Assembly (NCBI RefSeq): GCF_902826915.1 | Contig: NZ_CADEGP010000001.1 | Span: 2,775 to 66,774, forward strand | Length of the DNA stretch: 64,000 nucleotides | Source: an uncultured Nitrosomonas sp. | Lineage (GTDB): Bacteria; Pseudomonadota; Gammaproteobacteria; Burkholderiales; Nitrosomonadaceae | Direction of reading: 5' to 3' | Shown: piece by piece, positions 1 to 64,000 of the stretch | Layout: each line of letters starts with the position of its first letter | Position numbering within the stretch: position 1 is the first letter of the stretch | Program-made: the position numbers and the translations under genes | Notes under the pieces: generated by a model | The model's input: only the letters and a program-made list of their open reading frames with translations | The model's database searches: none | What the model was told of the DNA's origin: nothing

Positions 1-410
1 TCTCCGACTTGAAATATTTTGACGGCGCGATCAGTAAAATCGACCGTATTCCAGAAAATATTCGCACCCTGTACGCGACCGCATTTGAGATGGATCCGCT
101 GTGGCTGATTGAAGCGGGCGCGCGGCGGCAGAAATGGATCGACCAGTCGCAATCGCTGAATATTTATATGGGAGGCGTGTCCGGCAAGAAATTGGATGAA
201 ACCTATAAATTGGCATGGCTGCGCGGTCTGAAAACTACCTATTATTTGCGCTCGATGGGTGCCACCGCAGCGGAGAAATCGACCGTGCGTGCAGGTTCGC
301 TGAATGCCGTGCCTGCCGATGGCGGGGTGGTTAAGGCGGCGGTGGAAGTATCCACGGTTGAAATTAAATATTGCGCGATCGATGACGAAAGCTGCGAATC
401 GTGTCAATAA
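1..410 (+). CDS. nrdA: Ribonucleotide reductase class I large subunit, C-terminal fragment (gene begins upstream of the window)
   Basis: The reading frame is open to the window edge. It carries the C-terminal GLKTTYYLRS motif and a Cys-rich tail (CAIDDESCESCQ) typical of class I RNR alpha subunits. nrdB follows 30 nt downstream. Confidence 0.85.
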   Translation, partial: SDLKYFDGAISKIDRIPENIRTLYATAFEMDPLWLIEAGARRQKWIDQSQSLNIYMGGVSGKKLDETYKLAWLRGLKTTYYLRSMGATAAEKSTVRAGSLNAVPADGGVVKAAVEVSTVEIKYCAIDDESCESCQ

Positions 411-440
411 TCTAAAAAGATCAAGAGAAAGGAGTCAATT

Positions 441-1604
441 ATGCTGACATTTGAAGACGAATCAACCAAAGCTGAAATGCCATCAATTCCAGGTTTGGAT
501 GGACCACTACAAGGACTGTTTAAGGATTCTCACACTGTGGCAGCCAGTGATGCCACGGATGAGCAAGCCATTGCCGGCAGCGCCAATCGCCGCATTGCGG
601 TGGAAGATAAGCAAATCATTAATTGCAATGCGGACGTGAATCAATTGGTGCCGTTCAAATATAAATGGGCCTGGGATAAATATCTCGGCGCCTGTGCCAA
701 TCATTGGATGCCGCAAGAAATCAGCATGAGCCGGGATATTGCGTTGTGGCGAGATCCCAACGGCCTGACCGAAGATGAGCGCCGCCTGGTCAAGCGTAAC
801 CTGGGTTTTTTTGTTACGGCCGATTCACTGGCGGCCAACAATATCGTATTGGGAACATACCGTCACATTACCAATCCCGAATGCCGCCAATATCTGCTGC
901 GCCAGGCGTTTGAAGAAGCCATCCACACCCATGCGTATCAATATATCGTTGAGTCATTGGGCCTGGATGAAGGTGAAATCTTTAACGCCTATCATGAAGT
1001 ATCTTCGATTCGCGACAAAGACGAATTTCTGATTCCATTTATTGATACGCTGACTAATCCACACTTCAAGACCGGCACCTTGGAAACGGATCAGCAGTTG
1101 CTCAGAAGCCTGATCGTGTTTGCCTGCATTATGGAAGGCTTGTTTTTTTATGTGGGCTTCACGCAGATTCTGGCGCTGGGGCGGCAAAATAAAATGACCG
1201 GATCGGCCGAGCAATATCAGTATATTTTGCGCGATGAATCGATGCATTGCAATTTCGGTATCGACGTGATCAACCAAATCAAAATGGAAAATCCACACCT
1301 ATGGACCAAAGCATTCCGCGAAGAGATTGCCGGGCTGATGCAAAAAGCCGTGGCGTTGGAATACCGTTATGCGGAAGACACGATGCCGCGTGGCGTATTG
1401 GGAATGAACGCGCCGATGTTCAAGGAGTATTTACGCTATATCGCCAATCGCCGTTGCCAGCAAATTGGTTTGGATACGCTGTATCCCAATGCCAATAACC
1501 CGTTCCCGTGGATGTCTGAAATGATGGATCTCAAAAAAGAAAAGAATTTCTTTGAAACGCGCGTGACCGAGTATCAAACGGGTGGTGCGTTGAGTTGGGA
1601 TTGA
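441..1604 (+). CDS. nrdB: Ribonucleotide reductase class I small (beta) subunit
   Basis: 387-aa ORF with an AAGGAG RBS upstream. It has ferritin-like di-iron motifs ([19 protein letters not shown]) and sits next to nrdA. Confidence 0.9.
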
Positions 1605-1674
1605 TGGTTGCAGCAGCCGGTGCAATCAATTTATGCGAAATTTTTTGATGTATATATTACGTTAGCCCTTTCAT

Positions 1675-2898
1675 ATGCACATCCCAAGCGCTCGCGTATA
1701 CAAGGAGATGCGATCTGAGGTCGCAAGCATCTGGTTTGTTCCGACCGTTGGGAATGGGGATGTCGCACTGCTCCTAAAAAGTACTAACGCGAGCCTAAAA
1801 GCACTGGTCGCAGGCTGCCCCATGTCCTTAATTTTTGGCACCCAGAACAACTTCTTGTGCGCTGGAGCCAGAATTCATGACATTCCAAATCATCCCCTGT
1901 TTGTTTGCGGCGTAGAACTTCACGAAGAAGATGTTCCGGCATTGAACAGAATACTCGACCTCCGCAACGTTCCAATATTTTTGTTTAACGAATTGGACGT
2001 GAACGTGGCTTGGAGCAATGTCATGTTGGCTGAAGCGGATGCGCAAAAAATAAGAGAATTTCTATCAAGCTCAAACTTCTACATTGGACCCTTCAATAAA
2101 GCTGCATCATATGCGCTGGACTGTTTTTGCTACAGCACCGATAGAACTCAGGGGGCAAATGGCGTCGCACTTATCGACTTTACAGAAGTACCTGTCACAT
2201 TTGAGAAATGGCACGCGAACCACATCTCGTTTATTGGCGTGAATGATAAACAAACGGTAAAGATCAACGACCCAAATGAAGGCGTTGTTCTTGAGCGTGC
2301 CACTTGGGCCTCTTTGGAGTCTGTGTTCCCTTTGACCCTTCACATGTCGCCGCAAATAAAGGTCGGCGAAAAAGATAGAGAACTAACGGATGTATTAGCT
2401 TTTCATGAGTACGGCTCATTTTTAATAGAAGCAAAAGACCTATCAATTCTTCAATCTAGCATTTTCAGAGAGCAAACAAGGCGAACAAAAGGCGTACAAA
2501 AGCAGACCAAAAAAGCCATTACGCAACTTGTCGGCGCCGCCAAGGCAGCAAAGAGAGGCGATTCAATAACGGATAAAGACGGAAAATCATTATCAATCAA
2601 TCTGGAGCAACCGTTTCACTGCATTGTTTTATTGTCCGAACTAATGTACGACGGCGATTGGCAAGAAGTCGAACAGCAACTCATGCAAGCGATGGTTGAT
2701 ACAGGCGATTTTTTTCATGTTCTGGATTTGCAAGAATTAATCACTATCCTGAAATGCAGCGGAGGTGACCCAAAGCTATTTGACTACAACCTAATTGATC
2801 GATGTACGCGCTTCGCTCAGTCGGGAACAGTCCTTATGCGTAGTCGTTTTGCTCCTCCTCAAGAAAATGATGACACCGGCAGCATTCCACCATCTTGA
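1675..2898 (+). CDS. Hypothetical protein with a C-terminal PD-(D/E)xK (NERD/restriction-endonuclease-like) nuclease motif and an unknown N-terminal domain
   Basis: 407-aa ORF. Residues ~236-254 read E-LTD-VLAFHEYGSFLI-E-A-K, which fits the E...D...ExK catalytic core. A basic helix and a hydrophobic strand (HCIVLLSE) follow. I recognise no homologue for residues 1-225. Confidence 0.55.
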   Translation: MHIPSARVYKEMRSEVASIWFVPTVGNGDVALLLKSTNASLKALVAGCPMSLIFGTQNNFLCAGARIHDIPNHPLFVCGVELHEEDVPALNRILDLRNVPIFLFNELDVNVAWSNVMLAEADAQKIREFLSSSNFYIGPFNKAASYALDCFCYSTDRTQGANGVALIDFTEVPVTFEKWHANHISFIGVNDKQTVKINDPNEGVVLERATWASLESVFPLTLHMSPQIKVGEKDRELTDVLAFHEYGSFLIEAKDLSILQSSIFREQTRRTKGVQKQTKKAITQLVGAAKAAKRGDSITDKDGKSLSINLEQPFHCIVLLSELMYDGDWQEVEQQLMQAMVDTGDFFHVLDLQELITILKCSGGDPKLFDYNLIDRCTRFAQSGTVLMRSRFAPPQENDDTGSIPPS

Positions 2899-3101
2899 CT
2901 CAGGGGCAAATTGGCGTTTCAACGCGGACACCAACATGGGTCATCGCTTCGCGATTCTAATGGTCGATGTTGGTGCCCTCCGCGCTTTGTGCTCCGGCAC
3001 CGATTAACTTGGGCGTTATATATATGCAATGAATGAAATGTCAAATGGGAATCCTAGTAAACTAATACTCAAATTTATCCAAATTGACGAGGTAAGTACT
3101 C

Positions 3102-4487
3102 ATGCAAACCCGTGAAGAACGCGATACGATGGGCGTGGTGCAGGTGCCTGCTGCGGCTTTGTGGGGAGCGCAAACGCAACGCTCATTGCAGAATTTCAAG
3201 ATTTCCAATGAGCGCATGCCGGTGGAGCTGATTCATGCACTGACTAGGGTCAAGCGCGCCGCCGCCAAGGTCAACCATGATCTTGGGTTGCTTAGCGCTG
3301 CCAGTGCCGCGGCGATCATCGAGGCTGCCGACGAAGTCTCTGCCGGTCATTTTGACGATCAGTTTCCGCTGGTGGTATGGCAAACCGGTTCCGGTACGCA
3401 GACCAACATGAATGTCAACGAAGTACTGGCGAACCGGGCTTCGGAAATTCTCGGCGGCGAGCGCGGTGCCAACCGGATCGTGCATCCGAATGACGATGTC
3501 AATAAAGGGCAGTCGTCCAACGATGTGTTCCCGACTGCGATGCACGTCGCCGCGGTGCAGGAAATGCAGCAGCGGCTGATTCCCGCCATGCAGCAATTGC
3601 GCGGCACGTTGGCGGCTAAGTCCGAAGCATTCGGCAGCATTGTCAAAATAGGCCGCACGCATTTACAGGACGCCACGCCGTTGACGCTGGGGCAGGAGTT
3701 TTCCGGTTACGTGGCGCAATTGGATCATGGTCTACGTCATGTCGAAGCCGCGATGGCGCATGTGTGCGAGCTGGCCTTGGGCGGCACGGCGGTCGGTACT
3801 GGTTTGAATGCGCATCCGGAGTTTGCGGTGCGCGTGGTGGCGGAATTGTCGCGTTTGACCGACTTGCCGTTTGTGACCGCACCGAACAAATTCGAGGCCT
3901 TGGCCAGCAACGATGCCTTGGTGCATGCTCATGGCGCATTAAAGACGCTGGCCGCGTCATTGATGAAAATCGCCAATGATATCCGCTGGCTGGCTTCTGG
4001 GCCACGCTGTGGCATCGGCGAATTGCGCATTCCTGAAAACGAACCGGGCAGTTCCATCATGCCGGGAAAAGTCAACCCGACGCAATCGGAAGCCATGACC
4101 ATGGTGTGTTGCCAGGTGATGGGGAATGATGTCGCAGTCAACATGGGCGGTGCGTTGGGAAATTTTGAGTTGAATGTGATGAAACCGCTGATCATCCATA
4201 ATTTCCTGCAAAGTGTGCGCTTGCTGGCGGATGCCATGGTCAGTTTCAACGATCATTGCGCGGCGGGTATCGAAGCCAATCGGGAACGCATCGATATGCT
4301 GATGCATAACTCGTTGATGTTGGTGACCGCGCTGAATCCGCATATCGGCTACGACAAGGCCGCTGAAATTGCTAAAAAAGCACATCGTGAAGGCACTACC
4401 CTGAAGGCTGCGGCGATTGCGACTGGCTATGTGACGGCGGAACAGTTCGATGCCTGGGTGGTGCCGGAAACCATGACCGGAAAATAA
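3102..4487 (+). CDS. fumC: Fumarate hydratase, class II
   Basis: 461 aa with the [11 protein letters not shown] signature. The sequence looks like the aspartase/fumarase family along its whole length. Confidence 0.95.
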
Positions 4488-4521
4488 ACACGCTGCATTT
4501 ATCGACTCATCTGCTTTTGCT

Positions 4522-5823
4522 ATGGCATTAACCCCCCATCATTTCGATCCGGCCACGCGGCGTGAGCGTTTTGCCTGGTGCATGTACGATTTCGCCAACT
4601 CCGGCTATACCACGGTTATTCTGACCGCTATTTTCAATGCCTATTTTGTCGGCGTGATCGCTGCCGAGCATGGCAGTGGCGACGCGACGCTGCTGTGGTC
4701 ACTCACCATGGCGGCCGCCAACGTACTGGTATTGCTGAGCGCGCCAATTGTAGGGGCGATCGCGGATTGTTCCGGCGCCAAGAAACGATTCCTGACGGTA
4801 ACCACGATCGGTTGCGTGGTGTTTACTGCGCTTTTGTATTTTGCTGGCCCCGGCGATATCGCTTTAGCCGTGATACTAGTGATCCTGGCGACGTTCATGT
4901 TTGCCAGTGGCGAAAATCTGATCGCGGCATTTTTGCCGGAAATCAGTACGCCGCAAACGATGGGACGGCTTTCCGGCTATGGCTGGGCGCTGGGCTATTT
5001 CGGTGGTTTGCTGACGCTGGCGCTGTGTTTGGCCTATGTCACGTATGCGGAAAAGCAAGGACTGGAAGCCGCACACTATGTTCCGGTCACCAACTTAATT
5101 GTCGCACTATTATTTGGCATTGCGGCATTGCCCACTTTGCTTTGGTTGCGCGAGCGGGTGGACGTATCCGAATCTGTTGATAGCAGGCACATCATTCGCG
5201 CAGGATTTAGTCGTTTAGGCGACACCTTGCGTCAGGCCCGGCTACATATCGATTTATTCCGTTTTTTGTTGTCATTGACGGTTTATTATGCCGGCATCTA
5301 CATCGTGATCGTGCTGGCGGCGGTGTATGCGCAAGAAGTGATGGGATTCAAGACGCAAGACACCATCGTGCTGATTATGGTGGTTAATGTCACGGCTGCC
5401 ATCGGTGCTTTTTTGTTCGGTCACCTGCAAGATCGCATCGGCTCAAGCCGCTGCATTGCCATCACATTGCTGATCTGGATTGCAGCGATTGTCTGCGCTT
5501 ATCTTGCCACCGATGAATGGTTATTCTGGGTCGCGGCCAATTTGATCGGTACCGCACTCGGTGGAGCGCAATCGGCAGGACGGGCCTTAGTGGGTCAATT
5601 CACACCAATTGGACGGCAAGGGGAGTTTTTCGGGCTGTGGGGCTTGGCCACGAAACTATCAGCGATCATCGGTCCGCTGACGTATGGCGGCATGGTCTAC
5701 CTATTTGCGGGCGATCAACGCATCGCGTTACTCAGTACCTTGGTGTTCTTTGTTGTGGGTTTATTGCTACTGGCAACGGTGGATGAGTCAAGAGGGCGTA
5801 AATTAGCAGGAATAAGATATTAA
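4522..5823 (+). CDS. MFS transporter, UMF1/Atg22-like family
   Basis: 433 aa with about 12 hydrophobic segments. The N-terminal FAWCMYDFANSGYTTVI motif is typical of UMF1-family MFS proteins. Confidence 0.75.
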   Translation: MALTPHHFDPATRRERFAWCMYDFANSGYTTVILTAIFNAYFVGVIAAEHGSGDATLLWSLTMAAANVLVLLSAPIVGAIADCSGAKKRFLTVTTIGCVVFTALLYFAGPGDIALAVILVILATFMFASGENLIAAFLPEISTPQTMGRLSGYGWALGYFGGLLTLALCLAYVTYAEKQGLEAAHYVPVTNLIVALLFGIAALPTLLWLRERVDVSESVDSRHIIRAGFSRLGDTLRQARLHIDLFRFLLSLTVYYAGIYIVIVLAAVYAQEVMGFKTQDTIVLIMVVNVTAAIGAFLFGHLQDRIGSSRCIAITLLIWIAAIVCAYLATDEWLFWVAANLIGTALGGAQSAGRALVGQFTPIGRQGEFFGLWGLATKLSAIIGPLTYGGMVYLFAGDQRIALLSTLVFFVVGLLLLATVDESRGRKLAGIRY

Positions 5824-5829
5824 CTAACA

Positions 5830-5878
5830 GGCTGTTGAAAAACTATCTGCATTGCCGGAAAGTTTACCTGCTGTTAAC
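5830..5878. repeat. Short copy of a dispersed MITE-like repeat (GGCYGYTKAAAAACTATCTG...GTTT..TTAAC)
   Basis: GGCTGTTGAAAAACTATCTGCATTGCC here matches GGCCGCTTAAAAACTATCTGTACCGCC at 27837. The right part, GAAAGTTTACC..TTAAC, resembles the right end of the 27837..27972 element. Confidence 0.4.
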
Positions 5879-5975
5879 TAAGAATTGACCAGCTCTGCTA
5901 ATTCACAGTTTGGATGAAATCAAATGCAACAGAGCCAATTAAATCATTACAGAGTCAAGCTGCTTCACTTTATGC

Positions 5976-5995
5976 TGCGGCAATTTGTCGCATTG
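5976..5995 (+). repeat. Copy E of the 20-nt near-palindromic intergenic motif (TGCGGCAATTTGTCGCATTG)
   Basis: Read directly from the sequence. It matches five other copies in the window. It lies 424 nt upstream of the 6419 CDS in the same orientation. Confidence 0.9.
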
Positions 5996-6327
5996 AAAAA
6001 GGATGTAGTCTGGTAAAACCAGAAACCTTTGGCTTGAGGTATGCTGATGATCAAGGAGTCCAAACCCAACACTAGCCCGCTAACGCAAAGGCGATTAAAC
6101 ATAACAGGGTATTAAACTTTCAACTGACTGAATTCCAACATTCAAATGAACGTGCATAAGTCTTTTTGCGGACAAAACCGCTGTCCGTTCCGGTTTCTGT
6201 CATCAGGTGTAAATTACGCTTGTGATAAATGGTTTCTTGAAGCAGAATCATTTCCAGTCTCGAGTAGAACTTATTACTGAATATCAATCAAAGTATTGTC
6301 AATGCGTCATCATGGACGATGCGAGAA

Positions 6328-6341
6328 TCTCAATATTGAGA
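6328..6341. promoter_or_regulatory. Perfect 14-bp palindrome TCTCAATATTGAGA upstream of the first SLC13 permease (candidate operator)
   Basis: Read directly. It lies 78 nt upstream of the ATG at 6419. It is flanked by a longer imperfect inverted repeat (CGAGAATCT at 6322, AGATTCTCG at about 6385). Confidence 0.3.
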
Positions 6342-6418
6342 ATTTATTCTGTCTATTAACTGCCTGTTTGTAATAAGCAAGCAGATTCTCGACTAAACAA
6401 TTTATTGAAAGAAACAAA

Positions 6419-8296
6419 ATGACCACTAATCAAACCATAATTCTTATTATTCTAGTGTTCACAATGGCGATGTTCTTATGGGGGCGTTGGCGTCACGATA
6501 TGGTTGCAGTGGCCTCGTTGCTTGCTTGTGTGCTTACCGGATTGATTGCGGCGGCTGATGCTTTTGCTGGTTTCGGCCACCCAGCGGTGATCAGTGTGGC
6601 TTGTATTCTGATACTGAGCCGGAGTTTGCAAACCTCGGGGGCGGTCAATGTGCTAGTCCGCCATACTTTGCCGAAAAATGCTGGTCCGACGTTGAATTTG
6701 GTGGCTCTGGTTGGATTGGGCGCAGCACTTTCCGGCTTCATGAATAATGTTGGAGCAATGGCGCTTTTGATGCCGGTGGCGATTCAGTTGGCTGAGCGTC
6801 TTGAACTGCCTCCCGGACGAATATTAATGCCATTGGCTTTTGGTACCATTCTCGGCGGCATGACGACTATGATTGGAACACCACCCAACTTGATTGTTTC
6901 AGGCTTTCGTGCCCAGAGTGGCGCTGGCAGCTTTGGTATGTTTGATTTTACGCCTGTTGGTTTGGCTGTTGCCTTGAGTGGAGTAGTTTTTATAGCAGTT
7001 GTCGGCTGGCGACTGGTTCCCATGCGTAAACAAACTGGCATGGAAGGTTTTGAGACAGGTGCTTACATCACTGAAGTGCGTGTGTCGACCGATAGTAAAG
7101 CTGCCGGGATGGTCATGCACGAGCTTGAAACTATACTTGATGGACATGCCGCACAAGTCGTAGGTTTAGTGCGAAATGAAGCACATTTCACTGCGCTTCG
7201 AGCTGGGTTCAAGATATTGACTAATGATATCCTGATAATTGAAGCTGAAGCTGAGGTTCTGGCGCACATTCTATCGGATCTTGGGCTAAGTCTGGAGGAA
7301 GCGGATACTCAACACAACGATAGTGAAAAGGATCAAAGTGAGGCGGATCATACTCCGCGGCATGATGACATTAAAGTGAGTGACAAAAAGGCTGATGCTT
7401 TAGAATCAGATGAAGCAGAAGAAGAATCTTCGCAAAGTGATGAGATCATTTTGATGGAGTTTGTGGTTCGCCCGGAATCAACGATCTCAGGTCGATCGGC
7501 TGCGGACATGCGGCTACGCACCCGCTATGGGCTCAATCTACTGGCAGTATCACGCGAAGGTTCACGTGCTAAGACGCGGTTGAGAACGCTGAAAATTCAA
7601 CCTGGCGACTTGTTGTTGCTTCAGGGTACCGCAGAAGTATTAGCTGAGTTTGCAGCTGATTTCGGTTGTGTGCCATTAGCCAGTCGCGAGCTACATATTC
7701 CGGATAAGCGCAAAGCACTAATTGCCGGCGGTATCATGGCTGCCGCAGTCGGTGGCGCAGCTTTTGGTTTGTTGCCGGCAGCCATTTCATTTGCTCTCGG
7801 CGTGTTGGGCGTAATGGTTTTTCACATCATCGCGCCCCGAGCGGTTTATGACGCAATTGATTGGCCGGTAATCGTCTTGCTCGGAGCACTTATTCCCGTG
7901 GCCGGCGTATTAGAATCTACCGGAATGGCAGATCTGGTGGCACGATTCATGATCGACAATATTGTGCAAGGTCATGCCATTATGGGACTTGCACTCATTC
8001 TGATTATTACCATGTTTCTATCCGATTTAATGAATAATGCAGCCACTGCAGCCGTGATGTGTCCAATCGCTATTGGTACCGCGACTGCGCTTGGAGTGAA
8101 TGCCGACTCTTTTCTAATGGCGGTGGCGATCGGTGCTTCTTGTGCTTTCCTGACACCAATTGGGCATCAGAATAATACCCTCATACTGGGCCCTGGTGGT
8201 TTTCGCTTTGGTGACTACTGGCAACTTGGATTGCCGCTCGAGATATTAGTAATCGTTGTCAGTATTCCGCTGCTATTGATCTTTTGGCCACTCTAA
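6419..8296 (+). CDS. SLC13/DASS-type anion permease with two internal TrkA-C (RCK-C) domains and an acidic linker
   Basis: 625 aa. Multi-TM halves flank a soluble middle region with two TrkA-C-like repeats, separated by a D/E/S-rich stretch (EEADTQHNDSEKDQSEADH...EAEEESSQSDE). It is paralogous to 8333..10678 and 35896..37671. Confidence 0.8.
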   Translation: MTTNQTIILIILVFTMAMFLWGRWRHDMVAVASLLACVLTGLIAAADAFAGFGHPAVISVACILILSRSLQTSGAVNVLVRHTLPKNAGPTLNLVALVGLGAALSGFMNNVGAMALLMPVAIQLAERLELPPGRILMPLAFGTILGGMTTMIGTPPNLIVSGFRAQSGAGSFGMFDFTPVGLAVALSGVVFIAVVGWRLVPMRKQTGMEGFETGAYITEVRVSTDSKAAGMVMHELETILDGHAAQVVGLVRNEAHFTALRAGFKILTNDILIIEAEAEVLAHILSDLGLSLEEADTQHNDSEKDQSEADHTPRHDDIKVSDKKADALESDEAEEESSQSDEIILMEFVVRPESTISGRSAADMRLRTRYGLNLLAVSREGSRAKTRLRTLKIQPGDLLLLQGTAEVLAEFAADFGCVPLASRELHIPDKRKALIAGGIMAAAVGGAAFGLLPAAISFALGVLGVMVFHIIAPRAVYDAIDWPVIVLLGALIPVAGVLESTGMADLVARFMIDNIVQGHAIMGLALILIITMFLSDLMNNAATAAVMCPIAIGTATALGVNADSFLMAVAIGASCAFLTPIGHQNNTLILGPGGFRFGDYWQLGLPLEILVIVVSIPLLLIFWPL

Positions 8297-8332
8297 CTGA
8301 CAACGTTAAATAAAACCGGAGGCTGAGCGAGA

Positions 8333-10678
8333 ATGACTTTTGAGATCGTGTTGGTACTTGGGATTCTCTTTTCGTGCCTCATTCTTTTTGTCACTGAATG
8401 GGTGCGCATGGATGTGGTGGCGCTGATGGTGTTGTCAAGCTTGGCGATTTTTGGACTGGTATCGCCAGCGGAGGCAGTTAGCGGCTTTAGTAATCCGGCG
8501 GTGATCACGGTATGGGCGATGTACATTATGAGCGAAGGACTCACTCGTGCCGGTATTGCCGATCAAATCGGCGGTCTGGTGATGCGCGTAAGCGGACGAA
8601 GCGAAGTACGTATCATTACAATTTTTATGATCGCAGCAGGCGTACTATCAGCTTTTATGAATAATATTGCTGTTGCGGTATTAATGCTGCCGGTGGTAAT
8701 CGAGGTGGCTCGACGTTCCGCAATTGCACCGTCTCGAGTGCTGATGCCGTTGGCTTACGGCACATTGCTCGGTGGGCTCATGACGCTCATCGGAACTCCT
8801 CCGAATTTGCTCGTGAGTAGTGCATTGCGCGAGGCTGGAGAAGTAGAATTTGGTTTCTTCGATTTTGCCTATATCGGGGTGCCAATCTTGTTGATTGGTA
8901 CCGCTTTTGTCGCACTATTGGGTCGTCACTTGCTACCGACAACTGATACCACGAAGTTAATTGAAAAGAAACGAAACTTACAGGCTGAATACGGATTGCA
9001 GGAGCGTAACTTTGTTTTGCAGGTTCCCACCGATGCTCTGCTGATTGGCAAGACGATCGCTGACTCCGGTATGACCTGGGCTGCAGGTTTGGTGATCATT
9101 GCACTAACTCGCGCAGGCCGGACAGAAGTGCTGCCCAGGGCAAATACTGTGTTGCAAGCGGGTGATATTTTGCTTACCCAAGGTCGTTTTGATCACTTCG
9201 AGCGATTACGCAGTTGGAGTACGCTCAAGATTGAGCGCGAGGCACCAATCCTGCATGAGAGATTGTTGGTCGACAACAAGCTTGCCGAATTGACGGTGGC
9301 CGACAATGCTTCCCTGATTGGTAATCCGCTGCGCCACCGCGCATTTCGCGAGCGTTTTGGAGTCAATATATTGGCAATTCGACGTGAAGGATTATTGCGT
9401 CGTACACGGCTAGCGGAGATGGTGATCGCTACAGACGATCGTTTATTGGTGCAGGGTACGCCACAGGCGCTGGCAGCATTACATGATGTAGCGGAATTTT
9501 CCACTGTGGGGCCGGTTACGCCCGAGGAAATGCGGGAAAGCTATCAGCTCGACGCACGCTTGTTCGTATTGCATGTGCCGAACGATACGCCATTGTCTGG
9601 CTCTACATTGGCCGAGAATCAGTTAGGGGATGCTTTTGATTTTCGTTTGCTCGGCATTTTTCGAGAGGGTGAGGTGTTGGAGTCGCCGGTCTCAGAAGAG
9701 ATTATTCAAGCGGGAGATTTATTACTGATCCAGGGGCGGGAAAGTGATTTGGATATGTTGCGCGGTTTGCAGCAACTGGAGCGGCTGGACGATGTATCTC
9801 CTTATCTGGATGTATTCAAGCAAGGTGAGCTCGATTTAGTCGAAGCAACGTTATATCCACATAGTAAATTTGTCGGCCGCCGCGTGGAAGATCTGCAGTT
9901 CGATGAACATTATCAGGTGGAATTGGTTGCCATTTGGCGTGCAGGAAAACCGCACCGATCAAGCCTGCGTGCAATGACACTGCAATCGGGTGATGGGCTG
10001 CTCTTTGTAGGGCCGAAGGTACGTTTGGCCGGACTTAATGACATTGAAGATTTATTGATTCTTAATCCGATACAAGTCAAACCAATCAACACACATAAGG
10101 CACCGCTTGCCGGTGCGCTGATGTTGCTAGTCGTTGCTGCGGTAATTATGGAATTACTGCCCATTTCGATTGCAGCTATTGCGGGAGCCACCTTGATGGT
10201 GCTGAGCGGCTGTCTCAGCATGGAACAGGCACACCGCGCAATTGAGTGGCGATCAATCTTTCTGATCGCTGGTATGCTGCCACTTGGCATTGCAATGCAA
10301 CATACCGGCGCAGCCACTTTGCTAGCTCAAAACATGCTCGATCTACTAGGTCCTGGCGGGGCGTGGGTCGTTATCGCTGGGCTCTATATTGTCACTACAC
10401 TCGGCGCGCTAATCATGCCAACCGTAGCACTTGTACTCATCATGGCACCGATCGCTTTGACGCTCAGTTCAACGCTGGGTGTATCCGCGCAAACTGTTAT
10501 GATGGTGGTTGCAATTGCCGCAACCAGTCTTGCTAGCCCGGTGTCACATCCAGCCAATACCCTGGTAATGGGGCCGGGTGGATATCGATTTATCGATTAC
10601 TTGAAGCTTGGCATCCCGCTCACTATAGTTGTGTCTCTGGTTACGGTTTTTCTACTGCCAGTATTTTGGCCACTGTAG
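8333..10678 (+). CDS. SLC13/DASS-type anion permease with about four internal TrkA-C (RCK-C) domains
   Basis: 781 aa. The TM halves are the same as in the upstream paralogue (shared motifs such as GTPPNL and PxGHxxNxLVMGPGGYRF). The soluble insert is roughly twice as long. Confidence 0.8.
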   Translation: MTFEIVLVLGILFSCLILFVTEWVRMDVVALMVLSSLAIFGLVSPAEAVSGFSNPAVITVWAMYIMSEGLTRAGIADQIGGLVMRVSGRSEVRIITIFMIAAGVLSAFMNNIAVAVLMLPVVIEVARRSAIAPSRVLMPLAYGTLLGGLMTLIGTPPNLLVSSALREAGEVEFGFFDFAYIGVPILLIGTAFVALLGRHLLPTTDTTKLIEKKRNLQAEYGLQERNFVLQVPTDALLIGKTIADSGMTWAAGLVIIALTRAGRTEVLPRANTVLQAGDILLTQGRFDHFERLRSWSTLKIEREAPILHERLLVDNKLAELTVADNASLIGNPLRHRAFRERFGVNILAIRREGLLRRTRLAEMVIATDDRLLVQGTPQALAALHDVAEFSTVGPVTPEEMRESYQLDARLFVLHVPNDTPLSGSTLAENQLGDAFDFRLLGIFREGEVLESPVSEEIIQAGDLLLIQGRESDLDMLRGLQQLERLDDVSPYLDVFKQGELDLVEATLYPHSKFVGRRVEDLQFDEHYQVELVAIWRAGKPHRSSLRAMTLQSGDGLLFVGPKVRLAGLNDIEDLLILNPIQVKPINTHKAPLAGALMLLVVAAVIMELLPISIAAIAGATLMVLSGCLSMEQAHRAIEWRSIFLIAGMLPLGIAMQHTGAATLLAQNMLDLLGPGGAWVVIAGLYIVTTLGALIMPTVALVLIMAPIALTLSSTLGVSAQTVMMVVAIAATSLASPVSHPANTLVMGPGGYRFIDYLKLGIPLTIVVSLVTVFLLPVFWPL

Positions 10679-10694
10679 ATTCAATAAAGATCCT

Positions 10695-10728
10695 CCAATA
10701 ACAGTACTTGATAAAGCGCTGTTATTGG
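10695..10728 (+). terminator. Hairpin (10-bp stem CCAATAACAG / CTGTTATTGG) downstream of the SLC13 pair; possible terminator
   Basis: Perfect 10-bp inverted repeat with a 14-nt loop, 17 nt after the stop codon. No clear T-run follows, so function is uncertain. Confidence 0.35.
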
Positions 10729-10812
10729 GATGAATAATTTATAATACGACCTGAAGAAATCGAACTCACAGTTTTAGAATGATCAGGTGCACAATAATGT
10801 AGTTATAGCAAT

Positions 10813-11847
10813 ATGCTCAAACCTAATAGGATCCTATATAAGTTATTTCATGATTATGGAATCGGGAGCAAGATAATTCTTGTTCTAGTCTTAAGTTGCA
10901 CTTTTTCTGTGCAGGCCGCAAGTTCCCTGCATATACAGGATATCATCCAGCAACTTGGAATTTGGCAGCAAGACCTCGTAAATTTGGAACAAGGGAAAGT
11001 TGTTTCCTTTCAGATTACTGAGAATGACGAAAAAGAATTGGCTGCCGGTGTTGCTATCTATATTTCGTCAACACCAGCCAAGGTTATCGAATTTCTCAAG
11101 AATCGGGGCATGGCATCGGTGGATACTGAAATTATTTCTCAATCCATTATTTCTCCGCAAACAACGTTGAATACTTTCAATGAATTATATTTTAAGTTGG
11201 GTCGTAAAGAGGAAACGGATCTTCTGACGGCCAAACCGGGTAGCAAATTCAACCTGTCCACTCAGGAATTCAAGACTCTTCAAACCATAAACTCAGCACA
11301 GATTGATTTGATATCGCGGACTTACAAAGAGATTTTATTCGATCGATGGCAAATTTATCGTACTGAAGGTTTGAAGGGAATCGCGCTGTATGATCGCGGT
11401 GCTGGCAGGGTTTCTGACCCAGGTAAAGAACTGCGTGCTGCCATATTAAACAACAAAGTATTAGTCAATCATTTACCCGAACTGTATCAGACCTGGCTTA
11501 ATTATCCTGCAGCCATGTCTACAGATGCTGAAGAACGATTTTTCTTGATTAATCGTCAAGTTGAGAATCGCCCAACGGCAGTTCTGCTGCATCGCATCAT
11601 ATTAGCTGAGGATGCCGGCGGGATAATTCTTTCCCGGCAGTTTTATGTCGGACACTCCTATAATTCAAACCAGTTAATTATTGGTTGTTTACCCTATCGT
11701 GGTGGCTCATTAATTTTTTATACTAATCGGACTTTTACTGATCAAGTTACCGGTTTTGGCGGTGGTTTAAAGCAGTCAATCGGACGTGAACAAATGCGTC
11801 GCAGAATGGACAGGCACTTAATAAATCTAAGAAATGCCTTAAGATGA
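10813..11847 (+). CDS. Secreted hypothetical protein
   Basis: 344-aa ORF with an N-terminal hydrophobic signal-like segment (ILVLVLSCTFSVQA/AS). I recognise no motif. Confidence 0.6.
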   Translation: MLKPNRILYKLFHDYGIGSKIILVLVLSCTFSVQAASSLHIQDIIQQLGIWQQDLVNLEQGKVVSFQITENDEKELAAGVAIYISSTPAKVIEFLKNRGMASVDTEIISQSIISPQTTLNTFNELYFKLGRKEETDLLTAKPGSKFNLSTQEFKTLQTINSAQIDLISRTYKEILFDRWQIYRTEGLKGIALYDRGAGRVSDPGKELRAAILNNKVLVNHLPELYQTWLNYPAAMSTDAEERFFLINRQVENRPTAVLLHRIILAEDAGGIILSRQFYVGHSYNSNQLIIGCLPYRGGSLIFYTNRTFTDQVTGFGGGLKQSIGREQMRRRMDRHLINLRNALR

Positions 11848-12060
11848 AAGTATGAATGATTGGCAATTTAAGGCGTCAAAGAAATCGATTGCTAATCATT
11901 GTCGTTATTAGCATATAACTTTGGGGCTGCACAAAAATATTGCTTAAACTATGTCTGAGAAGGCTTTCTTTCATGCGTATAATTGGTCTTGATGCTGATT
12001 CTTCGTATATTTTCATTTAACACATTGTGCTAGAGTAATTATCAAGAGTTTTATTCGTAA

Positions 12061-12720
12061 ATGAATTCTAAGGTCATCATTCGGAACACCGGTGTTTGCG
12101 ATATCAAGCCACTTATAGATCTGCAGAAAAGAGTCTATCCAACCATCCCTTCCTGGCGTGAAGATTTGTTGAGACACCAACTCGAGGTGTTTCCACATGG
12201 GCAGCTGGTGGCAGAGATAAATGGTCAGTTGGTTGGCGCAGCTAGCTCGCTAGTAGTGTCGTGGAATGAGTGGGAAGTGCAACATACGTGGCAAGAGATC
12301 ACTGCGCGCGGCAGTTTCGATACCCATAATCCGCATGGTTTGACGCTCTATGCTGCGGAGGTTTTTGTCAATCCACGACTGCAAGGTTCTGGGATCGGTC
12401 ACGCTCTTTATCAAGGACGGCGGAGGCTGTGTCGGAAGTTTAACCTCAAACGTATCATTGCCTGCGGTCGCTTGCCAGGCTATCATCATTATGTTGATCA
12501 GACGCCGGTCGAGCTTTATGTGCAGAAAGTTATATGGGGCGATATTCATGATCCTGTGCTCAGCTTTCAATTACATGAAGGTTTTAATTACTGCGGTATA
12601 GTCAGCGGGTATATTCCAGAGGACCAAGAGAGTCTCGGTTATGCCGCGTTAATTGTCTGGCTCAATCCTCGCTACAACAGAAAAAAACCTACATTGATTT
12701 CTGAAGGAAATAGCTTATGA
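12061..12720 (+). CDS. GNAT-family N-acetyltransferase
   Basis: 219 aa with an acetyl-CoA binding-type motif (VNPRLQGSGIGHALY). The stop overlaps the next gene's start in ATGA. Confidence 0.7.
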   Translation: MNSKVIIRNTGVCDIKPLIDLQKRVYPTIPSWREDLLRHQLEVFPHGQLVAEINGQLVGAASSLVVSWNEWEVQHTWQEITARGSFDTHNPHGLTLYAAEVFVNPRLQGSGIGHALYQGRRRLCRKFNLKRIIACGRLPGYHHYVDQTPVELYVQKVIWGDIHDPVLSFQLHEGFNYCGIVSGYIPEDQESLGYAALIVWLNPRYNRKKPTLISEGNSL

Positions 12721-13610
12721 AAGTACGTATCGCTGCAGTGCAATATTTGTTAAGGTCTATCGATGGCTGGGGTGGTTTTGAAAACCAGGTTCGTTTCACT
12801 CTCAAAGCTGCTGCCGAATATAAACCCAATTTCGTCATGCTGCCGGAAATTTTTACCAGCCAATTGTTGTCCTTTCTCGATACCGATAATGATATCAAAT
12901 CTGCCGTGCGCCGCATGCATGACTATACGCCGCGTTACCTGGATCTAATGACTGAGTTAGCGAAAAAATATAATTTTTATTTGATTGCTGGCACCCATCC
13001 CAATCTGCGGGATGGCTTGCTTTATAACACGGCGTTTATGTTCACACCTAACGGCGAGATGTTTACCCAGGACAAAATCCACCGTACTCGCTGGGAAAAA
13101 GACAAGTGGGATACTGCCGCTGGCAATAAATTGCATCTGTTTCAAACTGACTACGGCGCCATCGCCATCCTCATCTGCTACGACATTGAGTTTCCAGAGT
13201 TGGCTCGTCAGGTATGCGAAGCGGGTGCAGATATCCTGTTCGTACCTTCATCCACTGATGATCGACAAGGCTACCTGCGTGTGCGCTACTGCGCTCATGC
13301 GCGTGCGATCGAGAATCAAGTTTATGTGGCAGTGGCCAGCACTGTAGGCAACCTGCCGGTAGAAGGGCTGGGCCTGAATTATGGTCAGTCCAGCATCATG
13401 ACTCCATCTGATTTTCCGTTCTCGCGTGACGGCATTGCGGCAGAAGGAGAAGTGAACTTGGAGCAGGTGGTTATCGCCGATGTCGATCTTGATACACTGG
13501 CGCAGAATCGCATCAACGGTACAACCATTCCTTTATATGACAAGCGGCGAGAAGTGTATCAAAACCCGGTGGAGATTGTGACCTCACTGTGCGACCCCAG
13601 GAAATCGTAA
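12717..13610 (+). CDS. Carbon-nitrogen hydrolase (nitrilase superfamily)
   Basis: 297 aa. The E-K-C triad context is recognisable (MLPEIF, HRTRWEKDKW, AILICYDIEFPE). It is translationally coupled to the GNAT gene. Confidence 0.8.
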   Translation: MKVRIAAVQYLLRSIDGWGGFENQVRFTLKAAAEYKPNFVMLPEIFTSQLLSFLDTDNDIKSAVRRMHDYTPRYLDLMTELAKKYNFYLIAGTHPNLRDGLLYNTAFMFTPNGEMFTQDKIHRTRWEKDKWDTAAGNKLHLFQTDYGAIAILICYDIEFPELARQVCEAGADILFVPSSTDDRQGYLRVRYCAHARAIENQVYVAVASTVGNLPVEGLGLNYGQSSIMTPSDFPFSRDGIAAEGEVNLEQVVIADVDLDTLAQNRINGTTIPLYDKRREVYQNPVEIVTSLCDPRKS

Positions 13611-13732
13611 TCTTTTCTTGGAAGGGGTTCGAAATATAAATCGCGGGATTTGGGTTTTTAGATTACCATTTATCTTAATGTGATCTGCATTAGGATTTAT
13701 CTGACATTTGTCAGAGTTTCTTGGCAACGGTA

Positions 13733-13756
13733 TGCTAATCTCTTTAAAGATTAGCA
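13733..13756. promoter_or_regulatory. Inverted repeat TGCTAATCT-N6-AGATTAGCA upstream of 13813; a second palindrome CTGACATTTGTCAG lies at 13701..13714
   Basis: Read directly. The 9-bp arms are 57-80 nt upstream of the ATG. Function is unknown. Confidence 0.3.
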
Positions 13757-13812
13757 TCTCGATTCTGCATGTTTTTGCTATATTTATCAATCTTATGGAT
13801 ACATAAAGACCG

Positions 13813-14835
13813 ATGCAAAATTTAATCAACAAACCCATTCATATTCTGGGAATAGGGGGTATTGGCGCAGCACTTGGCTGGGCGCTGGCGCAGCAAGGTT
13901 ATGTCGTGATTCTGGTGGACAGTGACCGCAGTAAGGTGGCTGAGGGTAAAAAGCATGGTGTGACGGTGGTTGCATTAGGGACACAAGTCGTTCCGTTCGT
14001 TTCATTTGATGACTGGATACCACCGGAGGAGGGATTCATTCTGCTTTGTACCAAAACCTATGATAATCCAGAAATATTGGCCCGCTTATCGGCAGATGCT
14101 TTCTTGGTTCCGGTGCAAAATGGTTTTGACCCGGAACTTGATCGGCGCAATCATGCGTGTGAAGGTATTGCCTCTTTCGTGTCGGAATGTCAGCGTGATC
14201 GCCCGATGACACGAATCACCCGGCCTGGCAGTCTGCACATTGGGAAGCGGCGCCCCATTACAGATGAAGAGCATGTTGAGATAATATCATTGGTGCTGGC
14301 TCTGGGAAAAGCCAAGTTATTTCCTGTTGAATATGTGGCGGATATCCGGCCTTATAAGGCAACAAAGCTTATGTACAATGCCGCTATATCACCACTTGCT
14401 GCTGCGGCTGGTGTGGATAATGGAGAATTGCTGACCGATAAATTGGCAAAACTGCTTTTTTTTGCATTGCTGCAAGAGAATTATGCGATTCTTCAAAATG
14501 CCAAAATATCCCTTGCCCGTATTGGCCCTTTTCATCCAAATACCGTGTCTTTAATTTTACGCACGCCTTGGTTGCCGGCAGTGATGGCTGTGTTTTTCCG
14601 CCCATCGTTGCGTGGTACCTACTGCTCTATGGCTCCGGATATGCACGTTCATCATGCGCGCACTGAAATCGATGCGTATACTGGTCATCTGATTCGGCTT
14701 GCGGGAGAATTTCCATGCCCCTTGAATCGCGCCGTGCTTGCACTCATTATGAAGATCACCACTGAAGATCTGAAACCACAGTATCAGCATTTACAACATT
14801 TGGCAGGCCATTTGCCGGAAGGGATTCGCTCTTGA
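13813..14835 (+). CDS. Ketopantoate reductase (PanE/ApbA) family oxidoreductase
   Basis: 340 aa with an N-terminal Rossmann motif (ILGIGGIGAALGWALAQQG). The central K..KLMYNAAISPLAA helix is typical of the family. Confidence 0.65.
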   Translation: MQNLINKPIHILGIGGIGAALGWALAQQGYVVILVDSDRSKVAEGKKHGVTVVALGTQVVPFVSFDDWIPPEEGFILLCTKTYDNPEILARLSADAFLVPVQNGFDPELDRRNHACEGIASFVSECQRDRPMTRITRPGSLHIGKRRPITDEEHVEIISLVLALGKAKLFPVEYVADIRPYKATKLMYNAAISPLAAAAGVDNGELLTDKLAKLLFFALLQENYAILQNAKISLARIGPFHPNTVSLILRTPWLPAVMAVFFRPSLRGTYCSMAPDMHVHHARTEIDAYTGHLIRLAGEFPCPLNRAVLALIMKITTEDLKPQYQHLQHLAGHLPEGIRS

Positions 14836-15815
14836 TTTTAGTCACCGGCGGTGCTGGTTTTCTGGGTTCACATTTAGTCGCGCAATTATTGGATGCGGGT
14901 CAATCAGTTCGTGTTCTGGAACGACCGGGAGCCGGCGTTGCCCATCTGCCACTGAACCAGATTGAGTTGATCAGCGCTGATATTCGTGATGAGTACGCGG
15001 TTAGGAAAGCCACACATGATTGTGAATATGTTTATCATTTGGCTGCAGATCCCAATCTCTGGCGCCGTGACCGGCGAGAATTCGATAGTATTAATCGCCT
15101 CGGTACGCTTCACGTCATGCGTGCTGCACTTGAGAGCGGCGCCAAACGAATCTTGTATACAAGTACCGAAAGCATTTTGACATCCCGTAGTCCTAAGGGA
15201 GGCGCTGTTGAAACACTTCGGTTCAAAGCAAGCGATATGCTGGGTCCGTATTGTCTTAGCAAGTTTCTAGCAGAGGAAGAAGTATTTAAGATGGTGTCAG
15301 AAGGCGCTCCCATTGTGGTGGTTAGCCCCACTTTGCCGGTAGGGCCCGGAGATCGATTGCAAACGCCACCCACTCGATTATCGTTAGCATTCTGCAGAGG
15401 AGAGTTGCCAGCCTTTTTGGATTGCCAGTTTAATCTCATTGATGCGAGAGACGTAGCGACGGGTATGATTGCAGCAATGGAAAAAGGTAGGCCGGGAATT
15501 CGTTATTTGCTGGGAGCAGAAAATCTTTTGCTTTCAGATTGGTTACGCATTTTAGGCAGGGAGACGGGGCAACCTTTGCCACGCTGGCGGGTTCCTTATT
15601 TGCTTGCCCTGCTTGCGGCAGGAATTAGTGAAGCATGGGCCGATTATGTTAGCGGTAAAATGCCGTTAGCTACGCTAACCGGGGTGCGCTTGACTCGCCG
15701 CAGCATGTTTTTTGATCCTTCTGTCAGTCTGCATGAACTCGGATTGCAGCCACGTTCTATACATGTGGCTGCTCATGATGCCATAACTTGGTATCGCTCC
15801 CAAGGTTGGCTCTAG
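14832..15815 (+). CDS. NAD-dependent epimerase/dehydratase (dihydroflavonol-reductase-like SDR)
   Basis: 327 aa with the TGGAGFLGSHL glycine motif and YxxxK context (YCLSKFLAE). A TTG start overlaps the upstream stop. Confidence 0.75.
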   Translation: MILVTGGAGFLGSHLVAQLLDAGQSVRVLERPGAGVAHLPLNQIELISADIRDEYAVRKATHDCEYVYHLAADPNLWRRDRREFDSINRLGTLHVMRAALESGAKRILYTSTESILTSRSPKGGAVETLRFKASDMLGPYCLSKFLAEEEVFKMVSEGAPIVVVSPTLPVGPGDRLQTPPTRLSLAFCRGELPAFLDCQFNLIDARDVATGMIAAMEKGRPGIRYLLGAENLLLSDWLRILGRETGQPLPRWRVPYLLALLAAGISEAWADYVSGKMPLATLTGVRLTRRSMFFDPSVSLHELGLQPRSIHVAAHDAITWYRSQGWL

Positions 15816-15914
15816 TTAGCAACGAAGATTGTACCGACTATGTTGTGGAATCGGGTTAGAATTAATTCAAAATTGATGGGTTGTCAGTAATTAAAATACT
15901 CGCAAGTAAGTGTC

Positions 15915-17819
15915 ATGATTTCTTGTCAGGTCAACAGAGTCGTGGCAAATTTCCAGTTTTGTTCATACCATGTGATAAATCAAATAGAATTAATAGCGCT
16001 GAGGAAATTTCTAATATTTGATCAAATCTTCAAATCCAGTTTTCAGTTTTCCGTTGATCGTTTTTATATCCGAATCTGGGTACTTATCTTGTTACTCCTT
16101 AACCTTAATCCGGGCATCGTTACAGCGCAGGAAGCACAGAGTATTACAAAGAATTCGACGGTAATTATCTTGTCGGCACCTGATAACATCAAAGAATTTC
16201 TTGTTAAATATTTTAAGCTTCCATCAGAACCTTTTGCTGATGCTGCTGCTGAAGAAATCTTTTTGTACCGTGCGCAAAAAGAAATCCGCGATTTGTTGGC
16301 AACCGAAGGTTATTTTTCTCCATCGATTTCAGTGTTGCATCAAATTCAGGATAATGTTGCTACACCTGAAATCAAAATTGATCCTGGCGCATTGACGCGT
16401 ATTGGCAAGGTTTTGATTACATTTCAAGGCGAGGTTGCTCGCGAAGAAACAAAATACCAGGAGCGTATCAAGCAACTTCGTGCCACATGGCCGCTGAAAG
16501 TAGGCTTGCCCTTTCGTTCTTCCGAATGGGAGAAAGCAAAAGCGACTTTGTTGTCGAAGGTAACAGAAGAAGAATTTGCTGCGGCGCATATTGTGAGTAG
16601 TCAGGCTACTGTTGATCCCGATAATGCGCGCGCTGATCTTTCTGTCATTATCGATTCCGGACCTGCTTTTTACTTGGGTGAAATACAGATCACTGGATTG
16701 GAGCGTTTTGATTCCACATTAATCACCAACCTTGCTCCTTTTAAAGCGGGCGATATTTATCGGCGGGATGTATTGCATCTTTATCAAATTACGCTGCAGA
16801 AAGGGTCGCAATTTAGCTCTGTTTCGGTCAGTGTTACGCCGGATGTCGCGCAACATCAGTCCGTACCCGTTCAGGTTATGTTGACGGAAGCTCAATCGCA
16901 GCGTTTTGCCTTTGGCGTTGGTTACAGCTCGAATAATGGCGCACGCGGTGAGATCAATTACCGCAATCACAATCTCATGGATCGCGCCTGGAATTTAGCC
17001 AGTATGCTGCGTCTGGAACAAAAGCGGCAAACTTTTTTTGCCGGGATTGATACCTTGCCTAATCAGAATCATGTCAATTATTCGTTGGGCGCCAGTCTGC
17101 AAATGACGGATATCGAGAGACTAAAGACTATTGAAGAAAAAGTTGGTGTTACGCGCAATTACCAAACACAAAAAATTCAAATGCATTTTGGTTTGAATTG
17201 GCATCATGAAAACAAAAAGCCTGACGGTGCAATTAACCAGATTAATGAAGCACTCGTTCTCGATTGGCGCTGGAGGCGCCAGGTTTTTGATGATCCAGTT
17301 AATATCCGGCGTGGTGACGTAACAGAGCTGCGTGTCGGCGGCGGTAGTCAGCTACTTTTGTCAGATCAGGATTTTCTTCGTACCTATGCGCGACATCAGA
17401 CTTGGTGGCCCGTTGGTTCTAAGGATGTCTTTTTTTTGCGCGCAGAAGTTGGCTATACGTTAGCCTCGTCACGCTTTGGCATTCCGCAGGAATATCTATT
17501 CCGCGCCGGTGGAATTCAATCGCTGCGCGGGTATGATTTTAAAGGCATAGGCGTGCAAGAAGGCAATGCGGTTGTGGGCGGTCTCGTTATGGTTACAGGT
17601 ACCGCTGAATATACGCATTGGTTAACGCAGCAGTGGGGCGCTGCCGCCTTTGCAGACATCGGTGGTGCTGAGGATAGTTGGCAAAAGATTCACTCTTTTT
17701 TAGGCTATGGCGCTGGTGTCCGCTGGCGTAGTCCGGCGGGGCCAGTCGCACTTGATTTGGCCCGGGGGCATGAAACCGGTTCGCTACGCGTGCACTTCTC
17801 AATGGCTGTGGCATTCTGA
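15915..17819 (+). CDS. tamA: Outer-membrane translocation and assembly module protein TamA (Omp85/BamA family); true start probably downstream of 15915
   Basis: POTRA-like N-terminal region plus a C-terminal surface-antigen (D15) beta-barrel ending in an aromatic residue (SMAVAF). The signal peptide (IWVLILLLLNLNPGIVTAQEA) begins about 50 codons into the ORF. tamB follows 7 nt later. Confidence 0.8.
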   Translation: MISCQVNRVVANFQFCSYHVINQIELIALRKFLIFDQIFKSSFQFSVDRFYIRIWVLILLLLNLNPGIVTAQEAQSITKNSTVIILSAPDNIKEFLVKYFKLPSEPFADAAAEEIFLYRAQKEIRDLLATEGYFSPSISVLHQIQDNVATPEIKIDPGALTRIGKVLITFQGEVAREETKYQERIKQLRATWPLKVGLPFRSSEWEKAKATLLSKVTEEEFAAAHIVSSQATVDPDNARADLSVIIDSGPAFYLGEIQITGLERFDSTLITNLAPFKAGDIYRRDVLHLYQITLQKGSQFSSVSVSVTPDVAQHQSVPVQVMLTEAQSQRFAFGVGYSSNNGARGEINYRNHNLMDRAWNLASMLRLEQKRQTFFAGIDTLPNQNHVNYSLGASLQMTDIERLKTIEEKVGVTRNYQTQKIQMHFGLNWHHENKKPDGAINQINEALVLDWRWRRQVFDDPVNIRRGDVTELRVGGGSQLLLSDQDFLRTYARHQTWWPVGSKDVFFLRAEVGYTLASSRFGIPQEYLFRAGGIQSLRGYDFKGIGVQEGNAVVGGLVMVTGTAEYTHWLTQQWGAAAFADIGGAEDSWQKIHSFLGYGAGVRWRSPAGPVALDLARGHETGSLRVHFSMAVAF

Positions 17820-17825
17820 GCGTAC

Positions 17826-20800
17826 ATGACCAACCCATCCGTTGACAATCAGATGCCGGATAATCGCCAACATCGGCTTAGATGGCTTACAGGTTCGATG
17901 TCTGTGATGCTAATTATTGTTTTGCTTGCGGGATATTGGCTTGTGAATAGCCAAGCCGGGCTGCAATGGACTTTTTCCATCATTCAGCGGCTGAGTTCCG
18001 GTGCAATCCATTTTGCCGATGTTCGAGGAACACTACATGACATGCGGATTGAGAATGCCCATTTTGCTGCCGATGAATTTGAGCTGGAAGTGCAAGATAT
18101 CCGTATCGTTTGGAGCCCAAGTGAATTATTTCACAAGCAGATAACGATTGATCAGTTGACAGTGGGGGCATTAAAAATTCGTCAATTGACTTCTGAAAAA
18201 GATACTTCGCCCAGTACATTACCCGAAAGTTTGGATCTTCCATTTGCGTTGTCGATTGGTGCATTGACGATCCATTCGATGTATCTAACCATGGCAGAAA
18301 ATGAAACCGCCGAACCCATCATAACCAATCTTACATTGGCATTGGAAAGTGATGGTCATACCCATCAACTGAAGCACCTCGATTTCCATACTCCGTGGGT
18401 TTCTGTCAACGCATTAGCAGAATTTAACGGTGATTCTCCGTTTGACTTGTCAGCGCAAATCGGCTTGTCGGGCGCTGATCCGTGGGGTGATACCCAGATG
18501 GTCATCGCAGGCAGCCTGGAACACATGAAAATTCAAGTCAATGGGGTACAACCGGAGATCACAAGAGATTTGCAGATGCATTTGCGTCCTTTTGCAGATA
18601 ATCCGGTGACACAACTGGATGCAAATATCGAACAGCTGAATCCTGCCAGTTTTATTCCTGCAGCACCCAATGCCAATCTTTCGCTATCCGTGCATTTTAC
18701 GCAAAATGATTCCGGGCAACTGGAGGGCAATGTGCGGATCAAGAATCATGCGGCGGATACATACAATGCTGGTGGCCTTCCTTTGACCATGTTCAGCACG
18801 CAAGCATCAATTACCTCAGAATCTTTGAGATTGCAGGATATTCACGCGCAAATCGATGATGACGGATTTCTTCGCGGCGATTTAATTTGGCGTTGGGAGG
18901 AACAATTCGTATCAGCCGATGTGTTCGTCGAACAGGTAAATCCACACCATATTGATAGCCGCCTGCAAGCGGCGCAGGTTTCTGGGAAAATTGGCTTGTC
19001 TGGTAATGCACAAAAACAATCTGCGCGTATTCATCTCAAGGATAAATCGGTAAATTTAGCAGCCGCTATCGCTCGGTCTGGCGAGAATGTCACGCTTGAA
19101 CAATTTAATCTGCAACGCAACAAATCTCGATTAACCGGACAAGGGAAGCTTACACTGGGTCATGAGCAATTGTTTGAACTGTCAGGTGAGCTGGCAAATT
19201 TTAATATTGCGGATTTTATCCAGATGGCAGATTCAGATCTGAATGCAACTCTTCAACTATCGGGGCAATTGTCATCACAAATCTCTGGTGCATTAAAATA
19301 CACGATCCAAAATAGCCGCTTAGCGAAATCTCCGGTAAGCGGTTCTGGTGAAATCGTATTTAACGGTTTTGATGCATTTGACGGTAAAGCAGAGCTAAAA
19401 GCAGGATCCAATCATTTACTGGTGCAGGGTGGTATTGGCAAGACGGGAGATATATTTCATCTAAATCTCACCGCGCCAGATTTGGCGCAACTGGGAGTCG
19501 GATTGGCGGGGGATTTACAAACAAGCGTGAATTTTAGCGGTAGCCTGGAAGCGCCTAATCTTGCTTTGAAGCTTGCCAGCAAGCATTTGCGTTTGCAGGA
19601 AAATCACAACATTGCGGGCGTTGCGGCCGATGCACGTTTACACGAGGATATAATCTCACTGAAAGTTTCGGTTGATCATTATGCGGTAGATGAAAAAACT
19701 GCCGTCAAACATCTGGCGATCGATACCCAGGGAAAAATTTCGGACCACATCCTATCGGTTAAAGCACAGATCAATGAGGATGTTACCTTCCGGCTAGCAG
19801 CAGCAGGTGGAGTGAATCCTAAAGTGCCTCGGCAATCGTTGCGCTGGGATGGTCAGCTTACTGATTTTTCGACTGCCGGTGAAATGCCGATACACTTGCT
19901 ATCACCTGCGACATTCTCAGGCAGTGCCCAATTGATTTCTTTAGATCAGGCTAGATTCTCCATATCGGGTGGATTTATCAACATTGATCAGTTGCACTGG
20001 ACACCGAAGAACTGGAAGACTCAGGGTGACTTTTCCGGTGTTACTTTACTTCCTGGTTCGCAGCAAGCTATCAATCAACCTCACTTGCAATTGGGTGGTC
20101 ACTGGAATTTTGTTTCTGCTGCACAATTAACTGGCAATTTAAAAATCTTTCGGGAGCAAGGTGACTGGTATTTTCCCGGCGAAGTGCCGCAGCCATTAGG
20201 TTTAGAAAAACTGCAGTTGGAGGCGACTGCTGCACAGGGAAAATTAATTAGTGCATTCGAATTCTTCAGCCAGTCTATCGGCTCCGCCACAGCTGATTTA
20301 ACAATACCGCTTCAACCATCCGATTCCAATTGGTCTATTTCCCGTGATTCAACACTGCACGGCAAGGTGGACGTGGATGTCAGTACCTTAAAGTGGCTTG
20401 ATGTCATGCTTGGCGATAGCATCAATACAGACGGGCAGATTGAGGTTCATGCCGATATTCAAGGTACGCTGAAGCAGCCAGATTTCAGTGGAACAGTATC
20501 CGCTAAAGAATTGAGCGTGGCATTACTGGATCAGGGAATCAATTTGCAGCAAGGTACGCTGGCGGCAAGATTTCAGCAGACGGATTTAAAGATTGATCGA
20601 CTCCATTTTATTGCACCTCATGAAGCTCCTCCAGACAAGCGCTTATTTGATGATTTCGACGTGGATAGCATGCTGGGATCGTTAACAATTGCCGGTAATA
20701 TTGGGCTCGTTGGTAATGAAAGTCAGATCAATTTTACAATCAATCAATTACCGTTGGGGCATAAAACAGAGTACTGGGTAGTCGCATCTGGTTCTGGAGA

Positions 20801-21662
20801 AACTAGGTTTCAGCACAACCGCTTGCGTGTGAAAGGAGATTTATGGGCCGATGCTGGATTGTTGCTGCAACCGCGGGAAAACCGCCCGGAATTATCAGAA
20901 GACATAGTTTTTGTGAACGCCCCGGAACAGGCTAAGCAAAACCTGTCGGTACTGTTAGACATGAACCTCAATTTAGGTGAGAAATTTCATATCCGAGTAG
21001 CCGGTCTGGAAGGACGCCTGACAGGCCAATTGAAAATGCAGAGTGATAAAAACAATAAGTTAAGGCTCAATGGCGCCATTGTGGCGCAAGATACCTCGTT
21101 CAAAGCTTACGGTCAGAATCTCTCGGTAAAACGTGGTATTGTTAGTTTTCAAGGTCCATTGGATGATCCGGGTTTGAATATTCTAGCGGTTCGGGAAGAT
21201 TTGGCAGTTGAAGCCGGAGTTGAAATTATGGGCTCAGTGCGTCATCCGCGCGTAAAATTGATATCGACTCCAGATGTTCCTGATACTGAGAAGCTTTCAT
21301 GGATCGTGCTGGGAAGAAAACCGGATGCAGGTGGTTTGGATACATCGGTCTTACTGGCAGCTGCCGAATCGGTATTAGGCGGTCAATCTGGGGGAGGCAT
21401 TACGGAAAAAATCAGTACTGCTTTGGGTGTTGATGAAATCTCGTTCAGACAGGCCGGTGTCGGCAGTTCATTGAGTGGACAAATTGGTGTGGTTGGGAAA
21501 CGCATTTCATCGCGTGCGTATCTGAGTTATGAACGAGGATTGACTGCAACTACAATGGGTATCACAAAATTAACCTACAATCTTATGCCTAAAGTGACTG
21601 TTGTCACCCAAGCAGGTGAGGACAGCGCAATTGATCTGTTTTATACGATCCAGTTTGATTGA
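17826..21662 (+). CDS. tamB: Translocation and assembly module protein TamB (DUF490)
   Basis: 1278 aa with an N-terminal membrane anchor, a long beta-rich repetitive body and a conserved C-terminal DUF490-like region. It is adjacent to tamA. Confidence 0.85.
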   Translation: MTNPSVDNQMPDNRQHRLRWLTGSMSVMLIIVLLAGYWLVNSQAGLQWTFSIIQRLSSGAIHFADVRGTLHDMRIENAHFAADEFELEVQDIRIVWSPSELFHKQITIDQLTVGALKIRQLTSEKDTSPSTLPESLDLPFALSIGALTIHSMYLTMAENETAEPIITNLTLALESDGHTHQLKHLDFHTPWVSVNALAEFNGDSPFDLSAQIGLSGADPWGDTQMVIAGSLEHMKIQVNGVQPEITRDLQMHLRPFADNPVTQLDANIEQLNPASFIPAAPNANLSLSVHFTQNDSGQLEGNVRIKNHAADTYNAGGLPLTMFSTQASITSESLRLQDIHAQIDDDGFLRGDLIWRWEEQFVSADVFVEQVNPHHIDSRLQAAQVSGKIGLSGNAQKQSARIHLKDKSVNLAAAIARSGENVTLEQFNLQRNKSRLTGQGKLTLGHEQLFELSGELANFNIADFIQMADSDLNATLQLSGQLSSQISGALKYTIQNSRLAKSPVSGSGEIVFNGFDAFDGKAELKAGSNHLLVQGGIGKTGDIFHLNLTAPDLAQLGVGLAGDLQTSVNFSGSLEAPNLALKLASKHLRLQENHNIAGVAADARLHEDIISLKVSVDHYAVDEKTAVKHLAIDTQGKISDHILSVKAQINEDVTFRLAAAGGVNPKVPRQSLRWDGQLTDFSTAGEMPIHLLSPATFSGSAQLISLDQARFSISGGFINIDQLHWTPKNWKTQGDFSGVTLLPGSQQAINQPHLQLGGHWNFVSAAQLTGNLKIFREQGDWYFPGEVPQPLGLEKLQLEATAAQGKLISAFEFFSQSIGSATADLTIPLQPSDSNWSISRDSTLHGKVDVDVSTLKWLDVMLGDSINTDGQIEVHADIQGTLKQPDFSGTVSAKELSVALLDQGINLQQGTLAARFQQTDLKIDRLHFIAPHEAPPDKRLFDDFDVDSMLGSLTIAGNIGLVGNESQINFTINQLPLGHKTEYWVVASGSGETRFQHNRLRVKGDLWADAGLLLQPRENRPELSEDIVFVNAPEQAKQNLSVLLDMNLNLGEKFHIRVAGLEGRLTGQLKMQSDKNNKLRLNGAIVAQDTSFKAYGQNLSVKRGIVSFQGPLDDPGLNILAVREDLAVEAGVEIMGSVRHPRVKLISTPDVPDTEKLSWIVLGRKPDAGGLDTSVLLAAAESVLGGQSGGGITEKISTALGVDEISFRQAGVGSSLSGQIGVVGKRISSRAYLSYERGLTATTMGITKLTYNLMPKVTVVTQAGEDSAIDLFYTIQFD

Positions 21663-21748
21663 GCTGGTTGCACGTTGCTAAGCTTTATGATTTTCGTCGC
21701 GCTCTTCAGGGTCGTTCCGGGCACAAAGTTATGGACATTGATTTTTTA

Positions 21749-22897
21749 TCATTCCCCTGGCTGCAAAGTGACGGCTACTTCGATGGTTTCATTTTTTCGC
21801 AATACCGTGATCTTGATAGTATCTCCGACCTTATAGTGATCAATACGGGCGAGTAATTTGTCGACTGAATCAATGGGTTTATCCTCGACGGCTACAATAA
21901 TGTCGTTCGCGATGATATTGCCTTCCGGCGTGATCGTTGCGCCCTGAAGCCCGGCAGTATCTGCTGCGGATCCGGGGCTGATGTTCAAGATGACAACACC
22001 GGTTAGTTTCAGATGCTGGGTCAGGCGGTCATTGAGTTTGCTGTCGACCGTAATGCCCATCGCCGGGCGGATATATTTGCCGCGACTGATGATTTGTGGA
22101 ACTACGCGGTTGACGGTGTCGACCGGTACAGCAAAGCCAATCCCAGCACTGGCGCCACTGGGGCTATAGATGGCGGTATTAATGCCAATCAGGCGACCTG
22201 CCGAGTCCAGCAGAGGTCCGCCGGAATTGCCCGGATTGATGGCAGCGTCAGTCTGAATCAGATTGTCGATAGTGCGGCCGTCACCGCCAGGGAGTGATCG
22301 GTCCAACGCCGAAACAATACCCGTAGTTAAGGTCCAATCCAGGCCGAAAGGATTACCGATTGCGAATACTTTTTGTCCAACTTTGAGGTCGTGGCTGGTA
22401 CCCAAGGGAACCGGGGTCGGTCTTTGGAAACCGATACCTATTCGCAAGACTGCGATATCATGCGCCGGACTTGCGCCTACCAGTGAGGCTTTGTAATCGC
22501 GCCCATCGGCCAGACGCACGGTAGCTTCGCTGGCACCCTTGATTACATGGAGATTAGTAATAATGTGGCCGTGATCATCCCAAATAAAACCTGAGCCAGT
22601 TCCGCTAGGGACCGAGAAGATATTGCGCGTCCAGGCATCCATTACACGTTGGCGGGTAGTGATAAATACCACTGATGCGCGTGAGTTTTCAAATAACTCG
22701 ATCGTGCTTTTCTCGTCTTCAGCCAGATTGCCGCGTGCTTGGACTACCCGTGGCTCAGCGCTTTGATGTTTGTTGTCAGCGGAAAAATAACCCGGCTGAA
22801 GCGCATCTGGAAAATAGTGGTACAGAAAGCTGTGAGAAAACAGTACCAGCAATACGATAATGAATGAGATCCAGATAAAGCGGGGCAGCGTGGGCAT
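21749..22897 (-). CDS. HtrA/DegS-like periplasmic serine protease (trypsin domain plus one PDZ)
   Basis: 382 aa with an N-terminal anchor. His/Asp/Ser triad context is present (TNLHV, HDIAVL, GNSGGPL), with a single C-terminal PDZ. Confidence 0.85.
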   Translation of the reverse strand: MPTLPRFIWISFIIVLLVLFSHSFLYHYFPDALQPGYFSADNKHQSAEPRVVQARGNLAEDEKSTIELFENSRASVVFITTRQRVMDAWTRNIFSVPSGTGSGFIWDDHGHIITNLHVIKGASEATVRLADGRDYKASLVGASPAHDIAVLRIGIGFQRPTPVPLGTSHDLKVGQKVFAIGNPFGLDWTLTTGIVSALDRSLPGGDGRTIDNLIQTDAAINPGNSGGPLLDSAGRLIGINTAIYSPSGASAGIGFAVPVDTVNRVVPQIISRGKYIRPAMGITVDSKLNDRLTQHLKLTGVVILNISPGSAADTAGLQGATITPEGNIIANDIIVAVEDKPIDSVDKLLARIDHYKVGDTIKITVLRKNETIEVAVTLQPGE

Positions 22898-22931
22898 GAA
22901 TGGTTGCTCCTGTAGTTTTTTAATGTTTGCG

Positions 22932-23363
22932 TCATTGGATTGTGGATTTTGCCCAGCGTATTATATCCTGTTCGCCCATTGCGCCGGATTGTCGGGCAAT
23001 TTCTCGACCGTCTTTGAACAGTGCCAGAGTTGGAATGCTGCGAATCTGGTAACGAGTAGCCAGAGTTTGTTCTTCTTCAGTATTTACTTTGGCTAGACGT
23101 ATTCCTGGTTCCAGCATAGCAGCCGCGTTCGCAAAAGCCGGGGCCATCATGCGGCATGGGCCGCACCACGGCGCCCAGAAATCGACCAGCACCAGGATAT
23201 CATTGTTGGAAATATGCCGGTCAAAGTGATCTTCTGTCAATTCAACTGGGAGTGCGGTGAACAATGCCTGATGACAGACACCGCATTTTGGCGCTGCAGT
23301 CAGACGGTCTGATGGTACGCGATTGGTCGCATGGCAGTGTGGACACACGATGTGTAACGACAT
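22932..23363 (-). CDS. trxC: Thioredoxin 2 (N-terminal zinc-finger thioredoxin)
   Basis: 143 aa with two N-terminal CxxC pairs (CPHC, CGVC) followed by the WCGPC active site. Confidence 0.85.
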   Translation of the reverse strand: MSLHIVCPHCHATNRVPSDRLTAAPKCGVCHQALFTALPVELTEDHFDRHISNNDILVLVDFWAPWCGPCRMMAPAFANAAAMLEPGIRLAKVNTEEEQTLATRYQIRSIPTLALFKDGREIARQSGAMGEQDIIRWAKSTIQ

Positions 23364-23404
23364 GAGTGGCTCTCCTCGCTAATTCGGTAATATAAAATTA
23401 ATTG

Positions 23405-23722
23405 CTAGCTTTCGTTAGGTCCAGATGCTTTCAGGCGGGTGCGCAGCAGTTCAACTTCTTCGATCAGATCGGCAACCAAGCCGGCCAATTCGGGATTGCA
23501 TTCAAAATCGCGTTCAATGGCAACAATCCTTTTAATGCGTACGAAGCTGCGACTATCAAATATCCACACATTCGGATCCGCTCCAATGAGGTTTTCATTT
23601 TGCAATAAGCCCCATTGAACGTGTTCAATGACCCATTCCCGGCTAACCCGACAGCTTCGTGCCAGTTCATCCAAACTGAGCCTAGCATCTTCGAGTAAAA
23701 TGGCATCGATTTCTTGTGACAT
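23405..23722 (-). CDS. cbpM: Chaperone modulatory protein CbpM (MerR-like)
   Basis: 105-aa ORF immediately downstream of cbpA. It has an HTH-like N-terminus and matches the conserved cbpA-cbpM pairing. Confidence 0.65.
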   Translation of the reverse strand: MSQEIDAILLEDARLSLDELARSCRVSREWVIEHVQWGLLQNENLIGADPNVWIFDSRSFVRIKRIVAIERDFECNPELAGLVADLIEEVELLRTRLKASGPNES

Positions 23723-23725
23723 AGT

Positions 23726-24688
23726 TTAGACTCCAAGATTCTGGCGCGGGTTGAACGCGAGTTCCTGCGCCATGGTTTGGTAAAATTCACGCGCTTTTTC
23801 TGTCGTAGCGGATGGCAGCACTACTTCCAACACTAAATATAAGTCACCAGGCGTTGTCGCGGGAATACCGCGACCTTTCAAACGCAGTTTGCGGCCTGTT
23901 TGAGAGTTTTCCGGTACTCGTACATCGACCAGACCATCGGGGACTGGTATCTTAACTGTAGCACCCAACGCAGCTTCCCATGGAGTGACGGGCAATGCGG
24001 CATAAATATCCTTGTTCTCGATCCGGTAACGTTGGTGTGGTTTAAAATGGACTTCCAAAAATAAATCCCCTGGGGATTCTCCAGCATGGCCGGGGCCGCC
24101 TTGTCCGGCGAGACGGATCACTTGTCCGGCATGCACTCCTTTGGGAATACGCACATTCAGAGTATGCTCCACGAGTATGGTGTGCCCCTGGTTGTTCAGT
24201 TTGGGCATGCGCAGTGTCAGACTGCGCGTTGTGCCGTGATAGCTGTCTTCCAGGTCGAGCATAATTTTGGCGTGATGATCTTCACCGCGCATTTGACGGG
24301 CATGCCGGGTACCCGCGCCCATTTGATTTTTAAATAGTTGTGAAAAGAAATCACTGAAATCGGCTGTCTGCGCATCACTAAACCCTTGTCCTGTGAATTC
24401 AAAACCCGCGTCCCAACCGGGGGGCGGTTGAAAGTCGTTGCCAGCCTGGAATCCTTGCCGTTCCAATTGATCGTAAGCAGCACGTTTCTCCGGATCAGAT
24501 AACACGGCATTAGCCTCATTTATTTCTTTCATTTTTTGCTCGGCATCTGTCTCTTTGGAAACATCGGGATGATATTTGCGCGCCAAACGACGGAATGCTT
24601 TTTTGATTTCATCAGCGGTTGCATCGCGCGAGATGTCAAGCGTTTTATAATAATCCTTGAATTCCAAGTTAGTTCTCCCCCGGTTCAA
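23726..24688 (-). CDS. cbpA: Curved DNA-binding protein CbpA (DnaJ homologue lacking the zinc finger)
   Basis: 320 aa with a J-domain carrying the HPD motif (KYHPDVS). The DnaJ C-terminal domains are present and there is no Cys-rich repeat. Confidence 0.85.
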   Translation of the reverse strand: MNRGRTNLEFKDYYKTLDISRDATADEIKKAFRRLARKYHPDVSKETDAEQKMKEINEANAVLSDPEKRAAYDQLERQGFQAGNDFQPPPGWDAGFEFTGQGFSDAQTADFSDFFSQLFKNQMGAGTRHARQMRGEDHHAKIMLDLEDSYHGTTRSLTLRMPKLNNQGHTILVEHTLNVRIPKGVHAGQVIRLAGQGGPGHAGESPGDLFLEVHFKPHQRYRIENKDIYAALPVTPWEAALGATVKIPVPDGLVDVRVPENSQTGRKLRLKGRGIPATTPGDLYLVLEVVLPSATTEKAREFYQTMAQELAFNPRQNLGV

Positions 24689-24917
24689 TGCGTTGTTACG
24701 TTATGAACATTATTGCTGCTTTGAGCTAAATAGTGAAGTTCTGGTTGCGAGAAAATCTATTGTATTGATTTTATTTCATGACGACATATAGCACGATTTA
24801 AAAGTCACATAACCAATATATTTGATCGCTCAATCCAATTGCATCAACCAAGAATTATATGGCAGGATCATTTCAGATTGATTATGTGCGTTCAATAATC
24901 AATTAAATTTTGACGGA

Positions 24918-24937
24918 TGCGGCAATTTGCCACATTC
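24918..24937 (+). repeat. Copy D of the 20-nt motif (TGCGGCAATTTGCCACATTC)
   Basis: Read directly. It lies 254 nt upstream of the 25191 CDS in the same orientation. Confidence 0.9.
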
Positions 24938-25190
24938 CATGAATCTTGCGTATTGTGCATAATCGATAGGTTTATTCAAAAAGTTTGTAGCTCAGCGATT
25001 TAAATTAAGATAATACGTTTTCTCAGATTAACTCTGTTTCCATTTTTATTCTAAGAATAATCGTGTTACCTAGATTCTGAAAAGAATTTGAAAGATGTCA
25101 CTCAGAATTGACAGTTATTGCTTTTAACAGCAGCAAAGAGCTAAGCAATGCAGCTTAACCGCAACATACAATAAAAGTGGAGTTGTTATT

Positions 25191-25625
25191 ATGAAGAAAC
25201 AGTCGTTAAAAAAAGCTGTCGTTCTCATCGGCATCGTCATGGCCATTTGCCAGGCAGGTGTTGTTTCGTCCCATCAATTGATTAATAGCCTTACCGCAGT
25301 TGATGCTGTCGATCATTTCCTGGTTACTTGTAGTGAAGCAGATAATCATCATCTGTATGCGCAGATCGATGATCTCAGGGTGGTTGATAATAGACAATTC
25401 AATTTGCTGGTTGCCAAAGACAAGGTGGCTTCCAGTGCCACTAATCCCGATGGAGAATCAAGCCCTGTCATTCGACTGGCAGGAGGTGTAGGTGTTTATC
25501 ATGTGTACGTCAGTCAAATCGTGGGTGGTGATAAAGCAGCTAATTATCAATTAATTTTTCATTGCGAAGATGTCGATAATGCGCATTTTGAAACATCGGT
25601 GCTAACTAAAATTGACCAACCATAG
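25191..25625 (+). CDS. Small secreted protein, divergent member of the family also found at 51125 and 52048; predicted mature N-terminus is His
   Basis: 144 aa with a GGAG RBS. The signal peptide ends VVSS/HQL. It aligns by eye with 51125/52048 over AVDxxxxTC, SPxxxxxxGxGVYxxxV, and HC-x6-H-x2-TSV. Confidence 0.75.
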   Translation: MKKQSLKKAVVLIGIVMAICQAGVVSSHQLINSLTAVDAVDHFLVTCSEADNHHLYAQIDDLRVVDNRQFNLLVAKDKVASSATNPDGESSPVIRLAGGVGVYHVYVSQIVGGDKAANYQLIFHCEDVDNAHFETSVLTKIDQP

Positions 25626-25636
25626 TATGTCTGAGT

Positions 25637-26830
25637 CTATTGATTGCTGTCGTCATCGGATTGCCTGATCGGAATTAAACGAAAGCCGGTATCCATACTG
25701 TTCCAGGATAGAAAAATTTGCTTGCCGTCAGTGATCAGTGCAGGATGAGCGGACTGAGTTGCTGTTTCGGCAACTACTTGCGGTTTTGACCAGTGCAATC
25801 CACCATCTGTAGAATACATAGCTTCCACGCGGGTCTGAGTGCCGTCAAACACCTTCCATGCAAGCGCTACCTGTTTGCCCAAAGCCAGCACATCGGCTCG
25901 ACCGGGTAGTTTATCTTGATCGCCCACTTGCATTGGATTGGAGAAGGTTTTTCCTTGATCATCGGACCATGCATAAAAAATTCCGCTACGTTTTTCTCCC
26001 TGAGTAAACCAAACCATGTGATACCGTCCATCAGCGCCGATCGACAAGGCAGGTCCGTGCGCAGGACAGCCTTCAATTTCCCAGTCATCGAATGTTACTC
26101 GCCACGGTTCGCTTGTTTTTCCGTCGGGTGATAGCTTAAGTAAACCATGATCGCGGATATTTCCGGGATAGACATAACGGGCCAGCATGACCAGACTGCC
26201 ATCGACATCCTCAGCCATGGCTGTACGGCAGCAGGAGCAGATGTTTTTCGCAATGCGTTGATCCGTAGGAAGGTTAATTATTCTGCCGGTTTTTGCAGAT
26301 ACATGGTAGATCGATAGATCTCCATCGCCCTGTTTTTTGTATTCGGCCCGATCACGCACATCGTGCCAAGTAAAATGCACGCGATTGTTCGTGTCTATTA
26401 GCATCTCCGCCTGATAGTGATACCAGGTATTGGCTTCAGAACTAATTTTGACCGGTGTGCTGAACTGGGTGCCGTTGTCGGAATGGCTGAAAAAACTGGT
26501 GCTGGATTGTTTATCATCGGCAAAGTAGAGCACATACACTCTTCCTGTTTGATCAACGGCTAAGGTGGGCGGATTTTCATCCCATGCATGTATCGGCATA
26601 CCTGCCGAGTTGACGCGAACCGGTTGACTGAAAGACTGGCCAAAATCGATTGAATAATCAACAGAAATGGATTTCTGGGCAGAAAGAATGCGCCAAAGCC
26701 GCCCATCTGGCCCAAATGTCGCTGCGGTATAGATTTTTTGTTCAGGCAGTAATTTTTCGGTTTCAGCAACCAGATTATGCGATAAAGCTAGTAATAATAG
26801 AGTGCTGCAGATCAAAGCAAAATGATTCAT
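25637..26830 (-). CDS. Secreted BNR/Asp-box repeat beta-propeller (sialidase-like fold) with CxCC and GCPxHGP motifs
   Basis: 397 aa with a signal peptide. There are four Asp-box-like motifs (SIDFGQSF, SDNGTQF, SDDQGKTF, STDGGLHW). Unusual motifs are C198-x-C200-C201 and G-C255-P-A-H258-G-P. Confidence 0.7.
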   Translation of the reverse strand: MNHFALICSTLLLLALSHNLVAETEKLLPEQKIYTAATFGPDGRLWRILSAQKSISVDYSIDFGQSFSQPVRVNSAGMPIHAWDENPPTLAVDQTGRVYVLYFADDKQSSTSFFSHSDNGTQFSTPVKISSEANTWYHYQAEMLIDTNNRVHFTWHDVRDRAEYKKQGDGDLSIYHVSAKTGRIINLPTDQRIAKNICSCCRTAMAEDVDGSLVMLARYVYPGNIRDHGLLKLSPDGKTSEPWRVTFDDWEIEGCPAHGPALSIGADGRYHMVWFTQGEKRSGIFYAWSDDQGKTFSNPMQVGDQDKLPGRADVLALGKQVALAWKVFDGTQTRVEAMYSTDGGLHWSKPQVVAETATQSAHPALITDGKQIFLSWNSMDTGFRLIPIRQSDDDSNQ

Positions 26831-26987
26831 GTGAGTATATTTTGTGTAGGCGCGATTCTGAGTTAACCTCTCCTATTTGCTTGGGACAAGTATAGTAAGG
26901 GAAGTGCATCAAATTAAAGAGAGTGAGGGGGATTCCTGTTTCAATTTACACTACCTTAATAGAAAGAAACTCCGAACAGAAGCAGGT

Positions 26988-27482
26988 CTAATTGATAATT
27001 GTCTTGAGCATGGCTTCGAGCGTTTCGCGTGATACAGAACCACTGATGCCGACACGCTGGTGATCTTTGTCGAGAAAATAGGTGCGAGGGACTTCACCAT
27101 ACCATTTAGGATCAATTTCATAACGAAGTTTTTGGGAGTTGGCGTCAGCAAAGATCCAGTTATCTGCATTATTCAGTTCATTTCCAGTCAGTATAGACAG
27201 CGCTTGATTAGAAGCTGAAGCATCATCAGTTGCTAGCATGATCAGGTTAATATCCGGCATATTTTTGCGAAGCTCACTAAGTAATGGCATCTTTTTTTTG
27301 CACGAAGTGCAGTTGATAGACCAAATCATCAATACGAATGGCTTGTCGGCATATTCATTCAGTAATTGTTGATAGCTGCCAGAAGTAAAATGCTTCAAAT
27401 TAACTTGCTCAGCGCGAGCGGGGAAGGCAATGCTGCACGACAAGAATAGTAAGTAAGTAATTAGAATTTTAGGTGATTTCAT
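26988..27482 (-). CDS. Periplasmic TlpA/ResA-like thiol:disulfide oxidoreductase
   Basis: 164 aa with a signal peptide (SIAFPARA/EQ) and a thioredoxin-fold active site (WSINCTSC). Confidence 0.75.
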   Translation of the reverse strand: MKSPKILITYLLFLSCSIAFPARAEQVNLKHFTSGSYQQLLNEYADKPFVLMIWSINCTSCKKKMPLLSELRKNMPDINLIMLATDDASASNQALSILTGNELNNADNWIFADANSQKLRYEIDPKWYGEVPRTYFLDKDHQRVGISGSVSRETLEAMLKTIIN

Positions 27483-27652
27483 GATGATGCCTCTTAATGT
27501 TTGCGATATCGGGATCCCTAAGTATCAAAATTTCAGTGTGAAATTGTGTAAAACCAGATTGCTTGATCAGTGTTATTGTTTTCTGCGAATAGGGTATGAA
27601 AAACTATCCGTCAATTCTTTTATGATTATCTACAAAATTTGATTGTTTGAAC

Positions 27653-27670
27653 ATGCGACTAATTGTCGCA
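27653..27670 (-). repeat. Copy F of the 20-nt motif (minus-strand reading TGCGACAATTAGTCGCATG)
   Basis: Read directly. It lies 171 nt upstream of the minus-strand TlpA-like gene start (27482) in matching orientation. Confidence 0.85.
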
Positions 27671-27836
27671 GCTTCTTTTGTTCGAAAACTGTCAGCGATT
27701 ACTTAAGAGTAATGTAGTTGAAAGGGTGGGGTGGGTTGATTTCATTTCATTCTGTAAACGAGACAATGAAATTTGATTCGCATAAGTTGTTGAAACAGAC
27801 ATCATCCCCAGAATCTAGATACTATTTCTGAGGGGA

Positions 27837-27972
27837 GGCCGCTTAAAAACTATCTGTACCGCCACTGCGGTGTTAAAAACAGGCTTAAAATGCTCATTTA
27901 TTATGCATAAATTGCGCTTTTTCACCTGTTTTTGCCTTGCATCAGCTGCTTCGAAAATGTTTCTTAACGGCC
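27837..27972. repeat. MITE-like element (~136 bp) with imperfect terminal inverted repeats and a nested internal 9-bp stem
   Basis: The left end is GGCCGCTTAAAAAC. The reverse complement of the right end is GGCCGTTAAGAAAC. Internally, AAAAACAGG pairs with CCTGTTTTT. Related fragments lie at 5830, 27592 and about 27786. Confidence 0.45.
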
Positions 27973-27985
27973 ATATGCCGCAATT

Positions 27986-28177
27986 TTATTTTTTCAAGGC
28001 ATCACATTGATCAAGAAATGCTTGTCGTGCAGCTTCGTCGTCCTTCAAATCAGAAAGTGAGGATTCCAATCCTTTTCCCGCGCAATTGACCGAACTTGCT
28101 TCGGGTACTCCACCGCAACCGAACAGAGCGAAACAAAGGCCAATCATACAAACGATGCTATATTTTTTAAAATTCAT
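27986..28177 (-). CDS. Small lipoprotein (63 aa)
   Basis: Lipobox LFGC after a hydrophobic N-terminus. The mature part has further Cys residues in addition to the lipobox Cys. The ORF is short, so confidence is moderate. Confidence 0.5.
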   Translation of the reverse strand: MNFKKYSIVCMIGLCFALFGCGGVPEASSVNCAGKGLESSLSDLKDDEAARQAFLDQCDALKK

Positions 28178-28527
28178 CTAAAATCTTCCTTTATAAAATA
28201 TTCATTATGGCTTGATGGTGATATCCGATTTTTTAATCGTTTGACGTCGGCTCGGCCACACGAACCTAACGATTTATTTTACCTGAATCTATGCTTTTTG
28301 TATTTTTACTATGTTTTGAACCATGCAGGGTGCACTGATGACGCATCGAATATGTTCATTAGCTGTAGCTTTGTGCATTGCTACTCGGTATATTGTGCTT
28401 AATGTGCGCAGCAATCCAAAAAGCTAAACCAAAATATGATAATCTGCCTTCAAATCTGTATACTTCATAATATTTTGAGAGATTCCTATCGACTATAAGC
28501 AGTATTCAAACCCACTGGAGCAGGCCA

Positions 28528-29223
28528 ATGAAGTTTTCGATTTACCGCTATGATCCCGATAAAGATGAAAAACCATACATGCAGGATTATGATGTTCAGT
28601 TGGCAGCGACCGATAAAATGCTATTGGATGCATTATTGCGTATCAAGTCGATTGATGACAGTTTGAGTTTACGCCGCTCCTGCCGCGAAGGTGTGTGTGG
28701 ATCGGACGCGATGAATATCAACGGGCGCAACGGATTGGCGTGCATTACACCGATTAAAGGCCTGAAAGATCCGGTGGAAATACGTCCATTGCCTGGATTG
28801 CCGGTTATTCGCGACTTGATCGTGGATATGACGCAATTTTTTCAGCAATACCATTCGATTAAGCCTTATTTAATCAATAATGACCCGCCACCTGAAACGG
28901 AACGGTTGCAGTCGCCGGAAGAAAGAGCTGCTCTGGATGGCGTCTATGAGTGCATTTTATGTGCTTGTTGTACAACATCCTGTCCTTCCTTTTGGTGGAA
29001 TCCAGATAAGTTTGTCGGACCAGCTGGACTACTACAGGCCTATCGTTTTCTAGCCGATAGCCGCGATCAGGCAACCGCTGAGCGATTGGATAATCTGGAA
29101 GATCCTTATCGGCTGTTTCGCTGCCATTCCATCATGAATTGTGTAGATGCGTGCCCTAAAGGCTTGAATCCTACCCAGGCAATCGGCAAAATCAAGGACA
29201 TGATGGTCAAGAGAATGGTGTGA
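28528..29223 (+). CDS. sdhB: Succinate dehydrogenase iron-sulfur subunit
   Basis: 231 aa with three Fe-S cysteine clusters (CREGVCGSDAMNINGRNGLAC, CILCACCTTSCP, CHSIMNCVDACP). Confidence 0.95.
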   Translation: MKFSIYRYDPDKDEKPYMQDYDVQLAATDKMLLDALLRIKSIDDSLSLRRSCREGVCGSDAMNINGRNGLACITPIKGLKDPVEIRPLPGLPVIRDLIVDMTQFFQQYHSIKPYLINNDPPPETERLQSPEERAALDGVYECILCACCTTSCPSFWWNPDKFVGPAGLLQAYRFLADSRDQATAERLDNLEDPYRLFRCHSIMNCVDACPKGLNPTQAIGKIKDMMVKRMV

Positions 29224-29453
29224 AAGAATTCGAGCGCGCACTCTGGCGCTGTCGGCGTGGTATGCTTGAATTAGATATCGTGTTGCAGCGATTCATGGAT
29301 CATAATTACCGTCAACTTGATGAGACGGGGTTGCTGCAATTTGAACGATTATTGGCATTGTCGGATAATGATTTATGGGATCTGATCAGCGGAAAGCAAG
29401 TCAATTGCGACACGCAGTGGCGGTCGGTATTGGAATTACTGCAAAAGAGCTAG
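29220..29453 (+). CDS. sdhE: FAD assembly factor SdhE (YgfY family)
   Basis: 77 aa with the RCRRGMLELD (RGxxE) motif. A GTG start overlaps the sdhB stop (GTGA). Confidence 0.8.
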   Translation: MKEFERALWRCRRGMLELDIVLQRFMDHNYRQLDETGLLQFERLLALSDNDLWDLISGKQVNCDTQWRSVLELLQKS

Positions 29454-29531
29454 GTTTTGAGTGTTATTCCTTAACACTATCAATCTATTAACCATGCATA
29501 CTGTTAATATTGCAATTTGTGGAGATGTATT

Positions 29532-30833
29532 ATGGCACAAGAAGGCACAGCGACTCTGAATTTGAATAATGGTAGCGACCTTATCGAGCTGCCGGTTTTA
29601 TCCGGAACCATGGGTCCGGATGTGATCGATATTCGCAAGCTGCACGGACAGAGTGGTTTGTTCACTTATGATCCCGGTTTTTTGTCAACCGCTAGTAATA
29701 ATTCCGCGATTACTTTTATCGACGGTGATGAAGGTATTTTGTTGTATCGCGGCTATCCGATTGAGCAATTGGCGCTGCATTGTGATTTTATCGATGTATG
29801 TTACTTGTTGTTGCAGGGTGAATTACCAACACCTGAGCAAAAAAAAGAATTTGATCTTGCAATAAAAAGCCATTCCATGTTGCATGAGCAGCTGGTGAAA
29901 TTTTATAGTGGTTTTCGTCGCGACGCTCACCCGATGGCGGTGATGGTCGGAGTGGTCGGCGCTTTATCAGCTTTTTATCATGATGCTTTGAATATTTCTG
30001 ATCCGGTGCATCGTGAACAATCCGCATTGCGACTGATTGCAAAGTTGCCAACGATTACTGCTATGGCGTATAAATACAATATCGGACAACCATTTGTTTA
30101 TCCATATAATAACTTGGGTTACGCTGAGAATTTCTTGCATATGATGTTTTCTGTGCCGACAGAGAAATACGAAGCCAACCCGGTGATTGTGCGTGCGCTA
30201 GATCGGATATTGATTTTGCATGCAGATCACGAACAGAATGCTTCTACCTCCACTGTGCGCTTGGCGGGATCCAGTGGTGCTAATCCATTTGCCTGTGTAT
30301 CTGCCGGTATTTCTTGCTTGTGGGGCCCGGCACATGGCGGGGCAAACGAAGCTTGCTTGCGCATGTTGGAAGAAATCGGCGATGTTTCTCGCATTGATGA
30401 GTTTATTCAACGCGCAAAAAGCAAAGAGGATAACTTTCGGTTGATGGGTTTTGGCCATCGCGTCTATAAAAATATGGATCCGCGGGCAAAGCTGATGCGT
30501 GAAACTTGTCATGAAGTTTTGAACGAATTGGGATTGCAGAATGATCGGTTGTTCAAACTTGCGCTACAACTCGAAAAAATTGCACTGGAAGACGATTATT
30601 TCATTTCGCGTAAGCTCTATCCTAATGTCGATTTTTATTCCGGCATCGTGCAACGTGCATTGGGTATTCCAACCAGTATGTTCACCGCGATTTTTGCGAT
30701 GGCAAGAACGGTCGGTTGGGTGGCGCAATGGAGCGAGATGGTTTCTGATCCTGATTATAAAATCGGACGTCCACGTCAGTTATATACTGGCGCAGCCATG
30801 CGGGATATTCCCGACTCGTTTTCCCAAAAATAG
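29532..30833 (+). CDS. gltA: Citrate synthase (type II)
   Basis: The ATG at 29532 follows a GGAGA RBS. Conserved motifs are present ([18 protein letters not shown]). The upstream TTG extension is rejected. Confidence 0.95.
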
Positions 30834-30855
30834 TTTTTATTAAGACTGCCATTTT

Positions 30856-33675
30856 ATGAAAAAACTGTTGATGGAAGAAACTCTTTTGTTTGGAACTAAT
30901 GCGAGTTTCATAGAAGCGGTTTATGAAGAATATCTGCACAATCCTCATTCTGTTACATTAGTGTGGCGGGAATACTTCGATAAGTTGACCCAGCAACCGG
31001 AACACATAGCTAGTAAGGTATCAGTCACTGCTTCAGCTACTAAATCTTCCGGCTTAGGAATTCAAGCTGCGCTTCCTGAGGTAATGTCGATTGATTCAGA
31101 TGATCGCAAGCAAGTGGCGGTGTTGCAACTCATCAACATGTATCGCAGCCTAGGGCTGAATCAAGCCAATCTTGATCCGCTGGGACTCAAGCAACAATTG
31201 ACCATTCCCGAATTGAATCCTGCGCATTTCGGATTGACCGATGTGGACATGGATAAAGTGTTTAATACTGGTTCATTAGTTGGACCTGATCGTGCTTCGT
31301 TGCGTGAGATTTTGCAGATCCTGCATGAGACCTACTGCGGTTCGATTGGTGCCGAGTATATGTACATTTCTTCGGTTGAACAAAAGCGCTGGATACAAGC
31401 ACGATTGGAAGGGCAGCGCTCTAACCCGGGTTTTTCGACTGACGTTAAGTATCATATTCTTGAGCGACTCACTGCAGCAGAGGGATTGGAAAATTACCTA
31501 CATACTCGTTACGTGGGGCAGAAACGTTTCTCGGGAGAAGGTAACGAGAGTCTGATTCCATTGCTGGATAGTTTGATTCATCGTGCAGGGAAAGCGGGCA
31601 TTCAACAAATCGTAATGGGAATGGCGCATCGCGCTCGGCTTAATGTGCTGATAAATACTCTGGGAAAAATGCCAGCCGAATTATTTCGCGAATTTGAAGA
31701 AAAACAGCCGCAAGACTTGCCGTCGGGCGATGTGAAATATCACCAAGGTTTTTCTTCTGCTATCAAAACATCTGAGGGTATCGTACGTCTAGCATTGGCT
31801 TTTAATCCTTCACATCTTGAAATTGTTAATCCAGTGGTTGAGGGCTCGGTGCGTGCCCGTCAACATCTGTTAAACGATAAACTTGGGGATCGCGTATTGC
31901 CAGTATTGATTCACGGCGATGCGGCGTTTGCAGGGCAGGGCGTAGTGATGGAAACGCTGAATTTATCCCAAACTCGTGGCTATGGTACTGGTGGTACAGT
32001 GCATATTATCATTAATAATCAAATCGGATTTACCACTTCAGATCCGCGTGATAGCCGCTCCACGTTATATTGTACCGATGTTGCCAAAATGATTGAAGCG
32101 CCGATCTTTCATGTCAATGGCGATGATCCAGAAGCGGTCGTGATGGTGGCTGAACTGGCGTTTGATTTCCGCATGCGGTTTCATAAGGATGTCGTAATCG
32201 ATATGGTGTGTTTTCGTCGCCTTGGCCATAATGAGCAGGATGAGCCGATGGTGACGCAACCCAAAATGTATCGGATTATCAACCAGCACTTGGGTACTCG
32301 CAAGTGCTATGCCGATAGGTTGGTTGCCGAAGGGGTGATAAAGTCGGAGGAAGCGGACAATCTCGTCCAAGCTTATCATGGCGCTATGGATGAAGGGGTT
32401 AATCCGAACAAGACAGTTTGTTATGACTATAAATCTCCGTATTCCATTAACTGGGAGCCTTTTTTAAAACCATTCAAATGGAATAAACGGATTAAAGCCG
32501 GTGTTGCGATGCAAACGCTGAAACAGCTTGCCATAAGGCTGACCGATATTCCTCAAGGGTTCAAATTGCATTCGCGCGTGGAAAAGATTATTGCCGATCG
32601 GCGTTTGATGGGCACAGGGGAATTGTCGCTAGATTGGGGAATGGCGGAGAATCTGGCTTACGCGACTTTGCTGAAAGAAGGATATCCAGTGAGATTGTCT
32701 GGGCAGGATTCGGGCCGTGGTACATTCTTTCATCGTCACGCGGTATTGCATGACCAGGTAGCAGCGGATCAGAATGAACGTATTTATGTGCCGTTACGCC
32801 ATCTTTATCCCGAGCAACCGGATTTTGTTGTGATTGATTCGATGTTGTCGGAAGAGGCGGTGTTGGGCTTTGAGTATGGGTATGCAACAACGCAACCTAA
32901 TGAATTGATTGTCTGGGAGGCACAGTTTGGCGATTTTGCCAATGGTGCGCAGGTGGTAATCGACCAGTTTATTGCCTCAGGTGAAGCCAAGTGGGGCCGT
33001 ATCTGCGGTTTGGTGATGATGTTGCCGCATGGCTATGAAGGGCAGGGCCCCGAGCACTCTTCTGCGCGCTTGGAGCGTTTTCTACAATTATGCGCGGACT
33101 ACAATATTCAGGTTTGTGTACCATCGACACCGGCACAGATGTATCATTTGCTTCGTCGACAAATGATCAGACCGATACGTAAACCGTTGATCATCATGAG
33201 TCCAAAGAGCATGCTTCGGCACAAAGAATCGGTTTCGAGCCTGGACGAGTTGGCGCGTGGATATTTTTATCCGGTTATTTCCGAAGTCGACAAATTAGAC
33301 CCGAAAAATGTTAAGCGGATTATTGTTTGCAGCGGAAAAGTATACTATGAATTATTGGCTTACCGTAAGGAACAGCGCATCAAGGATATGGCAATCATTC
33401 GACTGGAGCAATTGTATCCATTCCCGCACGAGGAATTTCAGGCCGAAATCGATCGTTTCAGCAAGGCCAAAGATGTCATTTGGTGCCAGGAAGAACCTGG
33501 CAACCAGGGAGCATGGCATCGCATTCAGCATTATTTGTTGCGCCATATGCGATCCGATCAGGAGTTGGGTTACGCGCTGCGCGCTTCTGCAGCTTCACCG
33601 GCCGTTGGTTATCTGGCAAGGCATAAATTTACGCAGAATGAATTAATTGTGGCAGCATTCAGAGATAAAATATAG
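30856..33675 (+). CDS. sucA: 2-oxoglutarate dehydrogenase E1 component
   Basis: 939 aa with family-typical sequence throughout (for example GDVKYHQG and IHGDAAFAGQGVV). Confidence 0.95.
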   Translation: MKKLLMEETLLFGTNASFIEAVYEEYLHNPHSVTLVWREYFDKLTQQPEHIASKVSVTASATKSSGLGIQAALPEVMSIDSDDRKQVAVLQLINMYRSLGLNQANLDPLGLKQQLTIPELNPAHFGLTDVDMDKVFNTGSLVGPDRASLREILQILHETYCGSIGAEYMYISSVEQKRWIQARLEGQRSNPGFSTDVKYHILERLTAAEGLENYLHTRYVGQKRFSGEGNESLIPLLDSLIHRAGKAGIQQIVMGMAHRARLNVLINTLGKMPAELFREFEEKQPQDLPSGDVKYHQGFSSAIKTSEGIVRLALAFNPSHLEIVNPVVEGSVRARQHLLNDKLGDRVLPVLIHGDAAFAGQGVVMETLNLSQTRGYGTGGTVHIIINNQIGFTTSDPRDSRSTLYCTDVAKMIEAPIFHVNGDDPEAVVMVAELAFDFRMRFHKDVVIDMVCFRRLGHNEQDEPMVTQPKMYRIINQHLGTRKCYADRLVAEGVIKSEEADNLVQAYHGAMDEGVNPNKTVCYDYKSPYSINWEPFLKPFKWNKRIKAGVAMQTLKQLAIRLTDIPQGFKLHSRVEKIIADRRLMGTGELSLDWGMAENLAYATLLKEGYPVRLSGQDSGRGTFFHRHAVLHDQVAADQNERIYVPLRHLYPEQPDFVVIDSMLSEEAVLGFEYGYATTQPNELIVWEAQFGDFANGAQVVIDQFIASGEAKWGRICGLVMMLPHGYEGQGPEHSSARLERFLQLCADYNIQVCVPSTPAQMYHLLRRQMIRPIRKPLIIMSPKSMLRHKESVSSLDELARGYFYPVISEVDKLDPKNVKRIIVCSGKVYYELLAYRKEQRIKDMAIIRLEQLYPFPHEEFQAEIDRFSKAKDVIWCQEEPGNQGAWHRIQHYLLRHMRSDQELGYALRASAASPAVGYLARHKFTQNELIVAAFRDKI

Positions 33676-33687
33676 AAAGAGGACACC

Positions 33688-34944
33688 ATGTTAGTTGAAG
33701 TCAAAGTACCCGTGCTATCTGAATCCGTAGCTGATGCTACATTAATCTCTTGGCATAAAAAAACAGGAGATTATGTTAATCGATCAGAAAATTTGATTGA
33801 TATCGAAACCGACAAAGTCGTGCTGGAATTGCCTGCACCCAATGCGGGTGTATTGACTAAAATTCTAAAAAATGACGGCGCTATCGTAACCAGTGGTGAA
33901 GTTATCGCCATGATTGAAACCGAATCTACCGATACTAAACCTAGTCAATCGGATAATCAATCAACTACTGTTGCTGAAAAAGAAACAAAGGTTGCTCCTG
34001 AAAAAGACACAGAAGATCGTGCTGCTGAGGATATCCATCAAGAAAAACCCATGTTGATGCCGGCTGCGCGTAAGTTGGCAGAGGATAACGATCTGAAAGC
34101 CACAGAAATATCTGAGATAAAAGGCACCGGCTTAGGTGATCGTATCACCAAAGAGGATGTGCAAGCCTATATGGAACGCAGATCCAGCGTGTCCTTGAAA
34201 GTTGAATCCAAACCTGAAGCCAGTGTTACTTCCACATCAGGAGCGCGTACTGAACGTAGAGTCGCCATGTCACGACTCCGGCAACGCATTGCAGAACGTT
34301 TGGTTGAATCACAATCTACCGCAGCGATTTTGACCACCTTCAATGAAGTGAACATGCAGGCGATCATAGACTTGCGTGCACGCTACAAAACTGAATTTGA
34401 AAAGGAATATGGCGTAAAATTGGGTTTCATGTCGTTCTTCGTCAAAGCTGTTATTGCCGCGCTCAAGAAATACCCGGTTATCAACGCCTCGGTTGAGGGC
34501 AATGAGATCATCTATCACGATTTTTATGATATCGGCATTGCCATTGGCAGTCCACGTGGACTGGTAGTGCCGATCATCCGCGATGCAGATCGTTTAACGC
34601 TGGCGGAAATCGAGCTGCAGATCGCTGATTTTGCCAAGCGCGCGCAAAACGGTAAACTCAGCATTGAAGAACTTAGCGGCGGTACTTTTTCAATTACCAA
34701 CGGAGGCGTATTTGGCTCTATGTTGTCGACTCCAATCATTAATCCCCCGCAAAGCGCTATTCTCGGTATCCACGCTACTAAGGAAAGGCCCGTGGTGGAG
34801 AACGGACAAATTGTGATCCGCCCAATGAATTATCTCGCCTTGTCCTACGATCACCGGATCGTCGACGGTCGAGAAGCGGTTTTGTCGCTGGTAGCAATGA
34901 AAGAAGCGCTGGAATATCCGATGAGTCCGTTACTGGAAGAATAA
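33688..34944 (+). CDS. sucB: Dihydrolipoyllysine-residue succinyltransferase (2-oxoglutarate dehydrogenase E2)
   Basis: 418 aa with one lipoyl domain (IETDKV), a linker, an E3-binding domain, and a catalytic domain with DHRIVDG. Confidence 0.95.
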   Translation: MLVEVKVPVLSESVADATLISWHKKTGDYVNRSENLIDIETDKVVLELPAPNAGVLTKILKNDGAIVTSGEVIAMIETESTDTKPSQSDNQSTTVAEKETKVAPEKDTEDRAAEDIHQEKPMLMPAARKLAEDNDLKATEISEIKGTGLGDRITKEDVQAYMERRSSVSLKVESKPEASVTSTSGARTERRVAMSRLRQRIAERLVESQSTAAILTTFNEVNMQAIIDLRARYKTEFEKEYGVKLGFMSFFVKAVIAALKKYPVINASVEGNEIIYHDFYDIGIAIGSPRGLVVPIIRDADRLTLAEIELQIADFAKRAQNGKLSIEELSGGTFSITNGGVFGSMLSTPIINPPQSAILGIHATKERPVVENGQIVIRPMNYLALSYDHRIVDGREAVLSLVAMKEALEYPMSPLLEE

Positions 34945-35101
34945 ATAGTGCATTGCAAGTGCAATGTCCACTAGCTCACACGAGAACTTTAACCGCGTGA
35001 GATCAATTTTACGCTTGTGTTAGTAACGTGAAGTTTGACTGAAGAGTGTGTTACGTTTCAATAAGCTGATGTGGCGCAACATTTCAATTTCTTGCAGTTC
35101 C

Positions 35102-35623
35102 TCATTGCAATGGATTGACCGCAGTGCAGTGTTCGCCTATCCAGCGCCCTGATGTTTCAGCTGATGCATGTACCGGATTGCCGCCGATAGTACTATCGAA
35201 TTCGGTATTTCCCACGAAGCTTTCCGGGCTAGTAAAACTGCCTTGGGCAAAGCCATCTCCTTGAAAATGTTGATTGGAGCATACCAAATCGAGCTGATAG
35301 CGATTGCCAGTGTGAGTGGCATTTTTCACCGCGCAGCCGGAACGGTTCTCATGAAAATAAGTAGGAATTTCTTGCTTTGCCATTTCCTCGGTGATACAGA
35401 CTTTTGACGTGGCCGCGCCATTTTCTATTGCGGGTAGTTTAAGGCCGTAGCGGTTGGCGATGGTGCTGAGTTGCTGCATCTGTTCTGACGGAATATGTGG
35501 TACTAGTGCCAGAAGATCGGAGCGAGTAGTAATTTCCCATAAACCTGGACGAATGTGCTCATGTGCAACAACAGGTGTTGTGATGGTGAGTGTCAACAAA
35601 CTTGCAATAAGAATTTTACGCAT
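35102..35623 (-). CDS. DUF3617-like periplasmic protein
   Basis: 173 aa with a signal peptide followed by the PGLWEITT motif typical of DUF3617. Confidence 0.6.
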   Translation of the reverse strand: MRKILIASLLTLTITTPVVAHEHIRPGLWEITTRSDLLALVPHIPSEQMQQLSTIANRYGLKLPAIENGAATSKVCITEEMAKQEIPTYFHENRSGCAVKNATHTGNRYQLDLVCSNQHFQGDGFAQGSFTSPESFVGNTEFDSTIGGNPVHASAETSGRWIGEHCTAVNPLQ

Positions 35624-35895
35624 TAAATGTCCGTAAAGTATTTCTTGAAAAGATTAGCTTGGCAAAAGTTTTTTTAAATTGCGCCGATAAATAGCGGCTT
35701 GGATAACCAATATTGATTGCCAATTTTAGTAAGTTTAGCCGATTCGCGATTAGCTTCCCAGTATAAAAACAAGATATCCAGATTACTTGGCGGTACGGCA
35801 TATAAATTGTGGTCATATCTTTATAATAATTGATTATTTATGTTCATACTATCAACTGCTGTATATTTCACACTTTTGTTTGGGATGTAAAACAT

Positions 35896-37671
35896 ATGGA
35901 ATGGCAAGGCTGGTTTACATTGGGTTTATGTGTTGCGGTGCTGGCGACACTTATTTCTACTCGAATTGGTCCTCATTTGGTCATGATTGGAGCGCTGACG
36001 ATATTGAGTGCAACTGGGATCTTGAGTAGTTCCGATGCATTGAGCGGTTTTAGTAATTCAGGTTTGATTACAGTTGCGGGTATGTTTGTGGTGGCGGCTG
36101 GTATGCATGCTTCCGGTGCGATTGATCTGCTGGTCAACACATTATTGGGCAGACCTGCGACTTCGCGCGCAGCGCTAAATCGCATGTTTTGGCCAGTTGC
36201 ATTTTTGAGCAGCTTTCTTAACAATACGCCAGTGGTAGCCACGATGATTCCAGCAATTTATAGTTGGTCGCGGAAAATCGGAATTTCACCTTCCAAGCTT
36301 ATGATCCCGCTGAGTTATGCGGCAATTCTAGGCGGCACGGTGACGCTGATTGGAACGAGTACCAATTTGATTGTCAATGGTCAATATCAGGCACTGACCG
36401 GTGGACCGGGCTTTTCTTTATTTTCGATCACTGCGGTTGGAGTACCGGTTGCGATAGTGGGTTTTCTATACATGTGGTTATTTTTCCCTAAATTGTTGCC
36501 GGACCGCACGCAAGGCCAGGCTTTCTCCAATTTGCGTGAATTTACATTGGAAGTGTCCATTGCGCCGGACGGTCCCTTAGTCGGGAAAACAATCGAGCAG
36601 GCTGGGCTAAGACATTTGCAACGGGTTTATTTAATTGAAATTGAGCGTAACGGCATTATATTGACCGTTGTAACCGCGGATGAAGTGCTTCAAGGTGGGG
36701 ATCGTTTGGTATTTGCTGGCGACACCGACGCAATTTCTGATTTGCTCCGTATTAAGGGAATTGTGCCATCTGCCGAGGAAGGGCAAACACAAACATTTGC
36801 TGAGCGGCATCCTGAAAGGCGTCTGGTCGAAGCAGTAGTGTCACCGCATTGCACTGCGGTGGGATATGCCATCCGCGACGCGCGTTTTCGTGCCCGTTAT
36901 GGTGCTGCTGTTTTGGCTGTAGCAAGACATGGCGAGCGTATCAAAGGTAATCTCGGAAGCATTACTCTGCAAGCGGGGGATACGTTACTGCTAGAAGCAA
37001 GACCAGCCTTTGTCACTCGGCAGCGCTACAACAAGGATTTTTTGCTGATTAATGACCTGAACACAGAAGCGCCACGCCATGAACGAGCTTATGTTGCCTG
37101 GATGATTTTATTGGGCGTGATCACAGCTGCTAGCTTCGAAGTGATTACCATGCTTAATGCCGCGCTGATTGGCGGCGGATTGATGATTCTTGCCGGTTGC
37201 TGTACTGCCAATCAAGCTGAGAGAAGTCTTGATTTAAAGGTCATCATTACGATCGCAGCATCATTTTCACTGGGCATGGCGTTGGAAAAAACCGGCGTTG
37301 CTAAATTTCTTGCTGAGAATATTGTTGATCTAAGTGGAGGTACACCGTGGCTGCTGCTGATTCTGACGTACATAACCATTTCATTGTTGACCGAAGTCAT
37401 TACCAATAATGCTGCAGCGCTTTTAATGCTGCCGATTGTGTTGGAGATCACCGAAAAAGCCGATTTGAACAATACACCCTTTGTATTTGCCATCATGATG
37501 GCAGCTTCTGCTAGCTTTGCAACGCCTCTAGGATACCAAACCAATATGATGGTCTATGGGCCTGGCGAATATCGTTTTACTGATTTTCTCAAAGCTGGCG
37601 TTCCGATGAATATTGTCGCAGGTATTGTCACTATCACGGTTTTATTGATTGGGTGGCCGTTGACTAAGTGA
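35896..37671 (+). CDS. SLC13/DASS-type anion permease with two TrkA-C domains (third paralogue)
   Basis: Starts at the ATG of MEWQGWF. The architecture matches 6419..8296. The upstream in-frame extension from 35830 is not supported. Confidence 0.8.
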   Translation: MEWQGWFTLGLCVAVLATLISTRIGPHLVMIGALTILSATGILSSSDALSGFSNSGLITVAGMFVVAAGMHASGAIDLLVNTLLGRPATSRAALNRMFWPVAFLSSFLNNTPVVATMIPAIYSWSRKIGISPSKLMIPLSYAAILGGTVTLIGTSTNLIVNGQYQALTGGPGFSLFSITAVGVPVAIVGFLYMWLFFPKLLPDRTQGQAFSNLREFTLEVSIAPDGPLVGKTIEQAGLRHLQRVYLIEIERNGIILTVVTADEVLQGGDRLVFAGDTDAISDLLRIKGIVPSAEEGQTQTFAERHPERRLVEAVVSPHCTAVGYAIRDARFRARYGAAVLAVARHGERIKGNLGSITLQAGDTLLLEARPAFVTRQRYNKDFLLINDLNTEAPRHERAYVAWMILLGVITAASFEVITMLNAALIGGGLMILAGCCTANQAERSLDLKVIITIAASFSLGMALEKTGVAKFLAENIVDLSGGTPWLLLILTYITISLLTEVITNNAAALLMLPIVLEITEKADLNNTPFVFAIMMAASASFATPLGYQTNMMVYGPGEYRFTDFLKAGVPMNIVAGIVTITVLLIGWPLTK

Positions 37672-37770
37672 TTTGGATGAAAACAATTAGAGAACGAAAA
37701 AAGTGTATATTCCGTTTATTCCAAGCGATGCTGATGAATGCTTATCTAAGCTATAGGAGATTAACTGTAT

Positions 37771-38037
37771 ATGTCATTAAAAAGATCCATTAAGGAATTT
37801 GGTGCTTATTTAGGCGATAAAGAATCGCTGCTGGATAAGAATCACCCAAGAATTGCAGAAATGATCATATTACACTGGGGATATAAAGAGATTTATCAAT
37901 ATATCAATAAATTGCTCATTGTTGATAAGGATAGAGACCGACAGGGATTCCCCGTAGAAGTGCTGCAGGAAATCTATAAATTACAAGAGATACATGAAAA
38001 GCTGTTTCCCGGCTTAAAAACGTTATTAAATGGCTAA
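37771..38037 (+). CDS. Hypothetical protein (88 aa)
   Basis: ORF with a GGAG RBS (ATAGGAGATTAACTGTATATG). No recognisable motif. Confidence 0.45.
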   Translation: MSLKRSIKEFGAYLGDKESLLDKNHPRIAEMIILHWGYKEIYQYINKLLIVDKDRDRQGFPVEVLQEIYKLQEIHEKLFPGLKTLLNG

Positions 38038-38287
38038 TTGCAATATTGTTCTTGAACATGCAAATGAAAACGCAATCTTTTAGCTATTTCTCTACCAATA
38101 TCAATCACGATAGCGGATCTTATTTTTTCAGTGACTGCTGTTTCTCTGAATAAGATGAGTTTCGTATTCTGACTGATAGAGCTGCCGAATATTGCGGTAA
38201 GGCGTACTACCGAAACAGCCCTGCAAACATTAATTGACGAAAAAGAGATATAACACGGTAGAATCACTACTTTGAGCAGCCGAATCT

Positions 38288-38312
38288 GATTTGACAGTTA
38301 TTTTGTCAAATC
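38288..38312. promoter_or_regulatory. Inverted repeat GATTTGACA-N7-TGTCAAATC, 43 nt upstream of the EEP-family gene
   Basis: Perfect 9-bp arms read directly. The repeat contains a TTGACA hexamer. It is a candidate operator overlapping a promoter. Confidence 0.3.
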
Positions 38313-38354
38313 GGGGCGCGATTACTACAAGTAAGTGAATATACTTTTCAACTA

Positions 38355-39449
38355 ATGTTAGTTGCATTTCTGATTATAACTGTAACATTTGCCATTCTGA
38401 CAATGTTGCCACTCAGCCGCCATGAGGCATGGTGGATACGCGGACTTGATTTTCCACGACTACAGCTTTTTATGGCATTGCTGTTTACACTTGCCTTGGA
38501 ATTGCTGCTACTCGACTTATCATCGAAGCAAACATGGGGATTCGTGGCGGTTGCATTGGCTTGCTTAGTCTATCAAGCATGGTGGATTGTGCCCTATACG
38601 CGGGTTTTCCCACGAGAAGTAAAGGCTGCAAATAACTCTGATAGCAGAGGCCGAATCAAAATTATTACCGCCAATGTCTTGATGACAAATCGAGAGGCAA
38701 AGGCATTCATTGCGCTGGTTCGCGAATTTCAACCGGATATTCTGGTAACTCTAGAATCAGACCTGTGGTGGCAATCGCAGCTGGATATTCTGGAAACTGA
38801 TTACCCTTATACGATCAAATGTCCGCTGGACAATCTTTATGGTATGCATGTCTATTCCAGATTTCCAATGATGAATAACCAGATCGAGTATCTGGTGGAG
38901 ATGGACAAGCCATCAATGCACGCGCTTGTTCTCTTGCCATCCGGACACAAAGTTCGGGTTCATTTTTTACACCCGGCACCGCCCAGCCCAACTGAGAATG
39001 CTGAATCTTCGGAGCGTGACGCAGAGCTTTTGATTATTGCTAAAAGTGTAGCTGAAACGAATGTGCCGGTTATTGTGACTGGGGATTTGAATGACGTAGC
39101 TTGGTCTGAAACGACACGGTTATTCAGGAAAATAAGCGGATTGCTTGATCCAAGAGTGGGGCGCGGTATGTTTAATACTTTTCATGCAGATTACTGGTTT
39201 TTGCGTTGGCCGCTAGATCATCTGTTTCACAGCAAACACTTTACGCTCCAAAGTATAAAAAGACTCAGAAGCTTTGGTTCGGATCATTATGCACTTTTTA
39301 CTGAGCTCGTACTTACAGCTGACACCAATAGTGAACATAATGGACTGGACGCAGATGCTGATGATTTGGCCTGGGCTAAACGCAAAACAGAGGATCAGAA
39401 TGTCGATAAGAGCGCTGTTCCCCAACCTGAAAAACATTCAGTGGCCTAA
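38355..39449 (+). CDS. Membrane-anchored endonuclease/exonuclease/phosphatase (EEP) family protein
   Basis: 364 aa with three N-terminal hydrophobic helices followed by an EEP domain (TANVLMTN, LESD, GDLND, GSDHYAL). Confidence 0.75.
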   Translation: MLVAFLIITVTFAILTMLPLSRHEAWWIRGLDFPRLQLFMALLFTLALELLLLDLSSKQTWGFVAVALACLVYQAWWIVPYTRVFPREVKAANNSDSRGRIKIITANVLMTNREAKAFIALVREFQPDILVTLESDLWWQSQLDILETDYPYTIKCPLDNLYGMHVYSRFPMMNNQIEYLVEMDKPSMHALVLLPSGHKVRVHFLHPAPPSPTENAESSERDAELLIIAKSVAETNVPVIVTGDLNDVAWSETTRLFRKISGLLDPRVGRGMFNTFHADYWFLRWPLDHLFHSKHFTLQSIKRLRSFGSDHYALFTELVLTADTNSEHNGLDADADDLAWAKRKTEDQNVDKSAVPQPEKHSVA

Positions 39450-39914
39450 TCATTGAATGTTGCTAACATTTATACAAACGGTAAGTGCTTAGATGCTTTT
39501 TCTTACACAACTTCTTTCAACTAAGTTAGGATGTCGTAATCCTTAGTCCGGCGTACCTTCCCGGTCACGAATGGACCATGGTTGCAGTTTTTGTAGCTGT
39601 CTTTCTTATTTACTGTGCTGTCGGCAGATTGCGAAACCGGAAATGAAGATTCTTATCAACGCAGGTTTAGCTGAACATGACCATTCGTAATTATATCTAA
39701 CAGCGTATCTTTGGCTAAACTGGTATCAGCATTGTTGGATGAATAAAATCTGATGTTTTTTGGCTCCGATCAAGAAACGTTGGCTGGAGATTGAGAATAA
39801 TTTGCGATTGTAAGGCAGGAAAGATTCACGCTCATGTTTTGCATTGCTCTTCTGGAAAGCCGAGTGCTGGATAAAATTACAGAATGTCAGATGGTTATGG
39901 ACTAGTGTCCCGAA

Positions 39915-39931
39915 ATACCTAAATTAGGTAT
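39915..39931. promoter_or_regulatory. Perfect 17-bp palindrome ATACCTAAATTAGGTAT overlapping a TATACT -10-like hexamer upstream of smbP (candidate operator)
   Basis: Read directly, 126 nt upstream of the smbP ATG. TATACT begins at the last base of the palindrome. Confidence 0.35.
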
Positions 39932-40056
39932 ATACTAAAAGGGCATTGGTGGTTTTAGTAGATATTTGAGAGTTATTTTGAAGCCAATCCAGTCGCTGAG
40001 ATTTCTCAGAAATATTCGTGCTAGTAACGTATTGTCATAAAAAAGGAGAAATGATT

Positions 40057-40401
40057 ATGAAATCTATATCAACTGCAATCGTAGCAGGAACATTCGCACT
40101 TTTCATTGGTACCCAGGCTTGGGCATCCGATGCCGGACATACCTCGGAAGCCATGGAGCATGCAGGAAAAGCTCAGGCCCATGGTGAAATGGGGCATGCT
40201 AAAGAATCACTTTCGCATGCGAAGGAAAGTTTAGCGCATGCAAAAGAAGCTGGTAAGGAGCATGCTGAAGCCCATAAGCATATGGATGAAGCGATCAAGC
40301 ATCTTGAGGAAGCAATTAAGCATGCTGAAATGGGACATGGCGAGGAGTCTGCTAAACATGCTGAAGAAGCTATGAAACATATGCGTCAATCCGGTCATTA
40401 A
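40057..40401 (+). CDS. smbP: Small metal-binding protein SmbP-like (histidine-rich, repeated helical motif)
   Basis: The signal peptide ends AWA/SDAGH. The mature ~90 aa are built of H/E/A/K-rich repeats (AKESLSHAKESLAHAKEAGKEHAEAHKHMDEAIKHLEEAIKHAE). It resembles Nitrosomonas europaea SmbP as I recall it. AGGAGA RBS, with the start at 40057. Confidence 0.8.
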   Translation: MKSISTAIVAGTFALFIGTQAWASDAGHTSEAMEHAGKAQAHGEMGHAKESLSHAKESLAHAKEAGKEHAEAHKHMDEAIKHLEEAIKHAEMGHGEESAKHAEEAMKHMRQSGH

Positions 40402-40414
40402 TGAGTTAAAGTCA

Positions 40415-40446
40415 TTTCCCCTCGAATTATCGAGGGGAAAAATTTT
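40415..40446. terminator. Hairpin between convergent smbP and hemH (10-bp stem TTTCCCCTCG / CGAGGGGAAA)
   Basis: Perfect stem with a 6-nt loop, followed by AATTTTG. It is positioned to serve both convergent genes. Confidence 0.5.
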
Positions 40447-40451
40447 GTTGA

Positions 40452-41537
40452 TTAGTTTTTTGCTCCCATTTCCAAAGCTAGTTTTCTTGATAACTGAGCC
40501 GCTACTTCGGAAACATCACTATCCAGCCACCCTTGCAAATGGGTACAAGTAATATCCGACAATGCTTGAATCCAGTCGTTTCGCTCATTCAGACAAGGAA
40601 TGTAATGAAATTCCTTGCCACCTGCTTGAATAAACGTGTTTTTTGCTTCAATCGCAATTTCTTCGAGTGTTTCTAGGCAGTCAGATACAAATCCAGGGCA
40701 TATTACATCAACCCGTTGTGTTCGTGCTTTTCCCAATTGCTCCAGGGTGACTGCGGTGTAAGGAGTTAGCCATTTAGCTTTACCAAAGCGCGATTGGAAG
40801 CAAACAATATATTGGCTTGCGTCCAAAGCCAATGCTTCAGCCAATAATCGTCCAGTTTTTTGGCACGCGCAATGATAGGGATCTCCCTTGTCCAGGCTTG
40901 AGCGTGGCGTGCCGTGGAAGCTGATGATTAATTTATCAGGTCGTCCATGTGTGCTCCAGTAATCGCGCACATTGTGTGTCAGTGCTGCGATATAAGCCGG
41001 TTCATCGTGGTACTGCTTGACGGTGCGTATAGCCGGTTGATTCCGCATTCGGTTTAATACTGTGAAGACATTGTCCATCGCCGCTGCAGTGCTGCTGGCG
41101 GCATACTGGGGAAAGAGTGGAATAACAAGAATGCGTTCGCAACCCTGCTCTTGCATGTTGTGCAGAATAGCAGCTACTGAGGGTTTGCCTATATTCATTG
41201 CGTATTCGACCATAGGCGGGTTTTTTAACCGAATCTGCAATGCTTCTCGTAGCAGTTTCGTTTGTCGTTCAGTGTGAATTTTAAGTGGCGAGCCTTCGGG
41301 CATCCAGATTTTTGCGTATTTCTCTGCTGATGCTTTAGGTCTGAAAGGTAGTATGAAGCCATGCAGAATTGGCCACCAAATCACCCGAGGTACTTCAATG
41401 ACGCGAGGGTTGCTTAGAAATTCCTTGAGATAAGGACGTAGCGCCTGAGCTGTTGGCGCGTCAGGTGTTCCTAAATTAATTAACAGTACGCCAGTTCGAT
41501 TACGCGAGCCATGTTGATAGAGAGATTTTGAGGTCAT
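40452..41537 (-). CDS. hemH: Ferrochelatase
   Basis: 361 aa with family-typical motifs ([20 protein letters not shown]). Confidence 0.9.
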
Positions 41538-41668
41538 GAATTCTAAAGTTTGCCTTCATTTGAGAAAATAAATTAACGGTTTAACCAGATTTGCTAACTG
41601 GTAAAAAGTACGCAATTGCATAATGTGTGATTGCTATTGATGACAGTAAAAAGTTTGCTTAGTATAGT

Positions 41669-42688
41669 TCAATGCTGCGATAGACTATTGGAAAGCAGTT
41701 TTGCAGTAATTTCGACAATTGGGATAATGCGTTCATAAGCCATACGCCTGGGGCCGATTACGCCGACAGTGCCGACAATTGCGCCCTCCATTTCATAGGG
41801 TGCGGTCACCACGCTGAATTCTTGCAGCGATTCGACATCGGATTCGCCACCAATAAAGATTTTGACACCATGTGCTTGTCGACTTAATTCGAGTAATTGC
41901 AATAACTTGGTTTTGCGCTCAAATAACTCAAATAAATTTTTCAAGCTATTCAGATTATCTGATATGTCATTTATTTTTAATAAATTATGCTCCCCGGCTA
42001 GAACCACGACCTCGCTGCTTTCATTGACTGCATCGCCACCTACTTCAATCGCTGCACTCATGAGACTAATCATTTCACTGCGCAATTGTTTTAATTCGTC
42101 ATCCAGGCGGCTGCGAATCTGGTCCAATGTACAGCCTGCATAGTGCTGATTGATGAAATTTCCGGCTTCGATCAGATCGGATTGACTGTAAGGGGTATTG
42201 GTAAAGAGAATCCGGTTTTGCACATCGCCTTCGGGTGTCACGATTATTAGCAAAATACGTTTCTCGGATAATGCCATAAACTCCACATAACGAAATACTG
42301 CGCCTTTTCGTTTGGGTGTGATTACGACACCGGCAAAACGAGTTAATTCTGACAACAATTGTGAAGCTGCACTGATCAAGCGTGATGGATTGTCAGGATG
42401 AAGTTGATTTTCCAGGTGATTCAATTCCATTTTATCGAGTTTTTCTACTACCAACAGCGTATCGACAAAAAGACGATATCCCTTGGGAGTTGGAATTCTT
42501 CCTGCTGAAGTATGCGGGCTGGCAACCAGCCCCATCTCTTCTAGATCTGCCATTACATTACGAATAGTCGCTGGGCTGAGATCAAGTCCGGAAAACTTTG
42601 ACAGTGAACGCGAGCCAACTGGTTGGCCTTCGTGGATATATCGTTCTACCAGCGTTTTCAATAATATCTGTGCACGTTCATTTAACAT
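41669..42688 (-). CDS. hrcA: Heat-inducible transcription repressor HrcA
   Basis: 339 aa. The N-terminal winged helix (ERAQILLKTLVERYIHEGQPVGSRSL) is typical of HrcA. Confidence 0.9.
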   Translation of the reverse strand: MLNERAQILLKTLVERYIHEGQPVGSRSLSKFSGLDLSPATIRNVMADLEEMGLVASPHTSAGRIPTPKGYRLFVDTLLVVEKLDKMELNHLENQLHPDNPSRLISAASQLLSELTRFAGVVITPKRKGAVFRYVEFMALSEKRILLIIVTPEGDVQNRILFTNTPYSQSDLIEAGNFINQHYAGCTLDQIRSRLDDELKQLRSEMISLMSAAIEVGGDAVNESSEVVVLAGEHNLLKINDISDNLNSLKNLFELFERKTKLLQLLELSRQAHGVKIFIGGESDVESLQEFSVVTAPYEMEGAIVGTVGVIGPRRMAYERIIPIVEITAKLLSNSLSQH

Positions 42689-42981
42689 GGTGTAATTCTA
42701 CACGAATCAGTAGGATTCATAGTTTGGTTGTAAGAGTAATTTGTCGAATCTCATCTATGCTAAACTTCGTCGATAATGTTATTGCCCTAATGGTTTGACG
42801 CTTGCATGAGTAGTATAGGTATTTTGGGAGCGATTGGTATTGTGGATTAGCTATGTCCAATTTGGCCATTTTCAACTTTGCTAAATTTGTTTTGAGACTA
42901 ACCTGTTTAATTTTAGAGATAACTTTAGTATTTAATTTAATTCTGCCGCGATACTATAAAAATAGGCTATTTTCCTAAGTT

Positions 42982-43854
42982 ATGAACGCTTCATTTTCAA
43001 CCATTGCACTGATCGGTAAGCATAAAAATCCTGAAATTGGGATGCCGCTACTGAAATTGGCCGAATATTTAACAGCGAAGAATTATACCGTTCTGCTTGA
43101 TCACCTTACGGCATCACAGATTGATAGTGATAAATATCCAGCATTGACTTTGGAGGATATCGGCGCGCAGGCCGACTTGGCGGTAGTTATGGGGGGGGAT
43201 GGCACCATGCTGAATATTGCACGGATGCTAGTCTCTTATGATGTGCCCTTAATCGGGATTAATCAGGGAAGACTGGGCTTTCTCACCGATTTATCGGTAG
43301 ATACAATGTTTGAATGCCTTGATGAAATACTGGCTGAGAAATATATTACCGAGCGACGCATGTTGTTATATGCTGAAATTATTCGTAATGGTGTCAGTGT
43401 CTTCGGCAGTTTGGCATTTAATGATGTGGTGCTCTATCGCGGCATGAGCAGTGGCATGATTGAATTTGAAGTCAGAGTCAACAGCGAATATGTGAATACA
43501 CTACGCTCTGATGGATTGATTGTAACTACACCGACCGGATCTACTGCTTATGCTCTGTCCTCCGGTGGTCCGATTTTGCATCCTGGTCTGGATCTGATAG
43601 CACTGGTGCCTGTCTGTCCACATACCCTCAGCAATCGTCCGATCGTGATCGGACCGGAATCTGTTGTTGAAATTCAGATGCAAAGTTGCGCGAACGTGCG
43701 CATCAATTGTGATAGTCATTCCTGCTTTGATTTGGAACTTACGGATAACATTATCGTGCGGCGTTTTCCCAAGACAGTACGATTGTTGCATTCGGATAAT
43801 CACAGTTACTATCGTATGCTCAGGGAGAAGCTGGGTTGGAGTGAGTTTCCCTGA
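42982..43854 (+). CDS. nadK: NAD kinase
   Basis: 290 aa with GGDGT and the NAD-kinase C-terminal motif (TPTGSTAYALSSGGPI). Confidence 0.9.
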   Translation: MNASFSTIALIGKHKNPEIGMPLLKLAEYLTAKNYTVLLDHLTASQIDSDKYPALTLEDIGAQADLAVVMGGDGTMLNIARMLVSYDVPLIGINQGRLGFLTDLSVDTMFECLDEILAEKYITERRMLLYAEIIRNGVSVFGSLAFNDVVLYRGMSSGMIEFEVRVNSEYVNTLRSDGLIVTTPTGSTAYALSSGGPILHPGLDLIALVPVCPHTLSNRPIVIGPESVVEIQMQSCANVRINCDSHSCFDLELTDNIIVRRFPKTVRLLHSDNHSYYRMLREKLGWSEFP

Positions 43855-43876
43855 TGTATGTACTGAATGCACGTCT

Positions 43877-45556
43877 ATGCTAAGGCATTTGAGTATTAAA
43901 GATTTCGTTATCGTTGACGGGATTGAGCTTGATTTTATGCCCGGCTTTATAGTGCTGACTGGAGAAACGGGAGCAGGAAAATCAATTTTGATTGACGCAT
44001 TGGCACTGGCCTTGGGGGAGCGCGGTGATGCCAGCCAGATAAGGTTGGGTTGCGAGCGCGCTGAAATCAACGTGCTATTTGAGATTAATCATTTGCCGGA
44101 GTTATTGCACTGGTTGAACGACAATGATTTGCAGGGTGATTCCGATACTTGCCTGATGCGTCGCATTATTGAAACCAATGGCCGGTCGCGCAGTTATATC
44201 AACGGGCATGCGGTTACACTCCAGCAATTACGTGTTGCCGGAGAGTATCTGGTGGCCATACACAGTCAGCATGCGCATCAATCCTTATTGCAGAAAGATG
44301 TGCAACGCGAATTGCTTGATGCTTTTGCAGGAAGTAGCGACTTGACACGAGCGGTTAAGGTGGCTTATCAACACTGGCAAGATTGTTATCAGCAAAGAGT
44401 AGCTATGAAACAACGTGCTACGGAATCATACGGCAAGCGCGAGCAACTCGAGTGGCAGTTGCAAGAATTAGCGACGTTAAATTTTACACCGGAAGAATGG
44501 CAAGTCCTACAAACCGATCATAGCCGGTTATCACATGTGGCAGCTTTGCTTGCTGCTGCGGAGACGAGCATTGATGCTTTATCTGAAAGTGAATTTTCCG
44601 TACTGACACAAATTAATGCTGCAAAAAGTGAATTGCAGGATCTATTGGAATTTGATCATCAACTCAAACCCATTACCGATTTGCTTGATTCCGCACAAAT
44701 CCAATTGCAGGAGGGAATATACGAGTTGAAACATTATCGCCAGAATCTGGATCTGGATCCCCAGTTGTTACAGCAGATCGAACAACGAATGTCAGAGATT
44801 CATACGACGGCAAGGAAATTTCGTGTCACACCGGAAGGATTACCGCAATTGCTTGAGACAATCACTCAGGAACTGGAATCCCTGAATTCAGATTCGGACA
44901 TTGACCATTTGCAAACACTCGAAGCTGCGGCGTTGACTGATTATCTCAAGCAAGCTAAGGCATTGAGTCATAATCGAAAAAAAGCCAGCGAAGATTTGTC
45001 AGTGCAGGTGACTGCGGCAATGCAAACGATTGCGATGGTTGGTGGTGAGTTTTCAGTGTCATTGATTGCATTGGAAACAGGCAATGCGCATGGTTTGGAG
45101 CAGATTGAATTTCAGGTGGCCGCACATCAAAGCCTGCCGTTGCGGCCTTTAGCCAAAGTAGCTTCGGGCGGTGAATTGTCACGCATCAGTTTGGCGATTC
45201 AAGTGATTACCAGTAAAGTGGGGGTTGTGCCCACACTCATTTTTGATGAAGTTGATGTCGGAATAGGTGGGCAAGTTGCAGAGATAGTTGGTCTCTTATT
45301 GAAGAAACTTGGAAAAGATCGGCAAGTTCTGTGCATTACACATTTACCGCAGGTTGCTGCGACCGGTGATCAACATTTGCACGTAATGAAGTGTATCAAT
45401 AAACAAGCGAAGAATACGCAGGTGGTAAGTCACATTACGTTTCTGGATTCGCGGGAACGCATTGAAGAAATTGCCCGTATGCTGGGTGGTGTCAATATCA
45501 CGGAAACCACGCGGCAGCATGCGGCGGAAATGTTGCAAAGTGGTAGTGGTAATTAG
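43877..45556 (+). CDS. recN: DNA repair protein RecN
   Basis: Starts at MLRHLSIKDF. It has a Walker A motif (GETGAGKS), a long coiled coil and a C-terminal SMC-like signature (GGELSR, FDEVDVGIGG). The ORF-track extension to 43664 overlaps nadK and is rejected. Confidence 0.9.
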   Translation: MLRHLSIKDFVIVDGIELDFMPGFIVLTGETGAGKSILIDALALALGERGDASQIRLGCERAEINVLFEINHLPELLHWLNDNDLQGDSDTCLMRRIIETNGRSRSYINGHAVTLQQLRVAGEYLVAIHSQHAHQSLLQKDVQRELLDAFAGSSDLTRAVKVAYQHWQDCYQQRVAMKQRATESYGKREQLEWQLQELATLNFTPEEWQVLQTDHSRLSHVAALLAAAETSIDALSESEFSVLTQINAAKSELQDLLEFDHQLKPITDLLDSAQIQLQEGIYELKHYRQNLDLDPQLLQQIEQRMSEIHTTARKFRVTPEGLPQLLETITQELESLNSDSDIDHLQTLEAAALTDYLKQAKALSHNRKKASEDLSVQVTAAMQTIAMVGGEFSVSLIALETGNAHGLEQIEFQVAAHQSLPLRPLAKVASGGELSRISLAIQVITSKVGVVPTLIFDEVDVGIGGQVAEIVGLLLKKLGKDRQVLCITHLPQVAATGDQHLHVMKCINKQAKNTQVVSHITFLDSRERIEEIARMLGGVNITETTRQHAAEMLQSGSGN

Positions 45557-45597
45557 CTGTTTTATCTGCTCAAAAAGACGATCAGGTAAGAAGTAAC

Positions 45598-45843
45598 TCA
45601 GTGACGATTTAATGCTGCTTCCAACATCATTAAAGCAATGCTCTGCTGCATGGCGATTTGTTTGGGGTCTTTTTCTTTGAGTGCACCGTTCTGGATCTGT
45701 TCTCTGGTTATGTCGTAGTAAATTTTCTTTCCGTTTCGCGAAAGTAGTACCTTGTGTCGAATCCCGCAATCAGTCAATAATTTCAATGCATGGTTGCGGC
45801 TGACGCCTCCGAGCGCTTCCGATATTTCTTTTAGGCTAAGCAT
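45598..45843 (-). CDS. Small hypothetical protein with a possible N-terminal helix-turn-helix
   Basis: 81 aa. LSLKEISEALGGVSRNHALKLL looks like an HTH. No other support. Confidence 0.4.
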   Translation of the reverse strand: MLSLKEISEALGGVSRNHALKLLTDCGIRHKVLLSRNGKKIYYDITREQIQNGALKEKDPKQIAMQQSIALMMLEAALNRH

Positions 45844-46003
45844 GGTTTATTTTCCATTCTCATAGATTGATTTGGCCTTCCTCAGACACAGAATTATTGA
45901 CACTACCGATAACTCAAAGGATTTCTGGTTAACAATGGTTAAAAATTCTGATCTCCAGTTCTTTTATGGTTTTTTCCGTTCTGACAATGTGAATGACATG
46001 TGT

Positions 46004-47551
46004 TTACCGGATAAAGTGATGGGTGCCGATTGAATCAACAATCATCCGTCGATAGTGCTCTGATTTACGGATTTGTAACAGTTCGAGATTGCTTAGGTTG
46101 TCGGTCAGGATTGTTCCATGCGCTGGGTCAATAGTTAATAATCTCTGATTTAACCAGGTGCGGTTGGAGAAAGGTATTGAATCATCGCCCAAATTGATGA
46201 CATGATTTGTGGCGAGAAAAATGAAATCATTAAAATCTGCACCCGGATCGGAAATGAATACGTGTTGATGCGGGAAGACTTGCGCCAATGTTTTCGAAAC
46301 AGAGGCCAGCGCCGCATTTTGACCATTATCCAGGAAAGAAACAAAATTCAGAGCAAGAATTCCGTGCCTTGAAAGCAAGCCGTGCAATTGCGCTAATGCT
46401 TCAACGGTCAATAAATGGGTTGGTTCGGTGCCGCCAGTGAATACATCCAGAATGATTAAATCATAAGGGCCTTTGAGCTGACGAATCTCATAACGCGCAT
46501 CGCCGATGATTCTACGACCTGTTGGCATAAAGCCGAAATATTCGTTGGCCGCTTCGGCAACGGCAGGGTCAATTTCCAGCGTGTCCGTTACAATTCCTGC
46601 CTTATTCAAAGTCATAACCATATGTCCGGCGCCCTGGCCAATTAATAAGGCTTTCTCCATATTCGGTACGAGAAAAGGGATTTGCCCCACGATTTTCTGG
46701 TAGGTGAGGAGATTTTCTCCATGGCTGATACTGGCTGCGCCAATGGTGGAAGCGTCTGAAGTGAGCAAACGAATATTTTCCTTGGGCTTGTCAATTACGC
46801 GAACCCAACCGTATAAGCTTTCTCGTTCGAATCGGGTTTGGAAGGTATCACTGAATTCTGCTTGCCCTGAGCTGACGATTTGTGGAAACAAGCCAAATCC
46901 AATCACCAATAATAGGGTTGCCGGTACGATGACCGTTGTGGATTTTAGATATTTTCGTTCTATCCATGCCACTGCCATCGCTAATACCAATAGTGCAATC
47001 CCCAGGCCCACAAAAATTTCACGAGAGCCGATCAAAGGAAATAAATAAAAACCGAGAAATAGCGTGCCGATGACGCTGCCGACGGTACTGACCGCATAAA
47101 TAGAGCCCGTGCTGGCGCCCACATTAGCCAGTGCGGAAGTGGATAATTTAACTGCAAAAGGCCCAACCATGCCCAGCATAATCAAGCTGGGCGAGAATAG
47201 GATCAGTGTGCTGATGAAGCTACCCAGACGCAAACCCAGCGGATCTGTGGCCAGTAAAACCGGCCCTGCCAGCCAGGGAATGATGAGTGTTAATAGTCCT
47301 GCCGTTGCGATAATGAGAGATAATCCAGATCGTGCCCGGTCGGCCCAGATTCCGCCCAGATAATAGCCAAGCGCCAGTGCGATCAGTGTGACAGCAATCA
47401 GTGAAGTCCAGACATACAGGCTGGCGCCATAGAAAGGCGCGATCAGCCGTGTGCCCAGCAACTCAATAACCATAACCGCTGCACCGGTGAGAAATACGGT
47501 GCAGTAAAGCCAGGCTTTGTCAAAAATAGTTGAAGATGAAGGAGTGTTCAT
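46004..47551 (-). CDS. Fused polytopic membrane domain plus spermidine/spermine synthase-like methyltransferase-fold domain
   Basis: 515 aa. The N-terminal ~200 aa are multi-TM. The C-terminal part has aminopropyltransferase-like motifs (LLIGQGAGH, LEIDPAV, DLIILDVFTGG). Confidence 0.7.
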   Translation of the reverse strand: MNTPSSSTIFDKAWLYCTVFLTGAAVMVIELLGTRLIAPFYGASLYVWTSLIAVTLIALALGYYLGGIWADRARSGLSLIIATAGLLTLIIPWLAGPVLLATDPLGLRLGSFISTLILFSPSLIMLGMVGPFAVKLSTSALANVGASTGSIYAVSTVGSVIGTLFLGFYLFPLIGSREIFVGLGIALLVLAMAVAWIERKYLKSTTVIVPATLLLVIGFGLFPQIVSSGQAEFSDTFQTRFERESLYGWVRVIDKPKENIRLLTSDASTIGAASISHGENLLTYQKIVGQIPFLVPNMEKALLIGQGAGHMVMTLNKAGIVTDTLEIDPAVAEAANEYFGFMPTGRRIIGDARYEIRQLKGPYDLIILDVFTGGTEPTHLLTVEALAQLHGLLSRHGILALNFVSFLDNGQNAALASVSKTLAQVFPHQHVFISDPGADFNDFIFLATNHVINLGDDSIPFSNRTWLNQRLLTIDPAHGTILTDNLSNLELLQIRKSEHYRRMIVDSIGTHHFIR

Positions 47552-47560
47552 GGATACCTT

Positions 47561-48868
47561 TTAGTGTTTTAACTTATTTTTCTTGAAATCGTTGATGATG
47601 ATATGGCCATCGGAGATGACCAGATCGGGATATTCCAGCAATTTAAACCGTTCAAACGGATTGCCGCGGACGGCGATAATATCTGCCGGAGCATGTTTCA
47701 TCAATGTGCCGAGCAACGGATAATTCAAATGCATTCCCGCTTCGGAAGTTGCTGACCTGAATACCCGCAGCACATCTCCAAAATCAATCCCGTCCGGACT
47801 GGTTAAATTCAACATCAAAACCATTTCTTCTGCGTTGATGCCCCAGGGCACATTGTCATGGCCAATTTCAGATCCATAGATAAATTTTGATTTTGAATCT
47901 GGACTATGAGACATGATGTGCGCAAGCTTATGCGCATTGGCGTGAATGCCAGTGCAACCTGATAGGGTATCCACCGTGGTTACGAAGGTTACGTTTTGTT
48001 CTACCGCACGATGTAATAAGTCCTCCCGAATTTCTGCGCAGGGGATATGTGACCATTCATCCACATCGGCATCTAGAGCCAGCTCAACCCCGGTATTTTC
48101 TCCGACATGGGCGGCTACCTTGCGGTTCAATGCATGCGCCTTGGTCACTATCACCTTGACGATATCCAAAGAAAGTAGTGGCCATGGTGTTTGCGGAGGC
48201 TCTCCGTGACCGTGGCTTGACATCCATGGCGCACCGGCTTCGCCTCCGGGTTCCAAAGCAATTTTGATCATGCTTGAACCACCAGCCACCAAATCGATTA
48301 CGGTTTTCTCAGCTTCTTCAATGGTGGCAACCGCTACACCAATGGTACCGTATTTGTCATGACCACCAGACGTCTCGGTTCCGTGATTGCCGAAAATATT
48401 CAATGGATAACCATCTACTGCCTGAATGATAGGGCCAACGCTCAATATACGTAATGTGCCATTACCTCCCATCGGTTTCAAAAGCGGCCCGCCGGTATCA
48501 CGGACAGTTGTGATGCCATGTTTCAATACTTTATCGCTAGGAATTTTTTGAAAAGTAATGTGTGCATGAGATTCAATAAAGCCTGGCAGAATAGTCGCAT
48601 CACCTAATTTCATTTTCCTGCTGCATAATTCACCCAGTTGGTTTGGGTCACCGACTTGAACAATCTTATTGCCTTTAATCAAAACGGCTGCATTTTCGTG
48701 CAGGTCGAAGCCGTCAAAAACGCGATCGGCACTTAACACATAACATTGATTATTTGCAGCAGATTCTGCTGAGTCATTCTGTGCAAAAACATGCAGGCTG
48801 AGCGAGGCTGTCAAAGCCAAGATAATGAGTTGTATGATGGTTTTTAATTGATCAGTTCTGATTTTCAT
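47561..48868 (-). CDS. Secreted metal-dependent amidohydrolase family protein
   Basis: 435 aa with a signal peptide (SLSLHVFA/QN) and the HxH motif (GFIESHAHI). It lies 9 nt upstream of 46004..47551, so they probably form an operon. Confidence 0.75.
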   Translation of the reverse strand: MKIRTDQLKTIIQLIILALTASLSLHVFAQNDSAESAANNQCYVLSADRVFDGFDLHENAAVLIKGNKIVQVGDPNQLGELCSRKMKLGDATILPGFIESHAHITFQKIPSDKVLKHGITTVRDTGGPLLKPMGGNGTLRILSVGPIIQAVDGYPLNIFGNHGTETSGGHDKYGTIGVAVATIEEAEKTVIDLVAGGSSMIKIALEPGGEAGAPWMSSHGHGEPPQTPWPLLSLDIVKVIVTKAHALNRKVAAHVGENTGVELALDADVDEWSHIPCAEIREDLLHRAVEQNVTFVTTVDTLSGCTGIHANAHKLAHIMSHSPDSKSKFIYGSEIGHDNVPWGINAEEMVLMLNLTSPDGIDFGDVLRVFRSATSEAGMHLNYPLLGTLMKHAPADIIAVRGNPFERFKLLEYPDLVISDGHIIINDFKKNKLKH

Positions 48869-49032
48869 GTTTTTTGTCGGTAATTTTTTTATAAATTCTT
48901 CGATGGGTTTGCTGTGGTTTTACAACGCGCTTGTGAAGAATGATGTTCTAATTATCTTTGCAGTATGTTGATGATTTCTATCCGCATGGATTAATTATTT
49001 GCCATTTTAAGTAAAAAAAACAATATTGGTAA

Positions 49033-49050
49033 TGCGACAAATTGTCGCAG
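49033..49050 (-). repeat. Copy A of the 20-nt motif (minus-strand reading TGCGACAATTTGTCGCATTA)
   Basis: Read directly. It lies 165 nt upstream of the minus-strand amidohydrolase start (48868) in matching orientation. Confidence 0.9.
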
Positions 49051-49159
49051 CCGTGACAAGAAGAACCTGAAATAATGCCGGTTAATATTTTTTTAATATA
49101 TTGTTTAATAATAGTTAATGTTCTTTTGTGAGATGCGCATTCTTGCTGTAATGCTGACC

Positions 49160-49179
49160 TGCGGCAATTTGTCACATTG
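49160..49179 (+). repeat. Copy B of the 20-nt motif (TGCGGCAATTTGTCACATTG)
   Basis: Read directly. No annotated CDS lies downstream. It is followed about 190 nt later by an intrinsic terminator. Confidence 0.9.
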
Positions 49180-49368
49180 TTTTTCTATGGTTTGATCAAT
49201 AGTATCCATTCCTGAAGAAATTGCTGTTTATCTCCTAGCGATTTTTTTAAATGATGTCTCGTTGAATAATCTCTTGTGGTGCGAGCACTTGTATCTCTGG
49301 AAGCCTATCTTCTTACTGTAAGAGGAAAAGAAGTTAAACAACCGGTGGATAATTAAGCGCAATTAATA

Positions 49369-49399
49369 CCCCGCAGCTTGCTGCGGGGTTTTTTCTTTT
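49369..49399 (+). terminator. Rho-independent terminator (CCCCGCAG-CTTG-CTGCGGGG followed by TTTTTTCTTTT) with no CDS upstream
   Basis: Perfect 8-bp GC-rich stem, tetraloop and T-run, read directly on the plus strand. Confidence 0.8.
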
Positions 49400-49417
49400 G
49401 GAGATAGACAGTTGGGG

Positions 49418-49437
49418 TGCGACAATTTGCCACATTG
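49418..49437 (+). repeat. Copy C of the 20-nt motif (TGCGACAATTTGCCACATTG)
   Basis: Read directly. It lies 185 nt upstream of the 49622 CDS in the same orientation. Confidence 0.9.
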
Positions 49438-49621
49438 CTTTTACGTGATAAGCAAAATAACATCGCGTCCTGAAATAAGTTCTTTTCTCTAGGGAGTAAA
49501 GGTATCTGGGTAGGTGGGAAAAGAATGGTTTCAGTTGCCCTTTGAGATCCACCTCAAAAGGCAACTATAGTGAGAAAGTATAAAAAATTCTATTAATAAG
49601 TTAAAAAGAGGTCTTTACAAC

Positions 49622-50377
49622 ATGTTAACAAAACAATTTAAGTCTTTTACCCATACTGCGTTAGCGACTGCTCTGCTGTTGGGTCTCTCACAAAACGTAT
49701 TATCGCATACTCGCCTGGAAATTCCTGCAGGAACCGAAGGGGTGAGAATTACTAATAATGTGGTTATTGGCCATGGTTGCGGAGATAATACTTTTGTAAC
49801 TAAAAGTTCAATAGTTTTTCCAGATGGTGTGGATTCAATTGTCAAAGTCAATGGCGCAGTTTCATCTGACACCATTGATGTACACGTTGCAAATTGGGGT
49901 AATTTATTTCAGAAAGTGTTGGAGCCAGTTGTTTTTAAAGCAGAAGATGAGAAGACTGATGGTAGCGGTAATGTCGTAGGGTTTTATGTGAAAGATGGCA
50001 AAATGCCGAATCATTATGCAAGCTATCTTAAATTTAGAGCCGGTGCGGTTTTGTTTGAACCGACCTCCTGTGCTTCTAGCTTAAAAATTGTTATACCAAT
50101 TGCGGATATTTGCAAGCAAACACCGATATCAGGCTTTGCCGATGGGAAGCTTAATCTCTGGACACCGGCGGTAGGATCTGATTATGACGGTCCTGGATTG
50201 CATGGTTACGATTCTCCAGCAACTTACACGGTAAATCGTGATCTGGTTGTCAATCCACTACCCGGAAGTTGTTCGGCGACAGGAGATGTGGTTGATTTGG
50301 TTCCATCCGCAGCGCAGATCAACCGTGATATGCCAATCAAAAACAAGAAGGGTGTGCAGATTTGGCCAAAACCATAA
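49622..50377 (+). CDS. Secreted YcnI/DUF1775-like protein with a C-terminal extension; predicted mature N-terminus is His
   Basis: 251 aa with the signal peptide ending NVLS/HTRLE. Mature HTRLEIPAGTEGVRITNNVVIGHGCGDN...IVFPDGV resembles the proteobacterial DUF1775 pattern H-V-x-L-E-P...AG....F-R-V-x-HGC-x-G-S...I-P-x-GV as I remember it. Confidence 0.55.
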   Translation: MLTKQFKSFTHTALATALLLGLSQNVLSHTRLEIPAGTEGVRITNNVVIGHGCGDNTFVTKSSIVFPDGVDSIVKVNGAVSSDTIDVHVANWGNLFQKVLEPVVFKAEDEKTDGSGNVVGFYVKDGKMPNHYASYLKFRAGAVLFEPTSCASSLKIVIPIADICKQTPISGFADGKLNLWTPAVGSDYDGPGLHGYDSPATYTVNRDLVVNPLPGSCSATGDVVDLVPSAAQINRDMPIKNKKGVQIWPKP

Positions 50378-50465
50378 AATGATGGTGATGTATTAGCTTT
50401 CTGTTGTAAGGGGAGGTGAGCGGTGTGGGAGCTCTTGTTCATCTCCTAATTTTTGAGGAGCCAAG

Positions 50466-51038
50466 ATGTTGAAATTACCAAATCATAAGAGTGGCATAGC
50501 CATGCCGCTCGTTATTTCTTTTATTGTAATGGCCGGATTTGCGAATCATGTGTTTGCAGACAATGCAAAAGCGAGCTCGCCTTCCAGCTTGGATTCCATC
50601 CAGATTTATTGCATGGCGGAACAGGGCAGTGCAGCGGAGCCTGATGCTAATTTTACCGAGACTATAATCGACCTTGCGGCATCGAATGATCCGGCACAAA
50701 GAGTAAGCGCCTTGTCGCAACTGGCAGAAAAAGGATCGATTGACGCCGGCGTTGTAGAGAAAATTCTGCAAACCGCGATTCAAGATGCCGACCCGAACGT
50801 CAGAGGACAGGCAGTTTATGCCTTTGCACAGCAAGGTTGCGGTGATCTTTTTGTAGTACTTGAACAAGCTTTGCAAGACACCGAGCTTTCAGTACGGCTG
50901 ATGGCGTTGGATAGTTTGGGTGCTGATGAAAGAAGCGTAGCGCTACTTAAAGAAATCGTTGAAGACGAAGACGAAACTGAAGCTATCAAAGATCTGGCTG
51001 CGATGAAATTGGAATCTTTGAGCACAAGTAGTAATTAA
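50466..51038 (+). CDS. Periplasmic HEAT-repeat (PBS-lyase type) protein
   Basis: 190 aa with a signal-like N-terminus (ISFIVMAGFANHVFA/DN). The repeats carry the D(P/A)xxRVxAxxxL pattern (DPAQRVSALSQL, DPNVRGQAVYAF, ELSVRLMALDSL). Confidence 0.65.
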   Translation: MLKLPNHKSGIAMPLVISFIVMAGFANHVFADNAKASSPSSLDSIQIYCMAEQGSAAEPDANFTETIIDLAASNDPAQRVSALSQLAEKGSIDAGVVEKILQTAIQDADPNVRGQAVYAFAQQGCGDLFVVLEQALQDTELSVRLMALDSLGADERSVALLKEIVEDEDETEAIKDLAAMKLESLSTSSN

Positions 51039-51056
51039 GGCTTAAGGCTTAAGGCA
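51036..51056. repeat. 7-bp tandem repeat (TAAGGCT x3) starting at the HEAT-gene stop codon
   Basis: TAAGGCTTAAGGCTTAAGGCA read directly. Confidence 0.8.
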
Positions 51057-51124
51057 GTGGCATTTAATAAGCTGCTTATGCTATCGATGGAATTGTAAGA
51101 TTATCTTATTTAAGAGGGTTGAAG

Positions 51125-51586
51125 ATGAAATTCTCAAATTTGAAGGGAATATTTGTTTCGGTTTTTGGATTAATGGCGTTATATGCAGGCACTGTTTCGG
51201 CGCATAACCAAGCGGGCAGCTTTACCACCGGCTTAGCGGCTGCGGTTGACTTTTATCAGGCCACTTGTTTTGACGATGGAAGTGGTGCGCCGTCCTATCT
51301 CGAAGCGCAAGTCAAAGATATGACAGCCAGCACCGCCAAAGCCAGCATACTCGTGCATAAAGGAACCAGTTGCACCACCAATAAGTGCGCGCAATTTAGT
51401 GTCGACACTACGGATAGCAACACCACCTACAGTCCTTTAGTGACCGTAAAGCAAGGTGCCGGGGTATATAGCATATTCGTGATGCATACGGCAGCAGGCA
51501 CGGATAGTTATGATGTGGCGCTCCATTGTAAAACCGCAGCCGGTGTACATACGGGTACCAGTGTCGTATCAAGACAGCAGCAATGA
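51125..51586 (+). CDS. Small secreted protein, family member 1 (predicted mature N-terminus His; 4 Cys; C-terminal HC-x6-H)
   Basis: AAGAGGG RBS 7 nt before the ATG. The signal peptide ends TVSA/HNQAGSF. It has a close paralogue at 52048 and a distant one at 25191. Confidence 0.8.
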   Translation: MKFSNLKGIFVSVFGLMALYAGTVSAHNQAGSFTTGLAAAVDFYQATCFDDGSGAPSYLEAQVKDMTASTAKASILVHKGTSCTTNKCAQFSVDTTDSNTTYSPLVTVKQGAGVYSIFVMHTAAGTDSYDVALHCKTAAGVHTGTSVVSRQQQ

Positions 51587-51689
51587 TGCGTATCAGTTTC
51601 AATCGAATGGTTGTGCGTTTTTGAAAATAAGGGCGTTATCGGGTTTGTGCTGCAGATACTCAATCCTAACCACAAACAAAACAGACGGT

Positions 51690-51950
51690 AACGCTTTAAT
51701 TTTGATGTCTTTAAGTGGTACTGGATTTGCATGAATCATTTGTTCACAGAGTATGTGAAAGCAAATTGGGTTTTCAGCCTGAGTCCAGCGTACATTGATT
51801 GTTTAGCCGGGAATGGTCATTTAGCTTTACGGTATCGAACAACCCCACACAAAGGGTAAGCACATTCTCGCGATTGGCCATGAAGGGTCGATTGGTGCTG
51901 GAGCCCTACAAAATTCCGCGTACAGCGATTCAAGATAACGATATCCAATA
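51690..51950 (+). pseudogene. Decayed, internally deleted copy of the HEAT-repeat gene (50466..51038)
   Basis: Nucleotide similarity is visible by eye. GGATTTGCATGAATCAT matches GGATTTGCGAATCAT. GTTCACAGAGTATGTGAAAGCAAATTGGG matches GTTTGCAGACAATGCAAAAGCGAGCTCGCC. The translated relic ..SNNPTQRVSTFSRLAMKGRL..TAIQDNDIQ* matches ASNDPAQRVSALSQLAEKGSI..TAIQDADPNV. It is truncated by a stop and lacks an intact start. Confidence 0.7.
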
Positions 51951-52047
51951 AACTGCTCGCGGTGTCGGCAGGATTGTAAAGTTATATCAGATGATCACTC
52001 GTGTTAAAGAGAGTGACAAAAAGATTGTTGATTTAAGGAGGTGTATG

Positions 52048-52509
52048 ATGAAATTCTCAAATTTGAAGGGAATGCTTGTTTTATTGTTTGTATTGATGGC
52101 ACTGAATGTTGGTACAGCTTCGGCGCATAATCAAGCGGGTAGTTTTACCACTGGTTTGGCGGCTGCGGTTGACTATTATCAGGCTACTTGTTTTGACGAT
52201 GGAAGCGGCGCGCCGTCCTATCTCGAAGCGCAAGTCAAGGATATGACAGCCAGTTCAGCTAAAGTGAGTGTGCTCGTGCATAAAGGAACCAGTTGTGCCA
52301 CCAAAAAGTGCGCGCAATTTAGAGTCGATAGCGGGGATCGCAACACCACTTACAGTCCCTTAGTGAAAGTTCCGCAAGGTTCTGGTGTATATAGTGTATT
52401 CGTGATGCATACGGCAGCAGGCACGGATAGTTATGATGTGGCGCTCCACTGTAAAACCTCAAGCGGTATACATACGGGAACCAGTGTCGTATCGAGACAA
52501 CAACAATAA
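52048..52509 (+). CDS. Small secreted protein, family member 2 (tandem paralogue of 51125..51586)
   Basis: AGGAGG RBS. The signal peptide ends TASA/HNQAGSF. By manual count there are about 25 substitutions over ~153 residues relative to 51125..51586. Confidence 0.8.
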   Translation: MKFSNLKGMLVLLFVLMALNVGTASAHNQAGSFTTGLAAAVDYYQATCFDDGSGAPSYLEAQVKDMTASSAKVSVLVHKGTSCATKKCAQFRVDSGDRNTTYSPLVKVPQGSGVYSVFVMHTAAGTDSYDVALHCKTSSGIHTGTSVVSRQQQ

Positions 52510-52717
52510 TAATGAGCAGCATCTGCTTTAACTAAATTGTTGTAGCTACTTGAAAGTAAGAGTGTTGCCGTGTTCGTTAGTTTCAGTCTGCTGATCACAA
52601 TCAATCAAACGGTAATGCTCGAGCTTTATGGAGATAGCCAAAGTGTGGTTCATGCATTACTTGTATGAGCTATATTTTTATTGAGGGATCTATTTTTTAG
52701 GTGGTTATTGATAGGGG

Positions 52718-53452
52718 TTAAAACTTATATCCACGATGGAGCGCTACAATGCCTGCAGTCAGATTAAAATATTCCACGCGCTCAAAGCCAACTTGTTCCA
52801 TGAGCTCTTTTAATTCATCTTGCGAGGGATGCATGCGAATGGATTCCGCTAGATATTGATAGCTTTCCGCGTCATTAGTTATCGCTTTTCCCATGGCCGG
52901 CAGTAATTTGAATGAATAGGCATCATAGGCTGGTTGCAGCGGTTTCCAAATTTTGGAGAATTCCAGTACAAGAACAGTTCCGCCTGGTTTTATGACACGT
53001 AGCATTTCTTTGAGCGCAATATCCTTATGGGTCATATTTCGCAAACCAAAAGCCACACTGACACAGTTAAAATAATTGTCAGGGAAAGGTAATTTTTCGG
53101 CATCACATTGTGCAACCGGAGTCGGCGTACCTTCATCAATTAGGCGGTCACGCCCGATGGAAAGCATGGAATTGTTAATGTCTGTTAGCCATACTTGCCC
53201 GGACTTTCCTACTTTTTGCAAAAATAATACGCTTAAATCTCCAGTACCTCCTGCGATATCCAATACCTTGTCACCGGGTTTTATTCCGCTGGTTTCAATG
53301 ACAAAGCGTTTCCATAACCGGTGCATTCCAACTGACATGAGATCGTTCATTAAATTGTAGCGTTCTGCGACAGAATGAAAAACCTCAGCGACTTTGCCTG
53401 CCTTTTCATCTTCTGTGACAGTATTAAAACCAAAATGGGTTGTTTTAGTCAT
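52718..53452 (-). CDS. ubiE: Ubiquinone/menaquinone biosynthesis C-methyltransferase UbiE
   Basis: 244 aa with a family-typical N-terminus (THFGF..V...EK...V..VF.SVA..YNLMND) and the SAM motif [10 protein letters not shown]. Confidence 0.9.
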
Positions 53453-53514
53453 GACATTAATTTTTGAATTCGATTGGATAAAGCGTATAGGTAATTGTAA
53501 TTGTTGAGATTCAG

Positions 53515-53925
53515 TTATTCGCAGGAATGATTAGATTTTTGAGGTTTAATTTCGTGTTCGCGGCTGGCACCGGCTGCTTCTAAGCGCTGCAAGTAACGTG
53601 GCCACATTGTATCCTGATTAAGGCCAAAGTTATACAACAGATCCCATGAATAAAGTCCGGTATTATGACCATCGGTGAAATTGAGTTGTATGGCATAATT
53701 ACCAACAGGCTCGATTTTGCTGATATTGACCGTCTTCTTGCCGGTTTGTAGTGTCTCTTGCCCCGGGCCATGACCACTCACTTCGGCAGAAGGTGAATGA
53801 ACGCGCAAAAATTCACACGAGAATTGGAAAAATTTGCCATCGGAGAAAGTAACATCCAATATTCTGGATTGCTGATGTAATTTGATTTCAGTCGGATGTG
53901 GTGTGTTTTTGGTTAAACCGGCCAT
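53515..53925 (-). CDS. DUF971 protein (gamma-butyrobetaine hydroxylase-like N-terminal domain)
   Basis: 136 aa with typical DUF971 motifs ([37 protein letters not shown]). Confidence 0.7.
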
Positions 53926-54020
53926 GATTATTGTTTAATATGATGAGTTAAAGTTAAGGGTATTCAATGGCTCCATTGTAACAAACTGTGCAAACAATTA
54001 ATCGATGCAGGAATGCAAGC

Positions 54021-54743
54021 ATGAGCGCAAAAATACTGATCGTGGAAGACGAAGCGGCTATCCGTGAGTTAATTGTTTATAATTTGCAGCAAGCCGGGTA
54101 TGAAAGTATTTGTGCTGAGGATGCGGAGAAGGCAATGGCGATCATTCATGATGCATTGCCAGATTTGATTTTGTTGGATTGGTTGCTGCCGAATATGACG
54201 GGCATAGATTTTGCCAGAGTGCTGCGGCGCAATGAACGTACCCGTCTTATCCCGATTATTATGCTGACAGCACGAACCCAGGAAGCGGATAAAGTAGCCG
54301 GTCTGGAAATAGGTGCGGATGACTACGTAACAAAGCCTTTCTCGCCGCGTGAATTGATTGCACGAATTAATGCGGTTTTGCGTCGATTAATCCCGGAAGC
54401 TTCTGCACAAGTGGTTGAAATCCATGGATTGCGTTTAGATCCGGTCAATCATCGTGTTACAGATGGGAATAGAGAAATTGCACTGGGGCCTACTGAGTAT
54501 CGTTTGCTGCATTTTATGATGTCACATACCGAGCGTGTATATTCGCGTAGTCAATTGTTAGATCGAGTATGGGGCGATCACGTATTTGTCGAAGAGCGCA
54601 CTGTCGATGTGCATATCCGCCGGTTGCGGAAAGCCCTGCAATGGACCGGTAAAGACAGCTGGATACAAACTGTCAGAGGAGCAGGGTATCGGTTCTCGGC
54701 TGTTGCCGTGGTTCCCGCTAATGGTTCAAATAAGGAAATCTGA
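54021..54743 (+). CDS. phoB: Phosphate regulon response regulator PhoB (OmpR family)
   Basis: Starts at MSAKILIVEDE. It has a receiver domain plus a winged-helix domain and is followed by phoR. Confidence 0.85.
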   Translation: MSAKILIVEDEAAIRELIVYNLQQAGYESICAEDAEKAMAIIHDALPDLILLDWLLPNMTGIDFARVLRRNERTRLIPIIMLTARTQEADKVAGLEIGADDYVTKPFSPRELIARINAVLRRLIPEASAQVVEIHGLRLDPVNHRVTDGNREIALGPTEYRLLHFMMSHTERVYSRSQLLDRVWGDHVFVEERTVDVHIRRLRKALQWTGKDSWIQTVRGAGYRFSAVAVVPANGSNKEI

Positions 54744-54903
54744 TAATGTTTGCTGTGCATAATGTTACAGTGATGAAACTGATCGGCATAGAATGTTGAT
54801 AAATGTGCATCGGTATCGTTATGATTCTGCAGAGCGAGTCAGCGAATTTTAAAAAAATCACAAAATTTTTCAGATAATTGTTTTATTGTAGGATAGTGCT
54901 TAA

Positions 54904-56211
54904 GTGTCTGATATCTGGCGGCGTTCATCAAACATTCTTTTTCTTATCTTTGTTACAGCGTTACTATGGATGATCTTTGGTGCTGTGAAGGCGCTGATTT
55001 TCTTCAGTGTAGTCATGCTGTGGGTCGTATTTCATCATATTCGTCACTTGGTCTTACTCGAGCGTTGGTTACAGCTTTCTGATCATTCTCCCGCGAGCAT
55101 CCCCGCGGGTTCTGGAGCTTGGGATGATGTGTATGCACATTTGGCGCGCTACGTACGTGGGCATAGTCAGAGCCAGGAAAGGCTGAGTATTGCCTTAAAG
55201 CGTATGCAAAGTGTCACCTCTGCAATGCCCGATGGTATTGTTATTCTCGATATGAGTGATCGCATTGAATGGTGTAACACAGTTGCGGAAAAACACCTAG
55301 GCATCAATCTAGCATTGGATGTCGGTCAGCAGATTACCTATCTGGTGAGGCAGGTACCATTTGTTGAATATCTGGCCGCACGCCAATATACTAATCCATT
55401 GATTCTAAATCAGATACGATTGTATGGTTTGATTGTTTCTTTGCAGTTGGTGCCTTATGGTTATAACCAGAAGCTTTTGATCAGTCGCGATATTACGCGT
55501 TTTGAGAAAATAGAAACGATGCGGCGCGATTTTATTGCTAATGTCTCGCATGAATTGCGCACACCGCTTACTGTTATCAGTGGTTTTCTTGAAACACTAT
55601 CCGCTGATGATAATGTTAATAGCGGTTTCAATAAGCGTGCCTTGGTATTAATGACAGAGCAGACAACTCGCATGCAGCGGTTAATTGAAGATTTGCTGAT
55701 TTTGTCACGTCTTGAAAATGAGCAGAATAAGATAAGCGAAAAAACAGTGAATGTGGTTAGCTTGGCGCAAGATCTTTTGCAGGATGCGGAGTCCCTGAGT
55801 ACAGGCCGACATCAAATAAAATTAACTATTGCTTCGCAAGATCAGCTCTTAGGAAGCGAAGAAGAGTTACGCAGTGCTTTTGGCAACTTGATCAGTAATG
55901 CGATTCGTTATACCCCAGATGGGGGCGAAATAAATATTAGTTGGGAAAAGCACCATGATCAAGGATTGTTTGTTGTACAAGATAGTGGAATCGGGATTGA
56001 GCTCGAGCACATTCCGCGCTTGACAGAGCGTTTTTATCGTATTGATAGCAGCCGTTCGAGAGAAACTGGCGGTACAGGACTTGGCTTGGCAATTGTCAAA
56101 CATGTTTTGAACCGGCATGAAGCGCGTCTTGAAATTACCAGTCAAGTAGGTAAGGGGAGTCGATTTAATATCTGGTTTCCGGCTAAACGTTTAATTCCGG
56201 GAAATGCTTGA
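54904..56211 (+). CDS. phoR: Phosphate regulon sensor histidine kinase PhoR
   Basis: 435 aa with a GTG start. It has an N-terminal membrane segment, a PAS-like region, an H-box (FIANVSHELRTPLT) and an HATPase domain (GTGLGLAIV). Confidence 0.85.
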   Translation: MSDIWRRSSNILFLIFVTALLWMIFGAVKALIFFSVVMLWVVFHHIRHLVLLERWLQLSDHSPASIPAGSGAWDDVYAHLARYVRGHSQSQERLSIALKRMQSVTSAMPDGIVILDMSDRIEWCNTVAEKHLGINLALDVGQQITYLVRQVPFVEYLAARQYTNPLILNQIRLYGLIVSLQLVPYGYNQKLLISRDITRFEKIETMRRDFIANVSHELRTPLTVISGFLETLSADDNVNSGFNKRALVLMTEQTTRMQRLIEDLLILSRLENEQNKISEKTVNVVSLAQDLLQDAESLSTGRHQIKLTIASQDQLLGSEEELRSAFGNLISNAIRYTPDGGEINISWEKHHDQGLFVVQDSGIGIELEHIPRLTERFYRIDSSRSRETGGTGLGLAIVKHVLNRHEARLEITSQVGKGSRFNIWFPAKRLIPGNA

Positions 56212-56298
56212 CATATGGTGGGTGCGCGGGAACTTAATAGTAAGTGCGATTGCTGGCGACGAATAGTCGGGCTGAAGGATTTTAGATAGGTTGCCGGA

Positions 56299-56331
56299 CA
56301 AAAAAACAGCCATCGGTTGTCCGGTGGCTGT
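56299..56331 (-). terminator. Rho-independent terminator for the minus-strand gene 56377..56766
   Basis: On the minus strand, ACAGCCA-N12-TGGCTGT is followed by TTTTTTT. Confidence 0.7.
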
Positions 56332-56376
56332 CAGCTCTCTGTTGGATCCTTTGCAGATCCTTGCGTTGCTACTAAA

Positions 56377-56766
56377 TTATCTGATTGCCGATGTACTTGG
56401 ATCAAGATCAACACGGGCTTTCTTGATTGCTGAATTATCAAGATCCATTGTTATTTTTTTATGTAGATCCGCACTATTCAGACTTTCTGTCAACACTTCC
56501 TCGTATTCACGAATATTGGCTGCTGTATGTGATTTGAATTCTTGCCCTTGTCTACCATAGTAATAAGGATGTGTTTCGTACTCTTCGAGTGCGGCTTTAT
56601 TTTTTTGTAATTTTGCTTCGGTTTCCTTGGCAACATTTTCATAATATTGTGTCAATGCGGCATGATTGTTGTCATCAATACCTTCTACTTCTACCGCCAA
56701 TACTGGTAATACTATTAGGCTAAATGTCAAAACAGAAATTAATGTTAAGAATTTTTGTGCTTTCAT
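56377..56766 (-). CDS. Secreted hypothetical protein (coiled-coil-like, Y/E/K rich)
   Basis: Starts at MKAQKFL after an AGGAG RBS. It has a signal peptide (LIVLPVLA/VE). No recognisable motif. Confidence 0.55.
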   Translation of the reverse strand: MKAQKFLTLISVLTFSLIVLPVLAVEVEGIDDNNHAALTQYYENVAKETEAKLQKNKAALEEYETHPYYYGRQGQEFKSHTAANIREYEEVLTESLNSADLHKKITMDLDNSAIKKARVDLDPSTSAIR

Positions 56767-56865
56767 GATCAGCTCCTGGAGTGGTAGATTGATGGCTGTC
56801 ATAATAGCGGTACTTAATGCAACGAGTATATTGGGGTAACCCTGGTTTTTATCTAATGGTTTCCA

Positions 56866-57708
56866 TTAGATGTTATGCTTTTTATTTTTATTATGTTTTC
56901 GTGAGTTTGTACTGGGTTGAGTATTGTTGGTTTGGTGTCGTGACCAAACAATTGCTGCGATTCCTGCCAAAATCATTGGAATCGATAGCCATTGTCCCAT
57001 CGTCACCCCTAAAGTTAGTACGCCCATGAAGCCATCTTCCGGTTCGCGAAAGAATTCTGCGAACGAACGTAAAACACCGTAGCCAATCATAAATGCACCC
57101 GTAACCGCACCTGTTGCGCGAGGTTTGGTTGAGTAAATCCAGATGAAAATGAACAGTACTAAACCTTCAAGCGCAAATTGATACAATTGGGAAGGATGAC
57201 GAGGGAGCTCGTCAACATATGGAAAAACCATACCCCATGGGACGTCAGTGGGGCGTCCCCATAATTCACCGTTGATGAAATTGCCAATGCGGCCTGCTGC
57301 TAATCCTGGTGGAATTAGTGGGATGACAAAATCGGTTACTGCTAGCCATGGTAATTTATATTTGCGGGCGAGCAATATCATCGCGACGAAGACGCCAAGA
57401 AATCCACCATGAAAAGACATGCCGCCTTCCCAAATAGCGAAAATATGTAGCGGATGTTCCAGATAATAGCCGAATTGATAGAACAATACGTGCCCTAGTC
57501 GTCCGCCCACAACGACACCAAGCATACCGTAAAATAGGGCGTCATCGAGCATCTCATAGGTGAAGGTGGCGTGCGGATTGTGTTTGATGCGATACCTCCC
57601 GAGCAAAATGAACGCCACAAAACCAAGCAAGTACATCAATCCATACCAATGTACAGAAAGCGGTCCTAGTGAGATGGCAACGGGATCAATTTGCGGGTGA
57701 ACGAGCAT
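56866..57708 (-). CDS. lgt: Prolipoprotein diacylglyceryl transferase
   Basis: 280 aa and polytopic, with Lgt motifs ([29 protein letters not shown]). Confidence 0.9.
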
Positions 57709-57807
57709 AGTTTCGGCCTTATTTGCGGTAAAATATCAAGCATTATACCAATTGCACTGGTATACGCTGTGTTATACATTGTATTTTTATCTTATTCAGG
57801 AGCAAGC

Positions 57808-59481
57808 ATGCCAGATAATAAACGTAGTCAGGCTATTACTCAGGGTACGCAACACGCACCCAGTCGTGCCATGTTGCGTGCGGTCGGTTTTAACGATGAG
57901 GATTTTAATAAACCGATTGTGGGTATTGCCAATGGCTATTCCACGATTACGCCATGTAATAAAGGGCTGAATGAACTGTCACTACAAACCGAAGCGGCAT
58001 TAAAACGGGCAGGCGCTATGCCGCAGATGTTTGGCACTATCACGGTTTCGGACGGAATCTCGATGGGTACGGAAGGCATGAAGTATTCTCTGATTTCGCG
58101 CGAAGTGATTGCCGATTCGATTGAAACCTGCGTGCAGGCGGAAAGTATGGATGGTGTGATTACTATCGGTGGTTGCGATAAAAACATGCCGGGCGCGATG
58201 ATCGCAATTGCGCGCATGAATGTGCCGGCAATTTTTGTCTATGGTGGTACGATAAAGCCCGGGCATTATAAAAATCAGGATCTGACCATTGTTAGCGTAT
58301 TTGAAGCGGTGGGGCAGCACAGCGCGCATAAAATTGATGATGAAGAGTTGCTGCAGATTGAGCGTCATGCTTGCCCAGGCGCTGGTTCTTGCGGCGGCAT
58401 GTTTACCGCCAATACGATGTCATCCGCGTTTGAAGCGATGGGTATGAGTTTGCCATATTCTTCTACAATGTCGGCTGAAGACGATGACAAATTGGTCAGT
58501 GCTGGACAATCCGCTGAAGTATTGGTTAATGCCATCAAAAAACAAATCCTGCCGCGTGACATCATTACGCGTAAATCAATAGAGAACGCTGTTGCAGTAA
58601 TTATGGCAGTAGGCGGATCGACTAATGCCATACTGCATTTTTTAGCGATTGCGCACGCGGCTGAAGTCGAATGGAGTATTGATGATTTTGAGCGGATGCG
58701 CGGTAGAGTGCCGGTGTTATGCGACCTGAAGCCCTCTGGGTGCTATGTGACCGCCGATCTGCACCAGGCGGGCGGAATTCCACAAGTGATGAAAATGTTG
58801 CTGGATCATGAGCTGTTACACGGAGATTGCATCACGGTCAGTGGGCAGACCATTGCAGAAGTGTTGCAAGCAGTTCCAGGCACGCCACGCGCCGATCAGA
58901 ATGTGATCCGTCAATGGGACAATCCGATGTATGCACAAGGGCATCTCGCTATTTTGAAAGGTAATTTGTCTACTGAAGGGTGCGTCGCGAAAATTTCCGG
59001 AATTAAAAATCCGAAAATTACTGGCCCTGCACGCGTATTTGAGTCGGAGGAAGCTTGCATGGCAGCAATTCTGGCACGCAAAATTCAACCTGGCGATGTG
59101 GTGGTGATTCGTTATGAAGGACCTAAAGGTGGCCCAGGAATGCGCGAAATGCTGTCTCCTACTTCCGCCTTGATCGGTGAGGGTTTGGGTGATTCCGTCG
59201 GATTGATTACCGATGGGCGTTTTTCCGGCGGTACTTACGGTATGGTGGTCGGACACGTGGCGCCAGAAGCTTTTGTCGGTGGGACTATTGCGCTGGTGAA
59301 GGAAGGAGATTCGATCACCATTGATGCCGAACAGAGACTGCTGCAATTGAACGTATCTGATGATGAGCTTGTGCAGCGCCGCGGATCTTGGCAACCACCG
59401 CAACCGCTTTATTCGCGCGGGGTGCTGGCCAAATATGCCAAGCTGGTGTCTAGTGCCAGCACAGGTGCGATAACAGATTAG
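57808..59481 (+). CDS. ilvD: Dihydroxy-acid dehydratase
   Basis: Starts at [13 protein letters not shown]. It shows IlvD/Edd family motifs ([19 protein letters not shown] variant [11 protein letters not shown]). The upstream ORF-track extension overlaps lgt and is rejected. Confidence 0.95.
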
Positions 59482-59719
59482 TTCTTTGTATTGCCGATAA
59501 TTTTGTTCAAAAGTATAGAACTGTGCTGGAACTAAACAATTTACTCTGAAGTCTCAGCAAAGCAGTATCATCAGAGTTTGTAGTTGGAGTGGTAAGTGCG
59601 TGAGAGAATATAGCAACAGGTGGAATATTAAAAATCACAAACTTACAGGAATTGCTGCAAGTCTGTAAAGTTCGGGTTAGAATATCAACCCATTTATAAT
59701 TTTATAATAAGGAAGATAT

Positions 59720-60031
59720 ATGAAAAAAGTATTAATTGGAGCAGTAGCTGCGTCTGCCTTTTTCTTAGCTGGTGTTGCGCAAGCAGATGCCGATCTGGCA
59801 AAAAACAGTGGTTGTTTGAATTGCCATAATGTTGATACTAAGCTAGTTGGTCCAAGCCTGAAAGATATTAGCGCTAAATATGCAGGTCAGGATGGTGCGG
59901 CTGAAATGCTGGCAGAAAAAATCCTAAAAGGAAGTAATGGTGTCTGGGGTCCAATTCCAATGCCACCTAATGCTAACGTTAGTCCAGAAAATGCTAAAGT
60001 ATTAGCTGATTTTATCCTGACACTGAAGTAA
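59720..60031 (+). CDS. Class I cytochrome c, c-551/c-552 type (close to Nitrosomonas cytochrome c-552)
   Basis: 103 aa with a signal peptide, the heme motif CLNCH and a distal Met in PMPPN. It resembles N. europaea c-552 as I recall that sequence. Confidence 0.85.
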   Translation: MKKVLIGAVAASAFFLAGVAQADADLAKNSGCLNCHNVDTKLVGPSLKDISAKYAGQDGAAEMLAEKILKGSNGVWGPIPMPPNANVSPENAKVLADFILTLK

Positions 60032-60050
60032 TAAGTATTCAGAATTCAGA

Positions 60051-60085
60051 AAAGCCGATGCCTAACAGCATCGGCTTTTTGTTTG
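60051..60085 (+). terminator. Rho-independent terminator after the cytochrome c gene
   Basis: GCCGATGC-CTAACA-GCATCGGC followed by TTTTTGTTTG. Confidence 0.85.
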
Positions 60086-60117
60086 CATAAAATTTTTATT
60101 ATTGTAGTGGAGTAAAG

Positions 60118-60534
60118 ATGAAAACTCGTATTAAATGGAAAGGCAACGTCAGTTTCCTCGCTGAATCCGCTAGCGGTCATTCGATATTAATGGATGGTGC
60201 ACCTGAAGCAGGGGGGCAGAATAAGGGGCCACGCCCAATGGAAATGCTGTTGATGGGGTTAGGTGGTTGCACTACATTTGATGTAGTGCTAATTTTGAAA
60301 AAAAGTCGTCAGGATATTACCGATTGCGAAGTGGAAATTGAAGCCGAGCGTGCACCTGTTGACCCAAAGGTATTTACTCATATCCATTTGCATTTCATTA
60401 TTACGGGTCGCAATTTGAATTCACAACAAGTTGAGCGGGCTATTAATTTATCATCTGAGAAATATTGCTCGGCTTCCATCATGCTCAAGCAAACTGTTAA
60501 AATAACGCATGATTTCAAGATTATTGATGCCTAG
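60118..60534 (+). CDS. OsmC-family protein
   Basis: 138 aa with typical OsmC/Ohr fold motifs (GPRPMEMLLMGLGGCT, EKYCSAS). Confidence 0.8.
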   Translation: MKTRIKWKGNVSFLAESASGHSILMDGAPEAGGQNKGPRPMEMLLMGLGGCTTFDVVLILKKSRQDITDCEVEIEAERAPVDPKVFTHIHLHFIITGRNLNSQQVERAINLSSEKYCSASIMLKQTVKITHDFKIIDA

Positions 60535-60566
60535 TTATAACGAGAGCCTACTCAGAAATTCAGCGA

Positions 60567-61960
60567 TCAGTTATACGCAGTCAAGCAAAAATTCTGGTTT
60601 GAGATGAATTGGTGGACACGTGTAAACCCAATTTTTCTGAGCATGTTCTTTTTTGTCGCACAAAATGCCATTTTGGCAGCAAGATTTTTTAGACAAATAG
60701 AAACCCGCACCCAAATAAGCAGGTTTATGACCAGGAAGATGCTGTTAATCCATGCGGCAGAGGTATCAGCGCGCCTGGCCCGAATATTGTTGAGTCGATA
60801 TCCATACTTTCCTTGACCAAACTGTCCTTCAATTGGAATGTGCTCGCGATATTCCTGTCGACGTTGTGCTTTCAGGCGCATCAATTCATCTTTGTTTTCA
60901 GGTGTAATCTTTGGTGGACGCCCCAGTGGTATGCCTGAAAAGCGTATATGATTGCGTCCAGATAGCTACCTACGATTATCACGGGAACCATGTTGCGCGT
61001 CCCAGTGCAGTTTGTCGATATGCGCTAGCTCTTTGCCAGTTAGATTCACGCTTATTTTGGTGCCAAATTCAACTGCCTTGCCTTGCTTTCCCCTGATAAT
61101 GGGCCGAAGATACGGCTGACTGATACTGACAATGCGACCATCGCAGCATCTGGTGTTTTGGTTTTGTACATCGCATGTTGTTGTCGGTATAGAGGGGGCA
61201 ATACCCAGTAGCGGCGTAACAACCCATTGGGTAACGGCATGGTTGTGCCAAGCAGATACTCCGTCAGCATTTCTTCAATATGTTTTAAATTCCGCTGCAA
61301 GAACTGCAATTGCTGTCTGATACCGGCGCGGCGTTTTTTGTTGCATGCCCGTCTCAGCTTGACCAAACTGAGGTAGGCTTTCCTGGCGACCTCGCGATAA
61401 GTGCGCGGCTTCTTTTTCTGTGGACGATTACTTTTGGTATGCAGTTCATCAATGATACGCTCACTTAATTCACGCGCTTCGTTCAGCAGGCCAAGATCTG
61501 TCGGATAGCGTATGGCCTGTTCTGCAATGGTGGCATCCAGTATTAATTTGCCGTGATTCCGAGGTAGTTCATCTGCCAAAGATTGATCTGTCACCAATGC
61601 GGTGGCAGCATCACTGCTGCCCACATCACCGCTATTTGATACATTATTGTCGTCGTTGTCATGATCAATTGCCTTGACTGATTTCTTTGTCCTTCCAGGT
61701 TCAACAGTCTCTTCATCTGGAATCGATAATTTATGTTTAATAATCACCGCTCCGATCACAATTCTGGCATCTTTGGCTGGTGGGCGGCCCAGATTTGAGC
61801 ATAACGTCTTATAGTAGCTCTTGGACAACTCATCCCACGGTAGCTAATCTCTCAGCTTTACCCAGCGATTATTGGGATCAAGGATCATGCCCGGCGGTGT
61901 ATCAAATCCTTCGAGGGGCAGTTTTTTGGCTGATATAGTGAATCATGGTGCACGGCTCTT
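60567..61960 (-). mobile_element. Degraded IS5-type (DDE) insertion sequence; the transposase is split by frameshifts and an in-frame stop
   Basis: Three minus-strand transposase fragments are visible. The N-terminal piece reads ..KKLPLEGFDTPPGMILDPNNRWVKLRD*LPWDEL.. with an internal TAG. The middle ORF (61052..61828) has DATIAEQAIRYPTDLGLLNEARE. The C-terminal ORF (60567..60884) has EGQFGQGKYGYRLNNIRARRADTSAAWI. I could not define convincing terminal inverted repeats. Confidence 0.7.
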
Positions 61961-62084
61961 GGTGTTGATTCACATATTTACGTGCACTATTTTACCAAAT
62001 AAATACACTATTATTGATTTTAATCAAATATTTATACCTTTTGAGTGAGCTCTAAATAATAGGTTGCGCTGGAGATTAATACTG

Positions 62085-63029
62085 TCATAGTAATCCGGAT
62101 TCATGTGCTTGCTGGTCGGCATGATAGCTGGAACGTACCATTGGCCCACAGGCGGCATGACTAAATCCCATTGCAAGTGCCGCATGCTCAAATGTTTTGA
62201 ATCCTTCGGGTGTAACGTAGCGCATGACCGGTAAATGACCGATGCTGGGTTGTAAATATTGACCAATGGTCAGCATTTCCACATTGTGTCTGCGCAAATC
62301 GTGTAATACCTCCATGATTTCCTCATCTGTTTCTCCTAGACCCAGCATTAGACCTGACTTGGTCGGGATGTGAGGAAAATCCGCTTTAAAATCCTTTAGT
62401 AATTTTAATGAATTGGCATAATCAGCGCCGGGCCGGCACTGCTTATATAATCTGGGCACGGTTTCAAGGTTATGGTTTAAAACATCCGGTGGGCAAGCCG
62501 TGAGTTTTTCCAGAGCAATTTCCAGGCGACCTCTAAAATCAGGAACCAAGGTTTCAATCTTGGTACTAGGTGAGTGAGTACGTATTTCACGGATACAATC
62601 GACGAAGTGTTGTGCGCCACCGTCGCGTAAATCGTCACGATCTACACTGGTGATCACTACATATTTCAATCGCATCGCAGCTATCGATTGCGCCAGATGT
62701 AACGGCTCACCGACATCCGGAGGCTTGGGTCTGCCGTGCGCAACATCACAGAAAGGGCAGCGGCGCGTACATAGATCGCCTAGAATCATAAAAGTTGCCG
62801 TTCCTTTTCCAAAGCATTCGCCAATATTAGGGCACGATGCTTCTTCACAGACCGTATGAAGCTTATGTTCACGCAACAGCCGCTTAACTTCGTAATAGTT
62901 CTCACTGTTGGACGAGCGAACGCGAATCCACGAGGGTTTACGCAACAGATCATTGCGTGATTGCGGTGCTATTTTGACGGGATTGCGCGCGGTTTTGTCA
63001 GCGCCTTTCTGCCGGGTGTCAGTGGTCAT
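62085..63029 (-). CDS. lipA: Lipoyl synthase
   Basis: 314 aa with the radical-SAM CxxxCxxC motif (CTRRCPFC) and the N-terminal auxiliary cluster motif ([12 protein letters not shown]). Confidence 0.95.
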
Positions 63030-63042
63030 AATGATAAATTGA

Positions 63043-63648
63043 TTATCCTTTGATAAGTTTTGCTTGTATTTGATTTGCGAGTTTGCTGCTTAATATTTCC
63101 AGGTTATCGGTAATGCCCAGATCTTCGGTTTGCGTGACTTGTAAGCCTTGATAGCCGCAGGGATTAATATAAGAGAATGGAGTCAGATCCATACTTACAT
63201 TCAAAGCAATACCGTGATAACAGAAGTTTTTCTTGATTTTGAGTCCCAATGAGGCGATTTTAGCATTGTCAACGTACACGCCTGGCGCCTCAATTCGTCC
63301 TGTCGCATTAATATGGTAATCTTTCAATAAGTCGATCACAGCGTTTTCCATGTTTCTGACCAGTTCGCGCACACCGAGTTTTAACCGGCGAATATCCAGC
63401 AATAAGTAAGCAATAATTTGTCCAGGTCCATGATAGGTGATCTGGCCGCCGCGATCTGATTTAATTACATCAATCCCGTGATTGTTTAATAGATGCTCAT
63501 CCTTTCCTGCAATGCCTTGAGTAAATGTAGGTGGGTGTTGTAGCAACCAAATTTCGTCACAAGTTTCAGTGGTTCGTGCAGCAGTAAAATCCTTCATGGC
63601 TTGCCAGGTCGGTTGATAATCGGATAATCCTAAGGTCCTGACGATCAA
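63043..63648 (-). CDS. lipB: Octanoyltransferase
   Basis: 201 aa with LipB motifs ([18 protein letters not shown]). It is adjacent to lipA. Confidence 0.9.
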
Positions 63649-63704
63649 GTGTTGTTACTCGTGGATGGAAGATGAATGCTGGAATGCTGGTGTCGCATGA
63701 GTAG

Positions 63705-63971
63705 TCATAATACCACTGAGATCATGGAATGTTCGGATAATGCCTGATATAAAGCGTCGAGTTGAGTTCGGGAAGTGGCGCGAATGGTGCAGGTGAGGCT
63801 TAAATAGGTGCCATTTCTGCTAGCCTTGACCGCCGTAGTGGAGATATCGAAATCCGGAGCATGGTATTTAACAATAGCCAGTGTTGTTTGAGTAAAATCC
63901 TGATGCGCCTTACCCATAATCTTGATTGGAAAATCACAAGGATATTCAATTAATGAAGCTTGTTCTGTCAT
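63705..63971 (-). CDS. ybeD: DUF493 protein (YbeD-like)
   Basis: 88 aa with the YPCDFPIKIMG motif, in the conserved position upstream of lipB. Confidence 0.75.
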   Translation of the reverse strand: MTEQASLIEYPCDFPIKIMGKAHQDFTQTTLAIVKYHAPDFDISTTAVKASRNGTYLSLTCTIRATSRTQLDALYQALSEHSMISVVL

Positions 63972-64000
63972 AATTGCAAATCGAAAATAGCTTAAATTTA

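Follow-up and report, generated by a model that had tools for sequence, protein, structure and literature searches.

A putative RegA-controlled envelope module pairing a secreted thioredoxin with a Cys/His-bearing beta-propeller in Nitrosomonas

A short stretch of the genome of an uncultured Nitrosomonas sp. raises the question of whether a small secreted protein, a secreted beta-propeller and a secreted thioredoxin-fold protein form a periplasmic unit that handles a metal centre. A sequence-only reading of the locus had proposed such a three-gene module, bracketed by two convergent copies of a DNA motif. We followed up this proposal within a window of 64,000 nucleotides, the whole stretch of DNA that was analysed, and in related loci and databases. 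On recheck, all three open reading frames were present where they had been reported, as were the two copies of the DNA motif and the Cys/His motifs. The relevant features are as follows:

5976..5992: sixth putative box, without mismatch to the PrrA and RegA consensus
6419-8296: CitMHS/TrkA-C transporter gene, downstream of the box at 5976
24918..24934: putative RegA/PrrA-type box TGCGGCAATTTGCCACA, a consensus match with 1 mismatch each to PrrA and RegA
25191..25625, plus strand: small secreted protein, 144 aa
25637..26830, minus strand: secreted BNR/Asp-box beta-propeller, 397 aa
26988..27482, minus strand: secreted thioredoxin-fold protein, 164 aa
27654..27670: putative RegA/PrrA-type box TGCGACAATTAGTCGCA (letters are the minus-strand reading)
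49033..49434: three boxes (49033, 49160 and 49418), motif matches of the same putative regulon
49622-50377, plus strand: 251-aa secreted protein with an N-terminal His and an HGC motif, putative-regulon cluster (49622..52509)
50466-51038, plus strand: HEAT-repeat protein, same cluster
51119-51586, plus strand: small-protein paralogue 1, same cluster
52045-52509, plus strand: small-protein paralogue 2, same cluster

An Rfam scan of the whole window matched no family.

We found that the conserved unit consists of two genes, encoding the propeller and the thioredoxin, and not of three. Of 80 loci, 43 had the thioredoxin gene beside the propeller gene and in the same orientation; among the 63 with enough flank for pairing to be assessed, 37 had it so placed and 26 had no adjacent thioredoxin gene. 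Among the 150 best representatives of the family, 19 were single-chain fusions of the two proteins, and an in-frame fusion was found at one locus (L065). The thioredoxin is a dedicated partner of the propeller, and the idea that the two work as a functional unit is borne out by this adjacency and these fusions. The thioredoxin gene lies upstream of the propeller gene in Nitrosomonas and downstream elsewhere; in the window, 157 nt separate the two and they are probably cotranscribed. Co-occurrence of all three genes, in contrast, did not hold, as the small protein is Nitrosomonas-specific: it occurred in only 7 loci, all of Nitrosomonas type, and in only 23 clusters of the database.

The motif that flanks these genes is an 8-1-8 near-palindrome, TGCGACAA-T-TTGTCGCA, with six sites in the window (5976, 24918, 27654, 49033, 49160 and 49418). 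Scanning the window with up to three mismatches returned 13 strand-matches against 2.9 expected, a count of at least 13 being reached in none of 100 shuffles, and 49 hits were obtained in 1.08 Mb of related loci, compared with 0 to 3 in shuffled sequence. Of the 69 orthologous operons, 28 carried the motif at their 5' end and 41, mostly from Methylococcales, lacked it. The consensus sites quoted in PMC5506826 are SSGNVRDNHYSNCSS for RegA, YSCGGC(N5)GWCRMA for PrrA and GNGRCRTTNNGNCGC for RegR, and the six window sites departed from them at 0 to 1, 0 to 2 and 1 to 2 positions, respectively. This fit to the published consensuses suggests a RegA/PrrA/RoxR-type response-regulator box, although the 17-bp palindrome found here is much sharper than the degenerate RegA-type sites of alphaproteobacteria.

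The individual boxes differ in how clearly a target can be assigned. The box at 27654 stands 171 nt 5' of the start of the thioredoxin gene, and the six Nitrosomonas loci with this gene have all retained a box in front of it; the copy at 27654 is likely to be the control site of the thioredoxin-propeller operon. The box at 24918, 256 nt upstream of the small-protein gene, is equally placed for a divergent cbpA-like gene (start at 24688, 230 nt away), and the copy upstream of the small-protein gene was retained only in the closest relative (L002). Two copies do bracket the three genes, as had been reported, but their convergent, inward-facing arrangement carries little meaning because the motif is nearly palindromic, its sole directional cue being a weak 3' TT flank. 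Three further boxes occupy the divergent region between amidohydrolase and MFS-spermidine-synthase genes and the cluster that begins with the 251-aa protein, and we assign boxes and cluster to the same putative regulon as the propeller operon. The sixth box, at 5976, lies 426 nt upstream of the CitMHS/TrkA-C transporter gene, an uncertain target.

Which regulator might act on these boxes was approached through the gene neighbourhoods. Neither the window nor the Nitrosomonas loci examined contained a RegA-type gene; the only regulators found in the window were HrcA, PhoBR and a protein whose sequence, judged by eye, is CbpM-like, and no transcription factor recurred across 80 neighbourhoods. 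In a metagenome contig (L126), the motif is situated between a regB-regA-like operon and a PepSY_TM-PCuAC operon, 46 nt upstream of genes for a RegB-family kinase and a receiver/Fis-HTH (HTH_8) regulator carrying NMHRRTLQR and 64 nt from the PepSY_TM and PCuAC genes. "Candidatus Nitrotoga" CP45, which encodes ActS/PrrB/RegB and ActR (PMC8415719), has both the motif and the operon (L066). We infer that the regulator acting on the boxes in Nitrosomonas is of the RegA type.

Other assignments of the motif were considered and rejected. A sigma-54 promoter or enhancer site has a GG-to-GC spacing of 10, whereas that of the motif is 9; several sites also lack the GG, and there is no downstream sigma-54 promoter. 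The motif fitted none of the Fur, Zur, CusR, IscR, NsrR or LacI-type boxes, and its letter strings had no relevant occurrence in the literature searched. Many exact matches in metagenomes were set aside as chance or as marine-phage sequence (terminase and similar). The resemblance to RegA, PrrA and RegR boxes had been missed in the sequence-only reading.

We then considered what surrounds the pair in other organisms. Outside Nitrosomonas, the gene that precedes it usually encodes either a barrel of the outer membrane or a receptor of the TonB-dependent type: a His-rich barrel of about 340 aa is encoded upstream in 38 loci and TonB-dependent receptors in about 18, with TonB/ExbB/ExbD genes downstream in several. 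The window's own propeller module contains no outer-membrane channel or receptor gene. Elsewhere, the same operator precedes genes for PCuAC, PepSY_TM and a TonB-copper-like receptor. Many propeller relatives, moreover, have a His/Met-rich mature N terminus. These observations point to an envelope metal-handling context for the module.

The thioredoxin has a signal peptide that ends, by rule, at ARA|EQ, and its active site, WSINCTSC (family consensus WS[ILV]xCxxC), is conserved across orthologues, as is GEVPRTYF. It had been described as TlpA-like, and an exported thioredoxin fold with a CxxC and a cis-Pro loop, as in TlpA, ResA and CcmG(DsbE), is indeed present. The resemblance to TlpA itself is weak, however: the curated models scored 20 bits for TlpA (cutoff, 230), 25 for ResA (170), 20.9 for DsbE (123) and 16.2 for MauD (189). 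Pfam Thioredoxin_8, AhpC-TSA and Thioredoxin all matched just under their gathering scores (E values of 2e-5 to 9e-5). Because the scores fall so far below the TlpA, ResA, DsbE and MauD cutoffs, the protein is, on its sequence, a thioredoxin-fold family separate from TlpA/ResA/DsbE.

The propeller carries C198-S-C200-C201 and G-C255-P-A-H258-G-P, and these residues proved to be conserved. All four cysteines are invariant and H258 is at least 90% conserved among 32 sequences of 39 to 79% identity, the conserved forms being C198-x-C200-C201-R and C255-P-x-H258-G-P. Among 122 representatives, CxCC[RG] was kept in 110 and CPx[HQ]G in 114. Cleavage sites of the secreted proteins were judged by rule and not by SignalP. 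An alternative cleavage that would expose a His at the propeller's N terminus found no support, as H19 is replaced by E, A or G in the nearest orthologues and the A|E site is conserved. In the AF2 model (pLDDT, 90.4), the DSSP strand order places the two motifs in the D-to-A loops of two successive blades, 4 and 5, and the strand count suggests seven blades. Active sites of propellers usually lie on the D-to-A loop face, and the CxCC and CPxH motifs are predicted to lie on this face as well. The four cysteines could alternatively form two structural disulfides.

With 867 clusters (50% identity; E values of 1e-30 or lower), the family is a large one, and we found no published description of it. 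A restriction to organisms with copper monooxygenases, to which a first match list of methanotrophs and ammonia oxidizers had pointed, was rejected, since a genome scan added Nitrotoga, Gallionellaceae, Sulfuricella, Thioploca, Muproteobacteria and Chromatiales. Literature searches joining the propeller, or "sialidase," to PepSY, copper or thioredoxin returned nothing relevant, and the supplements of the Methylomonas DH-1 RegA transcriptome sequencing study have no "sialidase" entry.

The small protein presents a second His-bearing feature of the locus. Its H28 directly follows a −3/−1 signal peptidase site and is invariant in 19 sequences, always after a small −1 residue (SS|H, LS|H, LA|H or SA|H), so the mature chain is predicted, as had been suggested, to begin with His, like the N-terminal-His copper proteins. 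C47, H54, H124, C125, E126, D127 and H132 are invariant in 17 Nitrosomonas-type orthologues, and H28, C47, H124, C125 and H132 remain so when the two window paralogues are added. Neither Pfam and NCBIfam nor a PDB profile search returned a match, and the AF2 model (pLDDT, 78), a beta-sandwich, resembled only generic Ig-like sandwiches in the PDB by Foldseek (TM below 0.45); homology to a known copper-binding family was thus not found. The 251-aa protein likewise had no match in a PDB profile search. Its homologues lie 3 to 5 kb from the propeller in four loci (L003 to L006) and adjoin the exact motif in five metagenome contigs. By the same cleavage rule, the small protein, both paralogues and the 251-aa protein would all start with an invariant His in the mature chain, and all contain further invariant His residues.

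We propose an envelope module under RegA control, with the thioredoxin maintaining a Cys/His metal site of the propeller in the reduced state, a reading to which we give about even confidence. Its core would be a two-gene operon under a RegA/PrrA/RoxR-type box that encodes the secreted CxxC thioredoxin and the secreted propeller. A membrane reductase of the DsbD/CcdA type would presumably recharge the thioredoxin (no dsbD or ccdA gene was found adjoining the module), which in turn would keep the propeller cysteines reduced in the oxidizing periplasm; we infer this direction of electron flow. The reduced thiols could then bind or process a metal, which in most other lineages would enter through the barrel or TonB-dependent receptor encoded just upstream. 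A RegB/RegA-type redox system would sense a respiratory or copper shortfall and switch on the module together with further envelope copper-handling genes, namely, those for N-terminal-His proteins here and for PepSY_TM, PCuAC and TonB receptors elsewhere. The 144-aa protein would be a Nitrosomonas-specific accessory from the same family as the two paralogues in the second RegA-box cluster.

A metal bound by the propeller would most likely be copper. We lean toward copper because PCuAC is encoded directly 3' of the motif in L126 and L140, because a motif-adjacent receptor without a neighbouring propeller (L166) has TonB-copper as its best family (181 bits; cutoff, 472), and because 37 propeller representatives have His-rich N termini, many beginning with H-x-H or HMHM. 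The same lean is favoured by reports that RegA binds copper (PMC9147068), that RegR controls copCAB (PMC4064962) and that operons for a TonB receptor, PepSY_TM, PCuAC and ScoI import copper for heme-copper oxidases (PMC12914433; PMC13038864). Nothing tying RoxSR to copper starvation was found in the literature searched. A more specific version, which we regard as rather doubtful, is that the propeller represents an unrecognized class of periplasmic copper protein, whose dedicated thioredoxin would service a metal site of the Cu(I)-thiolate or mixed Cys/His type, perhaps a multinuclear one. Such a protein would supply a missing periplasmic step from copper entry at the outer membrane to cuproenzymes (heme-copper oxidases, together with AMO/pMMO of nitrifiers and methanotrophs), and RegB/RegA would sense copper and respiration and turn on copper acquisition in chemolithoautotrophs.

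The same residues could belong to an enzyme. The propeller would then be a periplasmic reductase, lyase or hydrolase that depends on thiols, with its vicinal cysteines in a catalytic role. Its substrate would be a compound taken in through the outer-membrane channel, and the thioredoxin would recycle the propeller at each turnover, as in peroxiredoxin or Msr systems. Many invariant Arg, Asp, His, Tyr and Trp residues, including R47, WHDxRD (155 to 160), R202, R218, RDH (226 to 228), D248, Y286 and D329, point to a substrate pocket on the predicted active-site face that goes beyond a metal site; thioredoxin-domain fusions are typical of pairs of redox enzyme and reductant; and the fold is that of an enzyme family (sialidases, GH and PL propellers). 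Nevertheless, no known enzyme family was matched, as Pfam and PDB matches are confined to the Asp-boxes (the PDB profile search covered only residues 258 to 379 or 57 to 128, at E values of 3e-5 or worse). In addition, the regulon partners are metal-handling rather than catabolic and the His/Met-rich tails point to metal, which makes an enzyme unlikely.

Iron, or another scarce nutrient, is a live alternative cargo for the same architecture because RegA directly activates feo in Methylomonas DH-1, where TonB, siderophore-receptor, PepSY and hemin genes are also RegA dependent (PMC13274454). The pair would act on an iron chelate delivered by the TonB receptor, for example by reductive release, and RegA would couple iron demand to the redox state. 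Receptors 5' of the propeller scored best as siderophore- or heme-type, under the cutoffs, and a receptor beside the motif (L182) is genuinely of the siderophore type. PepSY_TM proteins, too, include ferric-siderophore reductases. However, PCuAC, a copper chaperone, is cotranscribed under the motif in the two contigs named above, and no feo, siderophore or heme gene or Fur box adjoined the propeller in 80 loci. Thiol-rich CxCC/CPxH sites and H-x-H or HMHM N termini are also more typical of copper than of iron, and we consider an iron module quite unlikely.

Public records call the propeller a "sialidase family protein," and it shares with sialidases the Asp-box repeats (residues 60 to 67, 115 to 123, 289 to 296 and 340 to 347) in an all-beta propeller, with a Pfam BNR_2 score just over the gathering score (33.0 versus 31.4 bits). 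An ordinary carbohydrate-active or -binding BNR protein, with the four cysteines in structural disulfides and the thioredoxin as a folding helper (isomerase), is nonetheless very unlikely: the best Foldseek matches in the PDB, seven-bladed PLL lectins and also sialidases, reach TM scores of only 0.45 to 0.62 at 10 to 16% identity, the hosts are chemolithoautotrophs and methanotrophs with no obvious sialoglycan substrate, the propeller shares its operons, which stand under a box for a redox regulator, with import channels of the outer membrane and TonB systems, and a vicinal Cys-Cys plus CxC is an uncommon pattern for structural disulfides. Sialidases have a catalytic set of a RIP-motif Arg triad, a Tyr/Glu nucleophile pair and an acid/base Asp in a six-bladed fold; R47, R202, R226 and Y286 are invariant in the propeller and might be counterparts of some of these residues. 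Similarity to bacterial sialidases is restricted to the Asp-boxes, and the propeller differs from them in apparently having seven blades, in its CxCC and CPxH motifs, in being paired with a thioredoxin and in lying near genes for outer-membrane import; "sialidase" is probably a mislabel for this family.

The preferred reading, a redox-serviced metal module, has partial counterparts among known systems. In the TlpA-ScoI/CoxB system of Bradyrhizobium and in ResA/CcmG, as summarized in PMC13038864, a dedicated thioredoxin-fold CxxC protein, secreted or anchored, keeps the metal-ligand cysteines of its periplasmic client reduced before metallation. The present thioredoxin also has a Cys-rich client, but one that is a beta-propeller of about 400 aa and not a Sco or CuA domain. 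The usual active site of TlpA/ResA/CcmG-type proteins is WxxWCxPC, whereas that of the present protein is WSxxCxxC, and it is frequently fused to its client.

In CrtA (BfrG)-CrpH (PepSY_TM)-PCuAC/ScoI operons of beta- and gammaproteobacteria, a TonB receptor and accessory proteins supply copper to respiratory oxidases (PMC12914433; PMC13038864). PepSY_TM and PCuAC genes share the operator of the propeller operon in other contigs, but the propeller and thioredoxin are not described in those papers, and the receptor encoded 5' of the propeller does not resemble CrtA: the nearest PDB relatives of one receptor group (cl3) are YncD/PqqU (E value, 1e-24), not OprC or CrtA; no PDB relative was found for another receptor (cl12); and no CrtA/OprC-family receptor stood beside the accessory genes. 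The Bordetella copper-import operon is, furthermore, regulated by a copper-sensing upstream open reading frame (PMC12914433), whereas the propeller operon has a RegA-type box. That box fits three published consensuses of the RegB/RegA group (PrrB/PrrA, RegS/RegR, ActS/ActR and RoxS/RoxR) and occurs at a regBA-like operon in L126. Known RegA-type regulons include cbb3 oxidase, senC and copCAB (PMC4064962 for copCAB); neither the propeller-thioredoxin pair nor the N-terminal-His proteins were in any published RegA regulon that we found. Like histidine-brace copper proteins (CopC, YcnI, PmoD-like and SmbP-type), the latter are predicted to start their mature chains with an invariant His, and their hosts are copper-demanding nitrifiers, but they match CopC, YcnI and PCuAC in neither sequence nor fold.

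Little is known about the acquisition and periplasmic routing of copper in nitrifiers, methanotrophs and other chemolithotrophs, most of which are not known to have methanobactin. With its thioredoxin partner, recurrent fusions, outer-membrane-import neighbours and sharp RegA-type operator, the propeller family is directly testable. If the copper reading is true, the family would be a new component of cuproenzyme biogenesis and would define a RegA regulon in ammonia and nitrite oxidizers; if it fails, the family would still be a conserved redox-linked envelope system.

All three open reading frames of the periplasmic module proposed in the sequence-only reading are present in the window, at coordinates that agree with it:

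25191..25625, plus strand: small protein, 144 aa
25637..26830, minus strand: propeller, 397 aa
26988..27482, minus strand: thioredoxin-fold protein, 164 aa

The source genome is of Nitrosomonas type, and the closest loci, at 94-95% identity, are in Nitrosomonas MAGs. The stop codons of the convergent small-protein and propeller genes are 11 nt apart (25623-25639), with no terminator-like hairpin between them, and the 3' ends of the two transcripts probably overlap.

The propeller is a BNR protein by its repeats only. It matches Pfam BNR_2 at 33.0 bits, barely over the gathering score of 31.4, and a profile search of PDB sequences returned matches to Asp-box stretches and nothing else. We found 266 homologues, and those that are named carry the label “sialidase family protein” or “exo-alpha-sialidase”. 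Across a set of 32 sequences sharing 39-79% identity, the Cys/His motifs previously singled out held up, with C198, C200, C201 and C255 invariant and H258 conserved in at least 90%, as are H156 and H228. Further invariant residues include R47, D58, W155, D157, R159, R202, R218, R226, D227, D248, W250, H271, Y286 and D329. When a propeller HMM was searched against 1.84 billion representatives, 867 clusters were recovered at E≤1e-30, and among the 122 near-full-length proteins in the best 150, CxCC[RG] is kept in 110 and CPx[HQ]G in 114. The AF2 model of the propeller was confident (pLDDT 90.4, pTM 0.87), and its structural matches were generic propellers only, led by seven-bladed PLL lectins (TM 0.62) and followed by sialidases and polysaccharide lyases at 10-16% identity. 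Judged from the order of DSSP strands and the usual topology of propellers, CSCC (198-201) is expected ahead of strand A in blade 4 and C255-P-x-H258 ahead of strand A in blade 5. Both motifs would then be in D-to-A loops of neighbouring blades, on the side that bears the active sites of propellers. An alternative signal-peptide cleavage exposing an N-terminal His on the propeller is unsupported for this subfamily: in place of H19 the nearest orthologues have E, A or G, and the cleavage site between A and E is conserved. Many propellers of the wider family have predicted mature chains that start with H-x-H or HMHM, and at least three His lie just ahead of blade 1 in 37 of the best 150 representatives.

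The 164-aa protein has a thioredoxin fold, with weak matches only (Thioredoxin_8, AhpC-TSA and Thioredoxin, E ~1e-5). Of its earlier description as TlpA-like, the fold stands but the family does not, since it scores 20 bits for TlpA, 25 for ResA and 21 for DsbE against curated cut-offs of 230, 170 and 123, respectively. A scan of one genome per species yielded at least 598 propeller loci, with hosts that include Nitrosomonas, Nitrosospira and many Methylococcales, and also Ca. Nitrotoga, Gallionellaceae, Sulfuricella, Thioploca, Muproteobacteria and Chromatiales; given this second set of hosts, the propeller family is not specific to copper-monooxygenase organisms. Of 80 loci, 43 have a thioredoxin gene next to the propeller gene and in the same orientation (37 of the 63 whose flanks are long enough); it precedes the propeller gene in Nitrosomonas and follows it in all other loci examined. 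One locus (L065) encodes an in-frame propeller-thioredoxin fusion, and such fusions, of 509-647 aa, make up 19 of the best 150 representatives, their C-terminal domain carrying W[SG]xxCxxC and GE[LM]PR[ST]Y. Together, adjacency and in-frame fusion are strong evidence that propeller and thioredoxin belong together as a functional pair. The three-gene module fared less well, as all three genes do not co-occur beyond the Nitrosomonas-type lineage. The small protein, which matched nothing in Pfam or NCBIfam, was found in seven Nitrosomonas-type loci, convergent with the propeller gene in every one, and a 5.8-billion-sequence collection yielded just 23 clusters of it.

At 38 loci, the propeller gene is directly preceded, on the same strand, by the gene for a putative outer-membrane barrel, a His-rich protein of ~340 aa with a C-terminal Phe and no match in Pfam or NCBIfam. 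It is found in most non-Nitrosomonas loci (L015-L066 and others) and is absent from the window; the example at 8582-9610 of L066, from Ca. Nitrotoga CP45, has the mature start ADHGSMGFG and ends in FVFVF. About 18 loci have a TonB-dependent receptor gene near the propeller gene, immediately upstream in most, and in several of these TonB, ExbB and ExbD genes, recognised by eye in the sequences, come after. The nearest solved relatives of one receptor group are YncD and PqqU (E 1e-24), the other group has none, and receptor type is uninformative.

Searching the window with the query TGCGRCAATTWGYCRCA gave 13 strand-matches against 2.9 expected, a count reached by no shuffle, and six motif sites (5976, 24918, 27654, 49033, 49160 and 49418). 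The motif is an 8-1-8 palindrome, TGCGACAA-T-TTGTCGCA, with asymmetry only in its 3' TT flank. Both copies said to converge on the module are present (24918 and 27654), but because the motif is palindromic their orientation means little. Related Nitrosomonas loci invariably retain the box ahead of the thioredoxin gene, and only the nearest relative retains the one ahead of the small-protein gene. The 80 related loci (1.08 Mb) hold 49 motif copies with ≤2 mismatches, versus 0-3 in shuffles, and 28 of 69 operons carry one at their 5' end. Motif-bearing operons occur in all testable Nitrosomonas, Nitrosospira and Nitrotoga loci, in most Gallionellaceae and Muproteobacteria loci and in several gammaproteobacteria; most Methylococcales loci are without the motif.

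We also scanned a metagenome collection with the exact 17-mer and removed phage and chance matches. The 17-mer lies just upstream of genes for a secreted 251-aa protein family (five contigs), TonB receptors (seven, that of L166 matching TonB-copper best, below cut-off), PepSY_TM (three), the outer-membrane barrel (two), the propeller and/or thioredoxin (L081, L099, L108 and L150), PCuAC (L140; PF04314, E 4e-28), a HEAT-repeat protein and a fused MFS/spermidine synthase. In contig L126, the motif has on one side, at a distance of 46 nt, the gene of a RegB/PrrB/ActS-family kinase (NF033792, E 4e-34), which is followed by a 179-aa receiver/Fis-HTH regulator with “NMHRRTLQR”; on the other side, at 64 nt, are PepSY_TM and PCuAC (E 7e-39). 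The 17-mer was also seen in marine phage-like contigs (several of L082-L186), beside terminase-like or other phage-like genes as judged by eye, probably by coincidence and unrelated to the regulon.

Against the consensus sequences quoted for RegA (SSGNVRDNHYSNCSS), PrrA (YSCGGC(N5)GWCRMA) and RegR (GNGRCRTTNNGNCGC) (PMC5506826), the six window sites show 0-2 mismatches; the fit to PrrA is perfect at 5976 and 49160, and that to RegA at 5976 and 49033. In Ca. Nitrotoga CP45, which is reported to encode ActS/PrrB/RegB and ActR (PMC8415719), the motif stands upstream of the barrel-propeller operon (L066). Based on this genome, the consensus fit and the regBA-like neighbours in L126, we assign the motif as the predicted operator of a RegA/PrrA/RoxR-type response regulator. 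No RegA-type regulator gene was found in the window or in the related Nitrosomonas loci examined.

The window has these further features:

within 5976-8296, 8333-10678 and 35830-37671: three CitMHS/TrkA-C (DASS-like) transporter genes
27986-28177, minus strand: 63-aa lipoprotein-like ORF weakly resembling TrbK/EexN entry exclusion (E 8e-4, below cut-off)
40018-40401, plus strand: SmbP-family small metal-binding protein (PF16785, E 2e-26)
46004-48868, minus strand: secreted amidohydrolase (Xaa-Pro-dipeptidase-like) and fused MFS/spermidine-synthase membrane protein, divergent from the three-box region
49622-50377, plus strand: 251-aa secreted protein; its N-terminal His (H29) is invariant, and it has an H51-G-C53 motif and three more invariant Cys
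51119-51586 and 52045-52509, plus strand: tandem paralogues of the small protein (27% identity, E 1e-13)

The distance from a site to the next gene start downstream is 165-275 nt, except for the perfect RegA/PrrA box at 5976, about 430 nt ahead of the first transporter gene (6419-8296) across a gap in which no ORF or known RNA was found. The 24918 box is about equally far from a divergent cbpA-like gene and the small-protein gene. The 63-aa ORF, upstream of the 27654 box, is conserved only in the Nitrosomonas-type loci L001 and L002. SmbP was first described from Nitrosomonas europaea; its gene here adjoins ferrochelatase and has no RegA-type box nearby. Some 200 nt after the 49160 box comes a clean hairpin with a U-run (cccgcagcttgctgcggggtttttt, about 49372-49400), and no convincing ORF lies between. 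This plus-strand segment (49160-49402), which had no Rfam match and a whole-region fold z-score of -1.9, may be a small RNA or leader driven by the RegA box. The MFS/spermidine-synthase gene adjoins the motif in L113 and is near it in L147. The 251-aa family, which had no match in Pfam, NCBIfam or the PDB, occurs in the window and in L003-L006, L113, L147, L159, L161 and L177; in other Nitrosomonas genomes its gene is 3-5 kb from the propeller gene, often beside TonB receptors. The tandem paralogues, downstream of the 251-aa and HEAT-repeat protein genes, share with the 144-aa protein the N-terminal His (SA/H start) and the Cys pair. In L159 and L113, too, small proteins resembling them come after the 251-aa homologue.

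Respiration is under the control of RegB/RegA systems; RegA is able to bind copper, it activates the promoter of the cbb3 oxidase, and regBA shares a transcript with senC, the gene of a Sco-type copper chaperone (PMC9147068); copCAB is under RegR control (PMC4064962). In beta- and gammaproteobacteria, operons that combine a TonB receptor with PepSY_TM, PCuAC and ScoI bring in copper destined for heme-copper oxidases (PMC12914433, PMC13038864), and Cys ligands of copper sites are reduced by periplasmic thioredoxins before metallation (PMC13038864). Given the thiol-rich CxCC/CPxH cluster, the dedicated thioredoxin, the His/Met-rich N termini and the operator shared with PCuAC and N-terminal-His proteins, the most economical reading of the propeller-thioredoxin unit, to which we give an even chance, is a copper-handling module, in which the thioredoxin would keep the propeller Cys ligands reduced. 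Iron as the cargo is a real alternative, since in Methylomonas DH-1 feo is activated by RegA directly (PMC13274454). The propeller may also be a thiol-based enzyme or a plain disulfide-bonded BNR protein. What the sequence-only reading observed stands, and its periplasmic metal-handling interpretation finds partial support, in the propeller-thioredoxin pair and its conserved Cys/His residues; the three-gene unit and the propeller N-terminal His find none.

The putative copper-handling pair would work like TlpA with ScoI/CoxB, although its thioredoxin fails the TlpA family test, and the unit resembles CrtA/PepSY_TM/PCuAC copper-import operons but is without a CrtA- or OprC-type receptor. No description of the pair was found in the literature searched. 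From sequence comparison, the two-gene core and its predicted RegA-type control are solid, and by analogy we rate propeller and thioredoxin as a probable periplasmic reductase-client pair inside a metal-acquisition-type regulon. Reductase-client pairs are known; what would be new here is the client family, which is uncharacterised, together with a regulatory link not previously reported.

Follow-up and report, generated by a model that had tools for sequence, protein, structure and literature searches.

A predicted RegA operator beside six promoters for copper-chaperone-like periplasmic proteins and a probable small RNA in Nitrosomonas

The RegB/RegA redox switch is a known and widespread kind of regulatory system, in which the response regulators (the RegA/ActR/PrrA/RegR/RoxR/SpdR family) bind DNA through a Fis-type helix-turn-helix. 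In Caulobacter crescentus the RegA homologue SpdR binds the site CTGCGAC-N5-GTCGCAG, as demonstrated by EMSA (PMC4830024), and is an activator of most of its targets (PMC6530869). A PrrA consensus, YSCGGC(5)GWCRMA, and a RegR box, GNGRCRTTNNGNCGC, are quoted in PMC5506826, and a putative site in B. cenocepacia, GCGGCAATTTAGAGC, has been presented as a 'RoxR consensus' (PMC9104464). Degenerate RegA sites are seen in R. capsulatus, and a motif could not be found for RegA of A. ferrooxidans, whose affinity for DNA is unchanged by phosphorylation (PMC5506826); because of the degeneracy in the one organism and the missing motif in the other, sequence is not always predictive of RegA binding. Loss or inhibition of haem-copper oxidases activates RoxSR, which represses coxB (PMC5436846), and regulators of this family are able both to activate and to repress. 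The hallmarks of the sensor kinase RegB are a quinone-binding GGXXNPF motif, an H-box and a redox cysteine (PMC8191878). Our search of the literature found no paper that links RegB/RegA to Nitrosomonas or describes the switch in ammonia oxidisers, and none that contains the box sequence reported below.

Here we analyse a 64-kb stretch of DNA from an uncultured Nitrosomonas sp., referred to throughout as the window, in which a palindrome is present in six copies. The palindrome is most likely a RegA binding site, and each copy stands next to a promoter; the predicted products of these six promoters are copper-chaperone-like periplasmic proteins and, probably, a small RNA. We base this assignment on the match to known RegA-family sites, the coupling of the box to regBA, the occurrence of RegBA in Nitrosomonas and a constant phasing of box and promoter. 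We infer the binding of RegA in the source organism, the sign of the regulation and its physiological meaning.

A palindromic box and its promoter spacing

Searching the window with the 20-mer TGCGRCAATTWGYCRCA, allowing up to three mismatches, returned six matches (5976+, 24918+, 27651-, 49030-, 49160+ and 49418+), whereas shuffled sequences averaged 0.08 matches and never had more than 1, and the identical six sites were recovered in a search with the 17-bp palindrome, whose consensus is TGCGRC-AATTT-GYCRCA. The boxes are confined to four intergenic regions, with none inside a gene, in a window with a coding fraction of 85.5% by a crude choice of ORFs. These searches substantiate the preliminary description, which had reported six intergenic copies. 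The six sites score 16-17/17, while the runner-up anywhere in the 64 kb reaches 13/17, so that they form a discrete set. The plus-strand positions reported previously stand, but the two minus-strand positions were off by 1-3 nt, the palindromes lying at 27654-27670 and 49033-49049; distances to start codons that had been given as 165, 171, 185, 254 and 424 nt were remeasured as 161, 168, 184, 253 and 423 nt, an agreement within 1-4 nt. The boxes and their associated promoter elements are as follows.

5976..5992, + strand: box s1, TGCGGCAATTTGTCGCA; -35-like TTGAAA at 5993-5998 and weak -10 TAAAAC at 6014-6019, 15-nt spacer; 423 nt 5' of an SLC13/CitMHS permease pair
24918..24934, + strand: box s2, TGCGGCAATTTGCCACA; -35-like TTCCAT and -10 CATAAT at 24958-24963; 253 nt 5' of the gene for a 144-aa secreted N-terminal-His protein
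27654..27670, - strand: box s3, TGCGACAATTAGTCGCA; -10 GATAAT at 27625-27630 (-); 5' of a TlpA-like/BNR-like gene pair
49033..49049, - strand: box s4, TGCGACAATTTGTCGCA; -35-like TTACCA and -10 TAAAAT at 49004-49009 (-); 5' of an amidohydrolase/fused MFS-spermidine-synthase gene pair
49160..49176, + strand: box s5, TGCGGCAATTTGTCACA; -35-like TTGTTT and -10 TAGTAT at 49200-49205
49418..49434, + strand: box s6, TGCGACAATTTGCCACA; -35-like TTGCTT and -10 TAACAT at 49458-49463; 184 nt 5' of a YcnI-fold gene

Alignment of the 135 unique sites among the matches listed reveals a -10 hexamer, TAnaAT, exactly 23 nt past the palindrome (positions +41..+46), in which A42 is conserved in 117 and T46 in 107 of these sites. 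A hexamer of the -10 type is present at this phase in five of the six window sites, and in a protein-anchored set 25 of 35 boxes have a phased -10 in at least one direction. Since the -10 element sits 23 nt after the palindrome, the centre of the box falls near -44, adjoining the -35 element. The flanks had earlier been described as unconserved, which is wrong, as the -10-like hexamer stands at a constant distance downstream of the palindrome. Likewise, the asymmetric CATT(G) tail, thought to orient the operator, is the start of the -35-like hexamer; the -35/-10 phasing explains the 'CATTG' tail as well as the constant orientation. This fixed arrangement suggests, at the level of sequence, that the bound regulator acts as an activator. 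On this spacing, transcription is predicted to begin some 52-54 nt past the first base of each box, near 6028, 24970, 27618 (-), 48997 (-), 49212 and 49470.

RegA-family sites, regBA and competing explanations

The Nitrosomonas box fits the experimentally derived RegA-family sites with which it was compared (SpdR, PrrA and RegR). Copy s1 agrees with the PrrA consensus in full and departs from the RegR box at one position. The association extends to gene neighbourhoods. A scan of genome contigs with the motif identified at least 118 loci, which sample rather than enumerate the content of the regulon, and regB and/or regA are present in 26 of 118 motif-bearing loci among the matches listed. The neighbouring regulators in these 26 loci have ActS/PrrB/RegB and ActR/PrrA/RegA as their best NCBIfam models and 3RQI and 1UMQ as their best PDB matches, 1UMQ being the DNA-binding domain of PrrA. 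When regBA loci were instead picked from metagenomes by RegA protein homology, independently of the motif, a box scoring at least 15/17 was found within -400..+60 of the regB start in 35 of 55 loci, compared with about 1% of control windows.

RegA homologues are named as such by NCBI in Nitrosomonas sp. Is79A3, N. aestuarii, Nitrosomonas sp. wSCUT-2 and many MAGs. The regB-regA genes of Is79A3 carry a box, TGTGACAATTTGTCACA, 78 nt 5' of regB, and the encoded sensor has the RegB hallmarks, namely the quinone motif (GGSTNPF), the H-box (AHELGTP) and a redox cysteine 40 residues past the His. The best NCBIfam model for this RegB is ActS/PrrB/RegB, matched over its full length at 287 bits against an equivalog cut-off of 350, and that for RegA is ActR/PrrA/RegA, at 203 bits against a cut-off of 250; the beta/gamma-proteobacterial RegB and RegA thus fall short of the curated cut-offs. 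Nitrosomonas RegA and PrrA (1UMQ) have the same recognition helix, LNMHRRTLQR. The Nitrosomonas regBA loci L210 and L151 have a box with the correct -10 phasing; L151 was flagged as Nitrosomonas-like in a tetranucleotide screen of RegA-anchored metagenome loci, and a search with its RegA recovered the homologues named for Nitrosomonas. A Gallionellaceae RegA query returned Gallionellaceae-like matches only, and two abundant matches were in non-Nitrosomonas contexts. The regBA genes are absent from the window: tblastn with RegA and RegB matched only PhoB/PhoR there, and the sole two-component system in the window is PhoBR, in line with the earlier statement that no cognate regulator is encoded in it. 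Judging from its congeners, the source genome would encode regBA elsewhere. The label 'unidentified regulator' used in the preliminary description can thus be replaced, given the match to RegA-family sites and the presence in Nitrosomonas of RegBA with a box of its own, and there is a high probability that each copy of the palindrome is an operator for RegA, as its sequence predicts.

The same operator might serve mainly for repression or for dual control, with RegA at -52..-36 hindering polymerase or competing with an activator and de-repression following when it is unphosphorylated. Repression of coxB by RoxSR (PMC5436846) is a precedent within the family, the box touches the -35 hexamer, and phosphorylation left the DNA affinity of A. 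ferrooxidans RegA unaltered. Nevertheless, we think this unlikely: the box stops where the -35 starts instead of covering the -35/-10 region, the combination of a weak -35 with a good -10 is the usual signature of an activator-dependent promoter, of the six window sites, a generic sigma-70 scan picks up the promoter linked to the box at just one, and a single phasing is maintained across 135 sites, among the matches listed, in distant Proteobacteria. It is very unlikely that another dimeric regulator with the specificity of RegA binds the box in Nitrosomonas while RegBA controls other genes. Such an arrangement would fit the lack of regBA in all 23 Nitrosomonas and Nitrosospira loci among the motif-scan matches listed, but the Nitrosomonas regBA operons in L210 and L151 are themselves boxed with correct phasing, the recognition helix is that of PrrA, and among the matches listed no further regulator gene recurs beside the box in ammonia-oxidiser loci.

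The preliminary description had likened the motif to the copper box of CusR, and an operator for a CusR/CopR-like (OmpR-family) copper regulator, with a shortened spacer, would suit both the many copper-related-looking targets and the half-sites GACAA/TTGTC, which resemble the CusR box. However, the conserved half-site is TGCGRC and not ATGACA, its outer bases being TGCG rather than ATGA, and the spacing is unlike that of CusR. No CusRS/CopRS pair adjoins the motif and the only OmpR-family pair in the window is PhoBR, identified above curated cut-offs; the neighbours of the box are instead RegBA, in the 26 listed genome loci and 35 of 55 metagenome loci, and the exact motif has been bound by a RegA homologue in EMSA (PMC4830024). 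We therefore reject the copper box, which we rate as highly improbable, on sequence, spacing and associated regulators, the sequence fitting RegA/PrrA/RegR/SpdR sites. The probability is close to negligible that the motif is a REP-like or mobile repeat or an alternative sigma element such as a -24/-12 promoter, even though it is repeated in constant orientation and its GG...GC is vaguely -24/-12-like. Sigma-54 promoters have GG and GC 10 nt apart (TGGCAC-N5-TTGCW). In the box this spacing is 9 nt, on which ground a sigma-54 promoter was rejected; moreover GG is changed to GA in three copies and GC to AC in three, and a separate sigma-70-type -10 is present. A repeat was rejected because the copies are strictly phased to the -10 and the next-best window match is 13/17. 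When the flanks are aligned, similarity is limited to the 17-20 nt core and the -10 hexamer, with no extended repeat, the dyad symmetry is perfect, as is typical of a dimeric regulator, and about three-quarters of the 136 listed occurrences are intergenic, with about half of the remainder in doubtful ORFs of up to 150 aa. The earlier view of a discrete operator is thus upheld.

Predicted targets and a candidate small RNA

The predicted transcription units and products associated with the six boxes are listed below.

49622..51586, + strand: predicted operon 3' of s6, presumed to be co-transcribed
49622-50377, + strand: YcnI-fold protein, 251 aa, a fold-level match
50466-51038, + strand: HEAT-repeat protein, predicted s6 operon
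51119-51586, + strand: secreted N-terminal-His protein, 155 aa, predicted s6 operon
52048-52509: duplicate of the 51119-51586 gene
46004..48868, - strand: predicted operon 3' of s4, comprising an amidohydrolase (47561-48868) and a fused MFS/spermidine-synthase-like membrane protein (46004-47551)
25637..27482, - strand: predicted operon 3' of s3, comprising a TlpA/ResA-like thioredoxin-fold protein (26988-27482) and a BNR-repeat-like protein (25637-26830)
25191..25625, + strand: secreted N-terminal-His protein, 144 aa, paralogue of the 51119-51586 product and predicted target of s2
6419..10678, + strand: two CitMHS/SLC13-type permeases with TrkA_C domains, possible target of s1
49212..49399, + strand: candidate RegA-dependent small RNA, ~185 nt, from a predicted start site to an intrinsic terminator (49368-49399)

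The box also precedes the orthologous genes of N. ureae, of strains PY1 and Nm84, of several MAGs and of Nitrosospira, and its retention in other Nitrosomonas and in Nitrosospira bears out the earlier proposal of a small regulon. Box s6 is kept in L211, L212, L213, L002, L047, L055, L082 and L091, and the gene order of the predicted s6 operon is repeated in L211 and L212; its YcnI-fold protein belongs to a family restricted to Nitrosomonas. The genes downstream of s4 probably form one operon. The s4 arrangement recurs in L002, L060, L091, L100 and L211, the amidohydrolase and MFS/spermidine-synthase genes are kept together with the box in five genomes, and in L098 the box lies immediately 5' of the MFS/spermidine-synthase gene. 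One operon is also probable downstream of s3, where TlpA-like orthologues are found behind the box in Nitrosospira (L025 and L065), BNR-like homologues adjoin it in L005, L020 and L077, and the TlpA-like/BNR-like pair is located 3.5 kb from regBA in L165. A homologue of the 144-aa protein is present behind the box in L047. The assignment of the SLC13 permeases to s1 is possible but the least secure of the set, as s1 has no convincing -10 and is 423 nt from its presumed target.

YcnI is a copper binder and the key enzyme of Nitrosomonas requires copper. That several targets look like periplasmic metal or redox proteins, as first proposed, holds for the YcnI-like protein at fold level and for the thioredoxin-like protein by Pfam/NCBIfam. 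The small N-terminal-His proteins have no sequence match in Pfam, NCBIfam or PDB, and a three-sequence AlphaFold model is poor (pLDDT 63), with fold matches that are uninformative because they are to a generic Ig-like sandwich. It is plausible that these secreted proteins and the YcnI-fold protein, the latter with His29 as the predicted N-terminus of its mature form, are copper handlers. Elsewhere, among the matches listed, boxes precede genes for TonB receptors, MbnP and SCO1/SenC, and a PCuAC gene is divergent from a boxed regB promoter. Some of the box-adjacent TonB receptors have a copper-receptor model as their best match, all below its cut-off, and several are generic, so the copper theme, drawn at the level of annotation, remains suggestive.

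Copy s5 had been said to precede an orphan terminator. The terminator is real (49368-49389 followed by a T-run), and s5 may drive the candidate small RNA that ends there. No ORF of 30 aa or more is present within 49212..49399, which folds with a z of -2.7 and displays UAUCUCCU in the loop of its first hairpin. Box s5 is kept in N. ureae (L211, at 9546), where the small RNA region is also retained with one compensatory pair. Rfam searches with the s5 transcript and a methanotroph small RNA gave no match at gathering score, only chance-level matches by E-value, and a consensus fold of the methanotroph RNA (RNAalifold) was uninformative owing to a poor MAFFT alignment.

A proposed circuit and its closest relatives

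We propose that a RegA dimer would occupy the 17-bp palindrome abutting a weak -35 element, 23 nt before a good -10, and that RegA, once phosphorylated, most likely works as a class-II-like activator that brings in sigma-70 RNA polymerase. The membrane kinase RegB would set the phosphorylation of RegA by the state of the respiratory chain, through its quinone motif and redox-active cysteine. The predicted regulon would include the YcnI-fold protein, the TlpA-like thiol reductase with its BNR-like partner, the amidohydrolase with the fused MFS/spermidine-synthase, the small secreted N-terminal-His proteins, the ~185-nt small RNA and perhaps the two SLC13 permeases. A feedback loop could result, in which a faltering copper-dependent respiratory chain leads to more copper supply and cuproenzyme assembly. 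The assignment to RegA provides a testable circuit for ammonia oxidisers, consisting of a regulator, six predicted promoters, a conserved candidate small RNA and target proteins.

More tentatively, and with a probability below even, RegB/RegA might adjust copper supply by feedback in Nitrosomonas and in numerous other beta- and gamma-proteobacteria, among them methanotrophs and iron oxidisers. If copper-dependent respiration failed (in nitrifiers and methanotrophs, also the copper monooxygenase), the quinone pool would shift and RegA~P would form, which would then induce TonB copper receptors, MbnP/MbnH, PCuAC, Sco, TlpA, YcnI-fold and the new secreted N-terminal-His proteins, together with previously undescribed RegA-dependent small RNAs. 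If true, this would name a copper-limitation sensor for organisms in which we know of none.

The E. coli CusR box resembles the Nitrosomonas box in being a short dyad with GACAA/TTGTC located 5' of genes for periplasmic copper handling, but CusR has an OmpR/PhoB winged helix, its box has other conserved outer bases and other spacing, and no CusRS-type genes are found near our motif. RoxSR of Pseudomonas and Burkholderia represents gamma- and beta-proteobacterial homologues of RegBA, and GCGGCAATTTAGAGC shares the left half-site and spacer with the box; its known targets are terminal oxidases, whereas copper-acquisition-type genes and small RNAs are not described for it in the literature examined. 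The SpdR site has the same half-sites (TGCGAC/GTCGCA), 5-nt spacer and dyad symmetry as the box in the window, which differs in having a spacer fixed as AATTT, a betaproteobacterial ammonia oxidiser as host, and predicted periplasmic copper/redox proteins as targets in place of the stationary-phase or adhesion genes of SpdR; we found no statement on a fixed -44 placement for SpdR in the literature searched. Rhodobacter PrrA/RegA and Bradyrhizobium RegR share their regulator family and recognition helix with Nitrosomonas RegA, and the quinone motif and redox cysteine of RegB are common to the Rhodobacter-type system and Nitrosomonas. The classical PrrA/RegA/RegR regulons comprise photosynthesis, CO2 and N2 fixation, denitrification and oxidases. 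Among alphaproteobacteria the motifs in print are degenerate with variable spacing, and published RegA motifs are too degenerate for regulon prediction, whereas the Nitrosomonas box is rich in information and strictly phased to its promoter and could allow RegA regulons to be predicted in nitrifiers, methanotrophs and iron oxidisers.

The six boxes and their neighbouring genes

Searching the window with the 20-mer TGCGRCAATTTGYCRCATTG at up to three mismatches returned six matches, at 5976 (+), 24918 (+), 27651 (-), 49030 (-), 49160 (+) and 49418 (+), as against a mean of 0.08 in dinucleotide-preserving shuffles. The same six sites, numbered s1 to s6 by position, were recovered by the 17-bp palindrome TGCGRC-AATTT-GYCRCA (the box) alone, and in a graded scan of the 64 kb they scored 16-17/17, the best other site reaching 13/17. 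Four intergenic regions hold all six sites in a window that is ~85% coding, and the divergent region 48869-49621 (753 bp) holds three of them. These searches bear out the six intergenic copies reported in the preliminary description, whose coordinates and distances were correct within 1-4 nt. The flanking genes were assigned using Pfam and NCBIfam:

6419-10678: two CitMHS/SLC13-type permeases with TrkA_C domains
26988-27482: thioredoxin-fold TlpA/ResA-like protein, then a BNR-like protein (25637-26830)
47561-48868: amidohydrolase, then a fused MFS/spermidine-synthase-like protein (46004-47551)
49622-50377: 251-aa protein with no Pfam or NCBIfam family match, a HEAT-repeat protein being next
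25191-25625, 51119-51586 and 52048-52509 (+): three paralogous small secreted proteins, mature N-terminus predicted to be His

The small N-terminal-His paralogues share two invariant Cys residues and have no match in Pfam, NCBIfam or PDB sequences; from their shallow AlphaFold model (pLDDT 63) no more than a generic beta-sandwich can be made out. One of these genes is repeated in a segmental duplication (51108-51407 versus 52031-52330, 84% identity, 923-nt spacing), and a decayed HEAT-repeat gene fragment lies between the copies at 51799-51948 (52% identity over 42 aa to 50466-51038).

By sequence comparison, the window is from a close relative of Nitrosomonas ureae, in which the 251-aa protein is 88% identical, gene order is kept and the intergenic region, also 88% identical, contains the same three boxes as the divergent region. 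At this N. ureae locus (L211, OCMU01000001.1; 13760-18044), the syntenic box cluster is located ~2 kb upstream of the genes hao-haoB-cytochrome c554-cM552, and hao itself showed no box preceding it.

RegB/RegA as the probable regulator

PhoB/PhoR (53988-56211, +) is the one two-component system that the window encodes; it scores above curated NCBIfam cut-offs and bears no relation to the motif. Since there is no other such system there, the box regulator is not encoded in the window, in agreement with the initial reading. Scanning 185,579 species genomes with TGCGRCAATTTGYCRCATT identified at least 118 loci, from Nitrosomonas, Nitrosospira, Gallionella, Methylotenera, methanotrophs, Rhodocyclaceae, Mariprofundus, Desulfobulbaceae and others. 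When neighbouring ORFs of the 118 loci listed were clustered, the commonest was a multi-pass sensor kinase of ~460 aa, and after it came a ~180-aa response regulator bearing a Fis-type HTH. The best NCBIfam models for this pair are ActS/PrrB/RegB and ActR/PrrA/RegA, the best PDB relatives are 3RQI, a regulator from B. pseudomallei, and 1UMQ, the DNA-binding domain of PrrA, and the JGI annotation of homologues is RegA. Of the 118 listed motif loci, 26 contain regB and/or regA according to tblastn.

As a reciprocal test, 80 metagenome loci were picked by RegA protein homology, ignoring the motif; 55 of these were usable, having a complete regB and upstream DNA. A box match of at least 15/17 was present within -400 to +60 of the regB start in 35/55 loci, whereas 460-bp windows drawn at random from these loci reached that score in 1% of cases. 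At many regBA loci (L130, L133, L136, L140, L141, L179, L201 and others) the box start lies 51-55 nt upstream of the annotated start codon of regB, which would place the predicted transcript start near that codon and implies an autoregulated leaderless or near-leaderless regB. The six window sites are most likely RegA-family operators. The proposal of an operator defining a small conserved regulon with a copper or redox theme holds; the regulator, rather than being CusR-like or an unnamed one, is most likely the RegB/RegA system.

The literature searched contained nothing on RegBA in Nitrosomonas, and our first search for RegA homologues gave Gallionellaceae-like proteins only. In a tetranucleotide comparison of RegA-anchored with Nitrosomonas loci, one locus, L151, stood out (r = 0.81). 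NCBI-named matches to its RegA were from Nitrosomonas sp. wSCUT-2 (98%) and sp. Is79A3 (88%), and this search also gave many Nitrosomonas MAGs and, from N. aestuarii, a protein named 'response regulator RegA'. The genes regB and regA are neighbours in the complete genome of Is79A3. Its RegB can be aligned from end to end with the ActS/PrrB/RegB model and contains GGSTNPF, an H-box and a Cys exactly 40 residues past the phospho-accepting His; a GGSTNPF-type motif, an H-box and a Cys are features given for RegB (PMC8191878). This RegA and PrrA have the same recognition helix, LNMHRRTLQR. A box, TGTGACAATTTGTCACA, precedes regB by 78 nt, and a -10 hexamer follows 23 nt past the box.

Promoter layout and candidate small RNAs

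When 135 unique sites, taken from the window and from the 118 listed loci, were aligned, they showed the sequence TAnaAT at +41 to +46 from the box start (T41 94/135, A42 117/135, A45 84/135, T46 107/135), positions that lay outside the search pattern. This places a -10 hexamer 23 nt past the palindrome and the box centre near -44, and the -35 hexamer starts at the first base past the palindrome. The CATT(G) tail and the orientation of boxes towards genes, both noticed previously, are explained respectively by the junction with a TTG-type -35 and by promoter direction. The -10 hexamers in the window are:

s1, 5976 (+): only a weak TAAAAC, at shorter spacing
s2, 24918 (+): CATAAT
s3, 27654-27670 (-): GATAAT
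s4, 49033-49049 (-): TAAAAT
s5, 49160 (+): TAGTAT
s6, 49418 (+): TAACAT

Owing to the weak -35 hexamers, a generic sigma-70 scan picked out the box-linked promoter at just one site of the six. A phased -10 in at least one direction accompanies 25 of the 35 boxes in the protein-anchored set; it points toward regB alone in 11, away from regB alone in 12 and both ways in 2. Activator-dependent promoters usually have an operator abutting a weak -35, together with a good -10. As the boxes share this layout, activation is the most likely mode of action, and we predict that RegA~P probably activates at these sites.

The good promoter at s5 would give a transcript of ~185 nt, 49212-49399 (+), that ends at a strong intrinsic terminator, contains no ORF of at least 30 aa and has no Rfam match. 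Its predicted fold is better than that of shuffled sequences (z = -2.7), and the loop of its first hairpin contains UAUCUCCU. In N. ureae the transcribed part is conserved better than the spacer between s4 and s5, the loop UAUCUCCU is kept and the first hairpin has one compensatory change (U-A to C-G). The transcript is most simply a candidate RegA-dependent small RNA, and its terminator is the one called an orphan in the preliminary description. In Methylococcales and related gammaproteobacterial loci (L018 4245-4610, L023 1120-1500, L032, L096, L011, L070, L083, L187, L191, L194, L207), a box divergent from regB drives a different predicted RNA of ~80-105 nt, with a conserved stretch, GUUGCGUUAUAUCCUUCCUAAUA, and a terminator, often in two tandem copies. 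This RNA matches no Rfam family; its MAFFT alignment was poor and RNAalifold gave no useful consensus.

The regulon and its relation to known systems

Phased boxes precede orthologues of the amidohydrolase pair in five genomes, the gene for the 251-aa protein in N. ureae, strains PY1 and Nm84 and several MAGs, orthologues of the small secreted N-terminal-His protein, and the TlpA-like orthologue in Nitrosospira. The 251-aa family has 361 members, the named ones all being Nitrosomonas 'hypothetical protein'. Its confident AlphaFold model (pLDDT 86.8) best matches B. subtilis YcnI with and without copper in the PDB (E = 6e-5, TM 0.65-0.73 normalised to YcnI). Glu39 and His51 are invariant; His29, the residue that directly follows the predicted signal peptide, is nearly so (at least 90%). 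The predicted 5' leader of this YcnI-fold gene contains a near-perfect 14-bp hairpin, AGTTGCCCTTTGAG/CTCAAAAGGCAACT (49533-49566, +), almost identical in N. ureae. In Nitrosomonas CP106678.1 (L213, 5785-11045), a box is followed by genes for YcnI-fold, small N-terminal-His, TlpA-like thioredoxin, DUF4266 and DUF3570 proteins, so that three targets that are separate in the window share one cluster. On a 261-kb metagenome contig (L165, 4597-6161), regBA is 3.5 kb away from BNR-like and TlpA-like genes that have 39-40% identity to the pair in the window.

In other taxa, TonB-dependent receptors account for 12/60 genes behind the box among the loci listed; for some, a copper-receptor model is the best match, with a score below its cut-off. 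MbnP and SCO1/SenC genes are also found behind boxes, and PCuAC or a TonB receptor can be divergent from regB, the PCuAC locus having a box at the regB promoter. RoxSR is active when haem-copper oxidases are absent (PMC5436846). Together with these target genes, this suggests feedback in which the state of copper-dependent respiration would act on copper supply via RegB/RegA, a tentative proposal, based on annotation, that we regard as possible rather than probable.

The window motif shares both half-sites and spacing with published RegA-family sites. The Caulobacter RegA homologue SpdR binds CTGCGAC-N5-GTCGCAG in EMSA (PMC4830024), the PrrA and RegR consensus sequences are YSCGGC(5)GWCRMA and GNGRCRTTNNGNCGC (both quoted in PMC5506826), and a putative RoxR site in B. 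cenocepacia is GCGGCAATTTAGAGC (PMC9104464). Every position of s1 fits the PrrA consensus.

Follow-up and report, generated by a model that had tools for sequence, protein, structure and literature searches.

Exported proteins with a putative metal site at their N-terminal residue in Nitrosomonas: candidate copper-binding partners of a YcnI-like protein and a flavin-based system

To our knowledge, metal sites built on an N-terminal histidine are found on only a handful of scaffolds, namely LPMOs, CopC, YcnI, some PCuAC domains and PmoB, and every addition to this list has brought a new area of copper biology within reach. YcnI, a DUF1775 protein, is the Cu(II) 'mono-histidine brace' protein of B. 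subtilis, and corresponds to PcuD in Bradyrhizobium. YcnI binds Cu(II) via its N-terminal histidine (PMC8424229) and exchanges Cu(II) with a histidine-brace CopC domain (PMC12154828). DUF3570 proteins are experimentally shown substrates of the flavin transferase ApbE, which acts on the flavinylation motif [S/T]GA[S/T], and they belong to a system linked to DsbD and thioredoxin whose function is unknown (PMC8238504). In the survey of Meheust et al. (2021, eLife), VIT1 iron transporters were found in 25 DUF3570 clusters (PMC8238504).

The window (i.e. the whole stretch of 64,000 nucleotides of Nitrosomonas DNA that was analysed) contains three genes that the original prediction had assigned to one uncharacterised family of small secreted proteins. 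The three open reading frames are indeed present and mutually related, and a six-frame HMM scan of the window recovered exactly three members:

51125..51586 (+): family member a1, 153 amino acids; predicted signal peptide residues 1-26 (51125-51202); key codons His27 51203-51205, Cys48 51266-51268, His134-Cys135 51524-51529, His142 51548-51550
52048..52509 (+): family member a2, tandem duplicate of a1, 153 amino acids; key codons His27 52126-52128, Cys48 52189-52191, His134-Cys135 52447-52452, His142 52471-52473
25191..25625 (+): family member c, from a divergent Nitrosomonas subfamily, 144 amino acids, mature protein with only two cysteines; key codons His28 25272-25274, Cys47 25329-25331, His124-Cys125 25560-25565, His132 25584-25586

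Members a1 and a2 share 84% protein identity and lie in a tandem duplication (52021-52510 against 51097-51587) with 84% nucleotide identity. Their dN/dS ratio is 0.17, and both copies are under purifying selection. Member c is 27-31% identical to a1 and a2 (BLASTP E 3e-13), and the profile of its subfamily aligned to a main-family profile built without c at an hhalign probability of 99.7% (E 1.4e-25). A plausible ribosome-binding site precedes each of the three reading frames, which for a1 is AAGAGGG at 7 nt 5' of the start; in a2, both ATG 52045 and ATG 52048 are possible starts. Member a1, for which 103 homologues were found, carries an additional C83-x4-C88 pair. The sequence blocks proposed to be shared by all three proteins were largely recovered. 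AVD-x4-TC, SP-x6-G-x-GVY-x3-V and Y-x4-HC-x6-H-x2-TSV occur in every member, whereas the tyrosine of Y-x2-AQ-x2-D is absent from member c, and only L, A, Q and D of that block are invariant among the three. The spacing between HC and the following histidine was x6 in 194 of 234 family motifs and x9 in 22, and ranged over x5-x12 in the remainder.

The family comprises 779 clusters at 50% identity, with several paralogues per genome, each paired with a YcnI-like protein. A restriction to ammonia and methane oxidisers had been considered, but members were also found in Thiobacillus, Chromatiaceae, Myxococcota and Alcaligenaceae. That the family is uncharacterised was borne out: Pfam and NCBIfam scans (E up to 1) of the three copies and of 42 members taken singly gave no match, and the family profile had no PDB sequence match at E up to 10. 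A sub-threshold Pfam PPC match (E 0.0095) covers the family domain of protein P0384, while none of the 42 family members had a PPC match.

In an AF2 model of a1 (pLDDT 84, nine strands), the mature protein is shown as a single predicted beta-sandwich of about 125 residues with a jelly-roll/PPC-like arrangement. Foldseek matches of the family were weak (E 3e-4 to 1e-2, TM ~0.45-0.6) and likewise jelly-roll/PPC-like; the best were the C-terminal domain of Tk-SP, the collagen-binding domains of ColG/ColH and calpain C2-like domains, together with CBM6/35. Unlike PPC and collagen-binding jelly rolls, which are the best structural matches despite their weakness, the family consists of free-standing exported proteins with a histidine triad, whereas those domains are appended to enzymes and bind Ca2+ via acidic residues. 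Cupredoxin, CopC, PCuAC and DUF1775 folds, which had been suggested for comparison, were all missing from the Foldseek list of the family, and YcnI was not among its top 50 matches. An assignment to CopC, PCuAC or cupredoxin/nitrosocyanin was rejected, as there was no Pfam/NCBIfam, PDB-sequence or Foldseek match, and an assignment to YcnI/DUF1775 was rejected as there was neither a Pfam nor a fold match. What is new is a large family, nameless in Pfam and NCBIfam, whose putative N-terminal-histidine site would sit on another scaffold, a jelly roll probably stapled by a disulfide.

The predicted signal peptides of all three proteins end in a small-x-small cleavage site directly before a histidine (VSA/H, ASA/H and VSS/H), as the original prediction had read them. 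This pattern extends to the 129 single-domain family representatives, with alanine at cleavage position -1 in 121 and alanine, valine, threonine, serine or glycine at position -3 in 127. The AF2 model shows disorder over residues 1-20 and a first strand whose start coincides exactly with His27. Some relatives have two domains (one of them, P0248, was checked and is a single open reading frame on two contigs). In these proteins, an internal signal-peptide-like segment ending in AXA/H is kept only before the triad-bearing domain, and the internal C-terminal domains lack all three histidines.

The N-terminal histidine had been put forward as the hallmark of a histidine brace. Histidine is the predicted mature residue 1 in 87 of 106 close homologues and in 113 of the 129 representatives. 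Aspartate takes its place in 18 of 106 and 4 of 129, respectively. Its share among first residues is put at 8-17% of sequences, and further residues other than histidine were seen at this position in members without the triad. Because the N-terminal histidine is not universal, the predicted aspartate at position 1 rules out a strict histidine brace as a family-wide requirement. Like the histidine-brace sites of LPMOs, CopC, the PCuAC domains of PmoF and CuB of PmoB, the family site would combine a predicted N-terminal histidine released by signal cleavage with further histidines, and its predicted ligand count of one N-terminal histidine plus two histidines resembles that of CuB. Unlike histidine-brace proteins, the family has a predicted jelly-roll/PPC-like scaffold, probably stapled by a disulfide, tolerates aspartate at position 1, has no operon link to amo or pmo, and is found beyond nitrifiers and methanotrophs.

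We examined how mature residue 1 and the two histidines of HC-x6-H, hereafter the triad, vary across 289 domains. The complete pattern HHH was found in 217 domains and all three histidines were missing from 22; D-H-H occurred in 22, H-H-E in six and Hxx in two, while xHx or xxH patterns were not found in any of the 289. Apart from Hxx, the partial patterns were ligand-conserving swaps of histidine to aspartate or glutamate. When pairs of positions were ranked by covariation (APC-corrected mutual information), H134-H142 came first in the entire alignment, H27-H134 sixth and H27-H142 eighth. The association within the triad had a Fisher p of 5e-22, from counts that ignore phylogeny. In the strand topology of the AF2 model, residue 27 faces residues 47-49, which are tied to residue 135 by a predicted disulfide; the presumed nearness of the three triad residues rests on this topology together with covariation. 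In the subfamily of member c, H28, C47, H124, C125 and H132 are invariant across 19 sequences. The conservation patterns support the view that the N-terminal residue and both HC-x6-H histidines behave as one functional unit. Their joint presence or absence and top-ranking covariation therefore support a putative metal site that uses the N-terminal residue.

The cysteines of the TC and HC motifs follow another pattern, as they are invariant even in domains without the triad. D42, D65, D94, K79 and T-G-T are likewise conserved with or without it. Because the cysteines are retained in triad-less domains, they most likely form a structural disulfide and would not be metal ligands. A caveat to this effect had accompanied the original prediction.

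A beta-sandwich that binds no metal, namely a module for binding or adhesion or else a structural companion of the HEAT protein, with histidines for pH sensing, ligand binding or catalysis, would also be compatible with part of these data. Its nearest folds (collagen-binding/PPC, CBM6/35 and calpain C2-like) are binding modules, about 10% of domains lack the triad and yet retain the whole scaffold, and features typical of surface proteins, i.e. PEP-CTERM-like anchors or DUF5648/PPC domains, are found in some relatives. Yet loss of the triad is all-or-none and partial changes are confined to His->Asp and His->Glu, which is what a metal site predicts, whereas a ligand-binding surface would rarely need the extreme N-terminal residue. 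Furthermore, domains without the triad could have degenerated into partners or scaffolds. We consider such a non-metal function improbable.

The neighbourhoods of the family genes in the window contain the following features:

49542..49571 (+): sigma-70-like promoter match 5' of the operon, 10/12 match, weak
49622..50377 (+): operon gene 1, 'P250', 251 amino acids, predicted to be exported; His29 directly after the predicted cleavage site VLS/HTRLE
50466..51038 (+): exported HEAT-repeat protein, 190 amino acids; signal peptide ends VFA/D; Pfam HEAT_2 E 2.9e-13
51827..51936 (+): decayed second HEAT copy between a1 and a2, 72% nucleotide identity to 50674-50786
25637..26830 (-): BNR/beta-propeller-like exported protein, 397 amino acids, convergent with member c
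26988..27482 (-): TlpA/AhpC-like thioredoxin-fold exported protein, 164 amino acids, CTSC motif, upstream of the BNR gene

In P250, a GH[GSA]C motif (His51, Cys53) and four cysteines are invariant, and the N-terminal histidine is present in all 28 distinct copies that were aligned. In a Foldseek search of the PDB, its top six matches were all YcnI/DUF1775 structures (E 3e-5 to 9e-5, target-normalised TM 0.63-0.71). Neither Pfam, including the DUF1775 model, nor NCBIfam matched P250, and its likeness to YcnI is one of predicted fold alone. Homology of P250 to the family was rejected, as hhalign aligned only the signal peptides. In most of the loci that were examined, the HEAT gene is the immediate 5' neighbour of the family gene. 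Its remnant between a1 and a2 includes an open reading frame fragment at 51799-51951, NPTQRVSTFSRLAMKG..., that is similar to the intact HEAT protein.

The family resembles YcnI in being a small exported beta-sandwich in which predicted mature residue 1 is mostly histidine, and here it is encoded alongside a second N-terminal-histidine protein. In contrast to YcnI, it has no YcnI- or cupredoxin-like fold or sequence similarity, it would use two further histidines where YcnI uses Glu and Trp, and its neighbours are HEAT, TlpA and DUF3570 genes rather than CopCD or PCuAC. A link to ammonia monooxygenase biology through copper supply had also been suggested. No amo or copper genes were found in the window, where the flanking genes are housekeeping genes (recN-like, NAD kinase, hrcA, ferrochelatase, ubiE, phoBR-like, lgt and TCA-cycle genes).

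Across genomes, the gene order is conserved, with genes for a YcnI-like protein (invariant N-terminal histidine), a periplasmic HEAT protein and the family protein, in that sequence. Most genomes have further genes after these, for a TlpA-like thioredoxin, DUF4266, a flavinylated DUF3570 protein and ApbE. The cluster with DUF3570, DUF4266, thioredoxin-like and ApbE genes was found at 15 of 27 genome or assembly loci and at 11 of 20 metagenome loci, most of the others being truncated; this independent metagenome sample showed the same order. In most non-reduced loci, family genes lie directly 5' of the TlpA-like, DUF4266, DUF3570 and ApbE genes of the DsbD/thioredoxin-like/DUF4266/DUF3570/ApbE system of Meheust et al. 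(2021). Unlike the published system, where YcnI-like, HEAT and family proteins are not described as components, the locus in the window has no flavin module: DUF3570, DUF4266, ApbE and the cluster-type TlpA had no tblastn match in the window. A comparison with plasmid records gave no match. The cluster in the window is a reduced, tandemly duplicated version that consists of the YcnI-like gene, the HEAT gene and two family copies. In N. ureae, the flavin module and another family copy occur at a separate locus. As an observation that speaks against membership of such a module, the window itself is without DUF3570, DUF4266 and ApbE.

The presence of ApbE in the same clusters raises the question whether the family protein is itself flavinylated, at its conserved H-T-G-T-S segment, as T-G-T-[ST] superficially resembles [S/T]GA[S/T]. 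The neighbouring DUF3570 proteins, which served as a positive control, have one or two [ST]GA[ST] motifs each. By contrast, only 21 of 277 family sequences have the motif, the three window copies not being among them, serine or threonine occupies the would-be modified position in only about half of the sequences, and the segment of member c reads H-F-E-T-S. On this motif test the family was rejected as a flavinylation substrate, a role that we regard as barely conceivable.

The thioredoxins bear on another alternative, in which the cysteine pair is the functional centre, i.e. a redox disulfide reduced by the TlpA-like thioredoxin that acts as a thiol relay or opens a Sco-like Cys2His Cu(I) site. 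Both types of family locus include an adjoining gene for a TlpA-like thioredoxin (c10 in the long clusters, 26988-27482 beside member c), and one cysteine is adjacent to a triad histidine in the HC motif. Against this, all domains have the pair, even those without histidines, which is typical of an inter-strand structural staple and not of a CxxC-type pair, and the thioredoxin already has obvious partners in DsbD and in DUF4266 with its C-terminal GCGCY. A redox role of the cysteines is therefore highly improbable.

Our leading, though tentative, reading is that the family consists of Sec-exported periplasmic proteins with a metal site, probably for copper, that belong to a module of YcnI-like, HEAT and flavin-transfer components. 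By analogy, the three proteins in the window are probable copper-binding end components of a flavin-based electron-transfer system. As suggested by conservation, the disulfide would staple strand 2 to strand 8, and a mononuclear metal site would lie at one end of the sandwich. Its ligands would be mature residue 1 (histidine, sometimes aspartate), the histidine of HC, and the histidine 6-9 residues further on (sometimes glutamate). Because the first ligand would be the N-terminal residue, the free amino group could bind as well, which would yield a histidine-brace-like N3/N4 site comparable to CuB of PmoB. The module would unite the YcnI-like N-terminal-histidine protein, a HEAT-repeat scaffold and the family protein, and in most genomes would be joined to the TlpA-like thioredoxin, the CXC lipoprotein DUF4266, the FMN-carrying DUF3570 protein and the flavin transferase ApbE. 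In this scheme the family protein would capture Cu(II) and swap it with its YcnI-like partner, in the way that Cu(II) is exchanged between YcnI and the CopC domain of YcnJ. It would also form the metal-bearing end point of the electron chain, where bound Cu(II) may be reduced and passed on. In the genome from which the window derives, the flavin module is probably encoded elsewhere, as in N. ureae.

Judged by the neighbouring genes and by analogy, copper is the most likely metal. The best circumstantial pointer to copper is P250, with its invariant N-terminal histidine and YcnI-like predicted fold. CopC/CopD, PCuAC, Sco and CopA were not found adjoining the family in any of ~45 loci.

The same architecture and site could instead belong to a periplasmic or surface protein that captures Zn(II), Ni(II) or Fe(II). 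The D-H-H (22) and H-H-E (6) domains resemble 2-His-1-carboxylate sites, canonical copper genes were not found in the neighbourhoods, and a three-His-pocket exoprotein, ZepA, mediates zinc uptake in cyanobacteria (PMC10957091). For iron, VIT1 genes occur in 25 DUF3570 clusters (PMC8238504), and a role of some DUF3570 systems in iron assimilation has been suggested. However, a ligand at mature residue 1, with AXA/H kept even within two-domain proteins, is a signature of amino-terminal Cu(II) chelation, and the paired operon gene encodes a YcnI-like predicted fold with an invariant N-terminal histidine. Moreover, zinc would hardly call for a reductive flavin/thiol chain. ZepA does share with the family its secretion, a conserved three-histidine pocket proposed for metal capture, and the PEP-CTERM anchor seen in some two-domain relatives. 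Unlike the family, ZepA has the motif H-x2-9-H-F/Y-H, a two-domain architecture and Zur regulation (PMC10957091). Homology between the two is not detectable, and ZepA was rejected as a relative as motif and architecture differ. Taken together, we consider another metal unlikely.

Some observations run against copper. A 2-His-1-carboxylate site for Fe, Zn or Ni would explain the D-H-H and H-H-E patterns equally well, aspartate occupies position 1 in a sizeable minority although a classical histidine brace does not tolerate it, and known copper genes are absent beside the family in ~45 loci.

If copper is bound, the protein might also be a copper-dependent redox enzyme, such as an LPMO-like oxidase or oxygenase acting on an unknown periplasmic or envelope substrate and re-reduced by the chain of DsbD, TlpA, DUF4266 and DUF3570-FMN. 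As to the site, this view draws on the same evidence as our leading reading, and an extracytosolic electron-transfer module is encoded alongside, as would suit the need of histidine-brace enzymes for an external reductant. Yet the protein is very small (~125 residues) and has no obvious substrate-binding extension, genomes encode several paralogues that are each paired with a YcnI-like, chaperone-type protein, a brace-type catalytic centre could hardly work with aspartate at position 1, and substrate-related genes are absent nearby. Accordingly, an enzymatic role seems very improbable.

The copper-binding reading can be taken further. The family and its YcnI-like partner could be the missing terminal components of the DsbD/TlpA-like/DUF4266/DUF3570(FMN) chain, and together with the HEAT scaffold could form a hitherto unrecognised envelope system that takes up Cu(II) at N-terminal-histidine sites and reduces or delivers it. 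Nitrifiers, methanotrophs, sulfur oxidisers and other bacteria would then possess a cupric reductase and copper-supply pathway that is driven by flavin and uses a new histidine-brace scaffold. This full scheme is possible but doubtful. Should the link hold, the DUF3570 system would gain a testable function, i.e. the reduction or hand-off of a metal, probably copper, in the cell envelope, and ammonia and methane oxidisers, whose key enzymes depend on copper, would gain candidate copper-handling proteins. Should the site bind another metal or none, the family would still be a new and well-delimited domain family that is clearly recognisable by its gene neighbourhood.

With regard to transcription of the operon in the window, a terminator-like hairpin (49368-49389) lies 5' of the promoter match, and the number of sigma-70-like sites in the region is no higher than expected from shuffled sequence. 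At the second locus, the trio of member c, the BNR gene and the TlpA/AhpC-like gene also occurs in another Nitrosomonas genome (L028, L029).

Three open reading frames of the window had been predicted to encode small secreted proteins of one family, and all three were confirmed:

51125-51586: a1, 153 residues
52048-52509: a2, 153 residues
25191-25625: c, the divergent third copy, 144 residues

A six-frame HMM scan found exactly these three family members in the window. Each gene is preceded by a Shine-Dalgarno-like sequence, and the proteins carry classical signal peptides ending in VSA/H, ASA/H and VSS/H, respectively. The a1 and a2 proteins are 84% identical, while c shares 27-31% identity with them (BLASTP E 3e-13); the c-subfamily profile matched the main-family profile built without c with an hhalign probability of 99.7% (E 1.4e-25). 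The sequence blocks described as common to the three are real, except that the Tyr of Y-x2-AQ-x2-D is absent from c.

The genes a1 and a2 are a tandem duplication. Positions 52021-52510 and 51097-51587 are 84% identical in nucleotide sequence, and between the two copies lies a decayed piece of the upstream HEAT gene (51827-51936 matches 50674-50786 at 72%). The duplicated unit comprises a HEAT gene plus a family gene, with a remnant ORF fragment (51799-51951) in the interval 51587-52047. The dN/dS between a1 and a2 is 0.17, and hence selection keeps both copies. In L007, a MAG locus with 98% identity, Tyr stands instead of His at position 134 of the second family copy (a1 numbering throughout).

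No Pfam or NCBIfam model was matched by a1, a2, c or 42 individually scanned family members, no PDB sequence was matched by the family profile at E up to 10, and no name or description of the family was found in the libraries and papers searched, in agreement with the original description of the family as uncharacterised. A word-indexed search returned 103 homologues, every one labelled 'hypothetical', mostly from Nitrosomonas and one from the methanotroph Methyloterricola oryzae. The 23 close relatives of c are essentially all from Nitrosomonas. When the profile was run exhaustively against 1.84 billion cluster representatives, 779 scored as family members at an E cut-off of 1e-3, and 517 did so at the stricter 1e-10. 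Hence, the family is large and widespread, yet nameless. When one genome per species was scanned, the carriers were several Nitrosomonas species, Thiobacillus, Chromatiaceae, Methylobacter, Methylotetracoccus, Myxococcota, Alcaligenaceae and uncultured Gammaproteobacteria, a list that is a lower bound because the scan used a single peptide pattern. With Thiobacillus, Chromatiaceae, Myxococcota and Alcaligenaceae among them, the family reaches beyond ammonia and methane oxidisers, and framing it around ammonia oxidisers, as was done originally, is wrong.

Among 106 close sequences, 87 have His as the first residue past the cleavage site, 18 have Asp and one has Gly, and position 27 is His in 113 of the 129 single-domain representatives. 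The predicted N-terminal His is thus prevalent, but with Asp in 18 of 106 sequences it is not universal. Cys48 and Cys135 are invariant in the close sequences, and His134 and His142, the two histidines of HC-x6-H, are each present in 100 of 106. We sorted 289 domain instances by their residues at positions 27, 134 and 142 (the triad). The pattern H-H-H was found in 217 domains, D-H-H in 22, H-H-E in six and H-x-x in two, and all three residues were non-His in another 22, plus a few gapped cases. Single loss of His134 or His142 to a non-ligand residue occurred in none of the 289 domains. Covariation was calculated as APC-corrected mutual information over 276 domains (effective number 210). H134-H142 was the highest-scoring pair in the entire alignment, followed by H27-H134 in sixth and H27-H142 in eighth place, with several of the higher pairs being signal-peptide gap artefacts. 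From these all-or-none patterns and the covariation we conclude, at the level of the alignment, that positions 27, 134 and 142 act together as a single functional site; the substitutes tolerated there, Asp and Glu, are metal ligands. The original interpretation is supported in part: the evidence for a metal site at the N-terminal residue is good, though indirect, and a metal site of some kind is likely. The same triad could bind Zn, Ni or Fe instead of copper: the D-H-H and H-H-E variants look like 2-His-1-carboxylate sites, and ZepA, likewise a secreted three-His protein, offers a precedent in zinc capture, although its motif and architecture differ from those of the family.

The Cys pair, D42, D65, D94, K79 and T143-G-T145 are conserved with or without the triad. 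Because the pair persists even in triad-less domains, we conclude from the sequences that Cys48 and Cys135 would form a structural disulfide, a caveat already raised in the original prediction. The same invariance disfavours the alternative that the disulfide is redox-active and serviced by TlpA.

Several relatives contain two domains. In P0247, P0248 and P0250, each encoded by one ORF, the first domain has none of the three His. Behind it come, in this order, a PEP-CTERM-like anchor, an Arg cluster and a second signal-peptide-like stretch, which ends in AXA/H directly before a full-triad domain. On two independent contigs (L030, L031), P0248 reads as a single ORF. In P0265 and P0358, all three His are missing from the C-terminal, internal domain. 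Thus, the triad is seen only in domains that could gain a free N-terminus, as an amino-terminal chelate requires. The anchor of P0247, P0248 and P0250 gave a weak NF038126 'FxDxF PEP-CTERM' match.

By their predicted signal peptides the proteins are exported, and by the AF2 model of a1 (mean pLDDT 84) their domain is a beta-sandwich. Residues 1-20 of the model are disordered and are followed by nine beta-strands, the first starting exactly at His27. A short loop connects strands 27-33 and 41-49, so that residue 27 faces residues 47-49; His134 adjoins Cys135, the presumed partner of Cys48, and His142 is in the hairpin loop that comes next. Judging from this strand topology, the three triad positions would be close in space. 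Foldseek searches of the PDB gave weak matches only (TM about 0.45-0.6), all of them jelly-roll sandwiches: a calpain C2-like domain, the Tk-SP C-terminal jelly roll, the collagen-binding domains of ColG and ColH, and CBM6/35. The folds originally proposed (cupredoxin, CopC, PCuAC and the DUF1775 fold of YcnI) were not among these matches. The protein could also be a non-metal binding module. A remote relation to the PPC/collagen-binding superfamily is possible, because one distant relative has a sub-threshold Pfam PPC match over the family domain. P0384 (locus L032) has a triad-less family domain fused to an N-terminal cytochrome c (CBB3-type) match, which is weak (E 0.0011, under the Pfam cut-off).

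In the window, a1 and a2 are the third and fourth genes of a four-gene unit with housekeeping genes on both sides. The first two genes are:

49622-50377 (+): exported protein of 251 aa
50466-51038: HEAT-repeat exported protein, 190 aa (Pfam HEAT_2, E 2.9e-13)

Neighbour clustering across 27 related loci revealed a recurrent order of 251-aa family, HEAT, flagged family, TlpA-like thioredoxin, DUF4266, DUF3570 and ApbE, with an optional second pair of 251-aa and flagged-family genes before the TlpA-like gene. The TlpA-like protein has a WCPPC motif, DUF4266 is a lipoprotein ending in GCGCY, and DUF3570 is about 900 aa long. This order came up again in 20 metagenome contigs, sampled independently with a different, more distant sub-alignment: HEAT adjoins the family gene in about 15 loci, and DUF3570 is present in 11 of the 20 contigs, most of the others ending too early to tell. 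The family very probably belongs to this gene module.

DUF3570, DUF4266 and ApbE are absent from the window (tblastn). The complete N. ureae genome has, at a separate locus (L054, LT907782.1, 9001-14831), a 251-aa paralogue, a fourth-type family member, TlpA-like, DUF4266, DUF3570 and ApbE. Therefore, the long cluster is split into two loci in the window's lineage, whose flavin module is probably encoded outside the window. The long cluster is intact in other Nitrosomonas (L011-L013, L015, L018). Gene c is convergent with two genes, one for an exported BNR-like protein and one for another thioredoxin, of TlpA/AhpC-like type. A second Nitrosomonas genome has the same trio between different flanks. 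The neighbours kept beside c are:

25637-27482 (-): BNR/propeller-like protein and TlpA/AhpC-like thioredoxin with a CTSC motif

In L028, which has the trio, a di-haem CCP/MauG gene lies upstream.

DUF3570 has been shown experimentally to be flavinylated by ApbE, and in its gene clusters it is accompanied by a thioredoxin-like protein and DUF4266, in many cases also by DsbD, as part of a system whose function is unknown; the HEAT, 251-aa and flagged families are absent from the components given for it (Meheust et al., eLife 2021, PMC8238504). A testable function for this system is what makes the association of interest. The flagged family itself was rejected as a flavinylation substrate: of 277 sequences, 21 contain [ST]GA[ST], and all window copies lack it, while DUF3570 neighbours have one or two such motifs. 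Among the Bacteroidota flavinylation-associated clusters seen in Supplementary file 1 of PMC8238504 are lipoproteins fusing HEAT_2 with thioredoxin-like AhpC-TSA; as Rosetta-stone fusions, these suggest by analogy that the HEAT protein may work with the TlpA-like thioredoxin. HEAT proteins of non-Nitrosomonas Gammaproteobacteria (L001 6848-7690, L006, L023, L024) carry at the N-terminus an additional conserved domain, about 100 residues long and containing two Cys, which is absent from the Nitrosomonas versions and has no Pfam match at E < 0.001.

The 251-aa protein has 361 homologues and no Pfam, NCBIfam or PDB sequence match. Its post-signal-peptide residue is His in all 28 distinct copies. 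Further along the chain, a Glu is conserved, and a GH[GSA]C motif and four Cys are invariant. When its AF2 model (pLDDT 87) was compared with the PDB, the top six matches were all YcnI/DUF1775 structures (E 3e-5 to 9e-5, target-normalised TM 0.63-0.71). In YcnI, the N-terminal His binds Cu(II) as a 'mono-histidine brace' (PMC8424229), and Cu(II) is exchanged between YcnI and the CopC domain of YcnJ, a His-brace domain (PMC12154828). This resemblance is the strongest, if circumstantial, argument for copper handling by the module. By analogy with YcnJ and YcnI, it suggests that the flagged family may take a CopC-like role beside its YcnI-like partner, to which it is not homologous. The 251-aa protein is arguably the cleaner histidine-brace candidate.

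We tentatively propose that the family would form a mononuclear metal site employing the N-terminal residue of the mature chain, with copper as the preferred metal, and would partner with the YcnI-like protein and a HEAT scaffold; coupling to the thiol/flavin electron-transfer chain would let bound Cu(II) be reduced or passed on. This combination falls just short of an even chance, and the prediction of copper specifically, drawn by analogy, is somewhat less likely than not. Alternatively, the protein could be an LPMO-like enzyme supplied by the flavin chain. New in the proposed copper site would be a predicted histidine-brace-like arrangement on a new scaffold and in a new system context.

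A gene just upstream of the operon has counterparts near the DUF3570 cluster elsewhere:

46004-47551 (-): fused MFS/spermidine-synthase-like membrane protein (NF037959)

A gene of this type lies beside the DUF3570 cluster in Methyloterricola (L001 14200-15765), and another, 62% identical, within the cluster on a metagenome contig (L051 4531-6078). The fused protein is a possible additional component of the system.
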